Source: Escherichia phage F13. Taken from it: a stretch of 64,000 bases of DNA. The stretch is from the sequence record OP745617; one strand, written 5' to 3'. Every line of letters starts with the position of its first letter. Position 1 is the first letter of the stretch. This document shows, piece by piece, positions 1 through 64,000 of this stretch. The translations under genes were made by a program, and so were the position numbers. Under the pieces are notes generated by a model. That model was not told the DNA's origin and did not search any database. It worked only from the letters and a program-made list of their open reading frames with translations.

Positions 1-102
1 GGACTCTCCAAAGAAGAGTTCAGCAGCATTGCCGAAGCAAAGGCATGGCTAAAGGCATTCTACAAGGCCAATCCTAAATTTTATCCAACTAAGGGTGCAT
101 AA
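1..102 (+). CDS. 3' end of upstream gene (partial, hypothetical protein)
   Basis: Open frame from window edge (…GLSKEEFSSIAEAKAWLKAFYKANPKFYPTKGA*) ending at TAA 100-102, overlapping ATG 102 of the next gene. Confidence 0.4.
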   Translation, partial: GLSKEEFSSIAEAKAWLKAFYKANPKFYPTKGA

Positions 103-320
103 TGACCGATAAACAATACGCAGTCGGGCAACGTGACATCGAGCAACTCGACGAGGGCGGTTATTATACACGCCACATCTATGCTATGACTCAAGAAGGA
201 CTTTACAGCAAGTCGGACATCGCCGCTGAACTGGCCCATCGCGACTTGCAAATTGATCTTCTCAAGATAGAAGTGCAGAACTTACGAAACACCCTGTTAA
301 ACACCTGGAGCTTAAAATGA
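102..320 (+). CDS. hypothetical protein (72 aa)
   Basis: ATG start overlapping upstream stop; stop overlaps next gene start (ATGA at 317-320), typical phage translational coupling. Confidence 0.5.
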   Translation: MTDKQYAVGQRDIEQLDEGGYYTRHIYAMTQEGLYSKSDIAAELAHRDLQIDLLKIEVQNLRNTLLNTWSLK

Positions 321-742
321 TACAGCGTTACGACCTGACATATGATGTGGCATCGGACGATTTCGCCGTCACTCCCGTTCCAGAAAGTCATGAAGGACGT
401 TTTGTTGCATATGAGGACTATGAATCACTGCTCAAGCTTAATGAGTCGCTAACAAAAGAGATTGAGCAATACCACGAGCGCATCAAAGTCGCTGAAGATG
501 TTATCAAGCTTTTTAGCGAGGCTGTTGAGAAATACAAGGAGCGCAACGTACCGATTAAGGAGGAAGCGTGGACCGTGTGGCTTGGTGGTGAGAATCCTGC
601 ACCTGGCGAGATTGTTGAATACAAGCTGCGCAATGGAGGTGATAAAGTATTGTCGAGACTTTCTGACCATCTTCACTGGGGTCATATAGGAGCACTCAAA
701 GGCAGCGACATCATTGCTTATCGGGTCGTTAAGGAGGGGTGA
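317..742 (+). CDS. hypothetical protein (141 aa)
   Basis: ORF coupled to neighbours by ATGA overlaps at both ends. Confidence 0.55.
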   Translation: MIQRYDLTYDVASDDFAVTPVPESHEGRFVAYEDYESLLKLNESLTKEIEQYHERIKVAEDVIKLFSEAVEKYKERNVPIKEEAWTVWLGGENPAPGEIVEYKLRNGGDKVLSRLSDHLHWGHIGALKGSDIIAYRVVKEG

Positions 743-1275
743 TGGGTAACGATGCAGGATGGGGCAAGCCGCGATACTCAAAACTTGCCCACTACTTTGA
801 CGACGGCGAGCAAATCAGCTTGTGCGGTAAATTCAACAAAGGCAATACAGAGTTGACCGATGCTCAAGAAATGGAATCAAGTCTGACAATTGGTGATTGC
901 TCTAAGTGCAGAAAGGCATTATATGAGTTATTGACTCTAAGGGGATTGAAAGCGGCAAAATCAAGGGATGAATGGGTCATCAACGTCTGTGAAGGGAATC
1001 CAGAATTGATGGATGAATTGCTGAAAACAGATGCCGTTAATGCCATTTTCAAAAGGCATTATAAAACTTGTATGCGTTACAAGATGAATGATGATATTAT
1101 TTTTATGGTATTATCTTATTCAAGGAGCACAATGGACGTCAAAAAGCTTCGACAATATCGCCACAAGGTCATGTGTGAATTGCGCCGTTTAGGAGTTATT
1201 GTGGATAATAATGTCATTAAAACGGAGTTAAAGAAGCGTGATAAAAGGAATGGTGACTGGAAGGTCAGCGGATAA
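739..1275 (+). CDS. hypothetical protein (178 aa), Cys pairs suggest possible zinc binding
   Basis: ORF with CGKF…CSKC spacing; last gene before the AT-rich element at 1.54-1.99 kb. Confidence 0.5.
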   Translation: MMGNDAGWGKPRYSKLAHYFDDGEQISLCGKFNKGNTELTDAQEMESSLTIGDCSKCRKALYELLTLRGLKAAKSRDEWVINVCEGNPELMDELLKTDAVNAIFKRHYKTCMRYKMNDDIIFMVLSYSRSTMDVKKLRQYRHKVMCELRRLGVIVDNNVIKTELKKRDKRNGDWKVSG

Positions 1276-1539
1276 ATAAACACTGTTTACGTGTTTTGAA
1301 GAATGGAATGTGTGCAATGGGTCGCTTTATGCGGCCTTTTGTCGTTTGGGTCATGTTTTGCTATGGAATAATTATGAGGTTGTGTTTTATTTATTAATTG
1401 TGCGGAAATATTTAGAAATATATATAAACAGGATTGTTAATATTTTAATAGTTTATGGCTATTGGTCCGTGGTGTTTGTTAGATTCTATCTATGGATTGG
1501 ATTTTCTTGGGTCGTGAAACGTGGTTTTGAACACATTTG

Positions 1540-1990
1540 ATACGCCTAAAATACGGTTAAAAATTAAGCGTATCATGGCTGCAGGCCGCGCCGTTCCTGG
1601 ATTCCTCTTTTCCAAATTGGTACACCCTTACGTCATGATACGTCATGGTTTTTTATCCGTATCAGTGTACAACCCTTGCCGCGCCTGGCTTGTACATTAA
1701 TCTTACGGATGATACGGATAAAACTGAGCATCGTTATATATAGAATTCGAAAAATTAATTAACTCCATTTTAAAAACATTTATATTAATTTTTTTCATAT
1801 CCTCATACTTATGTTAATTTATATATTTAACGTATCATCCGTAAGATATAAGTAAAAACAAAGACTTGCGGCAATACGGATGATACGTCATGATACGCTT
1901 CAACCAGCCAGCAGCGGCTAAGTCGTTGATTTGCATAACAAGCGGCAAAAGGGATGGATTTCTTTTATACGTATCAAACAGTACACCACG
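1540..1990. repeat. Composite element A: AT-rich core (about 1735-1830) flanked by inverted repeats aatcttacggatgatacgg (1699-1718) and ccgtatcatccgtaagat (1831-1847), plus extra GGATGATACG-type copies (1629-1665, 1873-1898)
   Basis: Read directly; homologous to element B at 18055-18345 (shared aatcttacggatgatacgga and tatata-gaattc-aaa-ttaatt core). Confidence 0.8.
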
Positions 1991-2062
1991 CACCACGGTC
2001 CGTTATCCATTCAGCAATATGATTTGTGTACGTTTATAGCCATAATGAACATCAATCTGCAC

Positions 2063-2091
2063 TTGAATATAATGTCCATCCATTGTATAAT
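2063..2091 (+). promoter_or_regulatory. sigma70-like promoter with extended -10 (TTGAAT-N17-TGTATAAT) upstream of the TerS-like gene
   Basis: Hexamers and spacing read from sequence; the transcribed leader would contain two AATTTGCACTATG motifs. Confidence 0.4.
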
Positions 2092-2111
2092 TCACACTAT
2101 TAATTTGCACT

Positions 2112-2600
2112 ATGGGATTTTGCACTATGAGTCAAGATTATGTAGCGATGCCTGAAGACTTTGAAGACCCGCGATTCGCAGAGCACAATCAGGCTTTATT
2201 CGATGAGTTCATTGACCTTGTTATTCAGGGTCATGACATGCGCGCAGCTTTTGCACTAGTATTTGGAATGGAAGTTGCAACGGATAACTACACTGGCCAG
2301 CGAATCCTTTGCACGCAACGCAATCCATACTACAAGATGCGCTTCAAAAAGCGTATGGAAGAGATGCCACTCAAGGATTTGTGGAGCGTAAAAGGTGCAA
2401 TTCACAATTTGGTTAAGCTTGTTCGTGATCCAGAAGTCGCGGCGTCAGCCAAGCTTAATGCTATTCGTGAACTGAATATCATCTACGGCATCACGATGAT
2501 TGATGAAAACGGCAATAGTAAAATGGGCCGTTCCATGGACGATTTCTACAAGGATTTTGGAGAGGCGGCCAAAGAAGGTGAGCAATTCTCCCGCCACTAG
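2112..2600 (+). CDS. terminase small subunit-like DNA-binding protein (possible start at 2127)
   Basis: About 160 aa; NQALFDEFIDLVIQGHDMRAAFALVFGM and C-terminal AKLNAIRELNIIYGI resemble TerS (Terminase_2-type) segments; recognised from memory only. Confidence 0.4.
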   Translation: MGFCTMSQDYVAMPEDFEDPRFAEHNQALFDEFIDLVIQGHDMRAAFALVFGMEVATDNYTGQRILCTQRNPYYKMRFKKRMEEMPLKDLWSVKGAIHNLVKLVRDPEVAASAKLNAIRELNIIYGITMIDENGNSKMGRSMDDFYKDFGEAAKEGEQFSRH

Positions 2601-2619
2601 CCAATTTGCACTATAAAAC

Positions 2620-2654
2620 GGCCCTAGAACACATTTTCTCCAATTCTAGGGCCA
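2620..2654. terminator. Hairpin between convergent genes: perfect 10-bp stem GGCCCTAGAA/TTCTAGGGCC, 15-nt loop
   Basis: Inverted repeat read from sequence; no strong T-run, so terminator function is inferred from position. Confidence 0.4.
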
Positions 2655-2714
2655 TCGGTAATACGACGGGGAAGGTTACAAACATAAACGCGTTAGAAAG
2701 TGTATTATTATAAG

Positions 2715-2978
2715 TCATCTTTTAGTCACCTTACGTAACAATTTACGACCTTCAACCGTCCAATCGAACGACTCCACCAGCAGATTCGCACTATAACCTA
2801 AGACGATGCGTCCCTTCTCGTTATCGACCCGCCAACAAGTCTCGAATAGCATTCGATTTGCACTATTAACTATTGCCGCAACTCGCGTAGGATAAGCGCA
2901 ATTTGAACTATGGTCGTAAAGGGATAAGGTGCGACCACTTCCGATGGACAACGTAGCGATGAGAATGAGCGTATTCAT
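2715..2978 (-). CDS. doubtful ORF (87 aa) overlapping three copies of the AATTTGCACTAT motif
   Basis: Has a possible GGTGG RBS, but the motif copies inside suggest the region may be regulatory rather than coding. Confidence 0.2.
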   Translation of the reverse strand: MNTLILIATLSIGSGRTLSLYDHSSNCAYPTRVAAIVNSANRMLFETCWRVDNEKGRIVLGYSANLLVESFDWTVEGRKLLRKVTKR

Positions 2979-3028
2979 AAGCCACCAATTTGCACTATGA
3001 AAAGCGACCCCGAAGGGCCGCCATTCGA

Positions 3029-3655
3029 TTAGATAATCTGGAAGGTATAGGATTTGTTGCCGAACTCAAAGTTCAAGCGCCCAGCTTCCTTAAGCTTCAT
3101 GCGGAAGCGAATGTGCTTGCTATCCGGCAAGCCCAGCACGGCGAACGCTACGCGGACCGATTTGAACTCGCCTACACCCTCGACCATAACGCCGTTACGG
3201 GTGAGACGCTTTTGCGCCACTTCCTTATTATCCCAACTTTTTGCAATACCTTCGCTATTCGAACGGCGATGGGAAGGAGTTCCATTTTGCACTACGCAAT
3301 TTGCACTATCGTTTAGACCGCTCTTAACGAAGGCTTCATACTCTTCGTCGGTCATCGCGTCGAGTTCTTCCTGGGTCGGCTCGGCCTTTTTAACGACCGC
3401 ACGCGCCTTATGCGTTTTTACATCGCTGGACACTTCCTCGCGCGACTTCGCTTCGGGGATGGGCGATTCGTTGGACGGCTCATCGAGCGCGTTTAAGGAC
3501 TCGATTAACGCGATTACGCGAGTCTCGGCGGTACGGCGGTCCGCAAATTTCTTAATCGGCTTCGAACCGGAATTTGCATTATAAAATGCAACGAGGTCGG
3601 CGGTCTTAGTTGCGATAACGTCGCCGCTAGTCGAGAAACGATTTAAGCTAACCAT
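3029..3655 (-). CDS. hypothetical protein (208 aa)
   Basis: AGGAG RBS upstream of ATG at 3655; contains two tandem motif copies on the opposite strand and the TTTGCATT-N4-AATGCAAA palindrome near its 5' end. Confidence 0.6.
   Translation of the reverse strand: MVSLNRFSTSGDVIATKTADLVAFYNANSGSKPIKKFADRRTAETRVIALIESLNALDEPSNESPIPEAKSREEVSSDVKTHKARAVVKKAEPTQEELDAMTDEEYEAFVKSGLNDSANCVVQNGTPSHRRSNSEGIAKSWDNKEVAQKRLTRNGVMVEGVGEFKSVRVAFAVLGLPDSKHIRFRMKLKEAGRLNFEFGNKSYTFQII
3573..3592. promoter_or_regulatory. Palindromic operator-like site TTTGCATT-ATAA-AATGCAAA
   Basis: Perfect 8-bp inverted arms with 4-bp spacer; a dyad version of the AATTTGCA motif. Confidence 0.35.
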
Positions 3656-3735
3656 AATGAACTCCTATTTGTTAGGGCGCTAGGCGCGAAAGAATTTTAT
3701 TAAAGCGCCGCGCACGACGCTCTAAAAATCCTCTC

Positions 3736-4020
3736 TTACGCTTCGACGAGGGAGAAGGTCTCAAATTCTTCTTCGCCCATAACGAGTAAGATGTTACCGA
3801 TTTCGACCGCTTCGAAGAAGTATCCGTTAACGTTTACTTCGAAGGCTTCGCGGTCCGATTCCGGTAACGCCGCGTAAAGTTTAAAAGCCTCGGCGACCGT
3901 TACCCCACCCGCCTCGATGGTCTGGTCTACGTTCGCGGCGTAGACTTCGGATAAAATTTGTTTTACGCCGTAGTTCTCGACGATAGCGTTACGGATGGAA
4001 GAAACGTTAAGAATAGCCAT
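3736..4020 (-). CDS. small early protein, paralog family member A (94 aa)
   Basis: AGGAG RBS; preceded on the minus strand by the conserved promoter/hairpin cassette; MAILNVSSIR…EVYAANVD…VNGYFFEAVEIG aligns with the 4958-5248 product. Confidence 0.6.
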   Translation of the reverse strand: MAILNVSSIRNAIVENYGVKQILSEVYAANVDQTIEAGGVTVAEAFKLYAALPESDREAFEVNVNGYFFEAVEIGNILLVMGEEEFETFSLVEA

Positions 4021-4088
4021 TTTAAACTCCTAGTTGGGAGAGGCGTTAACGACCTATTCGCTAACTCATCCCGTCCCGATATGAGTAC

Positions 4089-4116
4089 ATTATAATATAG
4101 TGTAGAAAAAAGTAAA
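4089..4116 (-). promoter_or_regulatory. sigma70-like promoter (TTTACT-N16-TATAAT) of the conserved early cassette, minus strand
   Basis: Reverse complement of 4021-4128 is nearly identical to the plus-strand cassettes at 4548-4655 and 4851-4957. Confidence 0.5.
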
Positions 4117-4160
4117 GCACTTTTTCGATAAAAATGCGATAAATTATTTTATCTTTTTTC

Positions 4161-4188
4161 TTTACTTCTTCGTACACTCGCGTATACT
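4161..4188 (+). promoter_or_regulatory. sigma70-like promoter (TTTACT-N16-TATACT), diverged copy of the early cassette, divergent to the minus promoter
   Basis: CTTTACTTCTTCGTACACT shared with the other cassettes; followed by a GGGC…GCCC hairpin and a GGGAG RBS. Confidence 0.45.
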
Positions 4189-4244
4189 TGTTTATATCGA
4201 GACGGGCGATGGCCCTTCCTTCTACTAGCATCGGGAGCTTTATT

Positions 4245-4547
4245 ATGACTACTTTAATCTCTTCCATCCTTACTTACGACGAAGACCGTTTAACCGTTCG
4301 CTCTCTTATCGCCGCCGTTAACGCCGAACTAGAATCTAGCGCCATTAAGGTCCGCGCGGTTGCCTTCGTCGGTCTTTCCTTCGACGATATCAAGTACGCC
4401 GAACGTAGCGCCATCCGCTTCGCGAAGACCGACGACGAAGCCGTTACCCTTATCGAGACGGTTACTCCGCGCGGCGAAACGTTAATTATCGTCGAGTATA
4501 TCGACGTAGAAGGCGATAAGGCTTATAAATATTTTATCGCAAAATAA
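4245..4547 (+). CDS. small early protein, paralog family member B (100 aa)
   Basis: ATG at 4245 with GGGAG RBS (the track's 4188 start is a TTG inside the -10 element); N-terminus MTTLISSI resembles the paralogs; 3' two-thirds lies in the tandem duplication. Confidence 0.6.
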   Translation: MTTLISSILTYDEDRLTVRSLIAAVNAELESSAIKVRAVAFVGLSFDDIKYAERSAIRFAKTDDEAVTLIETVTPRGETLIIVEYIDVEGDKAYKYFIAK

Positions 4548-4558
4548 CGAAAAAGTGC

Positions 4559-4587
4559 TTTACTTCTTAGTACACTAAGACTATAAT
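4559..4587 (+). promoter_or_regulatory. sigma70-like promoter TTTACT-N17-TATAAT (cassette copy 1)
   Basis: Near-consensus -10 and 17-bp spacer; followed by the 5' UTR hairpin at 4610-4630 and AGGAG at 4644-4648. Confidence 0.55.
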
Positions 4588-4609
4588 GTTTTATATCGAG
4601 AGGGGATGA

Positions 4610-4630
4610 GGTAGCGAATAGGTCGCTACC
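4610..4630 (+). ncRNA. Conserved 5' UTR stem-loop (GGTAGCGA-ATAGG-TCGCTACC)
   Basis: Perfect 8-bp stem; the minus-strand copy (GTTAGCGA/TCGTTAAC) keeps pairing through a compensatory U-A and a G-U wobble. Confidence 0.5.
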
Positions 4631-4655
4631 CTCCCGACTAACTAGGAGAATATTA

Positions 4656-4850
4656 CGCGCGGTTGCCTTCGTCGGTCTTTCCTTCGACGATATCAAGTAC
4701 GCCGAACGTAGCGCCATCCGCTTCGCGAAGACCGACGACGAAGCCGTTACCCTTATCGAGACGGTTACTCCGCGCGGCGAAACGTTAATTATCGTCGAGT
4801 ATATCGACGTAGAAGGCGATAAGGCTTATAAATATTTTATCGCAAAATAA
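4656..4850 (+). pseudogene. Duplicated 3' fragment of gene 4245-4547 lacking a start codon
   Basis: Second repeat unit encodes RAVAFVGLSF…KYFIAK in frame, but the position matching the ATG of gene 4958 reads ACG (4655-4657). Confidence 0.45.
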
Positions 4851-4861
4851 CGAAAAAGTGC

Positions 4862-4890
4862 TTTACTTCTTAGTACACTAAGACTATAAT
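4862..4890 (+). promoter_or_regulatory. sigma70-like promoter TTTACT-N17-TATAAT (cassette copy 2, drives gene 4958-5248)
   Basis: Identical to copy 1 (offset 303 bp); hairpin at 4913-4933, AGGAG at 4947-4951. Confidence 0.55.
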
Positions 4891-4957
4891 GTTTTATATC
4901 GAGAGGGGATGAGGTAGCGAATAGGTCGCTACCCTCCCGACTAACTAGGAGAATATT

Positions 4958-5248
4958 ATGATCACTTTATCCGCTATCCGTGCCGCTCGCGTCGAAACTT
5001 CCGAAAACTCTAACGTATTTGGCGAAACCTTAGAGAGCGTTTATCTCTCTAACGTTGACGCGATTATCGAGTCTATTTATGAGCCGATCAACTTCCTCGA
5101 CCTTTACAAGTATCGCGATGAGGACATCGTGTCCTACCGCGTAACGATTAACGGCTTCGTTTATACGATTACCGAAATCGGCGGCGAATATCTCGCTGTA
5201 CCGCAACTCGGCGGCGAAGTAACTTACTTTAAAATCGTAAGCCTTTAA
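4958..5248 (+). CDS. small early protein, paralog family member C (96 aa)
   Basis: ATG with AGGAG RBS; clear similarity to the 3736-4020 product (IR-A-VE, VY-NVD-IE, NG-xxE-EIG). Confidence 0.6.
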   Translation: MITLSAIRAARVETSENSNVFGETLESVYLSNVDAIIESIYEPINFLDLYKYRDEDIVSYRVTINGFVYTITEIGGEYLAVPQLGGEVTYFKIVSL

Positions 5249-5259
5249 GGAGAAGAAAA

Positions 5260-5469
5260 ATGATTAATATGAATAACTCTCTTAACGCGCGCGCCCATCG
5301 CACCGCCGTCATCGATATGTTCCGTGAGCTTAAGGACTTATGCGATAATATGAACGCGATGTTATCCATCGGCGGCTGGGGATACGAAGAAGAAGTTAAA
5401 TATGCGGTTATGCGTCGCCGTCGCGATAACGTCCTTGGGCAAATTAAACGCGCCGGATTATTCCTTTAA
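5260..5469 (+). CDS. hypothetical small protein (69 aa, basic)
   Basis: AAGGAG RBS 8 nt upstream of ATG; followed by an intrinsic terminator. Confidence 0.55.
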   Translation: MINMNNSLNARAHRTAVIDMFRELKDLCDNMNAMLSIGGWGYEEEVKYAVMRRRRDNVLGQIKRAGLFL

Positions 5470-5495
5470 TTATAATCAACCACCGTTACTAATAG

Positions 5496-5517
5496 GCCGC
5501 GCTTAGTCGCGGCTTTT
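5496..5517 (+). terminator. Rho-independent terminator (GCCGCG-cttagt-CGCGGC followed by TTTTCTT)
   Basis: GC stem plus T-run directly after stop of gene 5260-5469. Confidence 0.6.
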
Positions 5518-5638
5518 CTTCGTCCCTATCTCGGTGCGCTCCTACGCGAAAACTCCTTTATCCTTCCCTTCGTCGTCGCATAATCTTCGTCGATATGCGC
5601 CTTAGTTCGCATAACAGGTATTACGTTAAATGGAGAAC

Positions 5639-5715
5639 ATCGCGTAAGTCCTTGTTTTATATAGACACCTATATCGGACCGTTAGGGCGGGTCGCGTAAG
5701 TCGTTGTTTTATAAA
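5639..5715. repeat. Direct repeat pair (A/G)TCGCGTAAGTC(C/G)TTGTTTTATA (5639-5663 and 5691-5715)
   Basis: Two 25-nt near-identical copies 52 bp apart in a 700-bp ORF-free region. Confidence 0.6.
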
Positions 5716-5838
5716 GGCGCAAAACTTTCCCTTCGTTCCGAACTAAAACGAGGAATATGCCGACCCTTCGTCCGAAAATAGTACGCATGCGAAATTACAT
5801 GCATCTAGAATAATCCCCACAGATATTATCCTACACGC

Positions 5839-5903
5839 AATCATTCGCTTTCGAATCATTATGCTTCATATTATTATGCGTCGAATCATTCGCTTTCGAA
5901 TTG
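5839..5903. repeat. Direct repeat pair ATCATTCGCTTTCGAAT (5840-5856 and 5885-5901)
   Basis: Read directly; each unit contains a TTCGAA palindrome. Confidence 0.6.
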
Positions 5904-5991
5904 TAACGCTGGAAACTGTAACGGCGATTGATTATTGCGTTCGTGTGGTTTTTATGGCATGGGTCTTTTGGTGCGTTTTGCTACTTGATGG

Positions 5992-6103
5992 AATTTGCGG
6001 TACACTAATCAAAATACGACACATTTAGTCTACTAACTTTTCAAAGAAAAAGTCCTGGACAGTACCGTACTATTTTGTACCCACAGGAAATTTGCAGTAC
6101 ACT
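5992..6103 (+). repeat. Variant motif pair AATTTGC(G/A)GTACACT (5992-6006 and 6088-6103)
   Basis: Shares AATTTGC with the 2.1-3.6 kb motif family and GTACACT with the early promoter cassette. Confidence 0.5.
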
Positions 6104-6183
6104 CCTGCGCGCGGCAGGCAAAATAAAGGGCCGCACCAAGCGACCCACGATTCACGATTCACGGTTAAAGCAACATCCACCCA

Positions 6184-6564
6184 CTATTCACTCTTATGGG
6201 CATCACCAAATCCATCAGCAATCTGGCTGATCAACGACTCAATGGACACAGTTTTACCAATTGATCGAGCGGTTATGGCGAGCATATTATCAATCAAACC
6301 ATGATTGACACAATACTCTGGAGATTTAGAATCATCTTCAGAACAACCAAAAAGCTGGTCGCGCAGACTTTCAAGAGAACGCTCAATATTTTCCAACTTC
6401 TCTTCTAAATCGGATTGGCGACGTAAAACCCATGTTAAGTCTCGGTTGCCGACTTCCAACCCATCAGAATAGCAAGGTGGAGCGTCAATTTTGATGCTGG
6501 AACCAAAAGCAGTGCCGCTGCCTTTAGTATAAGTATGGCTCATAGAATCATTTTTATTTGACAT
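6184..6564 (-). CDS. hypothetical protein (126 aa from ATG 6564)
   Basis: Last gene of the minus-strand block; internal ATG with weak AAGG RBS chosen over the track start. Confidence 0.45.
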   Translation of the reverse strand: MSNKNDSMSHTYTKGSGTAFGSSIKIDAPPCYSDGLEVGNRDLTWVLRRQSDLEEKLENIERSLESLRDQLFGCSEDDSKSPEYCVNHGLIDNMLAITARSIGKTVSIESLISQIADGFGDAHKSE

Positions 6565-6661
6565 ATCATTACCTTTAATATTTGGGTGATTAACAATAAC
6601 TATAATAAAGCCGCATAGCGCGGCATTCAAATCGATTTATTAATTGTGACGATTGGATTCA

Positions 6662-6856
6662 TCAATCGATACCAACTGAGCCGATGTGCTGAAAGAACTC
6701 TGAATAAACTTCCTTCCAGTACTTACGCGCTGCTTTCTGGGCTTGTCCTTTGCGCTTGAAGCTTTTGCCTTGAAAGATGAAACGGTCGCTTGTCGCGCGA
6801 TACTCCACCACACCTTCCAGCCATTGTAAGAATGCTACTGATTCATTTTTATTCAT
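6662..6856 (-). CDS. hypothetical small basic protein (64 aa)
   Basis: GAGGT RBS 5 nt upstream of ATG. Confidence 0.5.
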   Translation of the reverse strand: MNKNESVAFLQWLEGVVEYRATSDRFIFQGKSFKRKGQAQKAARKYWKEVYSEFFQHIGSVGID

Positions 6857-6863
6857 TTCAACC

Positions 6864-7259
6864 TCAATATTTTAATAAGAAAGCACCCAACCAACTTTCC
6901 TCAACCTCGCGGCCAGTAGCCACACGGTCGGTCTTGGCTATGGGTCTGGATTCGCCGCAGGGCAACCCGTCTTGTAGTTGTGTACTATTGCCAATTCTCA
7001 CCAGAACCTTTCCATCAGGGTCGATATAAGCGCGACAACCCATGATTTCGAGTCGTTGTAGACACTGGCGAATCGTTTTCAGCTTCTCACCGGACCGGAT
7101 AGAGCGCGGTCGCGACCGCTGACCGTTCTTATTTACTGTACGCTTGAAGACCGGAATATCATTGGTGCGTTGCGGCTTGGGTCGGTAGTAGGCTTCTTCG
7201 CCAGGAGTCGCACCTGGCGTCAATTCGCGCTTGAGCGCCTTTTCAATATCAATGATCAT
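6864..7259 (-). CDS. hypothetical protein (131 aa from ATG 7259)
   Basis: Start placed at MIIDIEK, just downstream of the stop of the small upstream ORF (coupling); the track's N-terminal extension overlaps other ORFs. Confidence 0.45.
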   Translation of the reverse strand: MIIDIEKALKRELTPGATPGEEAYYRPKPQRTNDIPVFKRTVNKNGQRSRPRSIRSGEKLKTIRQCLQRLEIMGCRAYIDPDGKVLVRIGNSTQLQDGLPCGESRPIAKTDRVATGREVEESWLGAFLLKY

Positions 7260-7261
7260 AA

Positions 7262-7360
7262 TTATGCCGCAGCAGCGTGAATTATTGCGTAAACAATTCC
7301 TAACAGGGCGACAACGCAAACAGTGCCCCAAAATGCAAAGCGTCGTGCCTCTTTATCCAT
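7262..7360 (-). CDS. possible small membrane peptide (32 aa, MDKEARRFAFWGTVCVVALLGIVYAIIHAAAA)
   Basis: Single hydrophobic helix; GGTGG-like RBS; sits between two coupled genes. Confidence 0.25.
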   Translation of the reverse strand: MDKEARRFAFWGTVCVVALLGIVYAIIHAAAA

Positions 7361-7640
7361 TGTCCACCGCCCCAATATCCATGAAATTAAAAACCAATTT
7401 CGCCATTTCATCTTGTGAAATGACATTATAGTGCTTAGGCAAATCGCTTTCTGATAATACCTTCTGGGCTTCTTCTTTTGTCTCAAAGAGAGGGATGCAC
7501 CAGTTTACTGCTTCACCAGATTCATTACTGTCTACTTGCTTTAAAAAGACCAAGCGGTTATCTTCAGGATCAATGCCGCAGATGACGTATTTTGGCAATG
7601 CTTTTGCTTTTTGAGTCTTATCAATATCTTCAAATTTCAT
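7353..7640 (-). CDS. hypothetical protein (95 aa from ATG 7640)
   Basis: GAGGTG RBS upstream of ATG 7640. Confidence 0.5.
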   Translation of the reverse strand: MKFEDIDKTQKAKALPKYVICGIDPEDNRLVFLKQVDSNESGEAVNWCIPLFETKEEAQKVLSESDLPKHYNVISQDEMAKLVFNFMDIGAVDNG

Positions 7641-7721
7641 AATACACCTCACTTGTTAACGTATAATGAGTATAACTTAATAGCGCATAAAGTAAAGGCG
7701 CTTTTCAGCGCCTTGAGTGAA

Positions 7722-10031
7722 TTATTTTGCTGATTTCAGCGCGGCTATCTCTGCCTTGAGTTCACCTATCTGATCCATGAGTGCAAGAATAGCCTCGTGG
7801 TGCAATGCCGCTGCCACTCCGTAAGTGTCGACTGATTTGACATCCTTGACCACGGTCCCATCAGCCAGTTCCATATCACCTGAAACAGAAACGGCTTCTG
7901 GGAAATCAACCTCAACATCTTGAGCCACGAATCCAAAACCTACTTTCGCGCCGTCAGTTTTCAATCGCCATGACACGCCATTAATCCTTTTCATCTTGGT
8001 CAATGGGTCTTGAATCTTGACAATCTCATCCTTGATTCTGACGTCTGAAGAAGTACCCCAACCGCCAGCGCAAACAGCATTACCTGCTTGCAGGAATTGG
8101 AAATACTTGTTGGTGCCTACACCGCCAGCAGTAGTGGTCATTATGGTCACATCGCCATTACGCTCAGAATATACCCGACCATACGTTGCTGTGTTGGCAC
8201 TGTTCTTAAAATCGATGAACGATTGGTTGTTGGTGTTTCCAATGAACGTCGCTTGACCGCCGCGAGTTATCAACTGGCCTTTTGCATCAACGTTCCCAGA
8301 GCTGGTGATCAAGTTATTTGGCACAAGCAAGTTGCCGTTGTCGACAAAATCGAATGCCTGGCTGGCGGCAGTCGTCAAATTGGTAACGGTCAATCGCATG
8401 TAATAAGCGCCACCGATAACAGCGCGAATGCGCATGCGACCTTCAGCCTCAACAGCAGTCCCCACTCGATACTCCGACATGACGCTGCCGCCGTCAGCGG
8501 TCGTGCCTGGACCTGGCATTGCCGTATCGCCGTTTATAACAGACCATTGCGTATTCGCCGCTGTGAATCCACCGGATGCACGAATCACCCAAACGCCTGA
8601 AAAGTTGCGCGGCAATACTTCATCTGTTGCAAGGTTGTTACGACCGTAAGCTGGGCTTGAGTTAGAAGCTCTTAGCGCAACGCTTCCCAAAGAGTTCGCA
8701 CCAGAACTTAAAAGCGAAACACCTCTTACATATCGCGGAATGGTGAATCCTTCTCCATTGATGAATGCGCCGCCAGCACCTGCGACAACCGTTCCTGATG
8801 CTGGTTCACTTGCAGGGCCGGACCCGTGGAAGTTGATGTTGCCAGTGATGTTTGGCAGGAAGGATTCCATTATCATTCCGTCATTTGACGAGTTGCCGCC
8901 ATCGCCACGGGCAAAAAGTGCACGAACACTTCCTGTCTGAACGCCGTTACGGTCTGGAACACGGAATGTTGTTGTTCCGTTGCCTAAAGAATACTTTCCG
9001 CGCTTCAGCGGGTCAGCCAACCAATCTGCATCAGCAATAGGCGTAAGCATTTGCGCATAAGCCCAAAGCTCAGGCCAGTCTGCACGGTTAAGCAATTGTC
9101 CGTCGGCAACAACTTCATACGACTGAATATAGGCGCGACTGTCGCGCAGGTGAAAGTCACCAACGCCATAGTTCATTACGCCGTTCATGCTTGGGCCAAC
9201 GGTGCCAGTATTTACTAAGTTCTCAACCCAACGCTTCGTCGCGGCATCATAATCATTGACGGGGTCGCCAGCCAGTGGTGTTGAGCCTTGTGGACGAATA
9301 TTCAACCATGCTTGCGCATTGTCTGCTGATCCTGTGCCGCCCATGGAAGTTGGAACGATGCTCTGATCAGCAACAGGGCCAAATCCAAAGGCATCTTTCA
9401 TTCCCTGAATAGTCGTTTGACCTGTGCCGCCGTTTGCAATTGGAATTGTGCTTTGTGAACTATAAATTTGCGCCCAAGGCGACCATGAAGATGTTTCAGC
9501 ATTGTACCTTCTTTGGTACAAGTTATTTGAGTTGAATGTGGTGTATCTTTGAATGCAACTTTCCAAAGATATGGCAGTCTGCAGGACTTCCAATATCCCA
9601 GCTTCCAAGGCTACTGGATAGTTGAGGGATGTCTGCGCAGCAGCATTTGAATATTGGTAATATTGCCCAAACCAAGTTCCAGTCAAAGAGTTCAGATTTA
9701 TCCCCGACGGCAAAAGTCCAAAATTCCTGACAGTATTGGTCAAAGATGCGGCAGTTGTTCGAATGGAAAGCATGTCGCCTGCCGCCCATGCGCGCGCTGC
9801 AGTTCCTTCCTGTGCACGCTGCACAGTCAGGACGTTCCCAACCACGGCTGTTACAGTGATGATTTCAAATTGGAGGCCTGTTGCAGCGTCGACGATTGTC
9901 GCCACTACACGCTCGTTTGCACCCAAGGTCGGAAAGCCCGACCCTGAGCGGATTGTGATTGTGGTGTCTGAAGTCGTCGCTGGCTGAGCGAGCGCGACCT
10001 CAAAGTTGTTTTTGAATATTAGCCTTGGCAT
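7722..10031 (-). CDS. tail fibre/tail spike protein with C-terminal intramolecular chaperone (S74-type) domain
   Basis: 769 aa, Gly/Thr/Ser/Asn-rich; C-terminus has SDVRIKDEI…DGAKVGFGFVAQDVEVDFPEAV, typical of the auto-cleaving chaperone domain of phage fibres; GAGGA RBS. Confidence 0.7.
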   Translation of the reverse strand: MPRLIFKNNFEVALAQPATTSDTTITIRSGSGFPTLGANERVVATIVDAATGLQFEIITVTAVVGNVLTVQRAQEGTAARAWAAGDMLSIRTTAASLTNTVRNFGLLPSGINLNSLTGTWFGQYYQYSNAAAQTSLNYPVALEAGILEVLQTAISLESCIQRYTTFNSNNLYQRRYNAETSSWSPWAQIYSSQSTIPIANGGTGQTTIQGMKDAFGFGPVADQSIVPTSMGGTGSADNAQAWLNIRPQGSTPLAGDPVNDYDAATKRWVENLVNTGTVGPSMNGVMNYGVGDFHLRDSRAYIQSYEVVADGQLLNRADWPELWAYAQMLTPIADADWLADPLKRGKYSLGNGTTTFRVPDRNGVQTGSVRALFARGDGGNSSNDGMIMESFLPNITGNINFHGSGPASEPASGTVVAGAGGAFINGEGFTIPRYVRGVSLLSSGANSLGSVALRASNSSPAYGRNNLATDEVLPRNFSGVWVIRASGGFTAANTQWSVINGDTAMPGPGTTADGGSVMSEYRVGTAVEAEGRMRIRAVIGGAYYMRLTVTNLTTAASQAFDFVDNGNLLVPNNLITSSGNVDAKGQLITRGGQATFIGNTNNQSFIDFKNSANTATYGRVYSERNGDVTIMTTTAGGVGTNKYFQFLQAGNAVCAGGWGTSSDVRIKDEIVKIQDPLTKMKRINGVSWRLKTDGAKVGFGFVAQDVEVDFPEAVSVSGDMELADGTVVKDVKSVDTYGVAAALHHEAILALMDQIGELKAEIAALKSAK

Positions 10032-10069
10032 TTTACGGTCCTCGTTTTGTCGACAACCGTATTATAACC

Positions 10070-10411
10070 TTAATTTCTTTTGAGAGGAATATGACGGTGG
10101 CTGCCATTATTTGGTTTAATAATGAGCATAAAAACGATTAGAAAGATGATGGCTGATATACTTAATTCAATCAGCGCGGCTTGAGATATAGATTGATCTT
10201 CGTGATACTGCTTTTGCATTTCTGCTTTCTTCTGAGCGCAAACTTCAGGTGATATGTAATCGCCTTTTGAGTTGCCATAATAAATTTCGCCGTTTTCAGA
10301 AATCAGTCTGCCGCAAATATCCGTTTCAGCCTTTGCACTTGACATCATAATAACGGTGCCGATAATAGCGGCGATAGTCCAGATTAACAGTTGTGATAAA
10401 GTGTTGTTCAT
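10070..10411 (-). CDS. secreted/membrane-anchored protein (N-terminal signal peptide, C-terminal TM helix)
   Basis: ATG 10411 with AGAGG RBS; MNNTLSQLLIWTIAAIIGTVIMMSSAKA signal-like, C-terminal ALIELSISAIIFLIVFMLII helix. Confidence 0.5.
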   Translation of the reverse strand: MNNTLSQLLIWTIAAIIGTVIMMSSAKAETDICGRLISENGEIYYGNSKGDYISPEVCAQKKAEMQKQYHEDQSISQAALIELSISAIIFLIVFMLIIKPNNGSHRHIPLKRN

Positions 10412-10428
10412 GATAACCTCTTTAAATT

Positions 10429-10449
10429 CCCTTCCCATATCGGGAAGGG
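10429..10449 (-). other. GC-rich hairpin (CCCTTCCC-atatc-GGGAAGGG) in the 5' leader of gene 10070-10411
   Basis: Perfect 8-bp stem about 17 nt upstream of the start codon on the minus strand. Confidence 0.4.
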
Positions 10450-10607
10450 TGATAATTATTTTACGCGAAAGAATAGGCGCGTGCCACACAGCGAGTCCCA
10501 ACGGCCTTCACCATCCCATACCGACCCAACGCCAGCGGTGATGACACCAGCAGAATTGGCGGCATTGGCCCAGGCGAGTCGTTTCAGCTTCCAACTACAC
10601 CAACGAT

Positions 10608-10841
10608 TCACAGTTCATCTCCAGATTGCAGAACAAGTCCCGCATAGAGGATTGCCAAGGCCAAAGGTGCACCACCACCAGCCTCTCTATTCTCTTTGAT
10701 TTGAAGAGTATCCTTAAGGAATTGCAGCTGAACGTTGAATTCACTTTCAATTCCAAGCACTCTAGCCAATTCTTTTACAGAATCTGCATATGCCTTGTCT
10801 AGCACTTCTTTTGGTACTGTTAAGGTTAATTCATTTGCCAT
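10608..10841 (-). CDS. hypothetical protein (77 aa from ATG 10841)
   Basis: Start chosen at MANELTL…; part of the minus-strand operon. Confidence 0.45.
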   Translation of the reverse strand: MANELTLTVPKEVLDKAYADSVKELARVLGIESEFNVQLQFLKDTLQIKENREAGGGAPLALAILYAGLVLQSGDEL

Positions 10842-11052
10842 TTTCTTTCCACTCCACAAATGTGTTGCCGCTTGTTTCTCTGTTTAGCAGGTATCTGCCG
10901 CGCATCCCATGAAGGCTGAACTCAACCGTCGATGGATTAGATTTTGAAAGCCATATAGGCTGCCCGTCGAATGGACCGCCTACGCATGTATATTTCGCTT
11001 TTGGCTCACTCCTTTTGGGCCGTTTTGCCCGCTCTTTGATTGATAGTCTCAT
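10831..11052 (-). CDS. hypothetical protein (73 aa, basic N-terminus)
   Basis: AAGGTG RBS; overlaps neighbours by a few nt. Confidence 0.4.
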   Translation of the reverse strand: MRLSIKERAKRPKRSEPKAKYTCVGGPFDGQPIWLSKSNPSTVEFSLHGMRGRYLLNRETSGNTFVEWKENGK

Positions 11053-11267
11053 CAGTCTTCACCTTGAGATTCCAGACAAGTAAGGACAAGCCAAGTCATC
11101 GGAAGAATCAAAACCAGAGAAATGAGGGACCAGATAGACCAGCACAGGATGACAGACTTGAATGTGTGAACGTCGCCAAACGCAGCAGTAAAACAGAATC
11201 CCATTACAAATGCAATAGCGGTGGAATGGTTGTCTATGGCTTTGATGGCACGGTCGATGAGTTTCAT
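11052..11267 (-). CDS. small membrane protein (71 aa, two predicted TM helices)
   Basis: GGAGG RBS; hydrophobic segments AIAFVMGFCFTAAF and ILCWSIWSLISLVLILPMTWLVL; first gene of the minus operon. Confidence 0.45.
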   Translation of the reverse strand: MKLIDRAIKAIDNHSTAIAFVMGFCFTAAFGDVHTFKSVILCWSIWSLISLVLILPMTWLVLTCLESQGED

Positions 11268-11349
11268 ATTACCTCCGGTTTTGAGTTAATATGATTATAA
11301 CGCAGAGTCTCAGAAAGGCAAACTTTTTGTGAATTTTAATCAAAAAAAA

Positions 11350-11370
11350 TGGCCAGAAAAAAATCTGGCC
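11350..11370. other. Hairpin GGCCAGA-aaaaaaa-TCTGGCC in the divergent promoter region
   Basis: Perfect 7-bp stem with A-rich loop between the minus operon and terL. Confidence 0.35.
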
Positions 11371-11416
11371 GAAAGATCACCCTTTATCCACTACTAAGCT
11401 GGAATCATAATTTTAC

Positions 11417-11446
11417 TTGATATAGCTTGTACAAGCAAACTATAAT
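11417..11446 (+). promoter_or_regulatory. sigma70-like promoter TTGATA-N18-TATAAT immediately upstream of terL
   Basis: Hexamers read from sequence; the -10 abuts ATG 11447, so the real terL start may be the in-frame ATG at 11480. Confidence 0.4.
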
Positions 11447-12907
11447 ATGAATAAAATATTAACACATAATTGGAAATTCATGTACCAGTTGAATCCTGCT
11501 TTAAAAGAAGTCTGGAAGACAAAAGCGCGATACAAAGTAATATACGGCGGTCGTGCATCTTCCAAATCGCACGATGCCGCTGGTTTTGCTATTTATTTGG
11601 CGGCAAACTTCAAATTAAAATTCCTTTGCGTTCGACAATTCCAGAACAAAATTTCTGAATCTGTATATACTCTATTAAAAGACAAAATAGAGATTTCTGA
11701 TTTCAAAGATGAGTTCAATTTATTAAAGAACTCTATTGAACATAAAAGAACTAAATCTGAATTTCTATTTTACGGTATCGCACGTAACGTTGATGAAATT
11801 AAATCAACAGAAGGTGTTGACGTCCTTTGGCTGGAAGAAGCGCACGCGCTTACTGAAGAACAGTGGGACATTATTGAGCCGACAATCCGTAAAGAAGGGT
11901 CCGAAATATGGATCATCTTTAACCCCGATGAAGAGGCCGATTTTGTCTACCAAAACTTTGTTATGCGACCGCCGAAGAATGCCATTGTTAAAAAGATAAA
12001 CTGGCAAGACAATCCATTTTTGTCGCAAACGATGCTGGACGTTATTGCAGGCATGTACGAGCGCGACCCGAAAAAGGCAGAGCACGTTTATGGCGGCGTG
12101 CCGAAGACTGGCGGCGATAAATCTGTAATCAACCGCGCATTCGTTAAGGCCGCGCTTAATCTCCACAAACACCCTACGCTGGGATGGAGTTTGTCAGGGT
12201 CTAACCGTATAGGCTTTGACGTAGCGGACGATGGCGACGACCTTAACGCCACTGCATTCGTTACAGGAAACGTATTGCGCGGCATCAAGACATGGGAAGG
12301 TCTGGAAGATGAATTGTTAAAATCGGCAAGCGGAGTTTGGAAAGATGCGCTTACATTTGGCGCTTCTATAACTTATGACGCCATCGGTGTCGGCGCTTTT
12401 GCTGGTTCAAAATTTGATGAACTGAACGAGTATGCAATACATGAAAATCCATCATTTCCAAGAATCGAATTTAATGCGTTCAATGCGCAAGGGTCTGTTG
12501 ATGATCCTGATGACGTTTTTCTTGAATTACCACACGTTGAAATACTCAATAAAGACCATTTCGCAAACATAAAAGCGCAAAAGTGGACTGAAATTGCAGA
12601 GAGATTCAGAAAGACATACGAATATGCAACTGGGCAAGCCGTATATCCGACTGATGAGTTGATTTCAATCGACACCGATGGCATACCAGAACTTGGAATT
12701 CCAGCTTGGACTACTGAAGAGATTGAGACGTTTCTTTTTGAGATGTCAGCGCCGCGCAAAGATACGTCTGTTCTTGGCAAGTTCAAAGTTGAATCTAAAA
12801 AGGATATGGCAAAGCGTGGAGTCAAATCACCTAACAAAGCGGACGCGGCAATCATGGCATTAATGAAACCAATCGTTGCAGCATCCGGCTTCTTCTCTAA
12901 CCTTTAA
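11447..12907 (+). CDS. terL: terminase large subunit (alternative start 11480)
   Basis: Walker A YKVIYGGRASSKSH, Walker B-like VDVLWLEEAH, size 486 aa and position at the head of the morphogenesis module. Confidence 0.85.
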   Translation: MNKILTHNWKFMYQLNPALKEVWKTKARYKVIYGGRASSKSHDAAGFAIYLAANFKLKFLCVRQFQNKISESVYTLLKDKIEISDFKDEFNLLKNSIEHKRTKSEFLFYGIARNVDEIKSTEGVDVLWLEEAHALTEEQWDIIEPTIRKEGSEIWIIFNPDEEADFVYQNFVMRPPKNAIVKKINWQDNPFLSQTMLDVIAGMYERDPKKAEHVYGGVPKTGGDKSVINRAFVKAALNLHKHPTLGWSLSGSNRIGFDVADDGDDLNATAFVTGNVLRGIKTWEGLEDELLKSASGVWKDALTFGASITYDAIGVGAFAGSKFDELNEYAIHENPSFPRIEFNAFNAQGSVDDPDDVFLELPHVEILNKDHFANIKAQKWTEIAERFRKTYEYATGQAVYPTDELISIDTDGIPELGIPAWTTEEIETFLFEMSAPRKDTSVLGKFKVESKKDMAKRGVKSPNKADAAIMALMKPIVAASGFFSNL

Positions 12908-12910
12908 CAA

Positions 12911-13150
12911 TCAAAGCATTCCGTGCTGAAGGTCTAGTTTTCTTGCAGCAAATGACCTGGCACGGAATCGCTTACCCGCCCTTACTGCCTGCCGAATCTT
13001 CTTTTGCATACACTTACGGTCAAAATCGTTGCGGTCAACGGCTTCGAGTAAATCCCGACGCAAAGCACCTAGTGTCGCCTTTTCGGATAATTCTACGCCC
13101 AGCGCGGCTGCAACGTCTTTCAAAACATCGAGTTCGGTTAACGTTCTCAT
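12911..13150 (-). CDS. hypothetical protein (79 aa, basic C-terminus)
   Basis: Minus-strand ORF coupled (ATGA) to the 13147-13563 gene, wedged between terL and portal. Confidence 0.4.
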   Translation of the reverse strand: MRTLTELDVLKDVAAALGVELSEKATLGALRRDLLEAVDRNDFDRKCMQKKIRQAVRAGKRFRARSFAARKLDLQHGML

Positions 13151-13563
13151 TTGATAATCCCCTTGATGTCTGATTCTGCCATAAAGATTGGAGTGCCGCC
13201 GCCAGGAACAATCGAGCGCGTTACTTTGTCGAACATATCGTTTTCTTCAACTTGAATACGATAAAATTTATTCTTGGATGAAGATGGGCACAATTCCATA
13301 AATTTACCAATGCCGCGAACGCATTCATCTTCAAAGTATACTGTTTCACCTTGAATGGATTCGATGTTTTCAACCGGATACACCTTGCGACCTAAAAGCC
13401 ATTCATCCATGGTCGCCTGCAACACGCTTCTCGCATCCAAAATCCAAGGGTCAACTGTGGCACCTTCATATCGCGCAGCAGTGGCTTTTGCCAGCTCTTC
13501 ATATTCGCATACGTTTACTACTTCGCCTTGATGAAGGACGACAAATACAATTGTTGTGCTCAT
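13147..13563 (-). CDS. hypothetical protein (138 aa)
   Basis: AGGAG RBS upstream of ATG 13563; opposite strand to the flanking structural genes. Confidence 0.5.
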   Translation of the reverse strand: MSTTIVFVVLHQGEVVNVCEYEELAKATAARYEGATVDPWILDARSVLQATMDEWLLGRKVYPVENIESIQGETVYFEDECVRGIGKFMELCPSSSKNKFYRIQVEENDMFDKVTRSIVPGGGTPIFMAESDIKGIIK

Positions 13564-13658
13564 TTCAATCTCCTTTCGTTTGGTTAACTAAAATATAACT
13601 CAAAATGATACAAAAGCAAAATATTTTATGAACTATTTATGATTACTATACATATCAT

Positions 13659-13687
13659 TTGCTTACAAACACATGAATATTTATAAT
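13659..13687 (+). promoter_or_regulatory. sigma70-like promoter TTGCTT-N17-TATAAT upstream of the portal gene
   Basis: Hexamers and spacing read from sequence. Confidence 0.4.
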
Positions 13688-13725
13688 ATAGATTGATTCC
13701 CTTTCACTGTCAGGTGGCGTTAACA

Positions 13726-16101
13726 ATGAAAATTCTTGGCATAAAACTCTGGGAGAAGACGCGACCAGAAGCCGAACCAGCGGAGATGCCGCCAGGCGAC
13801 CCATTGGCACCGTTTGAACGCCTTGAAAGGCGCGGCAGCGGTCAACGCTGGGAAAAGACTGAAAGCAATCGACCGACCTTTAAAACGGTTGATGACTTCC
13901 CTTTATATGAGCCTGATATTAACGGGGACGGTGTTGCAATCATCAAAGGTCGCTCAGTAGATTCAGCAACCGTATCCAAAAAAGTTATGGATAATGCCTT
14001 AAAGAACATCAGTTCAGAAGGGCAGGTGAATCCATACACAGTGCCTATTCAGTTGCAAAACTGGTACTTATCGCAATCATTTATCGGATATCAAGCTTGC
14101 GCCATCATCGCGCAGCACTGGCTAGTGAACAAGGCTTGTTCCATGGTAGGCCGCGATGCGGTCCGTAAAGGCTGGGAAGTCAAATCCAGTTCTGAGTCGG
14201 AATTGTCAGTACAGGCCAGCGAACGCTTAAAGCAAATTGATAAAGAATTTAACATCAAAGAGCACTTAGTTGAAGCCGAACGATTCAAGAATATTTTTGG
14301 CATCCGCGTCATCATATTTGATGTGCGCAGTGATGACCCAGAATATTATAGCAAACCTTTTAACATCGATGGTGTGACAAAAGGGTCTTATAAGGGAATC
14401 ATTCAGGTTGACCCTTATTGGATGATGCCATTCTTGACGTCTGAAAACACTGCAGACCCTGCGTCACAGCATTTCTATGATCCAGAATACTGGGTGATCA
14501 GCGGACAGCGTTATCATCGCAGCCACCTAATCATCTTGCGCAACGATGAGCCAGCTGATATTCTCAAGCCGACTTATATCTACGGCGGCATTCCTCTGAC
14601 TCAGCAGATTTATGAACGTATCTATGCCGCTGAACGTACCGCTAACGAAGCGCCATTGCTGGCGATGTCTAAGCGTACAACCACGCTTCGGACCGACGTT
14701 GACAAGGCGATTGCCAATGAGCGGTCGTTTGCCGAACGTCTGATGATGTGGATTAAGTACCGCGACAACTATGCAGTCAAAGTGCTTGGTCAGAAAGAAG
14801 AGATGGACCAGTTCGACATCAACTTGTCAGACTTCGACAGCATCATCATGAACCAGTACCAGCTGGTGGCCGCAATCGCAAAAGTTCCGTCGACAAAACT
14901 GTTAGGGACGTCACCTAAAGGCTTTAACGCCACTGGTGAGTTCGAAATGGTCAGCTATCACGAAGAATTGGAGACTTGTCAACAGCACGATTTGACGAAG
15001 ATTCTTGACCGCCACTATAAAATCCTTTTGAAGTCTGAAGGCGTGGAAGTCGACGTTAAAGTGGCATGGGAGCCAGTTGGTTCACTTACTGCTACTCAGC
15101 TTGCAGAGATTAACGACAAACGAGCGAATACTGGCAAGACTCTCATTGATGCTGGCGTAATCTCCCCTGATGAAGAGCGCGACCGCATCAAGGACGACAA
15201 AAACAGCGGCTACAACCGTTTGCCGGAAGATGCAGCAGAAGAAACCCCAGGGATGTCTCCAGAGAATATGGCACTGCTTGGCAAGTCTGCTGGTGAAGTT
15301 CTGCAAGGCAAGGCCGATATTGAACAGGCCAAAGCTGATGTTGTCAAGATGGGCGGCCAGTTCTATAGCGAGACTGGTATTATGCCGGAAGGTGCCGCGC
15401 GTGGTGAGTTGGCGGAAAACCCTGACAGGGCACCAGTTGAGATTAACATGGATGATACCGATGACGAATCAAGCCATCACGTTGATGTCCTAACGCAACT
15501 GAAAGAAGGTCTGGAGGGTATTGCTGACTATTACCTTAAAGAAGGTCAGGACGTGGATTTTGACCCTCAAAAAGATGCAAGGTCGGTGCAACCGTCTACG
15601 CTTCCAAGCGTAAAAGGAAATGTCGTGAACTTGCGACACAATGTAGGGAAGATGGATGCTGCATCGCTGCCTAAGATGAAGTTGCACGGGATGATTCTTG
15701 GTATTGAGAATCCTCGCAACAGCATTCGCAGGGGTAACAGCCTTGATGGTGAATGGGCAGTTAAGATGCCGCACCATTACGGATTTATCAAAGGCACCAA
15801 GGGCGCTGATGGTGATGAAGTCGACTGCTTTGTTGGACCAAACATGAAGTCGCCTAAAGTATTCATCATTAACCAAAATGATAATTATTCTGGCGAATTT
15901 GATGAACACAAGTGTATGCTTGGATTTGATTCAGCAGAAGAAGCGAAAGAAGCTTATCAGGCGTCATTTGGTAACGGTTGGAACGGATTTGACTCAATCC
16001 ACGAATTGGATGTAAACTCATTCAAGGAGTGGTTGAAGGGTGATTGCTCTCAAGCATATGGAGCACTCAACAATCCTACTAATTCACCGAAGCAAGGTTG
16101 A
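13726..16101 (+). CDS. portal protein with C-terminal inorganic-pyrophosphatase-like domain
   Basis: Large ORF directly after terL (AGGTGG RBS, ATG 13726); C-terminal ~150 aa carry GIENP…HYGFIKGTKGADGDEVDCFVG…GFDSAEEAKEAYQASF, resembling family I PPase (IEIP…YGFIP…DGDPVDVLV…GWENAEAAKAEIVASF). The portal call is from position and size. Confidence 0.6.
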   Translation: MKILGIKLWEKTRPEAEPAEMPPGDPLAPFERLERRGSGQRWEKTESNRPTFKTVDDFPLYEPDINGDGVAIIKGRSVDSATVSKKVMDNALKNISSEGQVNPYTVPIQLQNWYLSQSFIGYQACAIIAQHWLVNKACSMVGRDAVRKGWEVKSSSESELSVQASERLKQIDKEFNIKEHLVEAERFKNIFGIRVIIFDVRSDDPEYYSKPFNIDGVTKGSYKGIIQVDPYWMMPFLTSENTADPASQHFYDPEYWVISGQRYHRSHLIILRNDEPADILKPTYIYGGIPLTQQIYERIYAAERTANEAPLLAMSKRTTTLRTDVDKAIANERSFAERLMMWIKYRDNYAVKVLGQKEEMDQFDINLSDFDSIIMNQYQLVAAIAKVPSTKLLGTSPKGFNATGEFEMVSYHEELETCQQHDLTKILDRHYKILLKSEGVEVDVKVAWEPVGSLTATQLAEINDKRANTGKTLIDAGVISPDEERDRIKDDKNSGYNRLPEDAAEETPGMSPENMALLGKSAGEVLQGKADIEQAKADVVKMGGQFYSETGIMPEGAARGELAENPDRAPVEINMDDTDDESSHHVDVLTQLKEGLEGIADYYLKEGQDVDFDPQKDARSVQPSTLPSVKGNVVNLRHNVGKMDAASLPKMKLHGMILGIENPRNSIRRGNSLDGEWAVKMPHHYGFIKGTKGADGDEVDCFVGPNMKSPKVFIINQNDNYSGEFDEHKCMLGFDSAEEAKEAYQASFGNGWNGFDSIHELDVNSFKEWLKGDCSQAYGALNNPTNSPKQG

Positions 16102-16102
16102 T

Positions 16103-16954
16103 ATGGCTTTTAAAGCTTCGAAAAAACGTGAACGCCGCTCACCCGATAGAATCGGGCGCGGCAGTCCGATAATCCCATCCAACGCAATCGCGATGGCCTA
16201 TCGTCGTGAGATGAAAGGTCTTTGCTATGCGATGATTGACGACTATCAAGAAGGAATTGCTGAGTGGCTTGAAAAGAAGCAGGTGAAAAAATTCTTTGCG
16301 CAAGACTCTGCTGATTCAACTTTTCAAACCTTGATGAAGCGACTGCAACTGAAATGGGCAAAAGCTTTCGCCCGTGTCGGGTCAAAGATTGCCGCAGATT
16401 TCATCAAGTCAGTTGAAAAGGGTGCCACTTCTGCTACATTTGCAAGTCTTAAATCTGCAGGAATAGAAGCGCCAAAAGCCACATATAATAAATTCGTTGA
16501 GAACACTCTTAAAACAAGCGAGACGTTCAACACGACTTTAGTGACTAAGGTTGGCGAGGATATTCACAACAGGGTGTACGAAGCGGTGATGCTTTCGCTG
16601 ACTTCGCCAGACCCAGCGCAACAAGGCACGTCCGGTATTCAGGCGGCATTAAGGAATGTAAAACACTTCTCTGCAAAGCGCGTAGACCTTATTGCAAAAG
16701 ACCAAACGAGCAAACTTTATTGCGTATTAAGTGATGAAAGGATGCGACAGAATGGAGTCGAGGAATTTGAGTGGGCGCATTCAGGAGCAGGCAAAGAGCC
16801 GCGAATATCGCATGAGCATGTCGATGGAATGAGATTCAAGCTTGATGACAAACGCTTATGGGAAGTAGGTGGAGAACTTAAGTTCAAAAAGGGTGACATC
16901 GGTCCTCCTGGATGGGCGATACACTGCAAGTGCAGGAAAATACCAATTATCTGA
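16103..16954 (+). CDS. head morphogenesis protein (MuF/SPP1 gp7-like)
   Basis: ATG 16103 with AAGG RBS right after the portal stop; conserved position; weak motif recognition. Confidence 0.45.
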   Translation: MAFKASKKRERRSPDRIGRGSPIIPSNAIAMAYRREMKGLCYAMIDDYQEGIAEWLEKKQVKKFFAQDSADSTFQTLMKRLQLKWAKAFARVGSKIAADFIKSVEKGATSATFASLKSAGIEAPKATYNKFVENTLKTSETFNTTLVTKVGEDIHNRVYEAVMLSLTSPDPAQQGTSGIQAALRNVKHFSAKRVDLIAKDQTSKLYCVLSDERMRQNGVEEFEWAHSGAGKEPRISHEHVDGMRFKLDDKRLWEVGGELKFKKGDIGPPGWAIHCKCRKIPII

Positions 16955-16961
16955 GGTCATT

Positions 16962-17882
16962 ATGACGATACCAATCAACACATTCCCTCTATCTGGACAA
17001 ACTCCAGTCTTGCCTGCGGTGTATGCTAATGGCTTGGCAATTGTCTCAGAATTCACTTCTGATAAAAACTTGATTGTTCCACTGAGCCCGCCGCTTTCAT
17101 CAGGGTATAACTCAGTAGGCCAGTTCTTTATGATTGGCAATGATGGCGATTCGACCAGCAAGCCTAATCTGACATTGTCTGTACCTAAGATGAACATCAC
17201 CGACGTTCAAACTGGCTTGACTGCATCAACAATCACCATTGCTTTTGGAGAAGCAGTGATTATAGGAATGGAGTCTGGAGGGTCCAAGAATGCTGTCGCC
17301 GTTAAGGTAGTCAAATCCAGCGACAACCAATACACTTTACCAGCTGCGACGGCTTCCGTTCTCGGCGGCGTCAAAATAGGAAGCGGAATAAGCGTCGCAG
17401 GTGACGGTACAATTAGCGTAACTCAATACTCATTGCCGATTGCGTCAGCATCTACTTTAGGCGGCGTAAAGGTCGGTACAACTCTATCAATTGATGGTTC
17501 CGGTGTGCTTAACGCAGCAGCAAGCACCGTCCAGAATGCCACGAACAGTGTTAGCAATCCTCCAACCACTTTGGTTAATCTGGCAACCTTAAACCTTCCT
17601 GCAGGAAAGTGGCTTGTGACGGCAAGCCAATTGACCGTTGCAACTGCAGGCATTCAAGCGAATACCGGAATCACTGTAAAATTATCAACAAGCAATTCAG
17701 ATATTACGGATGATGCATTTACCATGTCAGCGGGTATTCGGGCTTCAGGACGTTTTGGCGGTAACGTCCCAACAAAAATGATTACTCTTGCCGCGCCTGG
17801 TAATGTGTATCTAAACTATCAGTGCACCGATGCGTTAACATCTACCGTTTACGGACAGATCACCGCAATTAAGCTGAACTAA
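16962..17882 (+). CDS. structural protein with tandem repeats (fibre- or decoration-like)
   Basis: GAGGT RBS; repeated blocks LPAATASVLGGVKIGSGISVAGDGTISV / LPIASASTLGGVKVGTTLSIDGSGVL. Confidence 0.5.
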   Translation: MTIPINTFPLSGQTPVLPAVYANGLAIVSEFTSDKNLIVPLSPPLSSGYNSVGQFFMIGNDGDSTSKPNLTLSVPKMNITDVQTGLTASTITIAFGEAVIIGMESGGSKNAVAVKVVKSSDNQYTLPAATASVLGGVKIGSGISVAGDGTISVTQYSLPIASASTLGGVKVGTTLSIDGSGVLNAAASTVQNATNSVSNPPTTLVNLATLNLPAGKWLVTASQLTVATAGIQANTGITVKLSTSNSDITDDAFTMSAGIRASGRFGGNVPTKMITLAAPGNVYLNYQCTDALTSTVYGQITAIKLN

Positions 17883-17892
17883 AGAGGAAGTT

Positions 17893-18030
17893 ATGCAAAA
17901 GATTATTCAGTCACGTTATGTTAAAGTGCGAAATATTAATTGCAACTCTTTGCTTTCTTGGAAATGGGCTGTTTATGACTCGATGTTGATTGGCGTTTTA
18001 GTGGCAGGAGTGCTATTTAATATTCACTGA
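17893..18030 (+). CDS. small membrane protein (45 aa), below the ORF-track size cutoff
   Basis: Strong AGAGGAAG RBS 5 nt before ATG 17893; MQKIIQSRYVKVRNINCNSLLSWKWAVYDSMLIGVLVAGVLFNIH with one hydrophobic helix. Confidence 0.35.
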   Translation: MQKIIQSRYVKVRNINCNSLLSWKWAVYDSMLIGVLVAGVLFNIH

Positions 18031-18054
18031 ATTCATCGGCAAAGGATTGCCGCG

Positions 18055-18345
18055 AGTTTTATACGTATAATGACGTATCATCCGTATCAAGTAAGTTGTT
18101 GTTTTCAAAAGAATCTTACGGATGATACGGATGATACGCGTTGCCGCCGTACTATATAGGAATTCAAATAAATTAATTTAAAATTATATATCTAATTTAA
18201 TTTTATTTTTTTATAAACTCTTATATATATGAAAAGTATCCGTATCATCCGTATCATCCGTAGCACACCAGTGATAGCGCGGCTTATACACCGATACGGA
18301 TAAAAATACGCCTCATTTTATCCGTATCATCCGTATCACACTAAT
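18055..18345. repeat. Composite element B: AT-rich core (about 18153-18236) flanked by inverted repeats TACGGATGATACGGATGATACG (18117-18139) and CGTATCATCCGTATCATCCGTA (18241-18262), extra copies at 18072-18091 and 18316-18340
   Basis: Read directly; homologous to element A. Confidence 0.8.
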
Positions 18346-18395
18346 AAAGGCGCGGCTATATCGGTTGTTATACATATTCAAACCATAATTATTGT

Positions 18396-18424
18396 TTGCC
18401 TAAGTTTTTTTCATTAGATATAAT
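18396..18424 (+). promoter_or_regulatory. sigma70-like promoter TTGCCT-N17-TATAAT upstream of the scaffold/capsid genes
   Basis: Located between element B and ATG 18454. Confidence 0.4.
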
Positions 18425-18453
18425 ACACAATACTTATTTGAGGGTGGATGCGA

Positions 18454-19869
18454 ATGCAAACGGCACGCGAAATTGACAAAAATGGATTCTTGACGATTAT
18501 GGGTTGTCCGATTTCGTCATTTGGCATTTTTGATTATTCTGCTGGTCAAGTTGGTCTTGATGGTGATCCGAATCGCATCGTAAAAGTCTATCGCCCTGAG
18601 TCAGCGGTGAAAGACCCCGAAGCGATAGATTCATTCAAAAATATCCCTTTCATCGACAATCACGAAATGCTTTCTGGATTTGAAGGTGATGAGGATAACA
18701 CAGCACCCGAAGAGTATGGCGTTGATGGCGTTCTGACTGGCAATGTTTATTATGACAAGCCATGGATGCGCGGCGACCTTAAAGTGTTTAGCCGTCGTCT
18801 GAAGAAGGCCATTGATTCTGGAAAGGTTGACTTGTCTTTGGGCTATGACTGTGAATTCATCATACAGTCTGGAGAGTTTGACGGGCAGCCGTATGAAGTG
18901 GTGCAGACAACTCTTCGCGGCAACCACATTGCTCTCGTGGACGTTGGTCGAGTACCAGGTGCACGGGTGCTGGATGGTCGTTGCTTTGACCATCTTTGTT
19001 TGACGACTGTAACACCATCCAACGAGGATTTAGACATGCCAAAACCGTTAAAAGGTAAAGCGCGTGATAATGCTGTTGAACAGCTGAAATCACTGATCCC
19101 TGCGCTCGAACAATTTCTGAACGAAGAGAGTACTGAAGCTGCTCATCAGGACGAAGTTGAAGTGAAAGCAGAAGAGAAGGACTCAACCGAAAATCGTGAA
19201 GAAGTAATGGTTGATCCAGAAGTCAAGGCAGAAGCAGAAGAAACCCCAGAAGGTGAAGAGAAGTTTGAAGTTGAAACTGAATCTCACGCTGGCGGCGAAC
19301 TTCCGCAATTGATCAGCCAAATCGAAGCACTTATTGCAAAACTGAAAGGTGGCGCGGTAGGTGATGAAGAAGAAGTTGAAGCCGAAGTCAAAGACGAAGA
19401 AGAAGTTGAAGTCAAGGCTGAAGATGTATCACCTTGCGACAAAGCTGAAGATGTGGTTAGCGGCCTGCAAAACAGCAACGTAAAGGGGGCTTCGGTCGAA
19501 AAAGATGACAAACCGACAAAAGCGGCGAAAGCGTCGCCAGGTCCAGCAAAAGGGGAACACTCAATGGCATCTGATTCAGCAGTTGCTGCTTTCTACGCTG
19601 ATTCTGCTCGTAAGAATAGCCTCTACCAGCGCCTGTCTAAAGTTGTTGGTGCCTTTGATCATGCAACTATGGACTCCAAGTCCGTAGCGAAATATGGCGC
19701 TAAAAAGTTAGGCTTGAAGTGCGTTGATGGTGCTGAGTTTGACGTGGTGGATAATTATCTGCGCGGCGTTGAGCACGGTCAGAAACAGCGTGTAGTCGCA
19801 AAACAAAAGGCCGCTGCGGATTCTGCAGCAACTGACGAAGCATTTGAAGCTTGGTTGAAAGGGGAATAA
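18454..19869 (+). CDS. putative scaffolding/prohead-processing protein with acidic central region
   Basis: GGGTGG RBS then ATG 18454; long Glu/Val/Ala-rich acidic stretch typical of scaffolds; position before capsid genes. Confidence 0.45.
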   Translation: MQTAREIDKNGFLTIMGCPISSFGIFDYSAGQVGLDGDPNRIVKVYRPESAVKDPEAIDSFKNIPFIDNHEMLSGFEGDEDNTAPEEYGVDGVLTGNVYYDKPWMRGDLKVFSRRLKKAIDSGKVDLSLGYDCEFIIQSGEFDGQPYEVVQTTLRGNHIALVDVGRVPGARVLDGRCFDHLCLTTVTPSNEDLDMPKPLKGKARDNAVEQLKSLIPALEQFLNEESTEAAHQDEVEVKAEEKDSTENREEVMVDPEVKAEAEETPEGEEKFEVETESHAGGELPQLISQIEALIAKLKGGAVGDEEEVEAEVKDEEEVEVKAEDVSPCDKAEDVVSGLQNSNVKGASVEKDDKPTKAAKASPGPAKGEHSMASDSAVAAFYADSARKNSLYQRLSKVVGAFDHATMDSKSVAKYGAKKLGLKCVDGAEFDVVDNYLRGVEHGQKQRVVAKQKAAADSAATDEAFEAWLKGE

Positions 19870-19871
19870 AC

Positions 19872-20489
19872 ATGACTTTCCAAACTAGTGTAGGCCGTCA
19901 ATATACAACTGGCTTTCCTGGCGACATCGTTCGCGACGGCCCACAGCGTGGGAAGCCAGGCCGAATCGTTAGCGCCAACGACGGTGCAAACGTAAACGCC
20001 ATCAGCCGTGTGTTTGGTTTTAAGGCTGACGTGTCATTAATGGGTACTGGCCAGACCAAAACCTTGGGCGCGCAGGACTTTGAAGTTGAACTGGGCGGCA
20101 CCAATTACTATGGCATCCTTGGCAACAGCAAGCGTTACGCTCTGTATGGCAACTCTACTGGTCCTTTGGGTGCCAGCATGGTTCTGCCTCAATATAGCGA
20201 AGGCGAGTTCTACGATATGTGCACGGGCCTCGTAGTTGAAGTGTTCAACCCAAGCACCAGTCCGCAGACGCTGAACTACGGCGACCTGCTCGCTTATGTA
20301 CCTAAAGGCATTTCCAGCGGTAACAACCCGAACAACTTGCCTATCGGTGCAATTATCGCCTATACTGGCTCACTGCCAACTGGCATGGTTGCCATTCCAG
20401 GCGGTATCGTGATTGACCCGACTGCTATTGCCCTTTCCGGCCCAAGCGTCCAGTCTTCCACTTATACCATTGTACAATTGACTCGTTAA
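19872..20489 (+). CDS. head protein (decoration or minor capsid), hypothetical
   Basis: AAGGGG RBS, ATG 19872; lies between the scaffold-like and major capsid-like genes. Confidence 0.45.
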   Translation: MTFQTSVGRQYTTGFPGDIVRDGPQRGKPGRIVSANDGANVNAISRVFGFKADVSLMGTGQTKTLGAQDFEVELGGTNYYGILGNSKRYALYGNSTGPLGASMVLPQYSEGEFYDMCTGLVVEVFNPSTSPQTLNYGDLLAYVPKGISSGNNPNNLPIGAIIAYTGSLPTGMVAIPGGIVIDPTAIALSGPSVQSSTYTIVQLTR

Positions 20490-20503
20490 TAGGCAGGTGA
20501 ATA

Positions 20504-21643
20504 ATGACTCGCATTAGCCAAACACACTCTCGCCTCCCAGCGAGCAAGGTGCGCCCTTTTGATATGCAATCTGTTACCGACGCGGCTGTTTCCCAGCTTG
20601 CTCGTATCGGTATTGTGTTTGATTCCGCGATTGTGCGTGATCAGATTGAGCACTTAAACCGTGCAGGCGCTTTCCGCGTAGGTGACGCCGCGTTCACTGC
20701 ACCGCAGACTACTCCGTCAATCCCGACCCCGCTGCAGTTCCTGCAGCAGTGGCTGCCTGGCTTCGTCAAAATCATGACCGCTGCTCGTAAAATCGACGAG
20801 CTGGTTGGTATTGATACCGTTGGTCAGTGGGAAGATGCAGAAATCGTTCAGGGTATCGTTGAACCAGCTGGCACCGCAGTTGAATATGGTGATTTCACCT
20901 CTATTCCTCTGGCAAGCTGGAACGTAAACTTTGAACGTCGTTCTATCGTTCGTGGCGAAATGGGCATGGCAGTTGGTATGCTGGAAGAAGGCCGCGCGTC
21001 TGCTATGCGTCTGAACTCCGCAGAAACCAAGCGCCAGCAGGCTGCTGTATCTCTGGAAATCATGCGTAACGCAATCGGCTTCTATGGCTGGTACAACGGG
21101 AACAACCGCACATTCGGCTTCCTGAATGATCCAAACCTGCCAGCGGCGATGACTTCCAACACCACTTCCGGCTGGGCTACTGCGACTTTCCAACAGGTAA
21201 CTGCAGACATCCGTTTGATGGTTCGTCAAATTCGTGTGAACTCTCAGGACCAGATTGATCCAGAGAAAGTTGACATGACTCTGGCGCTGCCGACTAACTC
21301 TATCGATTGGCTGTCCAACACCACTGACTTCGGTATTTCTGTACGTGACTGGATCACCCAGACCTATCCGAAGATGAAGATCAAATCTGCACCGGAACTC
21401 AACGGCGCACTTGGCAGTGACCCGACTTTCTTGAACGTGGCATACCTGTACGCTGATCACATCGATTCCTCAATCGATGGTTCAAGCGATGATGGTTCCG
21501 TATTCAGTCAGCTGGTTCAAACCAAGTTCATGACTCTGGGCGTTGAAAAGCGTGCTAAGAGCTACGTTGAAGACTACGCAAACGCAACAGCAGGCGTTCT
21601 GCTCAAGCGTCCGTTCGCAGTCGTCCGTATGACTGGCATTTAA
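20504..21643 (+). CDS. major capsid protein (candidate)
   Basis: 379 aa, conserved position after scaffold; followed by a hairpin typical of a highly expressed capsid gene; no diagnostic motif. Confidence 0.55.
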
Positions 21644-21668
21644 TTGCTGTGATTACACAGTAAAACAC

Positions 21669-21698
21669 ATGGGGCGTGGTCGAAAGGCTTCGCCCCAT
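21669..21698 (+). terminator. Hairpin ATGGGGCG-(14 nt)-CGCCCCAT after the capsid gene (candidate attenuator)
   Basis: Perfect 8-bp GC-rich stem 26 nt downstream of the stop; no T-run. Confidence 0.4.
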
Positions 21699-21758
21699 AT
21701 CAATAGACCTCAAGGGCTGTAGGGGCTTATCTGAGGCTTATATAAATAGGACTACAAA

Positions 21759-22223
21759 ATGTCAAAATACATCGTTTCAACTATGTCTATGTCAGTTAAC
21801 TACACTTTCTATACGGAAGTGAAAGAAAACCCGAATGCAAAAGCTGGTTCAGGCGCTCTTCCAAATATTCGCAAACAGATTCTAATCAAGGGCGGCGCTG
21901 GTCTTACTTCAGCAACTTCCGGCTTTGGTGAAATGGCAAAAGGCGCTGACGGTGCACCTTTGTGGACTCCTGAAGGAATCGTCACCGTTGTAAGCGATGC
22001 AGATTTTGAGCATCTGAAAGATCATCACGTGTTTAAGCAGCATCTTGAAAAAGGTTTGGTGAAAGTCGTAAATCACGACATTGTTGGCAATCACAAAGCC
22101 GTCGCTAAAGAAGTTCGCAGCATGTCAGACGACCCGTTTGCGCCTATGACGCGCGAAACTGCTGACAAGCGCATCAAGGTAAAATTGAGCGGCGACCAAG
22201 AAGATGATTTGTTCCGCGTTTAA
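21759..22223 (+). CDS. hypothetical head protein (154 aa)
   Basis: ORF in the head-completion region. Confidence 0.45.
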   Translation: MSKYIVSTMSMSVNYTFYTEVKENPNAKAGSGALPNIRKQILIKGGAGLTSATSGFGEMAKGADGAPLWTPEGIVTVVSDADFEHLKDHHVFKQHLEKGLVKVVNHDIVGNHKAVAKEVRSMSDDPFAPMTRETADKRIKVKLSGDQEDDLFRV

Positions 22224-22237
22224 ATAAGGTGAATGCC

Positions 22238-22693
22238 ATGTCATTAGATTACGAAAAGTTCAGAATTAAATTTCCACAGTTTGCTGATCAGGTTAAATTC
22301 CCTGACACAACACTTCAAGTATTCTATGACATGGCATGTGAATTTATTGAATCACAAGACAGTCCTTGTCGTGTTTTAAATGGCAGTAAATTGGAGCTGG
22401 CATTGGAATATATGACGGCTCATCTTTTATGCATAGCCGCAGACCAACAAGTGTCTGTGTCTTCTGGTGACGGAGTTGAACAAGGCGGCTTCGTGACTGG
22501 CGCAACAATTGGTGACATCACAGTGAACAAAGTCGCGCCGCCTGCGAGTGATGGCTGGGAATACTGGCTATCAAGCACTCCATATGGCATGGCGCTGTGG
22601 GCGCTTCTTCAAGCACTGGCCGTTGGCGGCTTGTCATTCGGCGGTCTTCCAGAGCGTGAAGGATTCCGTAAAATTGGTGGGGTATTCTGGTGA
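22238..22693 (+). CDS. head-tail connector/adaptor-like protein
   Basis: AAGGTG RBS, ATG 22238; YEKFRIKFPQFADQ N-terminus resembles head-tail adaptor families (memory-based). Confidence 0.4.
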   Translation: MSLDYEKFRIKFPQFADQVKFPDTTLQVFYDMACEFIESQDSPCRVLNGSKLELALEYMTAHLLCIAADQQVSVSSGDGVEQGGFVTGATIGDITVNKVAPPASDGWEYWLSSTPYGMALWALLQALAVGGLSFGGLPEREGFRKIGGVFW

Positions 22694-23076
22694 GGATTCC
22701 TGGCGTAAACTTATATCGAGTTGCGACAAAGGTTATCGGTCGCCAACCGATTCAATATTACATGTACAAGGGGCGCACCCTTGATAAGATGCGCAACTAT
22801 GTCACTACATATGAAGAACCAATCACCTTACTTGCTTCGGTGCAGGCTGTACTTCGAAACCAATACGTTGAGCTTGGTTTAGAGCTTCAAAAGAACTATG
22901 TCAAAATCTGGGTGGACAAAGACATTGTTGACCTTGACCGCGACGCTTCCGGCGACTATTTTGTGTTTGGTGGCAAAACATACAAGATGGAAGATGAAAC
23001 GACATGGTTTGACCAAGATGGTTGGACGTCTTGCCTTGCCGTGGAAGTAAAACAAAGCTTTCCAGTGTCTACTTGA
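22690..23076 (+). CDS. hypothetical head-tail joining protein (GTG start)
   Basis: GTGA overlap with upstream stop; conserved gene order. Confidence 0.4.
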   Translation: MRIPGVNLYRVATKVIGRQPIQYYMYKGRTLDKMRNYVTTYEEPITLLASVQAVLRNQYVELGLELQKNYVKIWVDKDIVDLDRDASGDYFVFGGKTYKMEDETTWFDQDGWTSCLAVEVKQSFPVST

Positions 23077-23083
23077 GGTGTAT

Positions 23084-23659
23084 ATGACAGATGTCGACCT
23101 GATTGACATGCTGGCAACGCGAATTGAAGAAGGTCTGGCGGCGTATAGTCGTGCAGACCTTTCTGCTGTTCCGGTCCAGAAAAAATACCAACCGACTCAA
23201 CAGGGCATTCCGACTGGTGATCAGATTTGGTTTAACCTTTTATTCTCAGTCCCATTCGGTTGGTCAATGAGAAAGAATGAATTTGTCAATGATGAATCTC
23301 AATTCGTTAATGGCAAATTTAAAGATATTGAAGATCAGATATACGCAACACGTTTTCAAATTAGCGGCTTATTTCCAGAAGTTCCTGGCAATCCAGAAAA
23401 GCCTACGGCTAATGACGTTTTGACTTATTTAGCAAGATTCATAACCCACAAGGCTAATTTGAGGGATTGGTTTAAAAGGCATCAAGCTTCAGTATATAGA
23501 GTCGACATGAACAACAATGAAAAGTTCTATGACGACATGTCTCAGTTTGAATCGTTTCCTTCTTTTGATTTGGTAATCCTTCACAGAAACGCAATTTCAA
23601 TTGACACGCCTGCTGTTGCAAGAGCTGTTAATAACGATTTAGGCGATATTCCGGTGTGA
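23084..23659 (+). CDS. hypothetical tail-completion protein
   Basis: GAGG RBS, ATG 23084. Confidence 0.45.
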   Translation: MTDVDLIDMLATRIEEGLAAYSRADLSAVPVQKKYQPTQQGIPTGDQIWFNLLFSVPFGWSMRKNEFVNDESQFVNGKFKDIEDQIYATRFQISGLFPEVPGNPEKPTANDVLTYLARFITHKANLRDWFKRHQASVYRVDMNNNEKFYDDMSQFESFPSFDLVILHRNAISIDTPAVARAVNNDLGDIPV

Positions 23660-23660
23660 T

Positions 23661-24146
23661 ATGACAAAATCAAAAATGATAGAAAAACAGATAAAGGCGC
23701 TTCAATCGATGAAGGGTCTTACTGTTGAAGCAGGATGGTTTGATTCTACCAGATACCCTTCAGAAACTGGTGGGGAAGGCATGTTGGTGTCAGAAGTCGC
23801 GCGACTGAATGAATTTGGTCACATAGCCGTTTTGAACTTTGGGCAAGGGCCAGTCAGGGTAGAAGTGCCACCCAGACCATTCATGAGATATGCCTATGAA
23901 TTATTCGTTAGTGAGCGCAGTGAAATAGAGAATAAAATTGCTAAAAAGATTTTTTCCGGTAAAATAGACGCTAGACAGGCATTAGGTCAGATTGGGCTTG
24001 CGATGGAAGCAAAGATTGTCGAATCAATTAAAAACGGACCTTGGCAAAGAAACGCCAGATATACCGTGCGTGTGAAAGGATTCGACAAACCTTTAATTCA
24101 CAGCAGCCTTATGTGGCAATCTGTCAACAGCCAAGTCATTAAATAA
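23661..24146 (+). CDS. hypothetical protein (161 aa)
   Basis: Begins 2 nt after the previous stop. Confidence 0.45.
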   Translation: MTKSKMIEKQIKALQSMKGLTVEAGWFDSTRYPSETGGEGMLVSEVARLNEFGHIAVLNFGQGPVRVEVPPRPFMRYAYELFVSERSEIENKIAKKIFSGKIDARQALGQIGLAMEAKIVESIKNGPWQRNARYTVRVKGFDKPLIHSSLMWQSVNSQVIK

Positions 24147-24158
24147 GAGGACACCGAC

Positions 24159-25697
24159 GTGATCAGTCAATCTCGTTATATTAAAATTGTATCAGGGGTC
24201 GGAGCAGGCGCGGCTGTTGCAGTTCGCAAACTGTCGCTTCGCATCATGACTTCCAATACAGTTCTGCCGCCAGGCATTGTAGCAGAATTTTCAACTGCTG
24301 ATGCCGTTGGATCATATTTCGGTTTTTCTTCCGAAGAATACAAGCGTGCAGCACTGTATTTCGGATTCATCAGCAAGCAAATCAACTCGCCTGATTCAAT
24401 CAGCTTTTCTCGCGTTGTATCCACGGCGATTCCTGCAATGGTTATCGGCGACACTGAGCCTAAAACGCTTGCTACTTTCCAGGCATTCACTGGCGCTATC
24501 TTAAGCATCACTTATGACGGCACAGACTACCTGACTGACGCCATCAACCTTTCAGCGGCAACAAGTCTTGCCAACGTAGCGGAACTTTTGGAAACGGCAA
24601 TCAACACCAAGTTTGCAGCAGAAGGTGGCACGTCGGTGCCTGCACTTGCTGATGCAGAAGTGTATTGGAATGCCAACACCCAGCAGTTCACTTTGGAAGC
24701 CGCTCCGTCGACCGCTGGTGCTGGAAACCTTTCGATTAACGTCACAGGTCAACCGACAGACCCATCTCAGGCGCTTGGTTGGACGACTACTGGCACCGTT
24801 ACGGTTGCTGGACAGGGTGTAGCAAGTCCGGTAGAAGCCATCGCGGCATCTGTGGAGATTTCCAACAACTTTGGCTCATTCCTTTTCGCTGGAGCAGACC
24901 GAACGCTGGAAGAAATCACAGCCGTTGCAGCTTGGACTCACTCGCAGAACAACATGTACATGTATCTGTTCTCGACTGCATTCGCCAACATCGGCTCATA
25001 CTATACCGCGTTGAAAGGTTACTCAGGCGTTGGTATGATGATCCGTGCAACTAACCTCGCGAATGATTACATCGACCAGGCGCCTGCTGAAATTCTTGCG
25101 GCGACAAACTATAACACTGTAAATGCAACTCAAAACTACATGTATTATCAGTTTGAAACGCGAAATGTAACCGTATCGACTGATTCACGCGCAGATACTG
25201 CTGATCAAAACCGTGCAAACTATATCGGTGCGACTCAGCAAGCTGGTCAAACTCTCGCGTTCTTCCAGCGTGGTGTTCTGATGGGCGGGTCTACCGCAGC
25301 AGTTGACATGAACACTTATGCCAACGAGATGTGGCTTAAATCTGCTATCACTTCTCAGCTGTTCAGCATGTTCTTGAATCTTGGTCGCGTGCCTGCAAAC
25401 GAAGAAGGCAAAGCGACTGTCCAAGCCATGATTCAAGTTGCTGTTGACAATGCGAAGGTTAACGGCACCATCTCTGTCGGTAAGGCGCTGACGGAAATTC
25501 AGAAACAGTACATCACGCAAACCTCCGGTGACAACACTGCTTGGCGGCAGGTTGAGACTATCGGTTATTGGTTGACTGTCGATTTTGACACTGAAACCAC
25601 TTCCGATAACCGCACCGAATACTATGCAACATACACGCTAATCTACTCTAAAGATGATGCTGTGCGTCGCGTTGAAGGTCGTGACGTTCTTATTTAA
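24159..25697 (+). CDS. tail sheath-like protein (candidate)
   Basis: 512 aa, AAGAGGA RBS with GTG start; directly precedes the tube-like gene; call is from order and size. Confidence 0.5.
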   Translation: MISQSRYIKIVSGVGAGAAVAVRKLSLRIMTSNTVLPPGIVAEFSTADAVGSYFGFSSEEYKRAALYFGFISKQINSPDSISFSRVVSTAIPAMVIGDTEPKTLATFQAFTGAILSITYDGTDYLTDAINLSAATSLANVAELLETAINTKFAAEGGTSVPALADAEVYWNANTQQFTLEAAPSTAGAGNLSINVTGQPTDPSQALGWTTTGTVTVAGQGVASPVEAIAASVEISNNFGSFLFAGADRTLEEITAVAAWTHSQNNMYMYLFSTAFANIGSYYTALKGYSGVGMMIRATNLANDYIDQAPAEILAATNYNTVNATQNYMYYQFETRNVTVSTDSRADTADQNRANYIGATQQAGQTLAFFQRGVLMGGSTAAVDMNTYANEMWLKSAITSQLFSMFLNLGRVPANEEGKATVQAMIQVAVDNAKVNGTISVGKALTEIQKQYITQTSGDNTAWRQVETIGYWLTVDFDTETTSDNRTEYYATYTLIYSKDDAVRRVEGRDVLI

Positions 25698-25704
25698 ATA
25701 ATTG

Positions 25705-25721
25705 CCGCCGTAAATGGCGGC
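25705..25721 (+). other. Short hairpin GCCGCC-taaat-GGCGGC between sheath-like and tube-like genes
   Basis: 6-bp GC stem just after the sheath stop. Confidence 0.3.
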
Positions 25722-25744
25722 CATCTCTCTGAGAGGAATCTGTA

Positions 25745-26212
25745 ATGATTAACGTTTCCGGTTTTGGCGCTTCGATTCGTTTGGTAGCATCAAACACTTT
25801 TCCGAATGGTGTGACTCTTTCTGATTTTGCAGATGATGCTGATCCGATTGACGCGCCGGACCTGCAAATCTCTGAGGCTGCAATGGGCCTTAACGGTGAC
25901 TTAGTAGTATGGAACCGTGCAAACCCGCTTGAAGTAGGTGTGAACATCATCCCTACTTCTGAAAGTGATGTCAACTTGGACGTTCTTGCAGCTGCAAACC
26001 GCGTAGGCAAGCGTAAGAACTCTGCAAAAGACGTGATCACACTTGTGCTGACTTATCCTTCTGGAATGGTTATCACGCTAAACAAAGGCACCTTGACAAC
26101 TGGTTCAGTAATTCCTGGCATCCAGTCTCAAGGTCGTGTGAAAACACGTCAATATCGCTTCAAGTTTGAGAACGTAGTCAAAACTGGCGTGAGCAACCAA
26201 GAGATTTTATAA
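25745..26212 (+). CDS. tail tube-like protein, paralog 1
   Basis: GAGAGGAA RBS; MINVSGFGASIRLVASNTFPNG… paralogous to the 27163-27660 product. Confidence 0.5.
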   Translation: MINVSGFGASIRLVASNTFPNGVTLSDFADDADPIDAPDLQISEAAMGLNGDLVVWNRANPLEVGVNIIPTSESDVNLDVLAAANRVGKRKNSAKDVITLVLTYPSGMVITLNKGTLTTGSVIPGIQSQGRVKTRQYRFKFENVVKTGVSNQEIL

Positions 26213-26541
26213 TGTATCAAATACCACTTGACAGCGTACCTAACCAGAATATCAGCTTTAACGTTGACGGTGCATATTGGCAGTTGCACATTTTTGCCGC
26301 TATCGAGCACATGTGCGCCGACGTATACCGCAACGGTGAACTTTTGATTCAAGGGGTGCGCTGTTTTGGTGGTATCCCAATGGTGCCTTATAAGTATCTC
26401 ATGATTGGGTACGGTAATTTCATTTTCGACAGCGTACCTGATTATGAAAGTTTTAACTCTGGCGGCTGTAATCTATATTACATGTCAGAATCTGAGTTGG
26501 CTGAATTCCAGGCAACTGCTGAAGCGGAGTTTGCAATTTGA
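26212..26541 (+). CDS. hypothetical protein (109 aa)
   Basis: ATGA coupling with upstream gene. Confidence 0.4.
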   Translation: MYQIPLDSVPNQNISFNVDGAYWQLHIFAAIEHMCADVYRNGELLIQGVRCFGGIPMVPYKYLMIGYGNFIFDSVPDYESFNSGGCNLYYMSESELAEFQATAEAEFAI

Positions 26542-26894
26542 CAACTCTAACAATTGAAGTTAACGAAAATAATGACCTTTTTCTGCCTGATGGAAGAAAC
26601 TTAAATATTCTTTCAGGAGAAAAAGCGATGGTGCAAGTAATCAAGGCCGCGCACCAGATGCGACTTGGTGAAGACTTGTACGATATAGAAAACGGTGTCG
26701 ATTATTTGGGGACCGTTTTCAAGTCGCCCGTTGACGAAGACGGTGCGCGAAAGTCGATTGCAGATGCTATTCTGAAGAAAGCAGACGTTGCCGGAATCGA
26801 CTCGTTGACTGTCACCATCCAAAACGGTATCCTTGGATTCACTGCAGAAGTGGTGACTATTTATGGCGAACGTATAAAGGTGAGTAATCAATAA
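26538..26894 (+). CDS. hypothetical protein (118 aa, non-ATG start)
   Basis: Overlaps neighbours by 4 nt. Confidence 0.4.
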   Translation: MTTLTIEVNENNDLFLPDGRNLNILSGEKAMVQVIKAAHQMRLGEDLYDIENGVDYLGTVFKSPVDEDGARKSIADAILKKADVAGIDSLTVTIQNGILGFTAEVVTIYGERIKVSNQ

Positions 26895-27160
26895 TGGCAC
26901 AAGTAATTCATTTTGCAAATGGCGTCATGAAATTTGGCGAAAAATTTGAAGACGCATCAGAGCTGTTTAATAAGAAGGTTGATCCTGTTGCAGAAATCAA
27001 AGAGCAGGTCGAAGAAAAATCCGTTGAACAAAAACTAGATTTTGATTCCATGAGCGTTTCAGAATTGAAGTCTTATGCTAAAGAAAATGGCATTGACATC
27101 AAGGGTCTTTCTTATAAGGATGAAATTCTTGCTGCAGTTAAATCTGCATCTGCGGAGTAA
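26894..27160 (+). CDS. hypothetical acidic protein (88 aa)
   Basis: Coupled ORF. Confidence 0.4.
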   Translation: MAQVIHFANGVMKFGEKFEDASELFNKKVDPVAEIKEQVEEKSVEQKLDFDSMSVSELKSYAKENGIDIKGLSYKDEILAAVKSASAE

Positions 27161-27162
27161 AC

Positions 27163-27660
27163 ATGGTCAATATTAGTGGATTTGGCACAAGCATTAGAAT
27201 TGTCGCTCTTCAATCTTTTCCTGTTGGGCTGAATATCAGTTCTTTGTCTGATGACCAGGATTCGCTAATCATTGAGGAAGTTGAATCAGTAGGTTATCAA
27301 CTTACTTACGACGGCGGCATTTGCATATACGACAAAGCCGCCGTCGTTCGCGTATCCATTGCGGTCATTCCAAACACTGAAGACGACATAAATCTTAAGC
27401 TTTTATTATCTGCCCGTAAAGGTGGATTCAAGTGGTTGCCAATTCAGGATGTGACATCGATGCTCATTACATATCCTGACGGTGGAAGGGTGGCATTCTC
27501 TAACGGAACGATAATCAGCGGTCCGCTTGGTGACTCCATAGAGCAATCAGGCCGTCGCAAGACAAACCGATACACATTTGTGTTTGCCAGCTACGGTGGC
27601 GCACAGAGCACGTCTCAAATTGCCAAGGGCGTGGTGCAGAGCATATTGGGGTCCATTTAA
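27163..27660 (+). CDS. tail tube-like protein, paralog 2
   Basis: MVNISGFGTSIRIVALQSFPVG… aligns along its length with the 25745-26212 product. Confidence 0.5.
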   Translation: MVNISGFGTSIRIVALQSFPVGLNISSLSDDQDSLIIEEVESVGYQLTYDGGICIYDKAAVVRVSIAVIPNTEDDINLKLLLSARKGGFKWLPIQDVTSMLITYPDGGRVAFSNGTIISGPLGDSIEQSGRRKTNRYTFVFASYGGAQSTSQIAKGVVQSILGSI

Positions 27661-28193
27661 TGGCTATCGATTTACTGTCATATAGTCTATCAAACAGAAG
27701 CTTCACGATAAAGAGCTTCAACCTTGGAGAAGTATCCACGCTTGGATGGGCCATAGTCAACGTCAAAATAAGACTCCAAGCAAAGATATTCAAAAACCAA
27801 AGGGAAGACGGCAGCTATATTGTCGATGGCAGAGTAAAGATGCCGCGAATACTCACTGTCACCGTGATAGCTCAGACGAAAAGCGCATCAGATGCAATAG
27901 CTAAGATGTTGCAAAACAGGTCGACTATATACACAATTAATTCCCGTGGTCTAATATTCGAACGTATGGTGCTGCAAAATAACAACTTCAGCCAGGACGC
28001 TGACAATATAACGTCTCAGCCCATACAATTGGTCTTCCATGAGATATTAACACAGCAGGATGTGTCTATTCAAACAGCGCAGGCAGGCGACTCAACAGTA
28101 ATAGAGCGCGGCATTGCATACATAAAAGAAACTTCTGCCAGCGTCACCGGCGTCGCTACAAAGGTGATGAATGGTATCAAGGGGATGTTCTGA
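27660..28193 (+). CDS. hypothetical tail protein (177 aa)
   Basis: Coupled ORF in the tail module. Confidence 0.4.
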   Translation: MAIDLLSYSLSNRSFTIKSFNLGEVSTLGWAIVNVKIRLQAKIFKNQREDGSYIVDGRVKMPRILTVTVIAQTKSASDAIAKMLQNRSTIYTINSRGLIFERMVLQNNNFSQDADNITSQPIQLVFHEILTQQDVSIQTAQAGDSTVIERGIAYIKETSASVTGVATKVMNGIKGMF

Positions 28194-28753
28194 TGGACTT
28201 CGTTTCGATTCTGCTTTCTGGTCAATCTTTGACCATAACGAATGAGTCAACAGGTCTTCCTGTCTGGACAAGGCTTTCACCTGTTTCTGCAGAAATAACA
28301 TCCCCAGCAGAAACAACTCAATTCCCTCTTGCTGGCACAGCCATGCAGGTTGTCGAAGTATCAAGCACGTCATCAGTAAGCAATTTACAGGCAGCAAAGG
28401 TTGTAATGCCAGCCCATATGGCGTTAAACGTAATTTGCAATGACCAGTCTACAATTGAAAATATCATAAATTCATTTGATGATGACGAAGTCACATTTTC
28501 AATAACTTCTCGAAGCATCATTGCCAGTAAAATGTCGATGTCCGACGTTGAAATAACCCAGTCAGAAGAAAACTTGAATGGAGTCTCAATAGTAATAACT
28601 TTCGAGCAAACGTCATTTAGCATTCAAGGAAGCTTCGACCCTAAACAATCTGCAGACGAATCATCAAATGGTGTTGCTATTAAAGAACCAGTCAGTTTGA
28701 CTACAACTGTGAGTTCGTTATATAATAAAATAAAATCAACAGTAGGAATATAA
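28193..28753 (+). CDS. hypothetical tail protein (186 aa)
   Basis: Coupled ORF. Confidence 0.4.
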   Translation: MDFVSILLSGQSLTITNESTGLPVWTRLSPVSAEITSPAETTQFPLAGTAMQVVEVSSTSSVSNLQAAKVVMPAHMALNVICNDQSTIENIINSFDDDEVTFSITSRSIIASKMSMSDVEITQSEENLNGVSIVITFEQTSFSIQGSFDPKQSADESSNGVAIKEPVSLTTTVSSLYNKIKSTVGI

Positions 28754-28754
28754 A

Positions 28755-29171
28755 ATGAAGATCACCAACAAACAAACTGGTCGTACAGTAGAAATTAAAA
28801 TCAGCAAAATGACTGCGATGGAAGGCTGGAATATTCAGCGTCGCTTTGTCGAATTTGCAATGTCGAAAGACCCTGCGTTTCGTTCAGAGTATACGATGGA
28901 AGTGTTGAGCTTCGCAAAAGTCGAGCTTGATGTGGGTCAAGAAATCCCATTAAGCACTGGTGCACTAATTGACAACCATCTTGGTGACTGGGAAAACCTT
29001 AAAGAAGTCTTCGAAGCAGTCCTCATGGAGAACGGTATAAACCCAGATACTCACGCCGAGCGTGAAGGCTACTGGGAACAAGCTGGCGGCGAAATGGCTG
29101 CAGCATTCATCGGCGAATCGATGCGATTAATCGCGCCATTCCTCAGCGGCGAGACTCCAAACAAGGGGTAA
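28755..29171 (+). CDS. tail assembly chaperone (candidate)
   Basis: 138-aa acidic protein immediately upstream of and in the same frame as the tape measure gene. Confidence 0.4.
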   Translation: MKITNKQTGRTVEIKISKMTAMEGWNIQRRFVEFAMSKDPAFRSEYTMEVLSFAKVELDVGQEIPLSTGALIDNHLGDWENLKEVFEAVLMENGINPDTHAEREGYWEQAGGEMAAAFIGESMRLIAPFLSGETPNKG

Positions 29172-29174
29172 ACT

Positions 29175-31355
29175 GTGTCTGACTCATTAGAAAAATTTGT
29201 GCTTCAATATACGGTGGACTTGAAAGAGTCCATCAATCGTCTTGAGCAATTGCAAGATAAAGTTGATCAGACAAACAAAAAGGCGAAATCCGCTGGAAAA
29301 GATTTCTCTGGAGCATTCAAAGATGTTTTTGGCGAGCTAAAGCCGCTCACTGGTGAGCTAGGGTCAATCGACGGAATACTTGCGCGGCTGACATATCGTT
29401 TTGCCGCGCTTGTTCCTGTGGTAGCAGGATTGGCTGTCGTTGTCAAATCCATCGTTGATGTTCGAAAAGAATACGAAGCGCAAAGAAAGCTTGGTTTTGA
29501 AGCCGGACTCTCTCCAATGGGTGTCGAACAACTACAACGACAGTTGAATGAAAGTTCAGGTGGCATCCTTGGCGCACAGGGGTCGCGCGATTTAATCAGC
29601 AAAGCTTCTAATTTGGCATTCAATGCATACACCAACCCTGATGTGATGAACAAGGACAACTTGTTGCTGAACAAGATGGGGACAAGTCCTTTCAATAGTA
29701 ACGGCGGCATCAAAGACACGAATCAGCTGCTTGATGAAATTGGAACAAAGCTGAGAAGTGTTAATGAGCAAACCGCTCGTGCCATTGGTGCTCTGGCAGG
29801 ATTCACGGCTGATGAAGTCCGCGCCCTTCGTGAGCGCAACCAGTCTGTGAAAGAAAGCACGCGCATAAGTGACGAAGAAACCGCGAAGCTGCAAAGACAG
29901 CAAGCTGCTCTTGAGACTATACGAAATAGTATGGGGCAAATTCAAGAAGATTGGCGGCGTATTGAACTGGTCATCGGTGAAAACGTTATGCCTGCATTCT
30001 CGACGCTTGTCAGCAAAACCGCCGATACAGTCGAAGGATTCCAGATGATGTTCCAAAGAATGTCCGATGGGTGGTCTGAATTCGTCGACAATTTCATCGC
30101 TGACTTGAAACATCCGTTCGACAAGCAGGCCGCTGTCAACGAGCGTCACGAGCGTGCCGTTGATAGATGGATCACGCAGATGGCAGACGGCGATGTGAAA
30201 CGCCAGAGGAACCAGGAGCAAAACGCTGCTGAACAACGCTCTGCACAGGCTCTTTTTACTCGCGATATCAACCTGTTTTCAAGTGCCGTTTCAACCTTTG
30301 CTGGCGTGATTGATGAGCGTCAAGCTTGGGCGGCATGGGCAGGTGAAATCGGGCGCAGCGCAGGGCAATCCGCGATGCCTGGAACACCAGCATTGAATAC
30401 TGGCGCGACCGTAGGGAATAATCTTGGGTCAGGGAATCCGACAGCATACGACTCAATATATGAGGAAGCTTCAAAACGCTATGGTATACCTGTTGCGATG
30501 ATGAAGGCCGTAACAGAAGTCGAATCTGGATTCAACCCCAATGCCGTAAGCGGAGCAGGTGCGACCGGACTGATGCAAATCATGCCTTCCAACTTCAAGG
30601 GTCTTGGTATCACAGACGGCAACGACCCTAGACAAAACATTATGGGCGGCGCTCAACTGTTGAAAGAGTATTTAAACGCTGCCAACGGCGATTGGAATCT
30701 TGCGCTGACGATGTATCACGGTGGCTACGACCGCAGCGGCTGGGGCAAGAATACACGCGCTTATCCTGGAAAGGTCATGGCAGCTCTCGACCGACAATCC
30801 AATGGTGAGTATGCCACGGCAGCGCCGCAAGGTGCACCAGTTACTCCAGTACTTAGCGGTAGCGGAGCGGAAGCACCAAAGGGCCGTTATGCACCAGTAC
30901 AAGGTCAATCGCGCCAAACGGTGCAATACAGGCAATTGCAAGAAGCCATTGCAGGATACCTGAACGTACCAGTTGAGCAGTTGATGCAGGGACAAGTCAA
31001 CAAAGGTGATATTGACTTTGCTCAAACTTACCTTAAGCTTGGAACGCAAAGGGATTATATTAAAAACATGCAACTGGCTTCAACTCCAGGTGTAAGACCG
31101 AACATTCAAGCCGAAGCGATGAAAAACGCTCGTCTTGCTGCATTCCAACTTGAAGCATTCCAGAAATACGGCGGCGACCTTTCCGCGAATAGTCGACCTG
31201 GTGGGCGTGATATTACTATGGGTCAGAAAAACGTTGTCATCAACGTCAACGGCGCTCAAGACCCACGCAGCACGGCATTCGAAACGAAACGAGTGCTTGA
31301 ACAAGATGATATCAACGACATAAACAACCTTACTGCTACACCTTTGAAGTGGTGA
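29175..31355 (+). CDS. tail tape measure protein with lytic transglycosylase (SLT) domain
   Basis: 726 aa, helical N-terminus; VTEVESGFNPNAVSGAGATGLMQIMPSNF is the SLT signature; GTG start with AAGGGG RBS. Confidence 0.75.
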   Translation: MSDSLEKFVLQYTVDLKESINRLEQLQDKVDQTNKKAKSAGKDFSGAFKDVFGELKPLTGELGSIDGILARLTYRFAALVPVVAGLAVVVKSIVDVRKEYEAQRKLGFEAGLSPMGVEQLQRQLNESSGGILGAQGSRDLISKASNLAFNAYTNPDVMNKDNLLLNKMGTSPFNSNGGIKDTNQLLDEIGTKLRSVNEQTARAIGALAGFTADEVRALRERNQSVKESTRISDEETAKLQRQQAALETIRNSMGQIQEDWRRIELVIGENVMPAFSTLVSKTADTVEGFQMMFQRMSDGWSEFVDNFIADLKHPFDKQAAVNERHERAVDRWITQMADGDVKRQRNQEQNAAEQRSAQALFTRDINLFSSAVSTFAGVIDERQAWAAWAGEIGRSAGQSAMPGTPALNTGATVGNNLGSGNPTAYDSIYEEASKRYGIPVAMMKAVTEVESGFNPNAVSGAGATGLMQIMPSNFKGLGITDGNDPRQNIMGGAQLLKEYLNAANGDWNLALTMYHGGYDRSGWGKNTRAYPGKVMAALDRQSNGEYATAAPQGAPVTPVLSGSGAEAPKGRYAPVQGQSRQTVQYRQLQEAIAGYLNVPVEQLMQGQVNKGDIDFAQTYLKLGTQRDYIKNMQLASTPGVRPNIQAEAMKNARLAAFQLEAFQKYGGDLSANSRPGGRDITMGQKNVVINVNGAQDPRSTAFETKRVLEQDDINDINNLTATPLKW

Positions 31356-31359
31356 TAAT

Positions 31360-32232
31360 TTGAAAAAGAGAATCCTTAAAGTCACCTTATCTATGCCGGA
31401 TGGCACAAGCCAAGTGCTTGATGAAGGATTGATGCTTAGATGCCGAATCAAAAAGGCAGCACTTTCCGTGCAAAATAAGGCCACAATCGAAGTCGCAGGA
31501 TTGACAGGGTACTTGAGAGAGTACCTGCTTTCCAACTTCACCGCATTCAACAAACGTCTGCGTGATCAAGGTCAATTGGCGGCGAATTATGTCAACGTAA
31601 CAATTGAAGCTGGATATAGAGAAGGCAACGTTGTTAGTAGCAACTTAGTCTACAAGGGGCAAGTCACAACGGTCGAGATAACAGCGCCGCCGCCGAACAT
31701 CGTCATACGCATCACTTGCTACACCAACCAGATAAACAGGACTAAGTTTATCACTCAAGCTGCACCGTCAAACCCAACATTCAAAGAGTTTGTGGAGTGG
31801 TCGGCAAAGCAAATGGATATTGATACTGTTATATGCGATACTTCGATTAACAATCAGCGCCTTGTTAACCCAGGCCGCACAACATATGTTGCAGCCGCCT
31901 TGTTGCTTGAGATTCAGAACTATCAAAGGAACTCTATTGCGGCATATATCGATGATGATACGCTCATCGTCAAGGATAAAGACAAAATTCTGAATCCAGA
32001 ACAGATAACGGTGATTGAGGAATTTGTCGGAATACCGATGTGGAACGAGTGGGGCGCTGACTTCACTTGCATGTATAACGCGGATTTGAAGCTTGCCCAA
32101 GGTGTGAAATTCAAATCAGTCTTAAACCCAAGCTTGAACGACACCACATTCGTCATCATGCAACTTGAATATGATTTAGCAAGTCGTGATGACATATTTA
32201 CGGTGACGGGCGGCGTTGCACCATCGGCCTAA
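31360..32232 (+). CDS. tail/baseplate hub protein (candidate)
   Basis: Position directly after the tape measure. Confidence 0.4.
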   Translation: MKKRILKVTLSMPDGTSQVLDEGLMLRCRIKKAALSVQNKATIEVAGLTGYLREYLLSNFTAFNKRLRDQGQLAANYVNVTIEAGYREGNVVSSNLVYKGQVTTVEITAPPPNIVIRITCYTNQINRTKFITQAAPSNPTFKEFVEWSAKQMDIDTVICDTSINNQRLVNPGRTTYVAAALLLEIQNYQRNSIAAYIDDDTLIVKDKDKILNPEQITVIEEFVGIPMWNEWGADFTCMYNADLKLAQGVKFKSVLNPSLNDTTFVIMQLEYDLASRDDIFTVTGGVAPSA

Positions 32233-32234
32233 AT

Positions 32235-32756
32235 ATGAGAAAGAATAAAGTAATTGATTTGTTTGGAGTTACTTATGAAATACATCAATTCAGCGCAATA
32301 GATGCGTTTGAAATGGTTGATGCGATAAGCATATTAACTCCACTTGAATTATTAAGTGAATGTCATGTTATTAAATATGACGGAACTAAAGTCAGATTAA
32401 ATTCTGAGAAGGCCATCAGTGAAGAAGTGAAAAGTGTGCCAAATCACTTGCCGCCCAACCTTGTATTGAAAGTTCTAATGGAAGCGGTAAAGAAGCACAA
32501 TTTTGGATTCCTCAGTGATTGGAAAGGCACTAAGATTCCAAATAGATTCTTGGCTGACGTTCCGACCGTGGAGCCTAATTATCTTGAGCCGATGGTTGCA
32601 AGCCTAATAAACAATGGTCTTGCTTCGTTAAAAGAATTGGAAGAATATTATTCATTGCGTGATGCATTCGCTATGTTTGATGGACTAATAGCAAAATCAC
32701 TTAATGAAGCCTACTCAAACGAAGCTGCCATTAAAGAATCAAAGTCAAATCGCTAA
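32235..32756 (+). CDS. hypothetical tail protein (173 aa)
   Basis: ORF between the hub-like gene and an internal promoter. Confidence 0.4.
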   Translation: MRKNKVIDLFGVTYEIHQFSAIDAFEMVDAISILTPLELLSECHVIKYDGTKVRLNSEKAISEEVKSVPNHLPPNLVLKVLMEAVKKHNFGFLSDWKGTKIPNRFLADVPTVEPNYLEPMVASLINNGLASLKELEEYYSLRDAFAMFDGLIAKSLNEAYSNEAAIKESKSNR

Positions 32757-32760
32757 AATA

Positions 32761-32789
32761 TTGCTTATAGACTCCTTATAGATTATAAT
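32761..32789 (+). promoter_or_regulatory. sigma70-like promoter TTGCTT-N17-TATAAT inside the tail module
   Basis: Consensus-like hexamers with 17-bp spacer upstream of the baseplate genes. Confidence 0.45.
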
Positions 32790-32813
32790 TTGTTGATCAG
32801 ATATAAGGAGTCT

Positions 32814-33542
32814 ATGATGGCAGAAAAGTTAACCCAACTTACAAGCCCCAACCAAACTGACAAATCAAGTATGTTTGCCGCGCTGCAGGGAATGCTGGAC
32901 CGTGGCAAGTATACCACTGACGGCATGATTCCTGCACAAGTAATATCTTATGACCGCAAACAGAATTTAGCAGTCATAAAGCCTGTTATTCATTTCGTAA
33001 GTCTTGATGATAAACCAGTGGAGCGTCAACCCCTGGTGTCAATTCCTGTGTTGGCAATCGGCGGCGGCGGCTTTGTAATCAACTTTCCTCTGAAAGAGGG
33101 TGATTTGGGCTGGATATTCGCTGGCGACCGCGAGTTGTCGACATTCCTTGAAGAATTGAAGCCGACCGCGCCTACCAATGGTCGCGCGAAAACTTTCGCT
33201 GATGGACTGTTCATACCGGATGTATTTCGAAAATACACCATAAGCGGAGAGGATGCAGGCTCAATGGTAATCCAGTCACTCAGCGGCGCTGTCCGCATTG
33301 CATTAAGTGATGACTCGATAAACATAACTGCATCCGCTGGAGTAAATGTGAAAACACCAATAACCACTATCGACCAACAATTGATAGTTAATGGAAAGGC
33401 AACGTTCAATGGTGGTATAGAAGGGAAAGAAGGAACGACGGCAACGCTTCCGACTGGCACAACAATCGGCGGCATAAATGTATCCACTCACGGTCACATA
33501 GGTAACGGACCTGGAAACAGAACTGGGGATATGATAGAATGA
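32814..33542 (+). CDS. baseplate spike/gpV-like protein (candidate)
   Basis: AAGGAG RBS, ATG 32814/32817; Gly-rich C-terminus ending GGINVSTHGHIGNGPGN. Confidence 0.45.
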   Translation: MMAEKLTQLTSPNQTDKSSMFAALQGMLDRGKYTTDGMIPAQVISYDRKQNLAVIKPVIHFVSLDDKPVERQPLVSIPVLAIGGGGFVINFPLKEGDLGWIFAGDRELSTFLEELKPTAPTNGRAKTFADGLFIPDVFRKYTISGEDAGSMVIQSLSGAVRIALSDDSINITASAGVNVKTPITTIDQQLIVNGKATFNGGIEGKEGTTATLPTGTTIGGINVSTHGHIGNGPGNRTGDMIE

Positions 33543-34810
33543 GTGCACAATATTCTTACATAGTAAGCACTGGTGTAATAACCATCGACACAGCCGATTT
33601 GCTGGCTGACGTTCAAAGTGAATGGATTGAGTCATTAGGGGTCGGGCTTGACGTTGATGCATCGACACCGCAAGGCACCCTAATCGCGACAGAGACTTTG
33701 GCAAGAACTTCAGTCATGAAGAACAACGCCGAGCTGGGAAGTCTCATCAACCCTAATTATTCATATGGCGTATACCTTGATGCCATCGCGGCATTGCTTG
33801 GTATTGAGCGAACGAAAAACATCAGCACGATGTTGAAAGGAATTACCGCAGAAGGAACGCCGCTGTTGGAAATTCCTGCTGGAAGTTTGCTGACGGATTC
33901 AAACGGCACATACTGGTATGTTCTTGAAGACGTTCAAATCACTTCGACTGGCAAGACAAGCAACATGACTCTTGCATCAAAAGATTATGGCTCATTTACT
34001 GTTGCCCCTGATGAAGAGTTTACAGTGGTGCAAGGATATGACGTCATCGGATGGTCAAGAACGTATTCAACATCAGCAACGACGACCGTACCAGGTACGC
34101 AATACATGGGCGACGGAGCGTTAAAGGCCGCTCGCGTAAAGCGCCTTTACCAGCAGGGAATTGCATCGCTTGGTGCTATTCGCGCTCGCGCCATGTCGGT
34201 CGACGGCGTGGAATCGGTGATGGTCGTGGAGAACGACACGGGATTGCCTGGAACGGTGCGCGGCATCACCTTTTCAACGCCTAACGGTGTCTGGGTGTGC
34301 GCAAGCGGAACGTTCGATAAGCAAGTTTTTGCTGAGACTATTTTCAAGGCAAAGATGGGCGGCCAGCCGTGGGACTTTGGTGCTACCAACCAGGGTGATC
34401 CAGTCAACTCGCCTGATGGAATAGAAGTTGTCGACGAAGAATCGCAACTGTCTTATTTCGTAAAGTTCAACACTGCTGTCATATATGACTTGTATGTCGA
34501 TATTACTGTTGTAAGAGGCACCGCAACCGCCGATGCCGAATCTATTATTGCCGCTGTGTTGAATTACGGTAATGGAAATTTTAACGGCGAGCAAGGATAT
34601 GCAGTGGGCCAATCTCAATCTTCTTTTGAGATTGCTTCAGCAGTGTCTTGCGAGTATCCAGGTCTGTACATTAAAGATTGCAAAATTGCAGCAGTAAAAA
34701 GCGGACAGGCAGCGCCAAATTATCCATCCGATTACGGCAGCGAGTGGATTGCCAATCCTTGGGATAAGGCTAATACTATGCGCGGCTTCATCAACGTTAA
34801 ATTTGTGTGA
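33539..34810 (+). CDS. baseplate J-like protein (candidate)
   Basis: 423 aa, ATGA coupling, position after the spike-like gene. Confidence 0.45.
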   Translation: MSAQYSYIVSTGVITIDTADLLADVQSEWIESLGVGLDVDASTPQGTLIATETLARTSVMKNNAELGSLINPNYSYGVYLDAIAALLGIERTKNISTMLKGITAEGTPLLEIPAGSLLTDSNGTYWYVLEDVQITSTGKTSNMTLASKDYGSFTVAPDEEFTVVQGYDVIGWSRTYSTSATTTVPGTQYMGDGALKAARVKRLYQQGIASLGAIRARAMSVDGVESVMVVENDTGLPGTVRGITFSTPNGVWVCASGTFDKQVFAETIFKAKMGGQPWDFGATNQGDPVNSPDGIEVVDEESQLSYFVKFNTAVIYDLYVDITVVRGTATADAESIIAAVLNYGNGNFNGEQGYAVGQSQSSFEIASAVSCEYPGLYIKDCKIAAVKSGQAAPNYPSDYGSEWIANPWDKANTMRGFINVKFV

Positions 34811-34816
34811 GGAACT

Positions 34817-37555
34817 ATGCAAAAGTTTGACACAAACCTGTTGCAAAACCTTAAGTGGATGCAGAACAATGCGCCAAACATTACATCTTTGGTGCAAAAG
34901 AAAAGTGACTGGTATGAAAGATACCAAGATCAGTTTTGGACTGACTGGTACAATAACATTTTTAACATTGACACTTGTGATGCAATGGGCATTTATATTT
35001 GGTGCGACATTCTTTGCATACCAAGAGACTTTGTGGACTTAAGCAATTATGAGCACAACTGGGCGTTTGGACCGACGCGCGACAACTTTGAAGGTGCGGA
35101 CAACATCGGCGGCAACTTCTTTGGTGCTGGCGGGAAGGTTGTAAAGAATATCGAAGAAGCGCGCATACTTCTTAAGCTTCGTTATCTGACGCTTACAAGT
35201 GATGGCCGCATCGAAAGTATCAATCGCATGCTTAAGTGGATTTTCAACCGTGGAGAGGCTTGGGATTACTCTTCATCACGCTACGCATATGTGACCGACA
35301 ATACTCAAGGCGCAGTGTCTTCGTCTGAATCAACCAATGGCTCATTCCTTCTGTACGACTGGCAAGGGTCAACTGAGATTCAGCACGATTATAAGCAGAT
35401 ACTTTTAAGCCATGGCAACAACGCCGGACTGACCATCAGCGGAGTATCAGGCACCGTGTCACGGATGGCGCATCCAGATTGGTACTCATGGGGGAATGGC
35501 TCCGGCACAGGTCTTGTCGGCGGCGACACCAGACAGTATGGCGGCCCTGATTACTATGGACAGTTGTGTGGTGATTACCCAGGCGAGGCCATAGAGAATT
35601 TTGCCAACGCAGTAAGGGTAGTCAAGACTGCTTCAAGCGGTGAGCCTGTGTATTCTTTGGCAGATAATCCAAGCGCCCAATCCATTGCGCTTCCTTCGCA
35701 GGCTGGCGTTAACGTTTGTTATAGCTTCTACATAAAGGTGCTTTCTGAAAATGTCGCTTCTGTTTCGGTTACAGAGAATAGTGATGCATCTAGTAATGGA
35801 AAGTTGTTTGACCCAGTCACTGGGCAGTTCAACTTGGACCCGTATTTGAGCTATTTCATCACAGGCAAATTCGATGGAGTAAGAAGGGAATCAAGCCGTG
35901 GTGGCATCAAAGCAATCGGCGGCGATTGGTATCGAATCTGGATTGTAGAGCAGACGGCAACCGCTGCGTCTGGAGTAAGTACCAGCTTTTCAATAGAGTT
36001 GAAGGCGACTGCCGCTGGATCAACTCAAACTCGTGAATTGCCTGAAGGGTCTGATGCACTTCTTTTTGGATACTCGATTTGCGTCTGCGACCCTGTTCAG
36101 AATCCAAATGGACCTGAGCCTTATTTTTATGGAACGCAAAACCCTCCTTCTGACGGAACAGCAATACTGTCTGTAACGGCGGGAACGCTCAACAACATCT
36201 CCTGTGCAAACGGACCGCTGACGACAAGAAACGGTGTGGTTGGCGAGTCATTCATGCAACCTGGCTCATCACTTGCATACTCTGGCTCAATCGGCGGCTA
36301 CCCGTACCCAGGGAACGCCACATTGATTGCAGAGACTGACGGCATCAGACGCTCATGGAACGTTAGCAGGCTTGATGGAGTACCGCCGCCGCCGACCGCT
36401 GACTATTACATGGAATACGTCATCGGACCTTATTTCGCCAACAACCTGTCAGACAACTTTAAGACGCTAGTTGGCGACAGGGATGAAGGATTCTTGCCAG
36501 CAAATGCCGGAATACGCTGGCAGCGTTACCAAGAAGTCGCAGACTTATCTGATATTGATTTGACTGTCAGCAACATAACAGACACGCGAGTAGGATTTGA
36601 AACGGAAGGTGTTGCTTGGATTAACACTGACGGTATCATCAGAGTTGGCGGCATTAACGAGTGGCCGCTGAACAACTTCAACGGTGTGATACGCCAGCTT
36701 GAATCTTTGAAAGGTGTAAACCAGGTCATCGACGGCGCGCTTGTCAACGACTATTCAATCTCAAAAGCATCAAGAGATGACTTTGGTCGTGAAATCCCAC
36801 GTGCCGCAATCACTAACTACTGGAGATACACACAGCCCAATGACGGCACATCTTTTGGCAATATCATTGAGGATGGCGCAAACACGGTCACAGCGACGCC
36901 AATCAGCGGTGTACCCAACCAGTTCCCATCATTCAAGCTTTCCGCTACAATAGGGACTGTGCCAGCGTCCGGTTATGCACGCGCTGTACTTGCTACTAAA
37001 TACACTGGCACCCTGACTGGTCCTTTATCATTCATTGCGGTAGTCAAAAACAACACGGTTAACGGTCAAAAACTTTTTGTAACTGTACCGGATGGGATGG
37101 GTGGCTATATCCCTAAATTCTACAACATAGGCGCAGGTGATTTGCAACGTATCGAAATTGACCTTGCCGCTGAGATTGTTGAAGGCGCTACCTGGGATGG
37201 ATCAACAGGCGGCATCAGCATCGGTTTGATATCAGGGAAAGACTTGCCGACCGAAGTTGGTACGACTCTTGAACTTGATATTTTAAGCTTGATGCTTGTG
37301 TCTGGTAATACGATGAATGCGCTTGCAATTTCAACAAGCGAAGATTTCGCAAAGAAGACTGCGACTTCTATATACATCAAAAACCCAGGATCACTTGCCA
37401 CTGGAGTTCAATTGATTGCTTCTAATGGTGATGTTGTAGCAACAGTAAACTTTCCGAGAAGTGCTGCTGGTGGTTATGTTTCAAGCATGAACATAACTGA
37501 CTTAACTGGTGATTGGGCATCAACCCTTTTATCAAAAATTAAATACATCGTGTAG
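34817..37555 (+). CDS. large baseplate-associated/tail fibre protein (912 aa)
   Basis: Size, Gly/Ser/Thr-rich composition and position upstream of the distal tail fibre. Confidence 0.5.
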   Translation: MQKFDTNLLQNLKWMQNNAPNITSLVQKKSDWYERYQDQFWTDWYNNIFNIDTCDAMGIYIWCDILCIPRDFVDLSNYEHNWAFGPTRDNFEGADNIGGNFFGAGGKVVKNIEEARILLKLRYLTLTSDGRIESINRMLKWIFNRGEAWDYSSSRYAYVTDNTQGAVSSSESTNGSFLLYDWQGSTEIQHDYKQILLSHGNNAGLTISGVSGTVSRMAHPDWYSWGNGSGTGLVGGDTRQYGGPDYYGQLCGDYPGEAIENFANAVRVVKTASSGEPVYSLADNPSAQSIALPSQAGVNVCYSFYIKVLSENVASVSVTENSDASSNGKLFDPVTGQFNLDPYLSYFITGKFDGVRRESSRGGIKAIGGDWYRIWIVEQTATAASGVSTSFSIELKATAAGSTQTRELPEGSDALLFGYSICVCDPVQNPNGPEPYFYGTQNPPSDGTAILSVTAGTLNNISCANGPLTTRNGVVGESFMQPGSSLAYSGSIGGYPYPGNATLIAETDGIRRSWNVSRLDGVPPPPTADYYMEYVIGPYFANNLSDNFKTLVGDRDEGFLPANAGIRWQRYQEVADLSDIDLTVSNITDTRVGFETEGVAWINTDGIIRVGGINEWPLNNFNGVIRQLESLKGVNQVIDGALVNDYSISKASRDDFGREIPRAAITNYWRYTQPNDGTSFGNIIEDGANTVTATPISGVPNQFPSFKLSATIGTVPASGYARAVLATKYTGTLTGPLSFIAVVKNNTVNGQKLFVTVPDGMGGYIPKFYNIGAGDLQRIEIDLAAEIVEGATWDGSTGGISIGLISGKDLPTEVGTTLELDILSLMLVSGNTMNALAISTSEDFAKKTATSIYIKNPGSLATGVQLIASNGDVVATVNFPRSAAGGYVSSMNITDLTGDWASTLLSKIKYIV

Positions 37556-37565
37556 AGGAACGGCA

Positions 37566-39350
37566 ATGCCAACACTTATTAACAGACCTTTCGCGCAAAG
37601 CGGTGATGTATCCGTGGTGCCGGATGCAAGTCCAAGCGGTTATGTGAACTTCCAGCGCGGCTACACCCCTGACTATGCACTTGCGCTGGAAGCCGGAAAC
37701 GTCGCCGCGAAAGCAGTTGAACGTGAGTCGATGAACTGGTTGCTGAATCTGATCACCGACAACCTTATGTTCATCCAGGACCACGGCGCTCAACAGTATT
37801 TCTCGTCTGACTTGAAGCCAGATGGATACCCGAAAAATGCCATCGTTGTCAGCAACTCTGGCACCCCTTCAGCGCCTGAATGGCGCATTTTCCAGAGTGT
37901 GGTAGACGGCAACACCAGCGCAGTCCCAGCTAACGGCGAAACGGAATCTTGGCAGGAATTGACGCTGCCTAGCGAAGCGAGAAAATATATTCCTATGCCT
38001 GCTGGCGGCGATGCGCAAAACCCGTATTTTGTTCGCGGACTGATTTCAAACTTTGTGGACTTTGATAATATCACGACTTCCACAACTATTGTCATTCAAT
38101 CTGATGCCGTTGCCGCTCTCTGCTCTAACATCCCGAACGCGGTTGGTGCGACGAAGGTTGCAGGTCGTCTCCAGGTTTGCGCTTGGCAGGTTGATGCGCA
38201 GACTTTCGCCCTGCAACAATACACGTCAATGAACGGATATGTTTTCACCCGCTCTTATACTTCTGGTGCTTGGAGTGCTTGGATTCAAAATGCAACTGTT
38301 CAAGACGTGCAAATCGGCACGCCGAATCTTGCATCAGGTAAAGGCGCACAAGATATAATCCTTACCGTTCCGGCAGGTTATGCATGGCCGCCGTCAGCAG
38401 GTAGTCGCCTGACAATTGTCAATGATGTAACGACTACCGGACCTGTTACCGTGACCATTGGTGCAAACAAAGTTGCAGTCCTTGGATTCGACGGCGGCGA
38501 GCTGCCAGCAGGGTCCATCGTCGGTCTTCTTCCTTTTACTATTATTTATGACGGCACCGTTTGGCGTCTTCTTCAAGCATTCGGCGCGGCGCAAATCGGT
38601 GTCGATGCTAGTGAGCCGCAACAGTTTGTTACAAAGCGCCAACTCGATGCTTTGGCTGCGAAATTGATAACTATGGGTGATGTATTCGAAGTCGGTGAGA
38701 CTCGATTCTTGACTAATGGCACTAACCCAAATACTAAACTGGGCGCTTATGGACAGGTTTGGACCAGATTGCCTGACAACATGGTCATCAGGACATCTGG
38801 CACAGCAAGAAACGGCCTTGCCACTGGCGGCGCGGACTCTGTTACTCTTACCGCCGCCATGCTTCCTCTGCACAATCACAGCGTGAACATAACTACGCGA
38901 CAGAGCGGTCCATGGTCCAATACCACTGGAGGCGCAGGCAACCATAACCACACAGGCGATACCAGTCAAAACGGCGCTCACGTGCACGGAATGGATGCTG
39001 CTGGTAATCATCATCACGACAGTGGCTGGGGTGAGGCTTATGCAGACCAGGCTAGATACGGGGTGTATGATGGCACGCACAATAACCTTGGAAGTGCAAG
39101 GTCTGATTATGACAACTACAAATACAACACCTCGACTAACGGTAGCCACGTCCACAATATTCAATCTTCTGGGTCACACACCCATGGGTTGAATATAAAT
39201 TTCGCTGGCAATCACAGCCATAGCTATACCCTTCCCGCTCACACTCACGATGTGGTCGGTAACACTGGCAATGCAGGGCAGTCCGTCCCAACGGCTGTTT
39301 CAACTCTGCCGCGATATGTCGTCTTGAACGGCTGGTACAGAAGCGCATAA
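37566..39350 (+). CDS. tail fibre protein with histidine-rich HxH repeat region
   Basis: GAGGAA RBS, ATG 37566; C-terminal HNHSVN…NHNHTGD…AHVHGMDAAGNHHHD…SHVHNIQSSGSHTHGLNINFAGNHSHSYTLPAHTHDV. Confidence 0.65.
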   Translation: MPTLINRPFAQSGDVSVVPDASPSGYVNFQRGYTPDYALALEAGNVAAKAVERESMNWLLNLITDNLMFIQDHGAQQYFSSDLKPDGYPKNAIVVSNSGTPSAPEWRIFQSVVDGNTSAVPANGETESWQELTLPSEARKYIPMPAGGDAQNPYFVRGLISNFVDFDNITTSTTIVIQSDAVAALCSNIPNAVGATKVAGRLQVCAWQVDAQTFALQQYTSMNGYVFTRSYTSGAWSAWIQNATVQDVQIGTPNLASGKGAQDIILTVPAGYAWPPSAGSRLTIVNDVTTTGPVTVTIGANKVAVLGFDGGELPAGSIVGLLPFTIIYDGTVWRLLQAFGAAQIGVDASEPQQFVTKRQLDALAAKLITMGDVFEVGETRFLTNGTNPNTKLGAYGQVWTRLPDNMVIRTSGTARNGLATGGADSVTLTAAMLPLHNHSVNITTRQSGPWSNTTGGAGNHNHTGDTSQNGAHVHGMDAAGNHHHDSGWGEAYADQARYGVYDGTHNNLGSARSDYDNYKYNTSTNGSHVHNIQSSGSHTHGLNINFAGNHSHSYTLPAHTHDVVGNTGNAGQSVPTAVSTLPRYVVLNGWYRSA

Positions 39351-39358
39351 GGTGATTT

Positions 39359-40003
39359 ATGATTAATGCAAACGTAATATCTAAAGGGACCGGATGCAGC
39401 ATGGATGTTGCTGAAAAATGGGTCGACCCCTTCAAGCAGGCTTGTGAGCACTACGGAATCAAAAGCAAGAATGCCATCGCGGCGTTGCTTGCAAACGTAG
39501 GAGTAGAAACAGGCAGTATGAAGACTTTTGTGGAGAACTTGAATTACTCCGCTCAAGGTCTTGCGAATACATGGCCTAGCCGTTACAGCGCCAGCGGTCG
39601 TTTCGGTGGCGCACCAAACTCCTTGGCATTGTCTATTGCCCGTAAACCAATGGAAATCGCCAATAATACATATGCAAACCGAATGGGCAATGGTTCGGTA
39701 GCATCTGGCGACGGTTGGAAGTACCGTGGCCGTGGTGCCATTCAGCTGACTGGAAAGGCTAACTATGCAGAGTATTCAAAGCAATCAGGGTATGATGCAT
39801 TGAATAACCCTGACATTTTGACTGAGCCGAAACACATCGCTGACAGCGCGGCATGGTTCTTCAAGAACAGCGGTTGCATCCCACTTGCTGATGCTGGCGC
39901 ATTTGATTCGACTGTGAAGCGGATTAACGGGGCCGCGCCGAATACGGCTAACCATGGAGATTTGCGACGGAAGCGTTACAAGGATGCACTAGCAGTTATG
40001 TAA
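39359..40003 (+). CDS. endolysin, glycoside hydrolase family 19 (chitinase-like)
   Basis: AAGGTGA RBS; GVETGSMKTF and YRGRGAIQLTGKANYAEY match GH19 catalytic-region signatures. Confidence 0.8.
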   Translation: MINANVISKGTGCSMDVAEKWVDPFKQACEHYGIKSKNAIAALLANVGVETGSMKTFVENLNYSAQGLANTWPSRYSASGRFGGAPNSLALSIARKPMEIANNTYANRMGNGSVASGDGWKYRGRGAIQLTGKANYAEYSKQSGYDALNNPDILTEPKHIADSAAWFFKNSGCIPLADAGAFDSTVKRINGAAPNTANHGDLRRKRYKDALAVM

Positions 40004-40006
40004 GAA

Positions 40007-40026
40007 AAAGGCCCATATGGGCCTTT
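40007..40026. terminator. Bidirectional intrinsic terminator (AAAGGCCCATATGGGCCTTT followed by GTTTATTTT)
   Basis: Perfect palindromic GC stem with flanking A/T runs between convergent endolysin and minus-strand genes. Confidence 0.7.
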
Positions 40027-40028
40027 GT

Positions 40029-40259
40029 TTATTTTACGGCTTCAACCTGGACGGGCGGCGCGGAACTTGTATCAATGTCTGGCAAGTCGAAGTAATACCC
40101 CGCCATGCCAATCACGCCAACAATCGCGGCCCGTGCCACCTTGTTGCTGATTGACTCCCCAATAAGCTTTACCAACAGGGACAAGATTTGAGACGTCAAA
40201 GCCTTTTTCAGCCTTTTGTTTTCTTCCAAATCTTTCTGCATAACTACCACCCATGTCAA
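40029..40259 (-). CDS. small protein with one hydrophobic helix (76 aa)
   Basis: ATGA coupling to upstream gene; AAIVGVIGMAGYYF hydrophobic segment. Confidence 0.4.
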   Translation of the reverse strand: MTWVVVMQKDLEENKRLKKALTSQILSLLVKLIGESISNKVARAAIVGVIGMAGYYFDLPDIDTSSAPPVQVEAVK

Positions 40260-40798
40260 CGCACTTCCTGTGTCTTAACATTACCTGAAGCATCTCTTAA
40301 GGGCAGTGGATAGTAGGCCATTTGGTAGTCTGATACGCCTTCAACATGATAAAACACGATTACGTCTTTGCTGTTGATGAGCATGTTAACGACATCTGAT
40401 TTATCTTCTGGAGTGAGTATGAGTGCGCCGCCTGTCCTGCTGTCTACTGCAACAGGGTATGTCTTATCGACAAGGCCGCTGTCCAATGTATTATACCTGA
40501 CAACGATTTCAGGGGCATCAACTTTTGCAATTGACATTCCGAACACAAACGACACGACTTGGCGACCGCGATCATTCATTACGCACATCTTTTCCTTATC
40601 AAACCTTTCCTTTATCACATCATATTTGTTCCAACAAAATTCGAACGATTGGCCGTTGTTAAAATATCTCGTTAATACTTTTGCATTGCTGTTTGGCGGC
40701 GTAAACATACTTTCAGCCGCTGCACTTTTGGTGAAGAACAAAACTGTCAGCATAGCCATGATGATGATCAAAACAATCTTTAAGTTTTTCGATTTCAT
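40256..40798 (-). CDS. secreted protein of unknown function (180 aa, signal peptide)
   Basis: AAGGTG RBS; MKSKNLKIVLIIIMAMLTVLFFTKSAAAE signal-peptide-like N-terminus. Confidence 0.5.
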   Translation of the reverse strand: MKSKNLKIVLIIIMAMLTVLFFTKSAAAESMFTPPNSNAKVLTRYFNNGQSFEFCWNKYDVIKERFDKEKMCVMNDRGRQVVSFVFGMSIAKVDAPEIVVRYNTLDSGLVDKTYPVAVDSRTGGALILTPEDKSDVVNMLINSKDVIVFYHVEGVSDYQMAYYPLPLRDASGNVKTQEVR

Positions 40799-40974
40799 TA
40801 TAATTCACCTTTTGATTACGAATATTAATAGTATAGGCCGAAGGTTTTGAAAGTAAATAAGGCGAAAGGTAAATAAAAGAAAAGCCGGAGATTTCCGGCT
40901 TTATGTATACACTGTATATTAAATTCTATAAAACGACGAGATAGATTATCCGCACCAATTATTTATCTAGTGTC

Positions 40975-41952
40975 TTAGAAATACTCCATATCGGTAATAT
41001 CACGGAAGCATTTATACAAAGCAGAGCGCGGCACGTCAACGATGCCAAAGTTAAAGAATTTATACGTAAGGTATTTATCGCGATAGTTTTCGCGATTCTC
41101 CCAAAGCATTTTACGCTCTGCCATAGGCATTGAACCAGCGGAGACGCGGAAAGGAATCATTTCACCTTTCTCATCCACATATTTTGGATTGACGACTACG
41201 AATGAGCCAAGGTATCCTTTCGCAACTAAACCTTCAGCCTCTTTTGAACGCTTGGTGCGACCCAATTCGTCAATGAATGCTTCGTTGTTGTTCTCCATCA
41301 TCTCAACGAAGTCTATGATCAATCCTTCTTCATCGGTCCACGGCTTGTCCTTCCACACATCACGTGACTTCGGCGTCGCGCGGCCATGCTTGTATTTGCC
41401 CGTCCAAGACTTGCCATACAAGCCTTCATATCCAAGCTGGTCCGCTTCGATTTGCATCGCCGCGTACTGTTCCATATTTTCGATGTTTCGATATTCGAGA
41501 GCGCGAAGGAATGGGCGTCGACCATGGTTGATGAGATGTTGATTAACTTCAGCAACTCTAGCTCGATAGTTCGCATAACGCTTTTCAAAAGGCAAATCAG
41601 GGTCGCTGAAGTCATCAAACACCCACCATGTAAAGTTAGTGATTGCATCAGTATTCATGCACGCAGTATAGGCCTGTTGCATGACGTTCTTGTCATTTGG
41701 ATTGCCGTCGATTAGCTCTCCATCAAGTCCGTGAATTAGTTCACCCAAAAAGAGGAATTCTTTTTTGATTTGAACGTTTCTCAGCGCCATGCCGGACGTG
41801 CCCATTGGCAAGTTGTCATACGCCATTGCGCGTATTCCATCGACCTTGAATGACAATCCGCAAGGCAGCGGCACGTCTTCGCCGCGCTCGATTATTTGCT
41901 TACGCTGGCAACCCTTCATTGGTTTTAATGCTTTGATTTCTCCTGCCATCAC
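40975..41952 (-). CDS. ATP-dependent DNA ligase (T7-like)
   Basis: Motif I KVDGIR at the expected N-terminal position; YEGLYGKSWTGKYKHGRATPKSRDVWKDK resembles T7 ligase EGLIVKDP…YKRGKKSGWWKMK. Confidence 0.7.
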   Translation of the reverse strand: MMAGEIKALKPMKGCQRKQIIERGEDVPLPCGLSFKVDGIRAMAYDNLPMGTSGMALRNVQIKKEFLFLGELIHGLDGELIDGNPNDKNVMQQAYTACMNTDAITNFTWWVFDDFSDPDLPFEKRYANYRARVAEVNQHLINHGRRPFLRALEYRNIENMEQYAAMQIEADQLGYEGLYGKSWTGKYKHGRATPKSRDVWKDKPWTDEEGLIIDFVEMMENNNEAFIDELGRTKRSKEAEGLVAKGYLGSFVVVNPKYVDEKGEMIPFRVSAGSMPMAERKMLWENRENYRDKYLTYKFFNFGIVDVPRSALYKCFRDITDMEYF

Positions 41953-42542
41953 TCAAACTCCTTATTCATCACTTGTTCCAGCGCATAGGCGTAAGCCTGA
42001 TCAGTAGATTTGATGAACGTTCCGTTGTACATGACACCTTTGCGGTCCTTGATGTCTTCGTAGGCCGCTTGCGCACAGTCGGATAAGCGAAGGCCATAAT
42101 CATGAGCTACGCCGGAAAGGTAATCGACTGCGGCCATGATGGTGACGTCAATATCCATGGTCTGATTCTTAGCAATAGCATCACCAAGCCGTCCAAGGGT
42201 CTTTGCCAGGCGAAGGATGAATGAATGAGGGTGAGCGCCTTTATCAGCACAACCGCCGCCATTAATGTTTTCGATTTCAGTACCGTTTTGCGCCGCCAGG
42301 ATGGTCAACACAACAAGACAATCGCCAATGTCGTCCTTGATTGCAGCTTGCAAGTCACAGATGGCCTGCTCTGTATATCCAATTTCAGGGTCGAAGAACA
42401 CAAGGTCATGGAGTTGATCAACGTGGTCGGTTAACTCCCCAAACTCGCTGATAAGCTTCGGGTATTGGTCCTTAAGGTCGCAACCTTGGATGATGTTACG
42501 GTCAGAAGCCCACTGGCGAATGTTTGCATAAATCTGTTTCAT
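41949..42542 (-). CDS. all-alpha nucleotide pyrophosphohydrolase (MazG/dimeric dUTPase-like), tentative
   Basis: ISEFGELTDHVDQ and AIKDDIGDCLVVLTILA resemble MazG-type segments; weak, memory-based. Confidence 0.35.
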   Translation of the reverse strand: MKQIYANIRQWASDRNIIQGCDLKDQYPKLISEFGELTDHVDQLHDLVFFDPEIGYTEQAICDLQAAIKDDIGDCLVVLTILAAQNGTEIENINGGGCADKGAHPHSFILRLAKTLGRLGDAIAKNQTMDIDVTIMAAVDYLSGVAHDYGLRLSDCAQAAYEDIKDRKGVMYNGTFIKSTDQAYAYALEQVMNKEFE

Positions 42543-43058
42543 TTATTTTTCCTTTGATGCATTGAATTGATCGATTTTTATTTTAGCCTGATTATAAGTA
42601 TCAATCAAGCTATTAACTTTCTCTTTTAATCGATTTGTTTCTGCGGCGAACTGAACAAGAAATCTGACATCCTCTTCTGATAGTCCACAGTTTCCTTCTG
42701 GGATAGAGAGGCGTCCAGTGGTCGCAGAGTCGGGCACACTCCTGAGTAACTCACGGGAGCAGCTGAGTTGCTCGCGCAACTTGACATTCCCAGACTTGTA
42801 ACGAGCAATAGTGTCATCAGCAACCAGTTGCGCTTCCTGGCGACCCTTCTCATATGCCGATGCCGATTCAACCTGTAAAGTTGCAATTTGCTCTTCGAGT
42901 GCATTTATCTTGTCCTTACGCTCATTAAGCGATGTCAGATATTGATTATCCTTGGCCAGTGATGCGTTGGTTTGCTGCAGGTCTTCAACGTATGATCCAG
43001 CGGCAAACGCGCCAACAAGGGCCAGAATCTTCAGGAGCGGTACAATTCTTTCTATCAT
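42543..43058 (-). CDS. i-spanin (Rz-like)
   Basis: N-terminal TM helix (LLKILALVGAFAAGSYV) then coiled-coil; C-terminal half resembles lambda Rz (…GNVKLREQLSCSRELLRSV…RLSIPEGNCGLSEEDVRFL…). Confidence 0.55.
   Translation of the reverse strand: MIERIVPLLKILALVGAFAAGSYVEDLQQTNASLAKDNQYLTSLNERKDKINALEEQIATLQVESASAYEKGRQEAQLVADDTIARYKSGNVKLREQLSCSRELLRSVPDSATTGRLSIPEGNCGLSEEDVRFLVQFAAETNRLKEKVNSLIDTYNQAKIKIDQFNASKEK
42626..42853 (-). CDS. embedded o-spanin (Rz1-like lipoprotein) in alternate frame of the i-spanin gene
   Basis: Out-of-frame ORF inside the Rz-like gene: MRRVARKRNWLLMTLLLVTSLGMSSC… (signal peptide, lipobox-like Cys, Pro-rich mature part); start could also be 42817. Confidence 0.4.
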   Translation of the reverse strand: MRRVARKRNWLLMTLLLVTSLGMSSCASNSAAPVSYSGVCPTLRPLDASLSQKETVDYQKRMSDFLFSSPQKQID

Positions 43059-43115
43059 GATGCACCAGATAAATAAAAGGCCGCCAATCGGCAGCCTTGT
43101 TGATTTGATTGTCGA

Positions 43116-43976
43116 TTAAAACTCTTCTGCGTCGGTCGGAGTTTCATTGACAGGGCCAGCGGCACCGCTTGCTTCTTCCTGCTTGCTGCGGTCAATGTTA
43201 ACGTTGCCGCCAACTACGTCGTTGTGGAATGCCTTGGCGACTTCGTACAGACCTTTGTCCTGCACCAGACCTTCCAGCTCAAACTTCAGAACTGACCATG
43301 TATTGCCGTCTTTGGACTGGGATGCAGTGCCCATGCGAACGATGTTCATAAAGGTCGGCGGCGTTTTCAGACCCTGCGGAGTCTGAACTTTCTTCTGCTG
43401 CAGAGCTGTCATCAGCATGCGAGACGGCTTGATCATGGAAGAAGTCAGAGACAGCATTGCGCTACCAAATTCACCAGTTTCTTCGTTCAACAGAATTACG
43501 AAGTGGTTACGTGTATCTGCGTAGTAAGGCGATTTCTTCTCGTGCACCTTGCCGTTTTCGTCCGGCACAAACACTTTACCGTTGATCTCAACAGCGCGCC
43601 CTGCCGCGACTTCTGCATCAACGTGCTCTTTGGTGAATTCACCTTTAAAGCCTTTATCGTCGGACTCGCGACCGCCCCAAAGGATGAAGGTGCGTTTGAA
43701 TGCACAAGGGATGATCTGCACGCCTTTCTTGCCGTCATACAACTCACCAGTGACGGTGTTGTAAAGCATGCCAGCTTTTGCGCCAGGAACGTGTTTCGGA
43801 TCATCTTCGTCGACCATAGGTGACATCTTCTGCAGGACGACGATAAAAGGAATGGCATACGCATCGGCATCGGCACCTTCAAAACCAGCGCCAAAATCGG
43901 TCATGTCGACAAAATCGGCCATAGCGGACATCTGGGTGTTTTTCACTGCAACTTCGGTGGTTTCTTTCTTAGACAT
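43116..43976 (-). CDS. putative ssDNA-binding/recombination protein
   Basis: 286 aa ending in an acidic tail with terminal Phe (…NETPTDAEEF), as in T7 gp2.5 and bacterial SSB; no further motif. Confidence 0.35.
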   Translation of the reverse strand: MSKKETTEVAVKNTQMSAMADFVDMTDFGAGFEGADADAYAIPFIVVLQKMSPMVDEDDPKHVPGAKAGMLYNTVTGELYDGKKGVQIIPCAFKRTFILWGGRESDDKGFKGEFTKEHVDAEVAAGRAVEINGKVFVPDENGKVHEKKSPYYADTRNHFVILLNEETGEFGSAMLSLTSSMIKPSRMLMTALQQKKVQTPQGLKTPPTFMNIVRMGTASQSKDGNTWSVLKFELEGLVQDKGLYEVAKAFHNDVVGGNVNIDRSKQEEASGAAGPVNETPTDAEEF

Positions 43977-44035
43977 TTGATATTTTCCTATAGTATCAAG
44001 TTTCGTGGCAACCTGATTTCAAGATAAAGGTTAAA

Positions 44036-44593
44036 TTACTTTTTGCTTTTAGGCAAGGTTATTTTAGCTTCTTTGTATTCAAAAACGCTAATATCTTCAC
44101 TAACTGGATTGCCTGCTTCCAGCTGTTCTTTTACAAATGACTTCAGTGTAGCAGAATGAACGCCTTGTTTCAATGTGGCTTCAACGCCATCTTCACGCAG
44201 CGCGGCAACAATCTCTTGCGCCTGTTCGATTTCTTCGCGACCGAACTCAGCCGTGACGCTGGACTTGATCAAGCCGCCGTAACCGTTGTTGACAAGCCAA
44301 TCGAAAACTTTTAATTCGTTTTCTTTCTTGATTGAAGCATTCACCTTGGACTCGACCTTGATTTTGGTCTTGTCCTCAAGCTTGATTTCAGACACACCAA
44401 GCTCATCCATTACGCCAGGAAGCAAAACAGTTTTGATTTCACTGATGCGCTGCTTTTGCATATCAGCTTCATCTTCAAGCTCTGTCAAAGCTTCTTGACG
44501 TTCTGCAAGTTCAGATACTAAGCGCGCAAGGCGCTCTTGAATGCTCTCAGGAGCGACCTGCGGCAAATCATCTTCCCAATTAATATTGCTCAT
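44036..44593 (-). CDS. hypothetical replication/recombination-associated protein (185 aa, coiled-coil N-terminus)
   Basis: ORF in the replication module. Confidence 0.4.
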   Translation of the reverse strand: MSNINWEDDLPQVAPESIQERLARLVSELAERQEALTELEDEADMQKQRISEIKTVLLPGVMDELGVSEIKLEDKTKIKVESKVNASIKKENELKVFDWLVNNGYGGLIKSSVTAEFGREEIEQAQEIVAALREDGVEATLKQGVHSATLKSFVKEQLEAGNPVSEDISVFEYKEAKITLPKSKK

Positions 44594-53945: not shown

Positions 53946-54941
53946 TTATTTATTAGCAATATAAGCAAATTTTTGATAGTTATTTGCTTTGATGAGTTTT
54001 TCAACTTCAACAAGGTCATGAGCAACGTCATCAAGCAAAATGTTTCGCCAAGTAGCAAAGCGACCGACACTAAATACGTTCAAATCCATGGTCAGCTGTA
54101 GGAGTAGAGCGTGTCGCAAGTCTTTCGGAATGTCGACAATCTTGCCATACTTCTGGTCGACCTTTTCAACTTCTTCGAGATCGATGTCACTCCATGATAG
54201 GCCAAAGGCTGTCAATACTTCGTCAACTTCTGCACGCAACTTAATGTCACGGTAACGAGTAATGCCGCCAGCGGCTTCAACTGCGGCTTCACTTACGCTA
54301 ACCAAAGGAATTGTTTCAATGATCAGTGTGTCACCAGTGATTGATGCGCGGTAAGTTCTGACGGAGTAGTCAGGAAAGTAAATGGTTTGATACAGTGCAC
54401 ACTTGCGCTTAATCTTAAAGCGGTAAACACGAATGTTTGCCTTATCGAATGAGAAATCAATCTTTTGATCAATCCCAGCAAGCTTCATCATGACTGGCAG
54501 CGGCGACGTGTTGATGATTGGCGTCTCGCTATAGCCGCAAAGAGTATCAACAGGAGTATTAAAGAATATGCGGTCACCCAGTTTGTCGACAAGCTGATCA
54601 TAAAAGTCATCAGGCGCAATATAACGCGTTGCAGTTTTAAGCTTCATGATTGAGCGGCTACCGAATTGATTAGTGACCTTCATGGAATACATATTGGCAA
54701 GGTTGATTGGGCAATGGTCGTGGTAGTAGTTGCCGCGAAAATACACAGCCTTGTCAACTGTCACGGCCTTAAAAGGGATTCCGGTAATACGGCTTACTTC
54801 TTCGCCGCGAAATCGTAGCAAAGCCTTGTGCTGTGGCGCTCGTTCCCCTGCTTCGTACACAATGGAGTTCGGGAAGTGACACGCGGTAATAAGTCCTGCC
54901 AAACCGCCGCCGATAATCATTACAGGTTGTTTCATGTTCAT
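53946..54941 (-). CDS. FAD/NAD(P)-binding Rossmann-fold oxidoreductase
   Basis: N-terminal dinucleotide-binding motif VMIIGGGLAGLITA; 331 aa. Confidence 0.55.
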   Translation of the reverse strand: MNMKQPVMIIGGGLAGLITACHFPNSIVYEAGERAPQHKALLRFRGEEVSRITGIPFKAVTVDKAVYFRGNYYHDHCPINLANMYSMKVTNQFGSRSIMKLKTATRYIAPDDFYDQLVDKLGDRIFFNTPVDTLCGYSETPIINTSPLPVMMKLAGIDQKIDFSFDKANIRVYRFKIKRKCALYQTIYFPDYSVRTYRASITGDTLIIETIPLVSVSEAAVEAAGGITRYRDIKLRAEVDEVLTAFGLSWSDIDLEEVEKVDQKYGKIVDIPKDLRHALLLQLTMDLNVFSVGRFATWRNILLDDVAHDLVEVEKLIKANNYQKFAYIANK

Positions 54942-55074
54942 TTGTCCTTTGTGGGTGATATGAGAAGTATAATAGCTAAATTATTTTACAGCAACAAGTC
55001 ATTTCTATTTAGTACAGACGAAAAAGACCCACAACAAGTGTGGGTCAATTACCGCTATATAACCGTCCTACAGG

Positions 55075-55920
55075 TTATTCCGCTTGATCACCGTCTTCGG
55101 CATTGTCGTTGGATTCAACATCGACAAACTCGATGTGGCCCATCTCTTCCAGCTTGCTCAGGTAGGAGCGAACGGAAGCGCCAAACAGTTGATCTTTAAC
55201 TTTTTCGCCCAGCTCATCGATAGACTGCGCCACGCCAACTTCGCCTTCTTTGATCGCCGCCAGAACGCGTCCACGGGTGGAATGCTCTTGCGGCTGGCTC
55301 AGGCCATTGCCGGTGTAGATGAAGTGAGTGGCTTTTGCACGACGCTGACCGTTTGCCTTTTTAGCAGCCTTGCGCTCTGCGATGGCTTTGCGACGTTCTT
55401 CAGCTTCTTTCTTACGCTGTTCTTTCTGCTGTTCTGCAGCTTCTTTAGCCGCAATCTTAGCAGCTTCACGCTCTGCCTTGCGTTTCGCTTTAGCTTCTTC
55501 TTTGGCCTTCTCTTTTTCGGCCTTCGCTGCAGCACGGGCTTGATCACGCTCTGCTTTCTTGGCCGCAGCCTGCTCAGCTTTCAGGCGCTTGGCTTCTTCT
55601 TTAGCCTTTGCCTTTTCGATTTCTTTTGCTGCTTTAGCGGCTTCACGCTCTGCTTTCTTAGCAGCAGCCTTTTCTGCACGCTCTTTAGCTTTCTTAGCTG
55701 CTTCTTCAGCACGCTTCTGCGCCTTCTCATCAGCAGCCTGCTTGCGTTTCAGCGCAGCTTCTTCACGCTTGGCTTGTTTTTCCTGCTCACGCTTCTGGCG
55801 CTTCTCTTCGGCTTCTTTCTTTTTAGCCAGGCGTTTTTCTTCAGCCACGCGACGACGTTCTGCTGCGGCTGCTTGTTTTTCTTCTTTAGATAATACTTTG
55901 ATTGCTTCGGCCATATTCAC
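55075..55920 (-). CDS. Lys/Ala/Glu-rich low-complexity protein with globular C-terminal domain (histone H1/TolA-like)
   Basis: About 180 aa of KAE repeats (…EEKRQKREQEKQAKREEAALKRKQAADEKAQKRAEEAAKKAKERAEK…) then a ~90-aa non-repetitive domain. Confidence 0.5.
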   Translation of the reverse strand: MNMAEAIKVLSKEEKQAAAAERRRVAEEKRLAKKKEAEEKRQKREQEKQAKREEAALKRKQAADEKAQKRAEEAAKKAKERAEKAAAKKAEREAAKAAKEIEKAKAKEEAKRLKAEQAAAKKAERDQARAAAKAEKEKAKEEAKAKRKAEREAAKIAAKEAAEQQKEQRKKEAEERRKAIAERKAAKKANGQRRAKATHFIYTGNGLSQPQEHSTRGRVLAAIKEGEVGVAQSIDELGEKVKDQLFGASVRSYLSKLEEMGHIEFVDVESNDNAEDGDQAE

Positions 55921-55983
55921 AGTCCTTAAATAAATTAGTTTATTTTATATTCCCCGTTTGGGATAACTTAATTATGCCTTCAG

Positions 55984-56018
55984 TTGCCGCCAGTAGCAAC
56001 TAAAAACTATGGCGGCAA
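55984..56018 (-). other. Hairpin TTGCCGCCA-(17 nt)-TGGCGGCAA between the Dda-like and KAE-rich genes
   Basis: 9-bp GC-rich inverted repeat in the intergenic region. Confidence 0.35.
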
Positions 56019-56073
56019 TGCCACTTTAATTAAACTGATTTTCAGTTTTATTTTTCGTAAATTTACGTCAACA

Positions 56074-57258
56074 TTAACGCGCTTTCAAATCACGGTACAC
56101 GGTCAGATTCTTCTTAGCACGGGTGATAGCGGTGTACATCATCTTGGAGTACGGAACGCCGCGCAAGATTTCTTCCAGCACGCACACATTATCCCACTCG
56201 CTGCCTTGCGATTTGTGCACCGTGATGACATAGCCATAGTCCATCCCGCCAACAGCGCGTTGCGCTTCTTTGCGCACTTCCTGATCAGTAGAGAAGGAAA
56301 GAGGATTGATCTTCACCTTTATATCTTTACCATCAGTTAATGAACGCAAGTTGACATACATTATTTCATTCGACTCATCTTCATCCCTTTCAAAGTCCGG
56401 CACTGGCTCATAGCTAATAACAATCCCTTGCTCGCCATTACAGAATCCTGGACCGTGTTGGTTGAATGTGCAAATAACCTTCTCGCCGATTCCTGGCATT
56501 GGCGTTATACGTCCGCTCACTTGCCGTAATAATGAATTCCATTTATCTTTGGTGCTATTATAGGAGCAAATAATTTGATCATCTTCGCCCATGAATTTCT
56601 TCAATGCAGTAACGCGCGGCGATTCTGCCAATACTTTGACGTCATCGTATTCACGCGGGGGAAGGCGGTTGCCTTGGCGCACGAAGAAGGAGGCGCGGAT
56701 TATATTGGACTCTTTCCCTTGCCGCATGATTTCGGTTAACAGCACGTCAACGGCATCTTCAGTAAAGTAGGCGGCGGCTTTTACCGGAGGGACTTGTCCA
56801 ATGTCGCCTAATGCCAGGACAGGGATGCGGTGATCAAGAAGGCGCTCTGTGTCCCACTCGCCAACCATCGACGCTTCATCGAGTACAACAAGGTGCGGCC
56901 TTTCATCCAGCTTTGACTTTCTCGAAAAGATTGGCTCATTGTCGTCATTTACGCCGCGCACGTTATAGATGAACTGGTGAAGGGTCTTAGCGCCACGACA
57001 GCCTTTTTGCTTTAATCGGCTTGCAGCCTTTCCGGTCGGCGCAATATAGATAGCTCCATACTCACCGACACAACGGCGCACAATCTCGCGAGCAATAGAG
57101 GTTTTACCAGTCCCTGCATAGCCAGCGATGAAAAACACGCGCTTCGTCGTTTTACCGTCCTGCAATCGCTTGTACCATGCAACGGCTTTCTCGATGGCGT
57201 CGATTTGTTGCGCGTTAAACTGAATCACTGGCTCATCATTAAATTCTGGAATGTTCAT
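56074..57258 (-). CDS. Dda/RecD-like SF1 DNA helicase
   Basis: Walker A GYAGTGKTS, Walker B VVLDEASMV, C-terminal VITVHKSQGSEWDNV. Confidence 0.8.
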   Translation of the reverse strand: MNIPEFNDEPVIQFNAQQIDAIEKAVAWYKRLQDGKTTKRVFFIAGYAGTGKTSIAREIVRRCVGEYGAIYIAPTGKAASRLKQKGCRGAKTLHQFIYNVRGVNDDNEPIFSRKSKLDERPHLVVLDEASMVGEWDTERLLDHRIPVLALGDIGQVPPVKAAAYFTEDAVDVLLTEIMRQGKESNIIRASFFVRQGNRLPPREYDDVKVLAESPRVTALKKFMGEDDQIICSYNSTKDKWNSLLRQVSGRITPMPGIGEKVICTFNQHGPGFCNGEQGIVISYEPVPDFERDEDESNEIMYVNLRSLTDGKDIKVKINPLSFSTDQEVRKEAQRAVGGMDYGYVITVHKSQGSEWDNVCVLEEILRGVPYSKMMYTAITRAKKNLTVYRDLKAR

Positions 57259-57584
57259 TATAACTCCACTACGCTTTCAAGGTCCAGATATACTGGAATA
57301 AAATGGCAATCTTCTTTTCGTTCAAACATCTCACCATCAACATGGCTGAAGAAAACAGTTGTGTTTGGTATCTTCCATCCTTTCTCGTCGCGCACTAAGT
57401 ACGCCATGGATTCAACAGGGATGTACAGCGATACCGGATTTGCGGCAAAAATAAATTTGATTCTGTCTGGTTGGCCCAGAAATCGCATGATTGTTAGGCT
57501 TGAATTCAATCTTGTATTAAGGAAGGACTCAACGATTCCGACGTGTGTTGCACGTTCGCGTTGCTTCGTCTCTTTTTCGTTCAT
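57258..57584 (-). CDS. hypothetical protein (108 aa)
   Basis: First gene of the minus-strand replication operon. Confidence 0.45.
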   Translation of the reverse strand: MNEKETKQRERATHVGIVESFLNTRLNSSLTIMRFLGQPDRIKFIFAANPVSLYIPVESMAYLVRDEKGWKIPNTTVFFSHVDGEMFERKEDCHFIPVYLDLESVVEL

Positions 57585-57687
57585 TTCAGGCGACCTTTGT
57601 TAGTGCGGAAATATTTTCTGATAGTATAATTGCAGATATAGTATAAAGCAAAGTAAATCGAAATTGTGAACTAAATGGTAAATATTG

Positions 57688-57715
57688 TTGACTTTGTATC
57701 ACTCAATATTATACT
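57688..57715 (+). promoter_or_regulatory. sigma70-like promoter TTGACT-N16-TATACT for the plus-strand primase operon
   Basis: Hexamers in the 160-bp divergent intergenic region. Confidence 0.4.
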
Positions 57716-57744
57716 GCAGGTATTGATCACCAAAGGAAAGAAAG

Positions 57745-58827
57745 ATGGCTAGTTTAAGAGAAGAAGCAAAAATAATTGAAGAGTTTTTAACAGAACTCCA
57801 GAGAGGCATCCCAGAAGATGAGCGCGTCATGACGGTGTTTGCTCCTGAAGCAACGGTGCAGACTGACGAGCGCGGAAAGAAGATTAACAGCAGCTTCTGG
57901 CCTAAGCCTTGGAAGTTGGGCAAGCCGCTCATGCAGCACCAAAACGGCTATGCTTGCATCAGTTCAATGCGTAAGTCTCCCAACCCAAAGACGGGTGAGA
58001 TGCGATACTGGCGTACAGAGTCGGCCTTTGGTCACGGTATGGCGATGATGGTCGACGACATCGGTCACGGTAAAGGGTCCAAAGGCGATTTAGATTTGGA
58101 ATTCTTTTTTGAGCGACTGAAGCCGACTGTCATCGTCGAGACTTCACCGAACAACCACCAGCTTTGGTACTTCTTTAAAGAACCGATTGACCATCTTATT
58201 CAGTTCAAAGCGTTCCTTGGGTCTTTCGTTAACATGGTACTCAAGAAGGGCGGCGACAACACGATTAAAGACGTAACGCGCGTGGGCCGTGTTCCTGGGT
58301 GCATCAATAACAAGCGTGTGACTCACGACGGCCCCTATAAATATGTCGATGAGAACGGCGACCCGTTCCGCTGCCGACTTGTCCATGCAGACTACTCCTT
58401 GCGCTACACCATCGAAGACATTTGTCACGCATTTGGCTTTCACGTCGTCATGCCGCAAAAGCGTGAGATTCAAATTGACGTCGATGAATACAAGTATGAT
58501 GCCGTTTGGTATAAAATAGCCCAGCAGATTCTGGCGCGCAACAAGATGGGTGAAGGGTCTGATGGCGACGTCATCGAGAATATGTCAGGCAAGTGCCGCA
58601 TAATCTGTCCTTGGGGTGAAGAGCACACCAACGGCGACCCGTATGGCGCGTACTTTCGCGGCCCTATCCCTGGTGCAGAACATGAATTTGTGTTCGGTTG
58701 CGCCCACGACTGTCACCGGAAAGGGGAAGGCAAGAAAGGTTGGACTGCTTTTGTTGAAGCAATCGTCATGCCTTATATTGAGAATCAACTTGACATGATA
58801 AATCGTCGTGCAGGTGGCATAAAATAG
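57745..58827 (+). CDS. DNA primase, archaeo-eukaryotic primase (AEP/prim-pol) type with C-terminal zinc ribbon
   Basis: MAMMVDDIG, SPNNHQLWYFF and RVPGCIN resemble AEP motifs; C-terminal CRIICPW…CAHDCH; AAGGAAAG RBS. Confidence 0.55.
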   Translation: MASLREEAKIIEEFLTELQRGIPEDERVMTVFAPEATVQTDERGKKINSSFWPKPWKLGKPLMQHQNGYACISSMRKSPNPKTGEMRYWRTESAFGHGMAMMVDDIGHGKGSKGDLDLEFFFERLKPTVIVETSPNNHQLWYFFKEPIDHLIQFKAFLGSFVNMVLKKGGDNTIKDVTRVGRVPGCINNKRVTHDGPYKYVDENGDPFRCRLVHADYSLRYTIEDICHAFGFHVVMPQKREIQIDVDEYKYDAVWYKIAQQILARNKMGEGSDGDVIENMSGKCRIICPWGEEHTNGDPYGAYFRGPIPGAEHEFVFGCAHDCHRKGEGKKGWTAFVEAIVMPYIENQLDMINRRAGGIK

Positions 58828-58885
58828 TTTGCTTTTATTTTCATAGCAACTATAATCATTTTATGAACTGAAGCAGAGGTGATTT

Positions 58886-59032
58886 ATGCAAAGCGAAGAA
58901 TTGAACATCGAGGTTGAAGGACTGTTAAAGTCGTTAGAACCTAAACCAGTAGAGCTTCCGACCCTTCAAGGCGTCATGGCTCACCATCAATCGGCTGCGG
59001 CCCAACACTACTCTGAATTTGTTAAGGAATAA
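58886..59032 (+). CDS. small hypothetical protein (48 aa), below the ORF-track cutoff
   Basis: GAGGTG RBS 5 nt before ATG 58886; stop 3 nt before the next gene's ATG. Confidence 0.35.
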   Translation: MQSEELNIEVEGLLKSLEPKPVELPTLQGVMAHHQSAAAQHYSEFVKE

Positions 59033-59034
59033 AA

Positions 59035-59325
59035 ATGAACGAACCAAAAATGATGACCGTTGAAGAAGCACAAAAGCTTCGTGTTGAAAACGAGCTTAAG
59101 CTTGTCAACCAGATTCTTCCTTTGTTTGCAGGCTACGCAGTGGAGGAAGTTGTTGGGGCAATCCTTAACGTATCCACGCATGTCGCTATGAATCTTCAGG
59201 CCGAGCGATTCAACACACTGCTGACTATTAAAGACCTTACCGTCAGCGCAACGTTCACTGTTGAGCCAGTCAATTTTGACGAAGCTTCAGCCGCGATTCA
59301 ACAGCAAAGAGATCAAGAGGTGTAG
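59035..59325 (+). CDS. hypothetical protein (96 aa)
   Basis: ORF in the small-gene cluster. Confidence 0.45.
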   Translation: MNEPKMMTVEEAQKLRVENELKLVNQILPLFAGYAVEEVVGAILNVSTHVAMNLQAERFNTLLTIKDLTVSATFTVEPVNFDEASAAIQQQRDQEV

Positions 59326-59326
59326 C

Positions 59327-59590
59327 ATGGGCGCTTTCCGTAACGAGTTCACCTGGAACGTTACCAGCAATCTCTCGACTTGTCCTAACTGTGCAAGCGA
59401 TGTTATCAAGGTGCGGCAGCATCGCAACGCGGAGGAAGGTGCCTGGGAAGATGGCGACCTTGTAGAGTGCCAGTGCTGCTCTCATGAAGGTGTTGTTGAG
59501 CTTCAAGCTGGTGAAGGTTGCCCACCAGCAGAGCGCACAGCACGCGTTGAATGGGATGCAACAGACTCCATTGGTGATCCTCAACAGTAA
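59327..59590 (+). CDS. small zinc-ribbon-like protein (87 aa)
   Basis: AGAGGTG RBS, ATG 59327; CPNCASD…CQCCSH cysteine pairs. Confidence 0.45.
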   Translation: MGAFRNEFTWNVTSNLSTCPNCASDVIKVRQHRNAEEGAWEDGDLVECQCCSHEGVVELQAGEGCPPAERTARVEWDATDSIGDPQQ

Positions 59591-59608
59591 ATTTAGGTAT
59601 AGATACTT

Positions 59609-59713
59609 ATGAAAGCCGTAAAGAAATACACATTAATCATTTCCCTTGTCATCATCCTGGGGCTATTATATGTATTGGATATGGCATATTATTTGGCAGG
59701 GGTGAGTGGATGA
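59609..59713 (+). CDS. possible membrane peptide (34 aa)
   Basis: MKAVKKYTLIISLVIILGLLYVLDMAYYLAGVSG; weak RBS; stop overlaps next start. Confidence 0.25.
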   Translation: MKAVKKYTLIISLVIILGLLYVLDMAYYLAGVSG

Positions 59714-60000
59714 ATATTGTAATTCTTTATGGTGAAAATATCAGCGATGACGACATCGAAGTTGCCGTTGATGTTTACGGTATCGATGAGGTGAAACGTG
59801 TTGAAGAAATTAGTGGCGCAAATCTCAATGAGATTGTCAAAGAAGCTTGCTGCCCTTCGGAAGAGATTCTGGTGGTTACTAACGATGACCTGTCTTCTAT
59901 GGATCATTTGCGCCGCATCTTCACCGATTGCCAATACCTTCATGCTGTTCAATCAGTAAACAAATTGAGAAAGGCATACGCCAACCAATTTCCTTGCTGA
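59710..60000 (+). CDS. hypothetical acidic protein (96 aa)
   Basis: ORF followed by an intrinsic terminator. Confidence 0.45.
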   Translation: MNIVILYGENISDDDIEVAVDVYGIDEVKRVEEISGANLNEIVKEACCPSEEILVVTNDDLSSMDHLRRIFTDCQYLHAVQSVNKLRKAYANQFPC

Positions 60001-60050
60001 TAGTTCACCAGTTATATTGCTTTAAATTGAGTTTTACTATATTAATATAC

Positions 60051-60076
60051 AACGCCAGATTTCTGGCGTTTATTTA
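60051..60076 (+). terminator. Rho-independent terminator (AACGCCAG-attt-CTGGCGTT then TATTTA)
   Basis: 8-bp stem plus T-rich tail about 50 nt after the stop. Confidence 0.6.
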
Positions 60077-60136
60077 CCGCACCCTGAAAGGATATATCCA
60101 TGCAACAATATAACAAAGCCGTATCAGGAGGATTAA

Positions 60137-61807
60137 ATGTCAATTAATAATGACAATCTTCCAGAGGATACAGGTGATGAATTTGGTGCAATCTTTGACG
60201 AAATTCAAGATGCAGGCGTTTCGGAAGAAATGCAGGCAGCAGAGCAGCAAGGCACCAGAGCTAAAATCAGCCTTCAACATAAAGCCGTTGAAAAAGATTC
60301 AGAGCGCATGGAATGCTACGGTGAAGAAGACTTGGTTGAAAGAGCACGCTTGCTCGCCTCACTTCAGGTAATCAAGTTCCCTCACTACAAGCCGACCAAA
60401 GATGACTTCGTTCTACAGGCAGACCGGACGAGTGACATGAACCGTTATGCGGTTTTCGACGCGTTGTTTGATAAGGGAAGTGGCGTTGTTCCATTCCCTC
60501 ACAAAGATACTTTTCGTGGGCGCTTAGTCGACCATCGCGGCGAAACATTCACCGACCGTACTTTGGAAGTCACAGAGATAGTTGCCGCTGTCGACGCAGC
60601 AGGATTGTCCAACCCAAACTCACGTCAGGTCGCTCAATCCTATAAGGAATGGGCCATGCGTTATCAGCGCGACGACCTGATGGACTTCTTCTACAAGAAG
60701 CTGCCTGAATGGGACGGTACTGCGCGCATCGAGAAATACCTTATCGAGCTATTCCGACCGTTCGATACAGAGTTAAACCGACAAATCGGTGTGTATTTTT
60801 GGCTATCGCTCTACAACCGCCTGACCAACCCTGGCTGTCAAGCGCCAATTTCTATCGCGCTCATCGGCGGCCAGAACGCAGGGAAGAGTTATTTTAGCAA
60901 GCTGCTTTGCGAAGCTATTATGAACGACCGCCACGCAACACCGATTCCGTTGAACTTAGCCGCGCAAAACTTCAACCCGTTCTTGCGAGCTATTACGGGT
61001 CGCTCAATTATCGCGAACGTTGGCGAGATGACAGGCTTTAAAAAGGCCGACATCGAAAACATGAAAGCATTCCTGACTAAGACGGAAGATGACCTGGACT
61101 TCAAATTTGAAGATACGCAGGTTAAACCACGCCAGTGGATTGCGATAATGGACGGCAACGAATACGCAGGTATGCAGCGTGATGACACGGGCAACCGTCG
61201 TGTGTATCCTATCTTTGTTGGCCAACTCGCCGACAAGGACGGGCAACCGAACTGGTCGAAAGACTTCCAAGCTGACCTTTCCACTTTGAAAGAAGACGTT
61301 TGGCAATTGATGGCTGAGTGCGCTGCTTGGATGGAGAAGCACGGCGAAGCAGGTTACAACGCGTTTGTTGGTGAAACATCTCGCATGCTCACTGAGTTTA
61401 GTAAGAACGAAATGGAACGTGCACGCGGCGTTATTCGTGATGAGATGGTTGACAACGACCTTGTTGAAGTCGTCATTACCGCGCCTTATGACCGACATCA
61501 CAGCGGACGCTGGCACATAACCAGTGGTGCTATTGCTATGGGATTCAGAGCGAAGTGCGGCAAGTCGCCTTTCTCTCGTACCCTTGCGCCGCACATGTCG
61601 AAGCTTGGTTTTGAGCCTGCAACCTATCGCAACCAGCGCGGTTACTTTACGCCGCTGATTAAGAATGAAGCAGGAGAATACATTTCTGATTTGATGACCA
61701 TCTTAGCGTATCTTATCCGCGATGAGTCTGACCCTGAAGATATTGAATTCTTGAAGAAGGTTATTGAGCGTAAACGTTCTTTGGGAAGAGATAAGGATGA
61801 ATTCTGA
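60137..61807 (+). CDS. VirE/D5-like primase-associated SF3 helicase
   Basis: AGGAGG RBS; P-loop ISIALIGGQNAGKSYFSKL in the C-terminal half; 556 aa. Confidence 0.55.
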   Translation: MSINNDNLPEDTGDEFGAIFDEIQDAGVSEEMQAAEQQGTRAKISLQHKAVEKDSERMECYGEEDLVERARLLASLQVIKFPHYKPTKDDFVLQADRTSDMNRYAVFDALFDKGSGVVPFPHKDTFRGRLVDHRGETFTDRTLEVTEIVAAVDAAGLSNPNSRQVAQSYKEWAMRYQRDDLMDFFYKKLPEWDGTARIEKYLIELFRPFDTELNRQIGVYFWLSLYNRLTNPGCQAPISIALIGGQNAGKSYFSKLLCEAIMNDRHATPIPLNLAAQNFNPFLRAITGRSIIANVGEMTGFKKADIENMKAFLTKTEDDLDFKFEDTQVKPRQWIAIMDGNEYAGMQRDDTGNRRVYPIFVGQLADKDGQPNWSKDFQADLSTLKEDVWQLMAECAAWMEKHGEAGYNAFVGETSRMLTEFSKNEMERARGVIRDEMVDNDLVEVVITAPYDRHHSGRWHITSGAIAMGFRAKCGKSPFSRTLAPHMSKLGFEPATYRNQRGYFTPLIKNEAGEYISDLMTILAYLIRDESDPEDIEFLKKVIERKRSLGRDKDEF

Positions 61808-62454
61808 TGAATAAAGCAATCAACATCGCTAAATTCTTTCAACATCTTGGTGAACTGAACAAAGAAAGTGACGTTCACGGCGAAGAAATGAACCGGATGA
61901 TTTCAACCGTGTTGCGTGGCTTTGGTTATGATAAGGACTCCATCACTTGCAAGCGTACAAAACTTGTCGATGAGTCTTATCTTTACTACGTAGAGCTGCG
62001 CATTGGTAAAGATGTAATGATTATTGACCCTAAACTGGAAGGGGCGCACTGTTTTGGCGCTCATCCTCGTGCGAGTGAATTCAAGGGTCGCGGTCGCAAC
62101 CGAATCCAGAAGCTTGATGACGCAGGCGACTTGAACATTGCCATGTTCCTCAAAGAGTTCCTTGCGCTACCGAAGGTTGCATCATCCACTGGCCGTGATG
62201 ACCCTTGCAAGATTGGATTCAGAACTAAAGATTTGCGCAATGCGCTACGCAAGAAGGGATTTGTGCCTTCTTATGACAACGTCGCCGCGCTGATGGCTTC
62301 AATGGAGGAAGCTGAAGCGATGGACAAGGTGCGCGGCTATTTCCTGAATACAGGCTTCACCATGTATGAATGGCACACGAAGGGATTGACTGTCGCCGAC
62401 TTCATCTATTCATTAGAGCAGAAGTATGTACGCAATATGCAGGCCACAGGATAA
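61807..62454 (+). CDS. hypothetical protein (215 aa)
   Basis: ATGA coupling with the helicase gene. Confidence 0.5.
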   Translation: MNKAINIAKFFQHLGELNKESDVHGEEMNRMISTVLRGFGYDKDSITCKRTKLVDESYLYYVELRIGKDVMIIDPKLEGAHCFGAHPRASEFKGRGRNRIQKLDDAGDLNIAMFLKEFLALPKVASSTGRDDPCKIGFRTKDLRNALRKKGFVPSYDNVAALMASMEEAEAMDKVRGYFLNTGFTMYEWHTKGLTVADFIYSLEQKYVRNMQATG

Positions 62455-62493
62455 TTATCATCAAAATATTTGCTTTTCTGACGAGGTGATATT

Positions 62494-62718
62494 ATGATTA
62501 ATTTAGACAGGATTGAGTTAGCACTTAGTACCTTAATCAAATATTACCAGTTTGCTTTTAAGGCTAGTTTGTTTGGCTTGTTCAATCCTCATCAAGCAGC
62601 AAAGGCGAGAAGCAATGCCAACCGCCTGCGCTGCACTGGTATAGTTATCCACGACCGGATATTGACAGAGGGTAGATTCAGCCATGAATACACAGGGGAG
62701 AATAACAAATCAACGTAG
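62494..62718 (+). CDS. hypothetical protein (74 aa)
   Basis: GAGGTG RBS. Confidence 0.4.
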   Translation: MINLDRIELALSTLIKYYQFAFKASLFGLFNPHQAAKARSNANRLRCTGIVIHDRILTEGRFSHEYTGENNKST

Positions 62719-62893
62719 GGCTTTACAAGTCCTCATCCACTACCTGTCACGCCTTTATCCAACGGCGCACGAGCAGAATCCAGCGACTGGTAATCTGTTT
62801 AAGCGCCGTAACCTTTCGTTAAAAACATTCGCTTTAATCCAATATGACCGCTACCTGGACGGGCGCTACTGCGGCCCGAAGGATTCTCTATGA
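62684..62893 (+). CDS. hypothetical basic protein (69 aa)
   Basis: Overlaps the upstream ORF by 35 nt; start uncertain. Confidence 0.3.
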   Translation: MNTQGRITNQRRALQVLIHYLSRLYPTAHEQNPATGNLFKRRNLSLKTFALIQYDRYLDGRYCGPKDSL

Positions 62894-63168
62894 TTACTAC
62901 ATACAAAGTATTCTTTGTCAAGTGCACATCATCTATTGATGACCAATTTACTGCTGGCAAGAATTATCCCGTGATTTCTGAGTCAAAGCTAGATATAATC
63001 TTGAACGATCATGAAATCTATGAGCCGATGCCAGCGACTGCGTTTGATGTTATCGGTCACGTTCGGATCAAGACGAATGTTGAGACGATGCATGACCCGT
63101 TGTTCAAGAAGCAAATCAAGAATGCCATGCAAGACTTTTGCGCGGCCATGTTTAAATATTATAAGTGA
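62890..63168 (+). CDS. hypothetical protein (92 aa)
   Basis: ATGA coupling. Confidence 0.45.
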   Translation: MITTYKVFFVKCTSSIDDQFTAGKNYPVISESKLDIILNDHEIYEPMPATAFDVIGHVRIKTNVETMHDPLFKKQIKNAMQDFCAAMFKYYK

Positions 63169-63175
63169 GTTGAAG

Positions 63176-63397
63176 ATGAGCAAGAAAACCCTTAAGGCTG
63201 GCGACCGTATCCGTTGGATGTCAGGACAGAATATGCGCGCAGGCACCATCCTTGAGCTGGACCAGTACCTTACCGATTCACGCGGTCGCAATCATTACCG
63301 CGTTCGAATCGATACAGTAAAAGAAGATGACAAGTCACTGGTTGGTGAAGTCGTCATCGTAACTCCACGTCAAATCAAGGCGGCTTGTGAAGCGTGA
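63176..63397 (+). CDS. hypothetical protein (73 aa)
   Basis: Internal ATG 63176 chosen; the track's N-terminal extension overlaps the previous gene. Confidence 0.4.
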   Translation: MSKKTLKAGDRIRWMSGQNMRAGTILELDQYLTDSRGRNHYRVRIDTVKEDDKSLVGEVVIVTPRQIKAACEA

Positions 63398-63549
63398 ATA
63401 AATATCAATTTAACGATAATAAAATCAGTAAGGCAGACGCAATCAAGCAGCTTCGTCGCGTACTTGAAGCCAGCGGTCACACGAAAGAGCGTGCACGCGT
63501 CCTGGCCAAAGAGCATTATAAACGTTTTGTGTCACAAATCAGAGGTTAA
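63394..63549 (+). CDS. small hypothetical protein (51 aa, GTG start)
   Basis: GTGA overlap with previous stop. Confidence 0.3.
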   Translation: MNKYQFNDNKISKADAIKQLRRVLEASGHTKERARVLAKEHYKRFVSQIRG

Positions 63550-63551
63550 TT

Positions 63552-64000
63552 ATGATCATCCATCGCCCTTTAATGTTAAGTAAAACAGAAGCAGCAATTA
63601 TTTTAGCGGCAGCAAGTCAATGTAACGTTCCAATTCCATTAAGGATGAAAATAAATAAATTCATCGACAGCGAGTTTGCAGATGTTGAGTCATTCGATAT
63701 TTTACCGCCAACCAAAAGGCATGTTGAAAGACTTGTACATCACCAATCACGTTGCGCAAAAGTTCCTATTCAAACTTATGTTGATAAAAAGCCGCGCCTT
63801 AAACCTGTTCCGGCTGATAAGATAGAAGTTGGTGACGTTATTGTTTGCGTATATTACGGCAGTCAGATTTTCAATGCTGTTGTAGTAAGGCGATACAGCA
63901 TGAACGGTTGCCAATACATGGAAGTGACGAACGCAAAGAAAGAACCTGGCAGCTTGAACGTGGCTTACGCATTAAGGGAATTCAGCAGTCCTTCTTGCAC
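63552..64000 (+). CDS. hypothetical protein, 5' part (runs off the window end)
   Basis: AGAGG RBS 6 nt upstream of ATG 63552; open frame to the window edge. Confidence 0.4.
   Translation, partial: MIIHRPLMLSKTEAAIILAAASQCNVPIPLRMKINKFIDSEFADVESFDILPPTKRHVERLVHHQSRCAKVPIQTYVDKKPRLKPVPADKIEVGDVIVCVYYGSQIFNAVVVRRYSMNGCQYMEVTNAKKEPGSLNVAYALREFSSPSC

Follow-up and report, generated by a model that had tools for sequence, protein, structure and literature searches.

Within the 64 kb of Escherichia phage F13 DNA analyzed here (record OP745617; "the window"), three cassettes and one very recent duplicate share a composite promoter and leader. On balance, these are probably copies of a portable early-expression cassette of the PeSL (promoter-early stem-loop) type, with a sigma70 promoter and a leader hairpin that is under selection. 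The phage is a Wifcevirus, a myovirus of the family Lindbergviridae. From 5' to 3', the composite motif consists of an A-tract, CTTTACTT, TACACT, TATAAT or TATACT, ATATCGrGAsGGG, a hairpin, a stop-rich spacer, AGGAG, and ATG.

Three cassettes and a recent duplicate

Pattern searches for the motif placed four copies, in both orientations, where a reading of the sequence alone had put them: at 4021-4130 on the minus strand and at 4150-4244, 4548-4655, and 4851-4957 on the plus strand. All are intergenic. That reading had counted four copies, and all four are present, but only three are independent: the last two, which we call copies 1 and 2 of P(+)B, owe their identity to an exact tandem duplication of 303 bp. 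No further copies turned up when the 64 kb were searched with patterns and with a covariance model of the inner hairpin. With only three cassettes per genome, the "family" within the phage is therefore small. The cassettes and their parts are as follows.

4021-4130, minus strand: cassette P(-); covariance-model match at 4043-4067 (37.5 bits); leader folding energy -17.1 kcal/mol
P(-) promoter parts, minus strand: A-tract 4120-4125; -35 box TTTACT 4111-4116; TACACT; -10 box TATAAT 4089-4094
P(-) leader parts, minus strand: ATATCGGGACGGG 4070-4082; AGGAG 4027-4031
4036-4078, minus strand: P(-) hairpin; inner stem 4058-4065/4045-4052; loop AUAGG 4053-4057
4150-4244, plus strand: cassette P(+)A, back to back with P(-) and predicted to drive gene 4245-4547
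P(+)A promoter parts, plus strand: T-tract; -35 box TTTACT 4161-4166; TACACT; -10 box TATACT 4183-4188
P(+)A leader parts, plus strand: TATATCGAGACGGG 4193-4206; GGGAG 4233-4237
P(+)A short hairpin GGGC-GATG-GCCC, plus strand: GGGC 4204-4207, GCCC 4212-4215
4548-4655, plus strand: cassette P(+)B, copy 1; covariance model 43.7 bits; -21.3 kcal/mol, z -2.1
P(+)B copy 1 parts, plus strand: -35 box 4559-4564; -10 box 4582-4587; AGGAG 4644-4648
P(+)B copy 1 hairpin, plus strand: 4602-4635; inner stem 4610-4617/4623-4630
4851-4957, plus strand: cassette P(+)B, copy 2, identical to copy 1; covariance-model match
P(+)B copy 2 parts, plus strand: -35 box 4862-4867; -10 box 4885-4890; hairpin 4905-4938; AGGAG 4947-4951

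The pattern TTTACT-N16/17-TATAAT occurs three times in the 64 kb, versus 0.04 expected. There are also three exact occurrences of AAAAAGTGCTTTACTT in the window, and TATATCGRGASGGG is present in all four cassette copies. A sigma70-like TTTACT-N17-TATAAT had been proposed; this holds for the P(+)B copies, but the spacer of P(-) is 16 nt. The copy upstream of 4245 had been described as diverged, and indeed its promoter reads TTTACT-N16-TATACT and its hairpin is short and of another sequence. Upstream of the -35 box lies an A5-6 or T6 tract. The combination of an UP-like A-tract, TTTACT, a spacer of 16-17 nt, and TATAAT supports the prediction that the promoters are of the sigma70 type. We infer their early timing and their start sites from this consensus, from their location in a terminal repeat (see below), and from the small ORFans that they precede; a literature search found no published transcript data for any Wifcevirus.

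In every copy, AGGAG or GGGAG lies 6-8 nt 5' of the ATG, and the spacer between the hairpin and this site is short and unstructured, with stops in two frames. The hairpins in the window start about 14-15 nt or more past the -10 box. A hairpin that starts at least 15 nt past the -10 must therefore lie in the transcript.

Covariation in the leader hairpin

The stem arms quoted in the sequence-only reading (GGTAGCGA/TCGCTACC versus GTTAGCGA/TCGTTAAC) are correct. Of the compensatory change that it saw between these two copies, one pair is a true replacement (G-C to U-A), and the other change is from G-C to G·U. When the alignment and covariance check that it had suggested was carried out on the copies and on the homologous phages (18 Wifcevirus genomes), paired changes were found in the inner helix. 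Across the 8-bp inner helix, 95% of cells were paired, and double changes were seen at 3 of the 8 pairs. (Pair counts are from the later leader alignment; the first MAFFT alignment was left out because a gap was misplaced in the 3' arm.) None of 500 shuffles reached the score of the inner helix, and slid controls were only 22-56% paired. The covariation events are few: about three compensatory changes and two wobbles, versus two disrupting variants (in Bas98 and kaset). The wobbles are a G·U intermediate in P(-) of the window and a U·G intermediate in Bas99, and they are tolerated on the sense strand only. Because of the double changes and the sense-strand-only wobbles, the alignments support selection on the leader hairpin as a sense-strand RNA structure.

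The hairpin of P(+)A survives complete sequence turnover across relatives: it is formed by AGAGGC/GCCTCT in Mansfield and by GGGAG/CTCCC in ECO71P1, and its position is kept. Folding energies alone are unremarkable (z of -2.1, -1.4, and +0.5). A comparison to Rfam gave no match over the cassettes, even at E up to 10, which argues against a known RNA family.

Could the palindrome act in the DNA instead? It might be an operator (+10 to +45) that binds a dimeric repressor, or it might form a cruciform and direct recombination to this place. The inner arms do form a perfect 8-5-8 inverted repeat, the authors who described PeSLs speculated about a DNA-binding recombination factor (PMC2839356), and the chimeric cassette of kaset changes parent inside the loop. 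But the G·U and U·G variants are A·C mismatches on the other strand, so that the DNA symmetry is broken. Also, the arms differ at 2 of 8 positions between cassettes of one genome, and the sequence of P(+)A is unrelated. Finally, the hairpin has a conserved bulge and a conserved asymmetric internal loop, which would be odd for a protein-bound palindrome. We consider a role in the DNA to be extremely unlikely.

Possible roles of the hairpin

In the mechanism that we propose, an UP-like A/T tract and a predicted T4-early-like sigma70 promoter (TTTACT-N16/17-TATAAT) would be read by unmodified host RNA polymerase, and transcription would begin immediately on entry of the terminal repeat into the cell. 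The transcript would open with an initial transcribed sequence that is conserved and rich in purines (AUAUCGAGA). About 6-10 nt into the mRNA, a stable hairpin would begin, followed by a short unstructured spacer and a consensus Shine-Dalgarno sequence directly 5' of the start codon of a small ORFan. With this hairpin, all early mRNAs would share one structured 5' end; 5'-end-dependent decay would be slower, and expression would not vary with the cargo gene.

This role, protection of the mRNA's 5' end, is our preferred guess. The leaders of ompA and of T7 gene 10 have 5'-terminal stabilizing stem-loops that start 0-4 nt from the 5' end. Like these, the cassettes would place a stable hairpin near the 5' end of a highly expressed mRNA, ahead of an unstructured ribosome-binding region. 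Unlike these, the leaders in the window are predicted to have 4-8 single-stranded nt at the 5' end (given the most likely predicted start site), which is at or beyond the limit for ompA-type protection.

Another potential role is that of a PeSL-type terminator or attenuator that blocks read-in from upstream, leaving each small gene under the sole control of its own promoter. This function was proposed for an RB49 PeSL stem-loop and was shown once, by a reporter assay (PMC2839356), and P(+)B does lie directly downstream of gene 4245-4547. However, none of the hairpins is followed by a U-tract (the 3' sequences are GACUAACUAGGAG, AACUAGGAG, and UUCCUUCUAC), and none was called in a terminator scan. 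A real terminator was predicted by the scan after the operon, at 5494-5515. P(-) and P(+)A keep their hairpins although there is no gene upstream: they are back to back, and their hairpins could therefore act on their own transcripts only. Furthermore, because each hairpin lies at a fixed distance downstream of its own promoter, a terminator there would halt its own transcript as well. Termination is quite improbable as the function of these hairpins.

A specific RNA operator, in which a phage or host protein or an RNase reads the loop or bulge and thereby shuts the early mRNAs off or privileges them, timed to the program of infection, also seems unlikely to us. It would account for the loop AAUAG, which recurs on unrelated stems (in Wifcevirus, in Kylevirus PA1, and in some Asteriusvirus cassettes), for an AUGA internal loop and an AUAGG loop that are invariant or nearly so in P(-) and P(+)B in all 18 genomes, and for the fixed position of the helix relative to the 5' end. 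It would not account for P(+)A, whose hairpin and loop are quite different (GAUG, or GCGUU in ECO71P1), nor for the many jumbo-phage cassettes with other loops or without a hairpin. We found no candidate binding protein: the only annotated regulator nearby (5260-5469, phrog_10377), which is the next gene after 4958-5248, is missing from most members of the genus.

We also modeled whether the hairpin keeps the Shine-Dalgarno sequence open, and found no support for this idea. The modeled probability that the Shine-Dalgarno sequence is unpaired was 0.52 with the hairpin and 0.55 without it, and neither shuffling the 5' arm nor putting poly-A in its place changed the accessibility. When coding sequence was added to the thermodynamic model, the minimum-energy fold was a different, long-range one. 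We do not regard this pairing of the 5' arm with the coding start as conserved, since the cassette stands ahead of three coding starts, in different genomes, that are unrelated to one another. As a separate matter, ACACTATA resembles a promoter of a T7-like single-subunit polymerase; we set this idea aside.

Gene shuffling in the terminal repeat

Every cassette lies inside the direct terminal repeat. In the record for Mansfield, the homologous 3673 bp are annotated as a direct terminal repeat, as predicted by PhageTerm. The relevant features of the window are as follows.

1767-5968, no strand: direct terminal repeat; matches both ends of OP352608.1; single copy in the collapsed window
3736-4020, minus strand: cargo gene behind P(-); 94 amino acids; ORFan; distant paralog of 4958-5248
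4245-4547, plus strand: cargo gene behind P(+)A; 100 amino acids; ORFan
4958-5248, plus strand: cargo gene behind P(+)B copy 2; 96 amino acids; ORFan; paralog of 3736-4020
4353-4958, plus strand: exact 303-bp tandem duplication (4353-4655 and 4656-4958)

None of the three cargo proteins has a match in Pfam or PHROG. The proteins encoded by 3736-4020 and 4958-5248 are just 28% identical (E = 1e-5), versus 77-88% DNA identity (about 80%) for the cassettes. This suggests that the cassettes are similar beyond what shared descent would leave, due to selection. It also bears on the possibility that the hairpin has no function and that the stem was carried as a passenger when a gene-plus-promoter unit was duplicated. 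In favor of this, P(-) and P(+)B precede paralogous genes, the homologous stretch takes in about 20 nt ahead of the promoter, at the end of gene 4245-4547, and the fresh 303-bp duplication shows that such events occur. But the cassettes have stayed similar while the coding parts drifted apart, the substitutions in the stem are paired, and the same architecture with an identical 25-nt core is found in unrelated jumbo phages (see below). A passenger stem is thus highly doubtful.

The duplicated unit comprises the 3' two-thirds of gene 4245-4547 and the entire P(+)B cassette. Its junction lies after the A of the ATG, without microhomology, so one endpoint falls in a start codon. Copy 1 of P(+)B is followed by the junction and not by a gene, and the duplicated part of the gene lacks an in-frame start codon that could be used. 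The duplication is absent from both terminal-repeat copies of OP352608.1 (vB_EcoM_SP13), a record that otherwise differs from the window by just 1 mismatch and 2 one-base gaps over about 52 kb. Another 17 Wifceviruses lack the duplication too. The 26-mer that spans the junction has no match in IMG/VR. One of the two P(+)B copies is thus probably a very recent duplicate.

All 18 of the Wifcevirus genomes retain the three cassettes, and related cassettes are present in Pantoea phage Kylevirus PA1, from the same family. The genes behind the cassettes are less stable. The 94-aa gene (3736-4020) is deleted in three genomes, with the cassette fused to the next gene, and in four genomes it has been swapped, from ATG to stop codon, for a divergent 105-aa homolog. 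Among the relatives there is also an insertion of a 50-aa gene into the A-tract, accompanied by a direct repeat of 15 bp, and the cassette of kaset is a chimera whose parental switch lies within the loop. Every breakpoint of these deletions, replacements, insertions, chimeras, and duplications falls in one of three places: the A-tract, the loop, or the Shine-Dalgarno/ATG. From the length and near identity of the cassettes, and from the way they stop precisely at the start codon, we infer that they serve as recombination homology; recombination between them would delete, swap, insert, or duplicate the small genes behind them. For the cassette, a search of 5,426 E. coli genomes was negative even at E = 1, which argues against a host origin.

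Similar cassettes in other phages

The cassette resembles a known kind of element and is a variant of it, rather than a new system; the sequence-only reading had noted neither this kinship nor the connection with gene shuffling. PeSL cassettes have been described in the T4-like phages RB49/phi1, T4/PST, and KVP40/nt-1 (Arbiol et al. 2010, PMC2839356; Comeau et al. 2014, PMC4122927). They too are repeated intergenic composites of an AT-rich tract, a sigma70-type promoter, and a GC-rich stem-loop, with a Shine-Dalgarno sequence and start codon 3'. The T4/PST consensus, TTTACW-N17-TAYWAT, matches the TTTACT-N16/17-TATAAT or TATACT of the window. PeSLs, too, are found next to small ORFans in a variable part of the genome, and the indels and replacements that separate relatives break within the cassette. 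By direct comparison, the RB49 PeSLs and the window cassette share AAAAAGT, ATCGA(A/G)ACG, and CTAACTAGGAGAAT; this last sequence, from the 3'-end region, is common to the window cassette and one RB49 PeSL.

There are also differences. The window phage belongs to the Lindbergviridae and is not T4-like (Straboviridae), and its cassettes number only three and are confined to the direct terminal repeat. The stem-loops of RB49 fall into five position classes, ranging from sites ahead of the -35 to sites immediately preceding the start of transcription, and are often polyG/polyC (PMC2839356). Most of them sit between the two promoter boxes or overlap a box, and none goes further downstream than "just before" the start site. 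In contrast, the stem-loop in the window, which is based on GGGG...CCC, keeps a constant spacing from the -10 and belongs to the transcribed leader, past the predicted start and so outside the five classes. It is also longer and bulged, with RNA-type covariation, and the terminator role suggested for PeSLs is implausible for two of the three window copies.

The 25-nt core TATAATGTTTTATATCGAGAGGGGA is identical in jumbo Asteriusvirus phages. In Asteriusvirus and Alcyoneusvirus (PBECO4, vB_Ec-M-J, and K64-1), early-gene cassettes with small ORFan cargo likewise lie in direct terminal repeats, and their parts have the same order: promoter, GTTTTAyATCrAG, a GGGG...CCCC hairpin, ACUAA, Shine-Dalgarno, and ATG. 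In 10 cassettes of an Asteriusvirus terminal repeat, the hairpin begins exactly 6 nt past the presumed +1. The jumbo phages differ in having dozens of tandem cassettes, on one strand only. Their hairpins are simple 8-bp stems, and the Wifcevirus hairpin is like one of these plus an extra 8-bp helix under the same AAUAG loop. For the related jumbo phage CBB, only "RpoD-like promoters with UP-like element" were reported, and the hairpin is not mentioned (PMC5259590).

This sharing raises the possibility, which we think has a small chance of being correct, that the leader module is not a generic stabilizer but a trans-family "early mRNA tag" that is exchanged horizontally and is specifically recognized by a host or phage factor. 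The module would be the conserved initial transcribed sequence plus a hairpin that is fixed at +6 to +10 and that in many cases has AAUAG as its cap; it would be common to Lindbergviridae and the jumbo Asteriusvirus, and its sequence ties it to the PeSLs of RB49. If so, early mRNAs would be marked for privileged stability or translation, or for timed shut-off.

Whatever the hairpin does, promoter-plus-stem-loop cassettes now extend beyond the T4-like phages, in the window in a form whose stem-loop is clearly in the mRNA and appears to be under RNA-level selection. The 25-nt identity ties these cassettes to the terminal-repeat gene arrays of jumbo phages. Taken together, these observations favor the view that phages use such cassettes generally, as exchangeable units with which host-takeover ORFans are expressed and shuffled. 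Unusually fast replication was reported for Wifceviruses (in the BASEL collection paper), and the cassettes are obvious candidates for producing the first Wifcevirus transcripts. As a compact, self-contained expression module that is predicted to be strong, the cassette may have practical value. It also exposes mis-annotated ORFs in several GenBank records.

Promoter-hairpin cassettes and their copies

The sequence-only reading reported four copies of a cassette (a promoter, leader hairpin and Shine-Dalgarno unit), and we located all four at those sites:

4021-4130 (-): P(-), upstream of the 94-aa gene 3736-4020
4150-4244 (+): P(+)A, a diverged copy upstream of gene 4245-4547
4548-4655 (+): P(+)B, 3' of gene 4245-4547
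4851-4957 (+): identical copy of P(+)B, upstream of gene 4958-5248

All four share the mark TATATCGRGASGGG. AAAAAGTGCTTTACTT occurs exactly three times in the window, and TTTACT-N16/17-TATAAT is found three times in the 64 kb, versus 0.04 expected. P(+)A combines a T-tract and TATACT with a short hairpin (GGGC/GCCC); it lies back to back with P(-), with 45 bp between their -35 hexamers.

Although all four copies exist, only three are independent. The two P(+)B copies are identical because both lie within an exact 303-bp tandem duplication (4353-4655/4656-4958), which is absent from both copies of the direct terminal repeat (DTR) in the record of Escherichia phage vB_EcoM_SP13 (OP352608.1) and from 17 other Wifceviruses. 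Its junction has no match in IMG/VR. The duplication runs from inside gene 4245-4547 to just past the A in the start codon (ATG) of gene 4958-5248. It shows no microhomology, and the gene fragment that it creates lacks a usable in-frame start. Either the fourth copy is a variant that arose very recently, or it is an artefact of assembly.

The order of parts is identical in every cassette, from the A-/T-tract to the ATG.

Parts of the cassette, 5' to 3'
A- or T-tract: 5' part of the cassette, at the position expected of the proximal UP subsite
CTTTACTT: contains the -35 TTTACT; then 5 nt, invariant TACACT, and 4-5 nt
-10, TATAAT or TATACT: then 5-6 nt and ATATCGrGAsGGG
Hairpin: 3' of ATATCGrGAsGGG
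Spacer ACUAACUAG: 3' of the hairpin, with stop codons (TAA, TAG) in two frames
AGGAG/GGGAG: 6-8 nt before ATG

The TACACT in the promoter spacer, 5 nt past the -35, does not vary among the Wifcevirus cassettes, Pantoea phage PA1 (L020 2540-3050), and unrelated viral contigs (L007, L010, and L017). It is not known as a σ70 element.

Conservation of the leader hairpin

Because σ70 polymerase starts transcription 5-9 nt past the -10 and the hairpin begins 14-15 nt past it, the hairpin should lie within the transcript, with its first base at about +6 to +10 relative to the predicted start. The predicted folding energy of the leader is -21.3 kcal/mol for P(+)B (z = -2.1) and -17.1 for P(-) (z = -1.4); that of P(+)A (-10.6) is unexceptional. 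These modest z-scores are a weak point of the mechanism proposed below.

We ran one of the checks that had been suggested, an alignment and covariance analysis of the copies and their homologues, with cassettes taken from 17 further Wifcevirus genomes. All three cassettes are present in every genome compared (these 17 and the window). Pairing of the inner helix is kept, and paired changes were found: among eight distinct variants of this 8-bp helix, 95% of cells are paired, both sides change at three of the eight pairs, and the covariation score was reached by none of 500 shuffles. When the partner was slid as a control, pairing fell to 22-56%. Between the paralogs P(+)B and P(-), G-C pairs change to U-A and to A-U; in EC150, U-A becomes A-U and a one-base bulge is gained. 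Intermediates that pair on the sense strand only are seen in P(-) of the window (G·U) and in Bas99 (U·G), and mismatches in Bas98 (C·A) and kaset (A·A). In P(+)A, the hairpin position is constant while the arms differ between genomes: GGGC/GCCC, against AGAGGC/GCCTCT in Mansfield and GGGAG/CTCCC in ECO71P1. The independent events are few, and all point to a selected RNA structure rather than a DNA palindrome; a DNA operator or cruciform is one of the rival readings.

Searching with a covariance model built on the inner helix found the known copies only. The cassette matched none of 5,426 E. coli genomes and no Rfam family. With 35 nt of coding sequence added (4897-4993; 3985-4081 (-)), codons 2-9 pair with the hairpin's 5' arm in the predicted minimum-energy fold, and the Shine-Dalgarno GGAG pairs with CUCC; such pairing is not conserved across changes of cargo gene.

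Possible roles of the hairpin

The best-supported reading is that a strong σ70 early promoter drives a leader with a hairpin selected in RNA; the earlier claim of a σ70-like promoter and selected hairpin is supported as far as sequence analysis reaches. By its elements, the promoter belongs with the strong “UP/-35/-10 plus extra consensus” promoters known among T4 early genes. The hairpin would give early mRNAs a uniform structured 5' end, which would shield them from 5'-end-dependent decay and make the cassette independent of its cargo gene. This 5'-protection role is preferred but unproven, and the 4-8 unpaired 5' nucleotides that are predicted are a weak point. Modelling of Shine-Dalgarno accessibility found no effect of the hairpin, another weak point. 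Conservation of the loop and bulge, and recurrence of the AAUAG loop on unrelated stems, would instead fit a specific RNA operator.

Another alternative comes from the promoter-early stem-loop (PeSL) cassettes, described from the T4-like phages RB49/phi1 (PMC2839356). As repeated composites, PeSLs join an AT-rich tract and a σ70 promoter to a GC-rich stem-loop and a Shine-Dalgarno with ATG; they border ORFans in hyperplastic regions, where PeSL-PeSL recombination deletes, inserts, and circularises genes, and one stem-loop acted as a terminator in a reporter (PMC2839356). A PeSL-type attenuator is a rival reading here. By sequence, a terminator role is implausible: the hairpins lack a U-tract, no gene lies upstream of two of the three copies, and the cassette's own transcript would be affected too.

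Relatives in other phages

The Wifcevirus cassette is PeSL-type, a previously known kind in altered form. It shows the architectural and evolutionary features of PeSLs, its promoter fits the T4/PST PeSL consensus TTTACW-N17-TAYWAT (PMC4122927), and it has in common with the RB49 PeSL sequences examined AAAAAGT, ATCGA(A/G)ACG past the -10, and CTAACTAGGAGAAT before the ATG. It differs in host lineage, in the placement of its stem-loop, which lies within the leader at a set distance, and in the implausibility of a terminator role. The cassettes are not described in the papers we found on Wifcevirus or in the one checked on the Rak2-like jumbo phage CBB.

PA1, a Kylevirus from the same family as Wifcevirus, carries three relatives of the cassette with the TACACT element, one with a CGG-AAUAGA-CCG hairpin and one without a hairpin. 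By blastn, the cassette matched Asteriusvirus and Alcyoneusvirus jumbo phages (25 identical bases, TATAATGTTTTATATCGAGAGGGGA). In Escherichia phage vB_Ec-M-J (L019, 7623-19647), the 21.5-kb DTR holds some 36 small genes in an array, and most of them have their own σ70 promoter; at least 10 of these promoters have an 8-bp GGGG...CCCC hairpin exactly 6 nt past the presumed +1, followed by ACUAA, a Shine-Dalgarno, and ATG. By sequence, the Wifcevirus hairpin looks like the jumbo-phage type with an extra helix inserted beneath the same AAUAG loop. Interest is moderate and lies mainly in a cassette that ties together Lindbergviridae, jumbo-phage DTR gene arrays, and T4-like PeSLs, and that supplies a clean, testable leader-RNA element.

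Larger repeated intergenic blocks in vB_Ec-M-J (e.g., 2729-2942, 6378-6704, and 9653-9879) carry a second conserved element, GGGATTGACTCCGGTCAG...GCTATTATAT. In our window, at 7669-7714 (-), the promoter upstream of gene 7353-7652 (CTTTACTT -35 / TATACT -10) overlaps with a terminator hairpin (AAGGCGCTGAAAAGCGCCTT), which is the layout of the PeSL class with its stem-loop over the -35. The unrelated IMG/VR contigs L007, L010, and L017 have a similar layout (GGGCCTCCGGGCCCTTTACTT...TACACT...TGTATAAT).

Duplication and gene shuffling

P(-) and P(+)B have distantly paralogous cargo proteins (28% identity, E = 1e-5). Homology between the two cassettes continues for about 20 nt on the 5' side of the promoter, into what is the end of gene 4245-4547, so the unit was copied long ago in inverted orientation. 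The 110-nt cassettes are still 77-88% identical, whereas the coding parts have diverged almost beyond recognition, which requires that the cassette be under purifying selection or subject to gene conversion. The hairpin as a functionless passenger of duplication is a further rival reading.

Genes around the cassettes vary. ECML-117, Ro157lw, and RCIP0319 have lost the 94-aa gene, and P(-) is joined via the Shine-Dalgarno region to a 208-aa gene. WFC, WFH, Bas98, and Bas101 have, from ATG to stop, a divergent 105-aa homolog in its place, whose closest relative among those found is in PA1. In RCIP0363, AV128, and ECO71P1, a 50-aa gene lies inside the A-tract of P(+)B, flanked by the 15-bp direct repeat AAAATAACGAAAAAG. 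P(+)B of kaset is a chimera that switches parents in the hairpin loop and has its -10 from P(+)A. The 303-bp duplication likewise ends within a start codon, a cassette-edge breakpoint.

Genome setting

Positions 3000-7000 are 100% identical to SP13 (genus Wifcevirus, family Lindbergviridae) and 91-96% identical to 27 further Wifcevirus records; across about 52 kb compared, one mismatch and two one-base gaps separate the window from SP13. The window is the SP13 genome in circularly permuted, collapsed form with one copy of the 3.9-kb DTR: the right unique end runs via this copy into the left unique part, which places the DTR at 1767-5968. The homologous stretch of Mansfield carries a DTR annotation predicted by PhageTerm. 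The cassettes occupy the middle of the DTR.

GenBank annotates SP13_006 over the divergent promoter region (4061-4177 (-)), with similar ORFs in Bas98-101 and kaset, and places an upstream start of SP13_007 within the leader (4209-4244 (+)); these two calls fall on regulatory DNA and are probably spurious. A 69-aa gene at 5260-5469 (+) matches phrog_10377 (“transcriptional regulator”) and belongs to the P(+)B operon in SP13, ECML-117, and Ro157lw alone; 5239-5469 is missing from most Wifceviruses. At the right DTR boundary, a long non-coding stretch (5470-6130) contains direct repeats at 5640-5716 (25 nt, twice) and 5823-5910 (43 nt, twice) and may be linked to repeat-boundary or packaging signals.

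Follow-up and report, generated by a model that had tools for sequence, protein, structure and literature searches.

Spontaneous tandem duplications are known from phage and bacterial genomes, classically from the rII region of T4 and from lambda. They usually carry a short homology at the junction and are mostly detected where selection acts or genome size is constrained. If slippage is the mechanism, a few bases of junction homology are usual, and perfect tandem repeats of 303 bp are recombinationally unstable. Another known system is adaptive gene amplification, the 'gene accordion', for example of the poxvirus gene K3L. Apparent repeats may also originate from sequence assembly. Circularisation is a common assembly artefact, and the resulting redundancies can end up inside a sequence (Turner et al. 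2021, PMC8785237). A spurious internal repeat of 79 bp in the short-read assembly of Tokugawa, a phage with direct terminal repeats (DTRs), was disproved by Sanger sequencing and removed (Elek et al. 2023, PMC10438801). The terminal repeats of the phages WFC and WFH have a length of about 3.7 kb (Korf et al. 2019, PMC6563267).

The window analysed here, a stretch of 64,000 nucleotides of Escherichia phage F13 (OP745617), harbours a tandem duplication at positions 4353-4958, for which Tandem Repeats Finder reported a period of 303, 2.0 copies, 100% matches, 0% indels and a score of 1212. Unit 1 (4353-4655) and unit 2 (4656-4958), both on the plus strand, were the same string over 303/303 nt in a direct comparison, and an independent repeat search returned the same pair, which confirms the perfect tandem of two 303-bp units that the initial annotation had recognised by eye. 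A chance origin of a 303-nt match (about 4^-303) is impossible. The bases flanking the units are mismatched on both sides (C 4352 versus A 4655, and T 4959 versus C 4656), and therefore the unit is exactly 303 nt long and the microhomology at the junction is zero. The new junction is located at 4655/4656 and reads ATATTA/CGCGCGG. In a test for a microhomology-mediated (slippage) event, the identity ended at the unit borders, with 0 extra nt on both sides, and a partial third copy was absent. With the duplications of T4 rII and lambda the locus shares the head-to-tail arrangement, the intact flanking genes, the chimeric junction and the zero divergence of a young event, but it differs from them by the absence of microhomology and of evidence for selection.

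Two early genes, both intact, are involved. Gene A (4245-4547, plus strand) encodes 100 aa, begins with ATG 4245 preceded by GGGAG 7 nt upstream, ends with TAA 4545-4547 and has the annotated homologues Mansfield gp006, WFC_00006 and Bas100_0098. In the SP13 record OP352608.1, the same gene is given as a 112-aa version starting with ATG 4209 (4209-4547), which is only about 21 nt downstream of the -10 element (TATACT, 4183-4188) of the promoter P_A. The gene A start of Mansfield, WFC and Bas100 is the ATG equivalent to 4245 (100 aa), where the Shine-Dalgarno sequence GGGAG is present, and judged by this sequence context the 100-aa version looks like the correct one. Gene B (4958-5248, plus strand) encodes 96 aa, with its ATG at 4958-4960 and AGGAG at 4947-4951 in front. 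Gene B has a distant paralogue in the divergent gene at 3736-4020 (minus strand; 28% identity, E 1e-5, BLASTP), and the exact gene B protein is recorded only on OP352608.1 and one Logan contig. Neither gene A nor gene B nor the divergent paralogue matched a Pfam or PHROG entry. Further downstream, the same operon contains a 69-aa gene assigned to phrog_10377 'transcriptional regulator', which together with the terminator following it occupies 5260-5515 (plus strand). This terminator (5494-5515) is the first one predicted on the plus strand, and none was predicted between the duplicate copies.

The interval between genes A and B is 410 nt in the window and 107 nt in relatives. The unit, which begins with codon 37 of gene A, includes the last 65 codons and the stop codon of this gene, followed by the whole A-B intergenic region with promoter, 5'UTR stem-loop and the Shine-Dalgarno sequence AGGAG, and it ends with the A of the gene B ATG. 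Since the unit extends from the 3' part of gene A to this single base, genes A and B stay intact. What is added is a fragment of gene A (the last 65 codons and stop, 4656-4850, plus strand) without an in-frame start codon, ahead of which the frame reads TAG (4644-4646) and then AGA ATA TTA. No ATG, GTG or TTG occurs in the gene A frame of 4656-4850, and the ORF listing (minimum 20 aa) contains no ORF of at least 20 aa in that frame; those listed there are an out-of-frame TTG ORF, which unit 1 has as well, an antisense ORF and gene B. In the sequence at 4644-4657 (plus strand), the Shine-Dalgarno AGGAG (4644-4648) is followed by ACG (4655-4657) in place of the original ATG. The view that the duplicated reading frame has a ribosome binding site and lacks a start codon was therefore correct.

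The duplicated segment also brings a second copy of the promoter of gene B, P_B. The extra copy (TTTACT-17 nt-TATAAT, 4559-4587, plus strand) was identified by a promoter scan with a 10/12 match and by an exact match to the 56-nt cassette, and the copy in the original placement relative to gene B (4862-4890, plus strand) was likewise found by promoter scan and cassette match. From its position, the extra P_B would drive the start-less fragment and read through into gene B. The 5'UTR stem-loop of the P_B transcript is present at 4599-4639 (extra copy, plus strand) and at 4902-4942, with a folding energy of -21.9 kcal/mol and an 8-bp GGUAGCGA/UCGCUACC core predicted by RNA folding. This energy is no better than that of shuffled sequences (z = -0.47, not significant), and an Rfam scan of positions 1-9000 gave no match at or near the hairpin. 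The hairpin sequence is also part of the divergent cassette at 4018-4130 (minus strand). As a side observation, the promoter/5'UTR cassette has three natural copies, at 4018-4130 (minus strand), 4140-4247 (plus strand) and 4848-4960 (plus strand), which are composed of GTGCTTTACT, the -10 element, TTATATCGAGAGGGG, the hairpin and AGGAG. The two cassettes most alike drive the divergent paralogues at 3736-4020 (minus strand) and 4958-5248 (plus strand), and the products of all three cassettes are ORFans without a Pfam or PHROG match.

The initial annotation attributed the duplication either to a recent recombination between promoter cassettes or to an assembly artefact. The former, an unequal homologous recombination between promoter/5'UTR cassettes, would have related cassettes at its disposal before gene A (4140-4247), before gene B and, inverted, before the divergent gene (4018-4130). 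However, the cassettes of genes A and B are spaced 399 nt apart and not 303. The left breakpoint (4352/4353) is at codon 36/37 within the coding sequence of gene A, 106 nt downstream of the P_A cassette end. The right breakpoint (4958/4959) separates the A from the T of the gene B ATG, and its sequence context is unrelated to that of the left one. Furthermore, such an event is expected to leave a hybrid cassette, whereas the two P_B copies do not differ from each other and P_A has remained unchanged. Given that the breakpoints are located in unrelated sequence and off the cassettes, this explanation was rejected, and we ascribe next to no probability to it. An origin from restriction and ligation was also discarded upon inspection by eye: a BclI/Sau3AI site (TGATCA) starts at 4959, but it would be cut one base away from the breakpoint, and no corresponding site is present at the left breakpoint.

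The comparison with related genomes, which had been suggested as a check, revealed a nearly identical phage. The top megablast match of the window was Escherichia phage vB_EcoM_SP13 (OP352608.1, genus Wifcevirus) with 100%, followed by 27 further Wifcevirus records with 91-96%. OP352608.1 is overall 99.997% identical to the window, yet it has a single 303-bp unit in each copy of its terminal repeat (2587 and 71072), so that unit 1 equals its positions 2587-2889 and, in the other terminal-repeat copy, 71072-71374. In the alignment, window positions 1-4655 correspond to 66719-71374 and positions 4656-64000 to 2587-61932 of this record. Over 64 kb, the two sequences otherwise differ by one SNP and by a base that the window lacks at either border of the DTR with the unique region. 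The SNP is a G at window position 36525 versus a T at record position 34457, and the T is also present in TH32, Bas100, FEC19 and WFC. It replaces Leu498 by Arg (L498R) in an 840-aa structural protein of the tail module (SP13_050 homologue, phrog_4797), the gene of which sits just upstream of the tail-fibre gene. A derived or host-range variant stock may account for the substitution, as may a sequencing error. Exact look-ups of the 100-aa gene A product and of the L498R variant protein returned no record, and a literature search for SP13 yielded the ICTV taxonomy list only.

A query of 160 nt centred on the junction was compared with the 28 Wifcevirus records, none of which (0/28) aligned with the junction in one piece. 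The two halves of the query were found in single-unit order about 303 nt apart in 17 records (about 480 nt in two of them), while the remaining 11 records matched the promoter half only. Mansfield, WFC, Bas100 and a Logan contig (SRR21661036, 93-94% identical), inspected singly, all show gene A, about 107 nt and then gene B. The wider spacing of about 480 nt in RCIP0363 and ECO71P1 was considered as a possible duplication and rejected, as an extra ORF of 153 nt (50 aa) is present instead and the unit is single. This ORF sits between gene A and P_B, at 1413-1565 in the RCIP0363 and ECO71P1 sequences examined, and on account of it the A-B interval is, as far as can be judged by sequence comparison, a site of gain or loss of small genes in the genus. 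A 34-mer of the junction had 0 matches in IMG/VR viral contigs, GTDB genome contigs and JGI metagenome contigs, complete E. coli genomes and PLSDB plasmids, included in view of a possible joint assembly of the phage and its host, gave no match, and the exact protein of the antisense ORF spanning the junction was on no record. The search for an IMG/VR contig with the unit at both ends returned only the known isolates WFC, ECML-117 and FEC19.

The single unit in OP352608.1 and in the relatives supports the other of the two initial proposals, an assembly artefact. As judged by this comparison, the 606-bp stretch is a redundancy of one sequence version and not a property of the lineage. On balance, and with modest confidence, we favour the explanation that an un-trimmed overlap of the contig ends was made internal by circularisation or re-orientation. 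The de novo contig of an apparently circular, DTR-collapsed genome of the SP13 type would begin and end with the same 303 bases, and these ends would have been joined untrimmed at the circularisation of the contig, at its re-opening in the arrangement of related genomes, or in cutting the window from a stretch that included the join. We infer that the junction was made in silico. In favour of this are the perfect identity of 303/303, the exactly 2.0 copies and the arbitrary, homology-free junction, as well as its presence in none of the 28 Wifcevirus records or the public contig collections and the one unit in the nearly identical OP352608.1. The re-opening of contigs co-linear with relatives is, moreover, a recommended practice.

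Further support for the assembly artefact comes from the terminal repeat. OP352608.1 comprises 72,384 bp with an exact DTR of 3,899 bp, while the window contains a single, collapsed DTR copy at 1767-5968 (3899 bp plus the extra 303 bp), as determined by BLAST against OP352608.1 and a comparison of the borders. A collapsed terminal repeat suggests that the window is a circularised sequence of the type produced by assemblers. A linear source of about 68.8 kb would have to start at 61.9-66.7 kb of the record, a range that includes the start convention of ECML-117, EC150 and Eco4M-7. This range suggests a re-orientation, which is the step at which end overlaps turn internal.

A circularised linear contig with a real terminal repeat of 303 bp would look exactly alike, with the linear genome running from 4656 to 4655 and its ends joined head to tail. 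In the genus, however, the DTR is 3.7-3.9 kb long (1-3673 in Mansfield by PhageTerm prediction, 3784 bp in WFC, 3899 bp in the SP13 record) and its left border is conserved at ATTTTAAAAAC (window 1767), while the 303-bp duplication falls in the middle of the DTR and within a gene. A true short terminal repeat was therefore rejected as highly improbable.

Compared with the published artefacts (Turner et al. 2021; Elek et al. 2023), the locus agrees in the perfect direct repeat, in the homology-free junction, in the DTR phage collapsing to a circle and in the absence of the repeat elsewhere. It deviates from them in that the repeat is internal and in tandem and not at the record ends, the joining or re-orientation being a step that we infer, and in that its 303 bp exceed typical k-mer overlaps. 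The latter point speaks against the artefact as far as the common de Bruijn assemblers are concerned. The maximum k is 127 for SPAdes and 255 for MEGAHIT. As 303 nt are more than the usual k-mer overlap, the artefact presupposes a manual join or an assembler of the overlap-layout or greedy type. Also at odds with an artefact is that the window is no mere re-cut of OP352608.1, given that its DTR borders agree with those of relatives and that L498R is private to it, and that a tandem duplication never destroys a gene, so that nothing in the anatomy of the locus argues against viability.

The same observations are consistent with a real and very recent tandem duplication in the sequenced stock, generated by illegitimate (homology-independent) joining during replication, an explanation which we regard as less probable than the artefact. 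It would place tandem copies of the early promoter P_B before gene B and the regulator gene, with a dead, start-less piece of gene A in between, and the arrangement could be neutral or under mild selection for an increased early expression. The private L498R and the relative-like DTR borders look like those of a stock that was sequenced independently and may be derived, and in such a stock a new duplication would be plausible. All genes are intact, there is no terminator between the copies, the locus tolerates insertions, as the extra 153-nt ORF of RCIP0363 and ECO71P1 demonstrates, and zero divergence fits a young event. On the other hand, the duplication is missing from the 99.997%-identical OP352608.1 and from the relatives, its junction is in no public collection, and this junction is devoid of microhomology.

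A more specific version assumes that a real duplication was selected in a derived SP13 stock carrying L498R, with the doubled strong P_B raising the expression of gene B and of the phrog_10377 regulator. If true, this would be a case of promoter amplification and of the birth of a gene fragment caught within the DTR of a Wifcevirus that replicates very fast; we hold it to be improbable. It has in common with the 'gene accordion' that the duplication could raise the expression of downstream genes, but no complete gene is amplified here (65/100 gene A codons plus the intergenic region) and there are two copies only. Adaptive gene amplification was thus rejected as a class for this locus, the unit being without any complete gene.

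If the duplicated DNA exists, its effect should be small, with genes A and B intact. Gene B and the 69-aa regulator gene would be served by two tandem sigma70-type P_B promoters in addition to P_A, and the extra ribosome binding site would face ACG and the start-less fragment, so that, judged from the sequence, translation should not occur. Both the assembly redundancy and the real duplication are ordinary, the former belonging to a known class and the latter being a common spontaneous mutation that leaves genes intact. A real duplication would be routine and young, its effect on early-gene expression would be modest at most, and it would open no long-standing question. The main relevance is one of data quality: the 303-bp redundancy should be verified or trimmed if the sequence is used or deposited. 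Left as it is, it would add 303 bp of false length to the genome and put a phantom gene fragment and a phantom additional promoter on the map.

Two probable errors in the public SP13 record came to light as well. At its DTR borders, OP352608.1 has an extra A and an extra T (CTCCA/ATTTT and TCTTT/TTGG; 68485 and 3897-3900). The window, Bas100, WFC, Mansfield and the Logan contig have CTCC/ATTTT at the left border and GGGTCTTTTGG / TCTTTTGG at the right border (window 1767 and 5966-5968). The two extra bases are probably off-by-one errors, which may have been introduced when a DTR copy was appended by hand to a collapsed assembly.

Several other features of the terminal repeat region were observed. 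The gene of the small terminase subunit (annotated in Mansfield with an HHpred note in the record) corresponds to window positions 2127-2600 within the DTR, about 7 kb from the large-subunit gene. Degenerate direct repeats are located at 5640-5716 and 5823-5910, just inside the right DTR border at 5968, in a region with no convincing ORF; they comprise repeats of 25 nt (52-nt spacing) and 43 nt (45-nt spacing) as well as an array with a 15-nt period at 5839-5901. The 7-mer TGATACG occurs 23 times in the window versus 6.6 times expected (shuffle maximum 13), and 17 of the 23 occurrences are found in two non-coding clusters at 1538-1976 and 18074-18338. Both clusters contain an element of ~170 nt that is composed of AATCTTACGGATGATACGGAT, about 110 nt of AT-rich DNA and CGTATCATCCGTA, with a mean column identity of 78%. 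One of these elements extends across the left DTR border (1767), which is the physical left end, and the other is situated upstream of structural genes at about 18.1 kb. From their sequence and position, the TGATACG clusters may serve as an array to which terminase, a regulator or an origin protein binds.

Follow-up and report, generated by a model that had tools for sequence, protein, structure and literature searches.

Genes and terminators at the locus

The region 5470-6183 of the window (the whole stretch of 64,000 nt that was analysed) is where two convergent gene clusters end, each at an intrinsic terminator, with ~600 nt between the two. A gene for a 69-aa protein (5260-5469) with a match to a PHROG described as 'transcriptional regulator' is located directly upstream. 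The terminators are:

5494-5523, plus strand: intrinsic terminator that ends the plus-strand cluster inside the direct terminal repeat (DTR); stem 5494-5515 with 8 pairs (6 G-C) and a subsequent T-run
6118-6146, minus strand: intrinsic terminator that ends the minus-strand operon (tail-fibre-side genes); stem 6146-6128 with 7 pairs (6 G-C), then TTTATTTT

A terminator at the start of the region had been proposed in an earlier note on this DNA and was found as the first of these; its sequence (5494-5523) is invariant in all 16 aligned Wifcevirus phages. The minus-strand terminator was absent from the list in that note. In the 16-phage alignment, its GGGCCGC arm alone is invariant, and the other arm falls into the variable, poorly aligned section 6111-6183 (identity 0.834).

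The region had also been described as free of ORFs of 60 aa or more. This is correct for ORFs wholly inside it; a 70-aa ORF with a TTG start (6092-6304) begins inside and is antisense to the first minus-strand gene. Among the ORFs of at least 20 aa in the region (14 listed, of which 13 were scored, one being outside the filter), no coding signature in the form of excess third-position variation was found, and variable sites are evenly spread over the codon positions. Of 15 relatives, none has an intact copy of the largest internal ORF (5861-6028, 55 aa), part of which is annotated as SP13_010. Several small 'hypothetical protein' annotations in this gene-free stretch look spurious.

The phage and its direct terminal repeat

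Escherichia phage vB_EcoM_SP13 (OP352608) matches positions 4800-7000 of the window almost perfectly (reported identity 100.0% over 2201 nt), the DTR boundary having an indel of one base; identity to 27 other Wifcevirus records is 91-96%. The source phage is a Wifcevirus, a myovirus of the family Lindbergviridae, and is almost identical to SP13. Compared to the SP13 record, the window has a different order of sequences. Its positions 1-1766 correspond to record positions 66719-68485, which are the unique right end, and record position 1 is window position 1767. The first 3899 bp of the SP13 record equal its last 3899 bp without a mismatch and thus represent a DTR, the end of which maps to window position 5968. 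The layout of the window reads like that of a concatemer junction with one DTR copy:

1767-5968, no strand: DTR of 4202 bp, single copy in the window, placed by mapping onto the SP13 ends
5968/5969, no strand: right DTR boundary, where the packaged genome physically ends on the right; ...GGCATGGGTCTTT to the left and TGGTGCGTTTTG... to the right

The DTR of the window has a length of 4202 bp because of an internal 303-bp tandem duplication (4353-4655 is exactly repeated as 4656-4958), which was not found in any GenBank phage record. At least eight genes are contained in these ~4 kb, namely a gene for a homologue of the small terminase subunit TerS (2127-2600; E=7e-34 to the E217 TerS structure 7UXE) and small early-type genes which, according to a promoter scan, are driven by sigma-70-like promoters. 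In searches with the DTR proteins, matches to PHROGs were to function-unknown families only, and no Pfam match was obtained. Because the DTR extends from 1767 to 5968, the gene-free region straddles its right boundary, with 499 nt inside the DTR (5470-5968) and 215 nt outside (5969-6183).

Conservation and repeats of the gene-free region

The non-coding sequence 5521-6110 shows 95.5% identity to 15 Wifcevirus relatives, compared to 86.8% for the third codon positions of the flanking genes in the same number of relatives, which indicates constraint on the region. For the final 58 nt of the DTR, the identity is 98%. As judged from these alignments, the non-coding block is under purifying selection, with a constraint similar to that of first and second codon positions. 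It carries the following elements:

5518-5773 (starts 5518, 5568, 5585, 5731, 5766), plus strand: five copies of (C/T)CTTCGT(C/T), three of which are CCCTTCGT
5640-5664 and 5692-5716, plus strand: 25-nt direct repeats (extended 22-mers), 92% identical, starts 52 nt apart
5839-5941, plus strand: degenerate tandem array based on AATCATT, with a period of ~15 nt (unit starts 5839, 5854, 5870, 5884, 5899, 5913, 5927)
5940-6011, plus strand: terminus core of 72 nt, conserved in Wifcevirus, Kylevirus, and Myosmarvirus; spans the DTR boundary and is the sole full-length copy in the window
5976-6008, plus strand: first copy of a ~31-nt element, TTTTG-TAC-N5-GGAATTTGC-R-GTACACT, with GTACACTAA at 6000-6008 (start at +32 from the cut)
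6072-6105, plus strand: second copy of the ~31-nt element, with GTACACT at 6097-6103 (+129); partial profile match
6146-6163, no strand: heptamer tandem of CACGATT, 2.6 copies (TRF), just upstream of the minus-strand terminator on the minus strand

The four sets of repeats listed in the earlier note were all recovered by sequence search where it had placed them. By k-mer enrichment, CTTCGT occurs five times (0.28 expected, P=1e-5) and CCCTTCGT three times (0.009 expected). For the pair of 22-mers, TCGCGTAAGTC(C/G)TTGTTTTATA, at 5640-5661 and 5692-5713, zero chance matches are expected even if three mismatches are permitted. The block of the 25-nt repeats is the most conserved sub-block within the genus (identity 0.98 to the 15 relatives). 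These repeats have no counterpart in the phages Kyle or PA1 and are Wifcevirus-specific, as is the inner block 5521-5830 as a whole. Weaker relatives occur near the left DTR end (1855-1871, minus strand; 1916-1932, plus strand). The 25-nt repeats were also considered as sigma-70 promoters, and this was rejected because a promoter scan and inspection revealed no usable -35/-10 hexamers.

A pair of 17-mers, ATCATTCGCTTTCGAAT, is found at 5840-5856 and 5885-5901 (0.29 expected; 3 of 100 shuffles reach two matches). It sits in 43-nt units (5823-5865 and 5868-5910) and is included in the AATCATT array. TRF reports this array as 5839-5901 with a period of 15 and 4.2 copies, and of the seven units, the last three were placed by visual inspection. 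From the end of the array to the terminus, the distance is 27 nt. Kylevirus PA1 has a comparable 15-nt array, AATGATTAGCCGACT, and Kyle has clusters of AATGATT/AATCATT, so that periodic arrays of AATCATT/AATGATT are present on the DTR side in two genera.

The motif AATTTGC(G/A)GTACACT occurs at 5992-6006 and 6089-6103. Taken alone, this mismatched 15-mer pair is not significant; it is, however, part of the ~31-nt repeat, which is conserved across genera, and second copies of this element are also present in MyoSmar, Kyle, and PA1. Short repeats therefore flank the fixed cut on both sides, with the 15-nt array on the DTR side and GTACACT at +32 and +129 on the unique side. The heptamer tandem accounts for the two copies of ACGATTC in the earlier note; its copy number varies among the phages, and Mansfield has ~7 copies of ACCCACG at the same place. 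Bas100 is a natural variant which is devoid of one 45-nt unit. The variants Bas100 and Mansfield indicate some tolerance of changes in repeat number.

The right DTR boundary in related phages

An identical DTR end sequence (...GGCATGGGTCTTT followed by TGGTGCG) is found in SP13, WFH, Mansfield, and Ro157lw, at the position homologous to the boundary in the window. In SP13, WFH, Kyle, and MyoSmar, the boundary falls into one alignment column. Altogether, six DTR ends, which are deposited or PhageTerm-derived, agree with the boundary in the window. The Mansfield ends were obtained by PhageTerm read analysis (PMC6753283), and the record has repeat_region 1-3673. For WFC and WFH, a terminal repeat of ~3.7 kb has been reported (PMC6563267). 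The WFC record is an exception, having its DTR end 81 bp further right, so that the first GTACACT copy would fall inside the repeat. For SP13, Ro157lw, and Kyle, it is possible that the deposited ends were modelled on earlier records and not measured independently. The DTR and its length in relatives were thus already known. The records of the relatives and the associated papers (PMC6753283, PMC6563267) give the repeat length alone, and these papers mention neither the core nor the periodic array nor the register across genera.

Two phages from other genera carry related termini. Pantoea phage Kyle has a DTR of 3603 bp and a TerS with 43% sequence identity. Serratia phage MyoSmar, the record of which is oppositely oriented, has a DTR of 3559 bp (PhageTerm) and a TerS with 36% sequence identity. 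Common to both is the synteny, with a TerS homologue near the left DTR end, then small genes, and then the minus-strand operon. The heptamer TGGTGCG is at +1 in two genera (Wifcevirus and, as seen in MyoSmar, Myosmarvirus), and Kyle has the related GACCGCG at +1. In each of the genera Wifcevirus, Kylevirus, and Myosmarvirus, GTACACTAA begins at +32 or +33; the start of GTACAC is at +32 in MyoSmar and at +33 in Kyle.

A cross-genus profile of the terminus core matches the window at 5940-6011 with E=1.8e-18, a match which exists by construction, as do those to most of the scored relatives, because these sequences were in the training set. Independent matches to the profile are those to ECML-117, WFC, one UViG, and a second Myosmarvirus contig; the pairwise match to Kyle has E=4e-5. 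A partial second match in the window (6071-6103) has E=0.15. A TerS-anchored search of IMG/VR returned 29 loci, with the core only in genera already known to carry it. Apart from one additional contig and isolated chance matches, scans of IMG/VR with the 22-nt repeat and the boundary sequence returned only Wifcevirus genomes that were already known; the matches listed for GAAATT-N3-5-GTACACTAA were to unrelated contigs and uninformative.

A profile search of 62.2 kb of the 65.8-kb PB1 genome yielded nothing better than E=0.87, nor did a search of the sequences around TerS in PS44 and Maja. Pbunavirus, the genus of PB1, uses headful packaging and has permuted ends (PMC12390725). Among these phages, the core is tied to the packaging mode, being present in the three genera with deposited or PhageTerm-derived DTRs and not found in the searched 62.2 kb of the headful phage PB1.

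The flanks of the left DTR boundary (1766/1767) are quite different, consisting of an AT-rich palindrome and TGATACG inverted repeats. Since the flanks differ, there is no single recognition rule for both ends. A motif common to both DTR boundaries was sought and discarded; the matches were weak, and the right-end core profile has no copy near 1767.

A candidate signal for the right genome end

The ORF-free stretch is the junction between DTR and unique DNA, and the conserved DNA found there probably represents cis signals for the right genome end. We favour this packaging reading because the register between motifs and end is fixed in three genera, because a TerS homologue is encoded in the DTR, and because the core was not found in PB1. 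In the best-supported version, the cis signal would be the part from ~5839 to 6105, and it would act by terminase cleavage or by nicking that primes duplication of the DTR. The interpretation in the earlier note (small RNAs, a regulatory hub, or a replication or recombination site) is retained insofar as a cis-acting site at the DNA level is indicated, although a specific one, the right DTR boundary; as detailed below, the small-RNA reading is unsupported and the origin reading is disfavoured.

The proposed course of events is as follows. Replicating concatemers would carry one DTR copy per junction. As virions have a DTR at both ends, the packaging machinery would have to cut or nick exactly at 5968/5969. 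This machinery would consist of the large terminase and the TerS encoded at 2127-2600. The 72-nt core is the proposed cleavage and recognition site, made up of TTCGTGTGG, the cut, TGGTGCG at +1, and, near +32, GAATTT-N4-GTACACTAA. Proteins may bind on either flank, to the AATCATT array in the DTR and to the second GTACACT element in the unique DNA, and thereby position or bend the DNA. Binding of the motifs by the terminase or TerS, and cutting directed by them, are what we infer from this arrangement. Against the packaging reading, the TerS of phage E217, a relative, did not appreciably bind DNA in vitro (PMC9611059). Also against it are the WFC record with its shifted DTR end, the different flanks of the left boundary, and the occurrence of GTACACT in early promoters, by which the motif could belong to a transcription regulator. 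This model does not cover the inner block 5521-5830, which carries the 25-nt and CCCTTCGT repeats and may have another role, for example in regulation or DNA entry.

Alternative explanations

The GTACACT elements, and perhaps other repeats, might instead be operators of a phage transcription regulator, which would make the region a regulatory hub that lies beside the terminus and is unrelated to packaging. Six of the seven exact GTACACT sites in the 64 kb fall between 1660 and 6100. Three of them have a fixed place in the spacer of early sigma-70-like promoters (4172, 4570, 4873), which have the structure TTTACT-N5-GTACACT-N4-5-TATAAT, and one promoter site (4565-4578) is a perfect dyad, CTTAGT-AC-ACTAAG. 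Kylevirus PA1 shows the same promoter design with GTACACT in the spacer, and a possible regulator is encoded directly upstream of the region (the 69-aa protein mentioned above). Sequence inspection shows, however, that the boundary copies of GTACACT have neither -35/-10 hexamers nor a dyad partner, and on the former ground these copies were rejected as sigma-70 promoters themselves. They keep a fixed distance to the terminus in three genera (+32/+33), and an operator in a promoter would not need such a constant spacing. Of the 16 aligned Wifcevirus phages, 11 lack the gene for the 69-aa protein (5260-5469), whereas the motifs are kept in all 16; because the repeats persist without the gene, this protein was also rejected as their general binder. 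We thus consider it unlikely that the boundary elements are operators.

A second alternative to the packaging reading is an injection-stop region as in phage T5, where entry of the DNA would pause at the repeat block and the genes of the terminal repeat would be expressed first. Repeat Region 3 of T5 is a 1.2-kb untranslated, repeat-rich, and highly conserved region, mostly in the left terminal repeat, which overruns into unique DNA by 270 bp and has elements at a spacing of 52 bp (bioRxiv 10.1101/866236). The layout in the window is similar, with an untranslated repeat block which is mostly in the DTR (499 nt) and overruns it by 215 nt, with 25-nt repeats starting 52 nt apart like the T5 elements, and with sigma-70-like promoters for the small DTR genes. 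Set against this, there is no DnaA box (TTWTNCACA, at most one mismatch) between 5277 and 6698, and A1/A2-like proteins were not detectable among the DTR proteins by comparison to PHROG and Pfam. A late function, TerS, is likewise encoded in the DTR, and a two-step transfer has never been reported for Wifcevirus-type phages. An injection stop is therefore quite improbable.

The direct repeats of 17-25 nt, spaced by 45 and 52 nt in a conserved, non-coding block, would also suit a replication origin of the iteron type. An AT-rich unwinding region is lacking, with the GC content of 100-nt windows ranging from 0.35 to 0.53 compared to 0.22 at the left boundary, and the interval 5277-6698 has no DnaA-box-like site. 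The minimum of the cumulative GC skew is near 12-14 kb rather than in the region, and transcription converges on the region instead of diverging from it. An origin at this place is thus very unlikely.

The stretch between the terminators might also encode small non-coding RNAs, one or several, but this is highly improbable. The region is conserved and non-coding, and there are weak promoter-like hexamers on the minus strand (5960-5931, 5899-5870, 5854-5825), but the Rfam scan proposed as a check in the earlier note gave nothing at gathering thresholds in the whole window and, for 5300-6400 at E up to 10, a best match at chance level (E=1.9), folding of 5518-5830 on both strands is no better than for shuffled sequences (z-scores -0.84 and -0.37), the sole internal terminator-like hairpin (5804-5783, minus strand) is disrupted in most relatives, and conservation across genera is centred on the DNA end and not on a foldable unit. 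A search with ARAGORN for tRNAs, which the earlier note had also suggested, found none.

Comparison with known systems

In SPP1 (pacL-pacC-pacR) and lambda (cosQ-cosN-cosB), a defined cleavage point is located between short repeated binding sites of the small terminase. The candidate signal described here would resemble these in having motifs on both sides of the cut, with the AATCATT array on one side and the two GTACACT elements on the other. In sequence, it is similar to neither SPP1 nor lambda, and the end is the border of a direct repeat of 3.5-4.2 kb rather than a cohesive end or a first headful cut. Moreover, unlike those of SPP1 and lambda, the motifs are candidate sites, read from the sequence, and the homologous TerS from E217 did not bind DNA in vitro.

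T7 and T3 have exact terminal repeats, of which one copy per concatemer junction is duplicated in packaging, and short tandem arrays beside the repeat border. By analogy, the exact DTR, the single copy at the presumed junction, and the short tandem arrays adjoining the repeat border would make the present system T7-like. In contrast to the repeat of T7, which is non-coding and has 160 bp, the DTR has ~4 kb and at least eight genes. The motifs are unrelated to those of T7 and T3, and the phage is a myovirus with a separate TerS gene inside the repeat.

With Repeat Region 3 of T5, the region has in common a long, untranslated, and conserved repeat block which overruns the terminal repeat, and the 52-bp element spacing. 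It differs in length (0.7 kb compared to 1.2 kb), in the absence of DnaA boxes, and in the absence of recognisable A1/A2 genes.

Implications

To our knowledge, how ends are defined and duplicated in phages with long DTRs is poorly understood outside of T7 and T3. The combination of TTCGTGTGG, the cut, TGGTGCG, and GAATTT-N4-GTACACTAA with the AATCATT array might be an end-defining signal which has not been described previously. It would specify exact multi-kb DTRs in one branch of the Lindbergviridae (Wifcevirus, Kylevirus, Myosmarvirus), while the sister genus Pbunavirus, with a homologous TerS, uses headful packaging. The period of the array might then reflect DNA wrapped around a decameric TerS ring, with one motif per subunit. 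We put this forward tentatively, as a possibility that we currently hold to be less than probable.

Being compact, conserved, and constant in its distance from the cut, the element is a concrete target for footprinting and mutagenesis. The ends at 1767 and 5968 matter for the correct orientation and annotation of the genome, and also if Wifcevirus phages, as candidate agents against E. coli O157 and Shigella, are to be rebooted or engineered. With respect to the biology of the family, these phages offer a natural comparison, as homologous small terminases are associated with exact ends in the enterobacterial genera and with headful packaging in Pbunavirus.

Sequence of the genome ends

At the right boundary of the direct terminal repeat (DTR), which is the genome end at window position 5968|5969, four T residues (GGGTCTTTTGGTGCG, window 5965-5969) are present in the window and in every other aligned Wifcevirus. 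The left DTR copy in the GenBank record of the near-identical phage SP13 has five T at this boundary (OP352608.1, 3896-3901) rather than the four found elsewhere. The fifth T may have been introduced artificially when the repeat was appended to the record. Another discrepancy concerns phage WFC (MK373777.1, 3700-3790), for which a DTR of 3784 bp is recorded. It ends 81 bp past the boundary common to the four remaining Wifcevirus records that include genome ends. The WFC repeat stops at ...TTTTCAAAGAAA|AAGTCC and therefore contains the first GTACACT element (window 5976-6008).

In inverted orientation, the sequence which spans the terminus (5960-5975, TGGGTCTTTTGGTGCG) matches the stem of the minus-operon terminator (6132-6147, CGCACCAAGCGACCCA) at 88%. 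The terminus sequence is also similar to the terminator at 1319-1337 (GGGTCGCTTTATGCGGCC). A further similarity connects 1346-1372 (GGGTCATGTTTTGCTATGGAAT) with 5962-5993. These likenesses may have been left behind when a sequence was duplicated or when the boundary moved.

The left genome end (1766|1767) lies within a palindromic stretch (1750-1793; GC content 22%) and is flanked by inverted repeats of 27 nt (1690-1716 and 1831-1857). Motifs of the TGATACG type are numerous around it in both orientations (1650-1900). Just outside this boundary, Wifcevirus phages carry three unrelated sequence types, whereas the DTR side is conserved. Like the right boundary, the left one thus lies in an ORF-poor region, here about 800 nt long, but its motifs are unlike those of the right end.

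Weaker relatives of the core (GCGnAAGTCnTTGTTTT) of the 25-nt repeats are located within the DTR, 90-165 nt from its left end:

1855-1871 (-), weaker relative of the 25-nt repeat core
1916-1932 (+), weaker relative of the 25-nt repeat core

One of the two is inverted, and they are highly conserved within Wifcevirus. There are thus about four such sites per DTR, two near each end.

Length variation in and next to the DTR

Differences in DTR length among the aligned Wifcevirus phages are partly due to the presence or absence of an accessory gene (5260-5469, 69 aa). This gene, whose product hits the "transcriptional regulator" family phrog_10377 with E=2e-36, occurs in 5 of 16 aligned phages and is cleanly missing in the others. 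Repeat arrays show natural length variants as well. In Bas100 (about 4990-5000), precisely one AATCATT unit of 45 nt is missing (window 5839-5883). At the site of the window's CACGATT x2.6 repeat, Mansfield (about 3860-3900) instead carries approximately seven ACCCACG heptamers in tandem.

The window carries an exact tandem duplication of 303 bp (4353-4655 and 4656-4958, 0 mismatches), which was not found in SP13 or in any of the other GenBank phage records searched. The duplication could be genuine variation or an error of assembly. It copies the 3' portion of one gene (4209-4547) together with the strong promoter (TTTACT-17-TATAAT, at 4559-4587 and 4862-4890) that lies upstream of another (4958-5248).

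Early-type promoters

Both promoter copies belong to a set of early-type, sigma-70-like promoters which share their spacer and start region:

4089-4116 (-), early-type promoter
4161-4188 (+), early-type promoter
4559-4587 (+), early-type promoter
4862-4890 (+), early-type promoter

The spacer and start region are unusually conserved (TTTACT-TCTTn-GTACACT-n4-5-TATAAT-GTTTTATATCGAG), with CTACACT in the minus-strand copy (4089-4116). The promoter at 4559-4587 includes a perfect dyad, CTTAGT-AC-ACTAAG (4565-4578). The same design is present in Kylevirus PA1 (about 4060-4100). This conserved arrangement suggests either an operator or a distinct class of promoter.

Follow-up and report, generated by a model that had tools for sequence, protein, structure and literature searches.

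The closest described counterpart of the fibre considered here comes from the work of Humolli et al. 2025 (PLoS Biol, PMC11990801), which reported for Wifcevirus a dual-RBD fibre, dependence on the O16 O-antigen and the horizontal transfer of RBDs. The T shape of the fibre was based on AlphaFold-Multimer models of Bas99, Bas32 and Bas87. The fibre of ManiWeber (Bas99), a phage that requires the O16 O-antigen, is named 'Gp114' (GenBank Bas99_0109, 777 aa) and is encoded outside the tail module. A second system is LtfA, the O-antigen-binding lateral tail fibre of the T5-like phages DT57C and DT571/2. According to Golomidova 2016 (PMC4728585), whether LtfA is specific for O22-like or O87 depends on its divergent C-terminal region, which recombination can swap; a host switch by ltfA recombination has been documented in the literature. 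Necel 2020 detected fibre orthologues by mass spectrometry in CsCl-purified preparations of vB_Eco4M-7 and ECML-117.

The DNA analysed here (the window, 64,000 nt) is that of Escherichia phage vB_EcoM_SP13 of the genus Wifcevirus, the fibre gene matching OP352608.1 at 100%. The literature on SP13 itself amounts to a taxonomy listing, and the sequence record gives the host as 'Escherichia sp.' only. With a probability of roughly 0.85, the gene at 7722..10031 is the variable lateral tail fibre of SP13, an orthologue of the 'T-shaped' dual-RBD fibre of ManiWeber that works by the mechanism set out below. Such a fibre at such a locus was described for the genus in 2025 (Humolli et al.), and the finding is correct and ordinary; it adds little conceptually, the two-fibre arrangement, the dual-RBD architecture and horizontal RBD exchange all having been known since that year.

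The fibre gene and its locus

The features of the locus, in window positions, are:

7722..10031, minus strand: variable tail fibre CDS, complete, ATG-started, 769 aa (SP13_015, UYE90811.1), from the ORF list and the 100% match to OP352608.1
7722-7724, minus strand: fibre stop codon, from the ORF list
10040..10043, minus strand: Shine-Dalgarno GAGG, 8 nt upstream of the ATG (10029-10031), read from the sequence
7695..7714, minus strand: terminator-like hairpin AAGGCGCT-GAAA-AGCGCCTT, starting 8 nt past the fibre stop, from a consensus scan and the sequence, a pattern match only
10070-10411, minus strand: 113-aa product with an N-terminal signal/TM and a C-terminal TM segment by hydropathy, 38 nt upstream of the fibre
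11052-11267, minus strand: 71-aa ORF with a membrane-like segment, by hydropathy only
7262-7360, minus strand: 32-aa ORF with a membrane-like segment, by hydropathy only
35033-37555, plus strand: tail-module structural gene SP13_050
37566..39350, plus strand: conserved tail-module fibre SP13_051, 594 aa, the companion and the virion's other fibre (phrog_5717 tail protein)

The original prediction had placed a 769-aa reading frame on the minus strand, and its ATG start was confirmed. A PHROG search matched the product over its full length to phrog_6921 'tail fiber protein' (E = 1e-205). Synteny of the locus extends to 14 other genomes: the gene lies on the minus strand downstream of the conserved 113-aa membrane protein, within a block of leftward genes that diverges from terL. 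In the WFC record a terminator is annotated at the position equivalent to the hairpin, and GenBank already records an S74 domain for the fibres of WFC and vB_Eco4M-7. The gene had also been said to lie about 25 kb from the main tail fibre genes on the opposite strand and next to genes for membrane proteins, which was borne out: the distance to the start of SP13_050 is 25.0 kb and that to the start of SP13_051 27.5 kb, both genes being on the plus strand, and three nearby products have membrane-like segments as judged by hydropathy. For the 113-aa product the orthologue in vB_Eco4M-7 carries the same annotation, from Phobius; searches of Pfam, PHROG and NCBIfam gave no assignment for these membrane-protein neighbours.

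Domain architecture and conservation

Conservation was compared across 15 Wifcevirus genomes (SP13 and 14 relatives), and the fibre was divided as follows, all on the minus strand:

9732..10031: N-terminal anchor (aa 1-100), presumed baseplate attachment, from conservation and GP4 homology
9333..9731: shaft, a moderately variable region (aa 101-233), 52-74% identity to orthologues
8934..9332: conserved base of RBD1 (aa 234-366), probably collar/gp12-like, from conservation and the collar motif
8631..8933: hypervariable distal part of RBD1 (aa 367-467), from low identity and loss of DNA homology
8529..8630: conserved RBD1-RBD2 junction (aa 468-501; ...GVWVIRASGGF.AANT.WSVINGD...), a DNA homology island
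8049..8528: RBD2 (aa 502-661), beta-rich distal domain whose folding is presumably chaperone-assisted, 4-54% identity to orthologues
7725..8048: intramolecular chaperone / Peptidase_S74 (aa 662-769, 11.6 kDa), with a coiled-coil helix at the end
8031..8048: predicted catalytic dyad Ser662 (8046-8048) and Lys667 (8031-8033), from motif position

The anchor is 90-97% identical in the 14 Wifcevirus orthologues, that of AV128 included (about 95% across the 15 genomes), and is homologous to aa 4-99 of the tail fibre of the Ralstonia podovirus GP4 (E = 3e-7; 8JOV, solved as 18 chains and assigned to Ralstonia phage GP4 via tblastn). In the shaft AF2 placed a small beta domain at aa 145-190, the rest being modelled at low confidence. 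The base of RBD1 is 92-98% identical to that of 13 orthologues (about 90% across the 15 genomes) and 82-92% identical to hundreds of fibres on phage contigs of ~108, ~60 and ~76 kb, T5-like phages among them, and its coding DNA is 82% identical to that of Tequintavirus KookSpook; it is a probable recombination handle. It contains the tail-collar motif TTFRVPDRNG, on which the Pfam Collar match of SP13 is sub-threshold (E = 0.055, 13.9 bits vs 24); 17 of 75 homologues do attain the threshold (best 2e-6). The gp12-like (tail-collar, SSF88874) character of RBD1 is probable through homology to orthologues that have been given this domain.

Further along, mean pairwise identity falls to 0.18-0.31 over aa 391-450 and peaks at 0.72 over aa 481-510, with several junction columns nearly invariant; the junction DNA island (~8487-8630) is 74.6-87.5% identical in 13 of the 14 relatives. 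In the AF2 monomer RBD2 forms an extended beta meander whose pLDDT reaches 94, mean values being 63 for the full-length model and 83 for a focused model of aa 496-769. Monomer AF2 models gave no match to a gp12-like fold for RBD1 or a T5-like fold for RBD2, and a sequence profile searched against the PDB matched neither gp12 nor pb1. The entry 8HQZ could not serve to model the RBDs and was set aside, since its LtfA structure is confined to the N-terminus.

The fibre of Bas99 occupies the same locus and runs, like that of SP13, from anchor through shaft, RBD1, junction and RBD2 to the S74 chaperone. Its anchor is 97% and its aa 234-366 region 96% identical to those of SP13, whereas the distal allele differs, with identities of 36% (aa 391-490), 26% (aa 491-580), 10% (aa 581-660) and 31% (chaperone). 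LtfA of DT57C is homologous to aa 234-767 of SP13 (E = 1e-130; profile 6e-186), a match that starts at SP13 aa 234 and chain aa 539 (8HQZ chain d) and takes in RBD1, junction, RBD2 and chaperone; LtfA of DT571/2 shows about 56% identity to the SP13 fibre (tblastn). The N-terminus of LtfA is unrelated, being of the T5 type and fixed to a siphovirus tail by the LtfC ring, whereas the SP13 anchor is of the GP4 type and belongs to a myovirus baseplate. LtfA moreover carries a second fibre, LtfB, no equivalent of which was seen for SP13. On sequence grounds the SP13 fibre is a relative of the DT57C-type LtfA by module and not a member, because T5-type attachment via an LtfC collar was not found.

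Closest of all to the distal 403 aa are the distal fibres of SU10/phiEco32-like podoviruses (Gordonclarkvirinae; vB_EcoP_EcoN5, AnnaHegner Gp10), which have the same RBD1-RBD2-chaperone module at 50-59% identity. These fibres are ~700 aa long, rely for attachment on a second protein, a proximal fibre of 1075 aa, and have their genes within the structural module, whereas the SP13 fibre brings an anchor of its own and its gene lies apart from the tail module. With other S74 systems (K1F endosialidase, the L-shaped fibre pb1 of T5, GA-1 gp12 and the eukaryotic MyRF ICA) only the chaperone is common: the upstream domains differ, SP13 has no sialidase domain and no pb1-like similarity of RBD2 was recovered.

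Intragenic exchange of the distal block

Comparison of the locus among the 14 relatives revealed a distal mosaic with breakpoints. Distal identity is 4-54% across the 15 genomes. In 13 of the 14 relatives the DNA ceases to be homologous between window positions ~8841 and ~8938 (aa ~366-397), with 8932 the commonest breakpoint, and homology returns in the last 10-45 codons of the gene. In AV128, which has the same anchor and an unrelated distal fibre without an S74 domain, the break is earlier, at 9609 (aa ~141). Homology is unbroken through both flanks and breaks solely inside the fibre gene. What is exchanged is a distal segment of ~1.1 kb inside the gene, and the position of the gene and the flanking genes are fixed. 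The notion of a swappable host-range cassette thus holds for the part that carries specificity, which is exchanged among relatives, but not for the locus as a unit.

The distal module of SP13 is a new allele: its closest match over aa 367-769 among 5.8 billion proteins is at most 59% identical, and the nearest module is that in the fibre of an SU10-like podovirus. No recent donor was identified. When 5,426 complete E. coli genomes were searched by megablast with window 7722-8932, no match emerged, and among phage records DNA was shared with one T5-like phage only, over the conserved handle.

The chaperone domain

The motif SDVRIKDEI, put forward in the original prediction as a chaperone signature near the C-terminus, starts at aa 662, 108 aa before the C-terminus. 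The Pfam search confirmed it, with Peptidase_S74 (PF13884) matched at aa 662-714 far beyond chance (E = 5e-10, 39.9 bits, gathering cut-off 22); the same family matches 69 of 75 homologues. The domain has the fold of solved chaperone/ICA domains, PDB and fold matches to 3gw6 being confined to this part. Together with the PHROG assignment and the LtfA homology, the S74 match upholds the proposal of a receptor-binding fibre with an S74 chaperone outside the tail module, as does the presence of orthologues in purified preparations of vB_Eco4M-7 and ECML-117.

The S-x4-K spacing at the start of the domain is one that we take to equal that of Ser911/Lys916 in endoNF and Ser1264/Lys1269 in T5 pb1, dyad residues reportedly described by Schulz in 2010 and Garcia-Doval in 2015. 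Although the chaperones of the orthologues fall into at least three sequence types, all 14 orthologues that have the domain retain Ser662 and Lys667, and both residues are invariant in 50 of 50 homologues. The motif predicts a cut at Ser661/Ser662 and a mature fibre of 69.7 kDa.

Alternative interpretations

Published proteomics leave a conflicting picture on whether the chaperone departs the virion. Re-analysis of the ECML-117 data placed tryptic peptides at 18 of 22 in the mature part against 0 of 7 in the chaperone (Fisher P = 2e-4), with 0 of 109 PSMs from the latter. The chaperone of vB_Eco4M-7 is of the same sequence type, yet its CsCl-purified preparation yielded all 6 predicted chaperone tryptic peptides and 500 of 2011 mapped PSMs (2013 are reported for the protein), so that 14% of the length accounts for 25% of the PSMs, and because of this release from the particle is not uniformly supported by the orthologues. 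The cleavage-spanning peptide, too short to inform, was detected in neither state in the published data. It could be that S74 is not released at all and that the virion fibre retains its chaperone, whether the chain goes uncut or the cut piece remains attached, to form a cap or a portion of the distal tip; transient chaperone caps are described for fibres of Alteromonas phages (PMC10579305). The invariance of the Ser/Lys dyad argues for selected catalysis, however, and the vB_Eco4M-7 preparation was not of pure virions, as it held non-structural proteins such as helicase, while the fibre was the top-scoring protein of the dataset, above the capsid proteins, which suggests that free fibre or precursor had co-purified. 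With the ECML-117 result, this makes general retention quite unlikely. A narrower version, that in at least some Wifcevirus particles the chaperone remains bound or uncleaved, capping RBD2 and aiding or regulating receptor engagement, is kept in view because the vB_Eco4M-7 chaperone peptides are equally or more abundant, and is rather unlikely; if true, the SP13 distal allele, at most 59% identical to any other, would represent a new glycan specificity in capped form.

The GenBank name of the gene, 'endo-N-acetylneuraminidase', would imply an endosialidase tailspike that degrades the K1-type polysialic acid capsule. The name is unsupported because no sialidase domain was found: at E <= 0.1 Pfam returned S74 and a weak Collar only, with no endosialidase beta-propeller, N-terminal or tail-spike domain, and NCBIfam gave no match for the SP13 fibre. 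The 3gw6 match, restricted as it is to the chaperone, lends no support, the region upstream is homologous to the non-enzymatic fibres of LtfA, phiEco32 and SU10 type, and all relatives are annotated as tail fibre, so that an endosialidase is extremely improbable. Correcting the name removes a misleading implication of K1-capsule specificity. The membrane genes raise another reading, in which fibre and neighbours move together as a cassette for host range and superinfection exclusion. T5 encodes its receptor-blocking lipoprotein Llp beside the receptor-binding protein, and in SP13 a signal-peptide/TM protein lies immediately upstream of the fibre, with two small TM ORFs in the leftward block. 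Against this, all 14 relatives, AV128 included, share the flanking products (the 113-aa and 71-aa ones among them) at 96-100% identity whatever the fibre allele, DNA homology is lost solely within the fibre gene, the same membrane genes were not seen beside homologous fibres of unrelated phages and the position of the locus is fixed across the genus; joint movement is very improbable. A functional link between the membrane neighbours and fibre specificity was likewise rejected, as there is no co-variation and no family assignment. Judged by their conservation, these neighbours are backbone genes outside the swappable unit.

Proposed mechanism and its uses

On the preferred reading, three chains would trimerise and the S74 chaperone (aa 662-769) would nucleate folding of the beta-structured RBD2. 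The chaperone would then cut itself off at Ser661/Ser662 by means of Ser662 and Lys667, as motif and fold suggest and the ECML-117 spectra indirectly support. In the mature chain of ~70 kDa the genus-conserved anchor (aa 1-100) would dock the trimer on the baseplate, presumably at a site distinct from that of the tail-module fibre, followed by the shaft, the probably collar/gp12-like RBD1 (aa 234-467) and RBD2 (aa 502-661). Host range may be set by the two distal domains through binding to a surface glycan that varies, most likely O-antigen, as in the homologues; for SP13 itself O-antigen binding is inferred by analogy with Golomidova 2016 and Humolli 2025. Host range would evolve through homologous recombination within the gene, which replaces the ~1.1-kb distal block, with crossover points in the base of RBD1 (aa 234-366), in the RBD1-RBD2 junction (aa 468-501) and in the final 10-45 codons, and with sources that may include unrelated T5-like and SU10-like phages.

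The same three conserved points mark where the distal module can be swapped with the anchor untouched, and the fibre gene offers a handle to predict or re-engineer the host range of Wifcevirus phages, which are under consideration for biocontrol of E. coli O157 and ESBL strains.

The tail-module fibre

The original prediction called the gene a second receptor-binding protein. That it is a receptor-binding fibre stands, but 'variable, probably primary host-range fibre' is a better name than 'second', because the tail-module fibre is invariant: SP13_051 is 95.5-98% identical in other Wifcevirus genomes, except in ECP_WGS_SA1 (90.2%). An anchor shared by both virion fibres was considered and rejected, since BLASTP gave E = 0.71 and no N-terminal similarity. 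Homologues of SP13_051 are found in 291 Pseudomonas phage records, and its orthologue vB_Eco4M-7_63 was detected by MS.

Identity and setting of the fibre gene

The original prediction, of a second receptor-binding protein with a self-cleaving chaperone domain, begins from a 769-aa minus-strand ORF that was found at exactly 7722-10031, with the SDVRIKDEI string starting at residue 662 of 769. A Pfam search returned Peptidase_S74 at residues 662-714 (39.9 bits against a gathering score of 22, E = 5e-10), and in PHROGs the whole length matched phrog_6921, 'tail fiber protein' (E = 1e-205). The ORF, motif and domain features are beyond chance. Over the surrounding 4.4 kb the sequence matches the Wifcevirus Escherichia phage vB_EcoM_SP13 (SP13; OP352608.1) at 100% identity, and the gene there is SP13_015; the orthologue is named 'tail fiber protein' in the records of relatives, and the PF13884 domain is already recorded for it in WFC and vB_Eco4M-7. 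The GenBank product name of SP13_015 is 'endo-N-acetylneuraminidase', but an endosialidase is rejected, as Pfam and NCBIfam gave no sialidase domain and the resemblance to 3gw6 is restricted to the chaperone.

Features of the fibre gene and tail module
7722-10031, minus: fibre CDS, ATG start, 769 aa (ORF list)
8 nt 5' of the fibre ATG, minus: ribosome-binding site GAGG (read from sequence)
beginning 8 nt past the fibre stop, minus: GC-rich hairpin (consensus scan and sequence)
~24-40 kb, plus: tail module
35033-37555, plus: SP13_050, structural protein of unknown role, tail module
37566-39350, plus: SP13_051, tail fibre, tail module

The predicted distance of about 25 kb from tail genes on the opposite strand agrees with the starts of SP13_050 and SP13_051, 25.0 and 27.5 kb from the fibre gene. 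Its location outside the tail module was also borne out, since it is the last gene of a separate leftward, minus-strand block pointing away from the large terminase gene (terL, start 11447), an arrangement identical in 14/14 other Wifcevirus genomes inspected. The gene nevertheless occupies the left margin of the morphogenesis region, with terL 1.4 kb away, and lies ~1.75 kb within the boundary of a 3,899-bp terminal repeat.

Fibres of this kind have already been described. Humolli et al. 2025 (PMC11990801) reported two fibres in Wifcevirus phages, the first having a T4 gp37-like tip and a highly conserved gene in the tail locus, the second being 'T-shaped' with an N-terminal anchor, a Gp12-like receptor-binding domain (RBD1), a T5-like RBD2 and a C-terminal intramolecular chaperone. 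The RBDs of the T-shaped fibre vary widely and are phylogenetically scattered across myo-, sipho- and podoviruses, and the four isolates of that study required the O16 O-antigen. SP13_015 is an orthologue of this second fibre, and what is new is the allele.

Domain anatomy

Searches of sequence against PDB chains matched residues 4-99 to 8jov_1 (E = 3e-7), identified by tblastn at 100% identity as the tail fibre of the Ralstonia podovirus GP4, which makes up 18 chains of the entry, and the chaperone to S16 gp37 (6f45). Residues 234-767 matched LtfA of phage DT57C (8hqz_d, E = 1e-130), a match that indicates homology rather than a solved fold as 8HQZ resolves only the LtfA N-terminus. A profile built from 75 homologues strengthened the PDB matches and added the MyRF ICA and the GA-1 appendage chaperone. 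In RBD1 (aa 234-467) the Pfam tail-collar match of SP13 was sub-threshold (E = 0.055, on the motif TTFRVPDRNG); the Collar family was reached by 17/75 homologues (best 2e-6), and orthologues to which a Gp12-like/collar domain is assigned share 92-98% identity with SP13 over residues 234-366.

The AF2 monomer model of the whole chain was mediocre (mean pLDDT 63) and that of residues 496-769 good (mean pLDDT 83). RBD2 (aa 502-661) was modelled as a single-layer beta meander resembling OspA and phage spike beta-helices, which is how one isolated strand set from a trimeric beta-structure would be expected to look in such a model; T5 pb1 and T4 gp12 were not among the fold matches to the monomer models. 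Ser662 and Lys667, the predicted catalytic dyad, are invariant in 50/50 homologues and retained in 14/14 chaperone-bearing orthologues, despite at least three chaperone sequence types. From the sequence, a cut at Ser661/Ser662 is predicted, which would release an 11.6-kDa chaperone from a 69.7-kDa fibre.

Detection in phage preparations and possible processing

Mass spectrometry of CsCl-gradient preparations of vB_Eco4M-7 and ECML-117 was published by Necel et al. 2020 (PMC7048862), who found the orthologue vB_Eco4M-7_27 as the top-scoring protein (34 peptides, 80% coverage) and the orthologue PI34_gp24 with 18 peptides. The published peptides were mapped onto vB_Eco4M-7_27 (L006 3224-5563) and ECML-117 gp24 (L009 1645-4002). 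In ECML-117 the mature part yielded 18/22 of its theoretical tryptic peptides and the chaperone 0/7 (Fisher P = 2e-4), the final covered residue lying 7 residues ahead of the predicted cut, and these peptides support removal of the chaperone. In vB_Eco4M-7, however, the chaperone peptides were seen (6/6), with 500 of 2011 mapped PSMs (2013 for the protein in the published table). The chaperone thus takes 25% of fibre PSMs in one phage and none in the other, even though both chaperones belong to one sequence type; a junction peptide across the predicted cut was not found in the published data. The processed fibre expected in virions thus has support from the detection of the orthologues and, for loss of the chaperone, from ECML-117 but not from vB_Eco4M-7. 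Since the latter preparation also held non-structural proteins (PMC7048862), its peptides reflect either free precursor or chaperone in the preparation or chaperone kept on particles; retention on the fibre is a minority possibility. This disagreement is the one mildly surprising point.

The exchanged unit

The locus had been proposed to be a swappable host-range cassette beside membrane-protein genes. Alignment of 15 orthologues, each compared with SP13, revealed conserved and variable segments.

Identity of orthologues to SP13
residues 1-100: 90-97%
residues 101-233: 52-74%
residues 234-390: 86-93%, AV128 excepted
residues 391-490: 18-37%
residues 491-580: 14-54%
residues 581-660: 4-20%
chaperone: 62-65% with one phage group, 28-35% with the remainder

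DNA homology ends at ~8841 to ~8938 (codons ~366-397) for 13/14 relatives, most often at 8932. A short homologous island follows within ~8487-8630, at the RBD1/RBD2 junction, and homology returns at 7729-7862, the last 2-45 codons of the gene. The 113-aa signal/TM protein encoded directly upstream, a 71-aa TM ORF, SP13_018 and SP13_013 keep 92-100% identity regardless of the fibre allele in nearly all relatives, both membrane proteins being 96-100% identical in all of them. As homology breaks inside the gene while the flanks are conserved, the exchanged unit is the distal ~1.1 kb; a mobile cassette of the fibre gene plus its membrane-protein neighbours is ruled out. Exchange of a probable host-range element is supported, but it is intragenic and the conserved neighbours have no part in it.

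In AV128 the break comes earlier, at 9609 (roughly aa 140). Its fibre (L016 1928-3925, 665 aa) has the same anchor (92% identity over aa 1-100) and an unrelated distal part, so the Wifcevirus anchor accepts a different class of distal module. The S74 chaperone is absent from the AV128 fibre, whose PHROG matches are to other tail-fibre families (1591 and 10305), and this module presumably needs a separate assembly factor.

Proposed mechanism and source of the SP13 allele

The original observation is confirmed, and its interpretation is supported with refinements. In the favoured reading, held at a probability of about 85%, SP13_015 forms a homotrimer in which the C-terminal chaperone would template the folding of RBD2 and then cleave itself off; the anchor would attach the fibre to the baseplate, the two distal domains would set host range by binding a variable surface glycan, probably the O-antigen, and specificity would evolve through recombination at conserved intragenic handles. 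In LtfA, homologous to SP13_015 over residues 234-767, O22-like versus O87 specificity was found by Golomidova et al. 2016 to be determined by the divergent C-terminal region, recombination within which switched host (PMC4728585).

Hundreds of fibres on T5-like (~108 kb), ~60-kb and ~76-kb contigs share 82-92% identity with residues 234-366, and the DNA coding for these residues is 82% identical in Tequintavirus KookSpook, so the segment could plausibly serve as a handle for crossover between unrelated phages. For the distal 403 residues, protein searches gave no close relative; the best match (59%) was to an SU10-like podovirus fibre of 704 aa, encoded after a 1075-aa proximal fibre. As nothing similar to the distal block was found in complete E. 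coli genomes either, the SP13 specificity allele is unsampled.

The conserved fibre and the origin of the anchor

Along its whole length SP13_051 shares 95.5-98% identity with its counterparts in other Wifcevirus genomes (90.2% in ECP_WGS_SA1), in stark contrast to the variable SP13_015. Homologues of SP13_051 occur in 291 records of Pseudomonas phages, and its sequence is consistent with an ancestral fibre of a wider lineage, passed down vertically from the common ancestor with Pbunavirus-type phages. The phages that carry the anchor of the variable fibre are instead GP4-like, Bcep22-like and others of 40-65 kb, often with 2-4 copies per genome; the anchor was in none of the ~66-kb Pseudomonas phages among the matches listed, and it has no similarity to the SP13_051 N-terminus. 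This distribution and dissimilarity suggest that the Wifcevirus lineage acquired the variable fibre as a chimera, with a docking site that probably differs from that of the conserved fibre.

The anchor (9672-10031) occurs in 2-4 copies per genome in Bcep22-like Burkholderia and GP4-like Ralstonia phages (records H145-H155), and is labelled 'tail spike receptor binding N-terminal domain' in one Klebsiella phage. It looks like a generic adaptor, through which one docking site would serve several receptor-binding proteins.

Neighbouring genes and annotation

SP13_052 (39359-40003), directly after SP13_051, encodes a GH19-type endolysin (Glyco_hydro_19, phrog_181), and no holin or spanin was recognised near it. 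The small TM proteins of the leftward fibre block have no family assignment and might act in lysis or exclusion. Within the 180 bp that separate this block from the divergent terL there are a match to a sigma-70-like promoter (TTGCCT-16-TATAAT) and a terminator-like hairpin, strong and with a T-run (11294-11321 and 11351-11370, minus strand), and a terminator is annotated at the same place in WFC and WFH.

Relative to the SP13 record the window is permuted, 1-4655 corresponding to record 66719-71374 and 4656-64000 to record 2587-61932. A perfect 303-bp tandem duplication at 4353-4958 (2.0 copies, 100% match) is single-copy in the GenBank SP13 record; it lies over SP13_007 within the direct terminal repeat, and may be either real or an artefact of joining during assembly. 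Annotation problems of the SP13 record fall at 10070-10501, 11052-11267, 7262-7360 and 10456-10611. A 71-aa TM ORF, a 32-aa TM ORF and a 51-aa ORF, annotated in BASEL and WFC genomes, are missing from it. The annotated start of SP13_016 (10070-10501) is probably 30 codons too early; from Met31 it is the 113-aa signal/TM protein present in all relatives. SP13_019 (~11166-11294, plus strand), which overlaps the oppositely oriented 71-aa ORF, is probably spurious.

Follow-up and report, generated by a model that had tools for sequence, protein, structure and literature searches.

A minus-strand gene pair between terL and portal in Wifcevirus phages, a candidate minimal form of the antisense cassette of Pbunavirus-like phages

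Two overlapping genes and a divergent control region

The window, that is, the whole stretch of 64,000 nucleotides of Escherichia phage F13 that was analysed (OP745617), is 100% identical over the 5.5 kb tested to Escherichia phage vB_EcoM_SP13 (Wifcevirus, OP352608). Two minus-strand genes of 138 and 79 aa, overlapping by ATGA, occupy the slot between terL and the portal gene. An earlier account made from the letters alone (the sequence-only reading) had described this arrangement, which both the ORF listing and the sequence bear out. The locus is composed of the following features, with terL and the portal gene given as context:

11447-12907, plus strand: terL (PF04466, E 3e-37)
12911-13150, minus strand: 79-aa gene with ATG start, from the ORF listing; CDS SP13_021, orthologue of vB_Eco4M-7 gp34
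13147-13150, minus strand: ATGA overlap of the 138-aa gene stop and the 79-aa gene start, coupling both; read from the sequence
13147-13563, minus strand: 138-aa gene with ATG start, from the ORF listing; CDS SP13_022, orthologue of vB_Eco4M-7 gp35
13158-13164, minus strand: Shine-Dalgarno-like AAGGGGA, 8 nt 5' of the 79-aa gene ATG, read from the sequence; an RBS is annotated at the corresponding position in phage Mansfield
13564-13725, no strand: divergent control region from the pair to the portal gene, AT-rich (26.5% GC)
13570-13573, minus strand: Shine-Dalgarno GGAG, 6 nt 5' of the 138-aa gene ATG, read from the sequence; RBS annotated in phage Mansfield
13619 to 13592, minus strand: the pair's own sigma70-like promoter, TTGCTT-N16-TATATT, conserved in a nine-sequence alignment
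13659-13687, plus strand: portal-side sigma70-like promoter, TTGCTT-N17-TATAAT, with the -10 invariant in the same alignment
13726-16101, plus strand: portal gene with C-terminal InPase domain (PF06381, E 4.5e-88)

The start of the portal gene was taken at the annotated ATG (13726) and not at the mechanical TTG (13693). Both ORFs of the pair are annotated as hypothetical proteins in phages SP13, Mansfield, vB_Eco4M-7 and Bas99. The AAGGGGA of the 79-aa gene sits within the 3' end of the 138-aa gene. Downstream, the 79-aa gene and terL are convergent, and their stops lie 3 nt apart without a terminator between them.

The sequence-only reading had proposed to look at the presence and absence of the pair in related phages. 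Within Wifcevirus the pair is invariant rather than patchy: it is full length in 28 of the 28 records of the phage collection, with 93-100% amino acid identity, and no presence/absence polymorphism was seen among them. When four Wifcevirus genomes were compared (dS maximum 0.43), dN/dS ranged from 0.07 to 0.18 for the 138-aa gene, from 0 to 0.18 for the 79-aa gene and from 0.01 to 0.02 for terL. Given values of 0-0.18, both ORFs are real genes under purifying selection. The GC content of the two genes (0.434 and 0.496) falls on either side of the window mean of 0.461, and their GC3 is close to the values of terL and portal. A genuine presence/absence polymorphism does occur nearby, in the form of a 259-bp indel upstream of terL, unlike the invariant pair.

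To describe the control region we relied on an intergenic alignment of nine sequences, composed of three Wifcevirus phages, four uncultured lineages (L006-L009), Pantoea phage Kyle and Pseudomonas phage 14-1. In the promoter of the pair, the TT of the -35 and positions A2, A4 and T6 of the -10 are invariant in all nine sequences, phage 14-1 included, and the GGAG/GAGG before the 138-like gene is also kept. In 14-1, an annotated sigma70 promoter in front of portal (9214-9240) aligns with the portal-side promoter. The window holds four occurrences of the pattern TTGCTT-N16-18-TATAWT, compared with 0.09 expected, and none of 100 shuffles reached four. Since the -35 of the portal-side promoter matches only three of the six consensus bases, this promoter was missing from the list of a generic scan. 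The sequence-only reading had nevertheless placed it exactly. It had also credited the pair with a promoter of its own, which is correct in that the region holds divergent promoters; the site that it cited is the portal-side one, and the promoter of the pair at 13619 to 13592 had been missed. A further minus-strand candidate from the generic scan, CTGACA-N17-TATATT (13713 to 13685), was rejected on the grounds that its -35 is not conserved in relatives.

No terminator-like site was found between 11400 and 15200, and so none belongs to the pair. The next minus-strand terminator-like hairpin available to leftward transcripts lies at 11370-11351. With no terminator 3' of the pair and its stop only 3 nt from that of terL, leftward transcripts may run antisense into terL. 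No Rfam family was detected within 12000-14500, and the control region (13564-13725) holds neither significant repeats nor an operator-like motif. The conserved ATACATATCA block, when searched genome-wide, showed no enrichment over chance. Because a sigma70-like promoter of this kind also precedes portal, a late gene, promoter type cannot discriminate the timing of expression.

Published experiments on Wifcevirus phages bear directly on the two products. Mass spectrometry (MS) identified 33 proteins in preparations of vB_Eco4M-7 and 28 in those of ECML-117, among them portal, non-structural enzymes and small proteins down to 7.6-7.8 kDa; gp34, gp35 and their ECML-117 equivalents are absent from both sets, although small proteins can escape MS (PMC7048862). 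In a synthetic-genome study, vB_Eco4M-7 gp35 was among 20 proteins tagged, in this case with a C-terminal HiBiT; one tagging category comprised genes right after a predicted transcription start, and the category of gp35 is not given (PMC11074155). The gp35-HiBiT phage formed 336 plaques compared with 332 for the untagged phage, and the terL-tagged phage formed none (PMC11074155). After subtraction of the published mean differences, the signal of the gp35 tag above the no-tag control was approximately 3.1e6 RLU compared with 1.08e7 for the portal tag in strain ATCC 43888, and approximately 3.8e5 compared with 1.9e5 in Ec134, that is, about 0.2-2 times the signal of tagged portal over the two strains (values from PMC11074155). 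This luminescence above the no-tag control means that the orthologue of the 138-aa protein is made during infection. Furthermore, the phage tolerates a C-terminal insertion in gp35, which must disrupt the ATGA junction.

Antisense cassettes at the same slot in related phages

Five further lineages of enterobacterial phages also carry both genes, as part of a larger antisense cassette at the same slot. Overall, antisense cassettes between terL and portal were found in Kylevirus, in the four uncultured lineages, in Myosmarvirus and in Pbunavirus; Burkholderia phage Maja is without one. Gene families were defined by clustering, and the cassettes that hold both genes are listed below in the order from portal to terL (protein sizes in aa):

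Wifcevirus: 138, 79
L006: 137, Trypsin_2 lipoprotein protease 202, 79, DUF2786/DUF7168 253
L008: 138, protease 199, 74, 106, DUF2786
Pantoea phage Kyle: 143, protease 181, 76, 101, DUF2786
L009: 141, protease 190, 71, 78, 102, 179, DUF2786
L007: 136, protease remnant of 45 aa, 73, 98, 162, DUF2786

In Kyle (KYLE_28 and KYLE_26) and in L006-L009, the homologues of both proteins keep the order and place that they have in Wifcevirus. These phages differ from Wifcevirus in having a protease gene or its remnant between the two, followed by one to four further genes including DUF2786. An intact protease gene separates the 138-like and 79-like genes in four of the five sister lineages (Kyle, L006, L008 and L009), and the remnant in L007 consists of the protease signal peptide fused to the C-terminal tail. 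The 138-like gene comes first in every cassette that has one and is translationally coupled to whichever gene comes next; in the relatives, an ATGA-type coupling joins it to the protease gene. Since the 79-like gene normally lies downstream of the protease gene, the two-gene layout of Wifcevirus may have come from loss of the protease. The ATGA overlap would then be, most simply, a scar of losing the protease and DUF2786 genes, as argued from parsimony rather than from a rooted tree.

Other cassettes at this slot are larger and more divergent. Myosmarvirus, represented by phage TropicalSun, has eight antisense genes including DUF2786, and neither the 138-aa nor the 79-aa family was found among them. 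The TropicalSun cassette encodes a membrane protein annotated as superinfection immunity protein. Pseudomonas phage 14-1 (Pbunavirus) carries fourteen antisense genes, gp04-gp17. Phage F8, too, has a long antisense cassette after terL, of which the part retrieved holds nine genes or more.

The 14-1 cassette opens with gp17, which adjoins portal and has the same position and orientation as the 138-aa gene. We recovered gp17 with the profile of the 138-aa family (hmmsearch, 38 bits), and profile-profile alignment supports the match (hhalign probability 97.7%, E 1.5e-12) over 116 columns that cover both domains. In addition, hmmscan assigns gp17 to phrog_5124 (E 1.4e-87) and matches the 138-aa protein of the window to the same family (E 0.0017). 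Of three further family members tested, two also match phrog_5124 (E 2e-5 to 2e-4), and the L009 member has no match. Profile similarity and gene position together make the 138-aa protein both homologous to 14-1 gp17 and its positional orthologue. No member of the 79-aa family was found in 14-1.

Both families are very rare outside Wifcevirus, and all matches come from related phage contigs. An exhaustive phmmer search with the 138-aa protein as query covered 1.84 billion representatives and returned four proteins at E <= 0.001, the cluster of the query itself being absent. In word-indexed searches of 5.8 billion proteins, the 138-aa protein matched nine clusters and the 79-aa family, searched as a profile, seven, and each of these clusters comes from the phage lineages named above. 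When IMG/VR was scanned with the 79-aa profile, matches were detected in Wifcevirus and Kyle only.

Predicted properties of the two proteins and their possible roles

The 138-aa protein is acidic (pI 4.7), as is its whole family including gp17 (pI 4.5-4.9). In its AF2 model (pLDDT 78), a beta-beta-alpha-beta domain at the N-terminus is followed by a small C-terminal barrel of SH3/Sm/Tudor-like type, and a D-E-x-x-x-G-x-G-K stretch in this barrel is kept as far as 14-1 gp17. The 79-aa protein is instead basic (pI 10.3; family 9.3-10.3), and its C-terminal half carries a charge of +8.8. It is modelled as four helices (pLDDT 75.5), with a conserved motif of the family, hAAxL[GD][VI][ED], at a helix-loop junction and two invariant residues, Cys47 and Arg63.

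The N-terminal motif of the 79-aa protein can be likened to SAP/HeH motifs, helix-extended loop-helix folds of about 35 residues, as in the SAP domains of SIZ1, PIAS1 and FAN1 and in the Rho N-terminal subdomain, through fold matches that are generic and weak. The protein differs from these in having an extra basic two-helix tail with the invariant Cys47. The SAP, Rho_N and HeH profiles (PF02037, PF07498 and PF12949) gave no match at E <= 1 for six members of the family. The 79-aa profile likewise showed no similarity to the E. coli Rho N-terminus, for which an approximate query sequence was used (hhalign 0.3%). The predicted function of the 79-aa protein is probably related to nucleic acids.

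With the exception of phrog_5124, the searches of Pfam, PHROGs, NCBIfam and PADLOC returned only sub-threshold noise for both proteins and all family members. The statement of the sequence-only reading that no motif supports a specific function agrees with this absence of matches to families of known function in the four collections. Profile searches against PDB sequences gave nothing for either family. In BFVD, the Foldseek matches at E <= 0.001 were all to the family itself, and the best match outside it was F1B2M8 (E 1.7e-3, TM 0.34, 12% identity).

The sequence-only reading had taken the pair for an insertion, suggestive of a moron. The occurrence of the pair in 28/28 records, its normal GC, the lack of a terminator and the cassettes at the same place in relatives speak against this assignment. 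In particular, a recent horizontal insertion is rejected by the presence of the pair in all 28 Wifcevirus records together with its native composition. The host-interaction role that had been proposed for the pair is plausible by analogy, given what is encoded at the same locus in Pbunavirus.

One specific form of such a role is that the two genes are anti-defence or superinfection-exclusion accessory genes, which neutralise host immunity or exclude competing phages. The locus is a plasticity zone, with 2 to 14 cassette genes among relatives, and several of these look accessory, such as the lipoprotein protease and the superinfection immunity protein of TropicalSun. The acidic nature of the 138-aa protein, the full viability of the gp35-tagged phage (PMC11074155) and the considerable restriction resistance of Wifcevirus phages (PMC11990801) also fit. 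However, the pair is the very part of the cassette that does not vary (28/28 records, six lineages) without presence/absence polymorphism, unlike typical host-specific counter-defence genes, and the 138-aa family extends to Pseudomonas phages. Moreover, no transmembrane segments or signal peptides were detected in either protein. We regard this function as possible but rather unlikely.

The pair may alternatively encode phage-intrinsic transcription regulators, acting on the back-to-back promoters or on host RNAP or Rho and thereby timing the switch to late portal and head expression. The two genes lie directly at the conserved divergent promoter region, and the 79-aa protein combines a DNA-binding-like fold with a basic tail. 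In addition, the 14-1 cassette encodes gp12, which binds the RNAP alpha subunit, and some 14-1 promoters require an unknown phage factor (PMC10914365). These points are countered by searches of the control region and elsewhere, which revealed neither operator-like repeats nor enriched motifs, by the generic and weak fold matches, and by the 79-aa family missing in 14-1 despite its conserved promoter architecture. It is doubtful, although conceivable, that the gp17-like barrel protein, together with the SAP-like 79-aa protein in the enterobacterial lineages, forms an unrecognised early regulator of a universally conserved machine of the host, such as RNA polymerase, Rho or the nucleoid, or of an early-to-late promoter switch in Pbunavirus-like phages, and we hold regulation in general to be just as doubtful. 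Both anti-defence and regulatory functions are compatible with the identity of the locus as an early region.

An accessory role in packaging or head assembly, for example as small terminase or as a chaperone of portal or terminase, could explain why the pair is located between terL and portal, why it is conserved clade-wide and why its 79-aa product looks DNA-binding, and TerS is annotated in no Wifcevirus record. Yet the pair lies on the strand opposite to the head genes, both proteins are absent from virion MS (PMC7048862), and tagging of terL was lethal whereas tagging of gp35 had no effect (PMC11074155). Moreover, window positions 2112-2600 (plus strand) already encode a clear homologue of the experimentally defined TerS of E217/14-1 (PDB 7UXE; E 6e-34, 41% identity), and neither protein of the pair matches TerS. 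The small terminase is thus excluded for the pair, and in Pbunavirus, too, TerS lies far from terL (PMC9611059). A role in packaging is very improbable. The sequence-only reading had set its proposal against both proteins being conserved virion or packaging components: conserved in relatives they are, but their absence from MS and the location of TerS elsewhere argue against such components.

A phage-borne type II toxin-antitoxin-like module, which the compact two-gene form and the acidic and basic products of two small, overlapping and co-transcribed genes had brought to mind, is hardly credible: the searches of Pfam, NCBIfam and PADLOC and of structures revealed no toxin or antitoxin family or fold, the protease gene keeps the two genes apart in four of five sister lineages, 14-1 has the homologue of the 138-aa protein alone, a tag at the gene junction left the phage fully viable (PMC11074155), and a toxicity screen of 38 Pbunavirus early ORFans, which may or may not have included gp17, detected effects of gp12 and YIP peptides only (PMC8085984).

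A proposed early region and its comparison with known systems

The reading that we favour, at a probability of about 0.55, is that in the pair an ancestral leftward cassette, placed between terL and portal in Pbunavirus-like myoviruses, has its minimal form of two genes, which encode non-structural early proteins. In phage 14-1, gp11 (YIP) binds the diguanylate cyclase YfiN (PMC8085984), and gp12 is a transcription inhibitor that binds the alpha subunit of RNA polymerase (PMC8085984, PMC10914365); both are ascribed to 'the early genome region', and both map within the terL-portal cassette. Host RNA polymerase would transcribe the pair early in infection, 'early' being carried over from the Pbunavirus papers, which use the word for the region; nothing specific on the function or timing of gp17 itself was found in PMC10914365, bioRxiv 10.1101/248849 and PMC12676376. 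Both products would then act in the cytoplasm as non-structural proteins. The acidic 138-aa protein may serve, through its modelled SH3/Sm/Tudor-like barrel, as an adaptor that binds proteins or nucleic acids. Its conservation in both Pseudomonas and E. coli phages makes a target that is phage-intrinsic, or highly conserved among hosts, more probable than a host-specific one. The basic 79-aa protein, with its SAP/HeH-like N-terminal motif and its strongly basic helical tail at the C-terminus, may bind nucleic acid or a nucleic-acid-handling machine. The tight layout would have arisen through loss of the lipoprotein protease and DUF2786 genes, and is no evidence of a two-component module.

If so, a locus with the look of a small foreign insert represents the core that is conserved from an old, host-manipulating early region of Pbunavirus-like phages, and an ORFan of Wifcevirus is now linked to the gp17 family of Pbunavirus. 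Two clade-restricted proteins have outlasted the rest of the cassette, and are hence the best local candidates for a core early function. The probable origin of the pairing as a deletion scar also suggests caution in taking two overlapping small genes as the signature of a toxin-antitoxin system. Pbunavirus-like phages are widely used in phage therapy and Wifcevirus phages in O157 detection; the practical value of the present result is modest until a function is found.

Several known systems can be compared with the pair. Classical morons are independent units of promoter, gene and terminator, with foreign composition and patchy distribution. The pair resembles them in having its own promoter and in running against the neighbouring late genes, but it has no terminator, its composition is native, and it is genus-wide and ancestral in the clade. 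The likeness to 14-1 gp17 (ORF16; phrog_5124) is closer for the 138-aa protein: the two are of similar size (133 and 138 aa, respectively), both are acidic and both are encoded behind a conserved divergent promoter region. They differ in that they share only about 25% identity, and in that gp17 heads a cassette of 14 genes, with unrelated genes next to it and no 79-aa partner.

As a whole, the locus is best compared with the early region of Pbunavirus. The Wifcevirus version is far smaller, with 2 genes (0.65 kb) compared with 14 (approximately 6.8 kb), and unlike its counterpart it has neither a homologue of gp11 or gp12 nor a bidirectional terminator adjoining terL. It also lacks the DUF2786/DUF7168 gene that is common to every other cassette-bearing relative. 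Nonetheless, the two regions occupy the same slot, run in the same antisense orientation and begin with a gp17-like gene.

A protease gene probably lost between the two minus-strand genes

In four of five sister lineages, the counterparts of the two minus-strand genes between terL and portal (138 and 79 aa) are separated by a gene for a Trypsin_2-type protease, whose signal peptide is lipoprotein-like (…LAGCS…). In the fifth, an uncultured lineage, this protease is reduced to 45 aa:

L006 (uncultured lineage), 8411-9019: protease gene
L004 (Pantoea phage Kyle), 6414-6959: protease gene
L008 (uncultured lineage), 6414-7013: protease gene
L009 (uncultured lineage), 6426-6998: protease gene
L007 (uncultured lineage), 3250-3387: 45-aa remnant, signal peptide fused to the C-terminal tail

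In Wifcevirus, the intervening gene is entirely absent, most simply through loss. By analogy with Pbunavirus, the antisense cassette that carries the protease in the sister lineages is probably early, and a secreted lipoprotein protease would be unusual in such a setting.

Genes and start codons around terL and portal

Upstream of terL, we found a 259-bp indel (window ~11335-11345; positions 1340-1600 of L002, a stretch that carries the sequence). It hosts a 76-aa minus-strand gene present in Mansfield, vB_Eco4M-7, ECML-117 and others and missing from SP13. The 7.8 kDa product, vB_Eco4M-7_32, had a high score in mass spectrometry of the phage preparation (PMC7048862). In contrast to the 138-aa/79-aa pair, this indel is a genuine presence/absence polymorphism. 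Nearby, the GenBank record of SP13 reports an ORF of 42 aa on the plus strand (record 9098-9226, window 11166-11294) where Mansfield, vB_Eco4M-7 and Bas99 have a 71-aa minus-strand gene (window 11052-11267); the 42-aa ORF is probably a mis-call.

For both portal and terL, curated annotation uses starts that lie 3' of the mechanically called ones (TTG 13693 and ATG 11447, respectively). The portal start is ATG 13726, with an AGGTGG Shine-Dalgarno sequence, in every record inspected. For terL the records differ, some using ATG 11480 and others 11447. At its C-terminus, the portal protein (13726-16101, plus strand) carries an inorganic pyrophosphatase-like InPase domain (PF18823, E 4e-46; residues ~660-782 of the mechanical ORF), and the L006 and L009 portals are recorded with the same fusion.

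About 9 kb upstream of terL, 2112-2600 (plus strand) encodes a protein clearly homologous to the small terminase that has been defined experimentally for Pseudomonas phage E217/14-1 (PDB 7UXE; E 6e-34, 41% identity over 146 aa). Wifcevirus annotation gives it only as 'hypothetical protein' (Bas99_0094), and its PHROG, phrog_4783, is labelled 'unknown function'.

Promoter-like sequences and antisense transcription

The TTGCTT-type promoter pattern occurs four times in the window, compared with 0.09 matches expected by chance, which suggests that one class of promoters in this phage uses TTGCTT as its -35 element. Two of the four lie in the divergent control region between the pair and portal (13564-13725); the others, and the next minus-strand hairpin beyond the pair, are:

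32761-32789, plus strand: exact match to TTGCTT-N16-18-TATAAT
58829-58856, plus strand: exact match to TTGCTT-N16-18-TATAAT
11351-11370, minus strand: terminator-like hairpin, GGCCAGA-loop-TCTGGCC with a T-run

The converging stops of terL and the 79-aa gene are separated by 3 nt (12908-12910), and the terminator scan found no terminator-like site 3' of the pair. Since the next hairpin sits just past the 5' end of terL, transcription from the promoter of the pair could run antisense over all of terL. This arrangement differs from that of Pbunavirus F8, where a bidirectional terminator lies between terL and the cassette.
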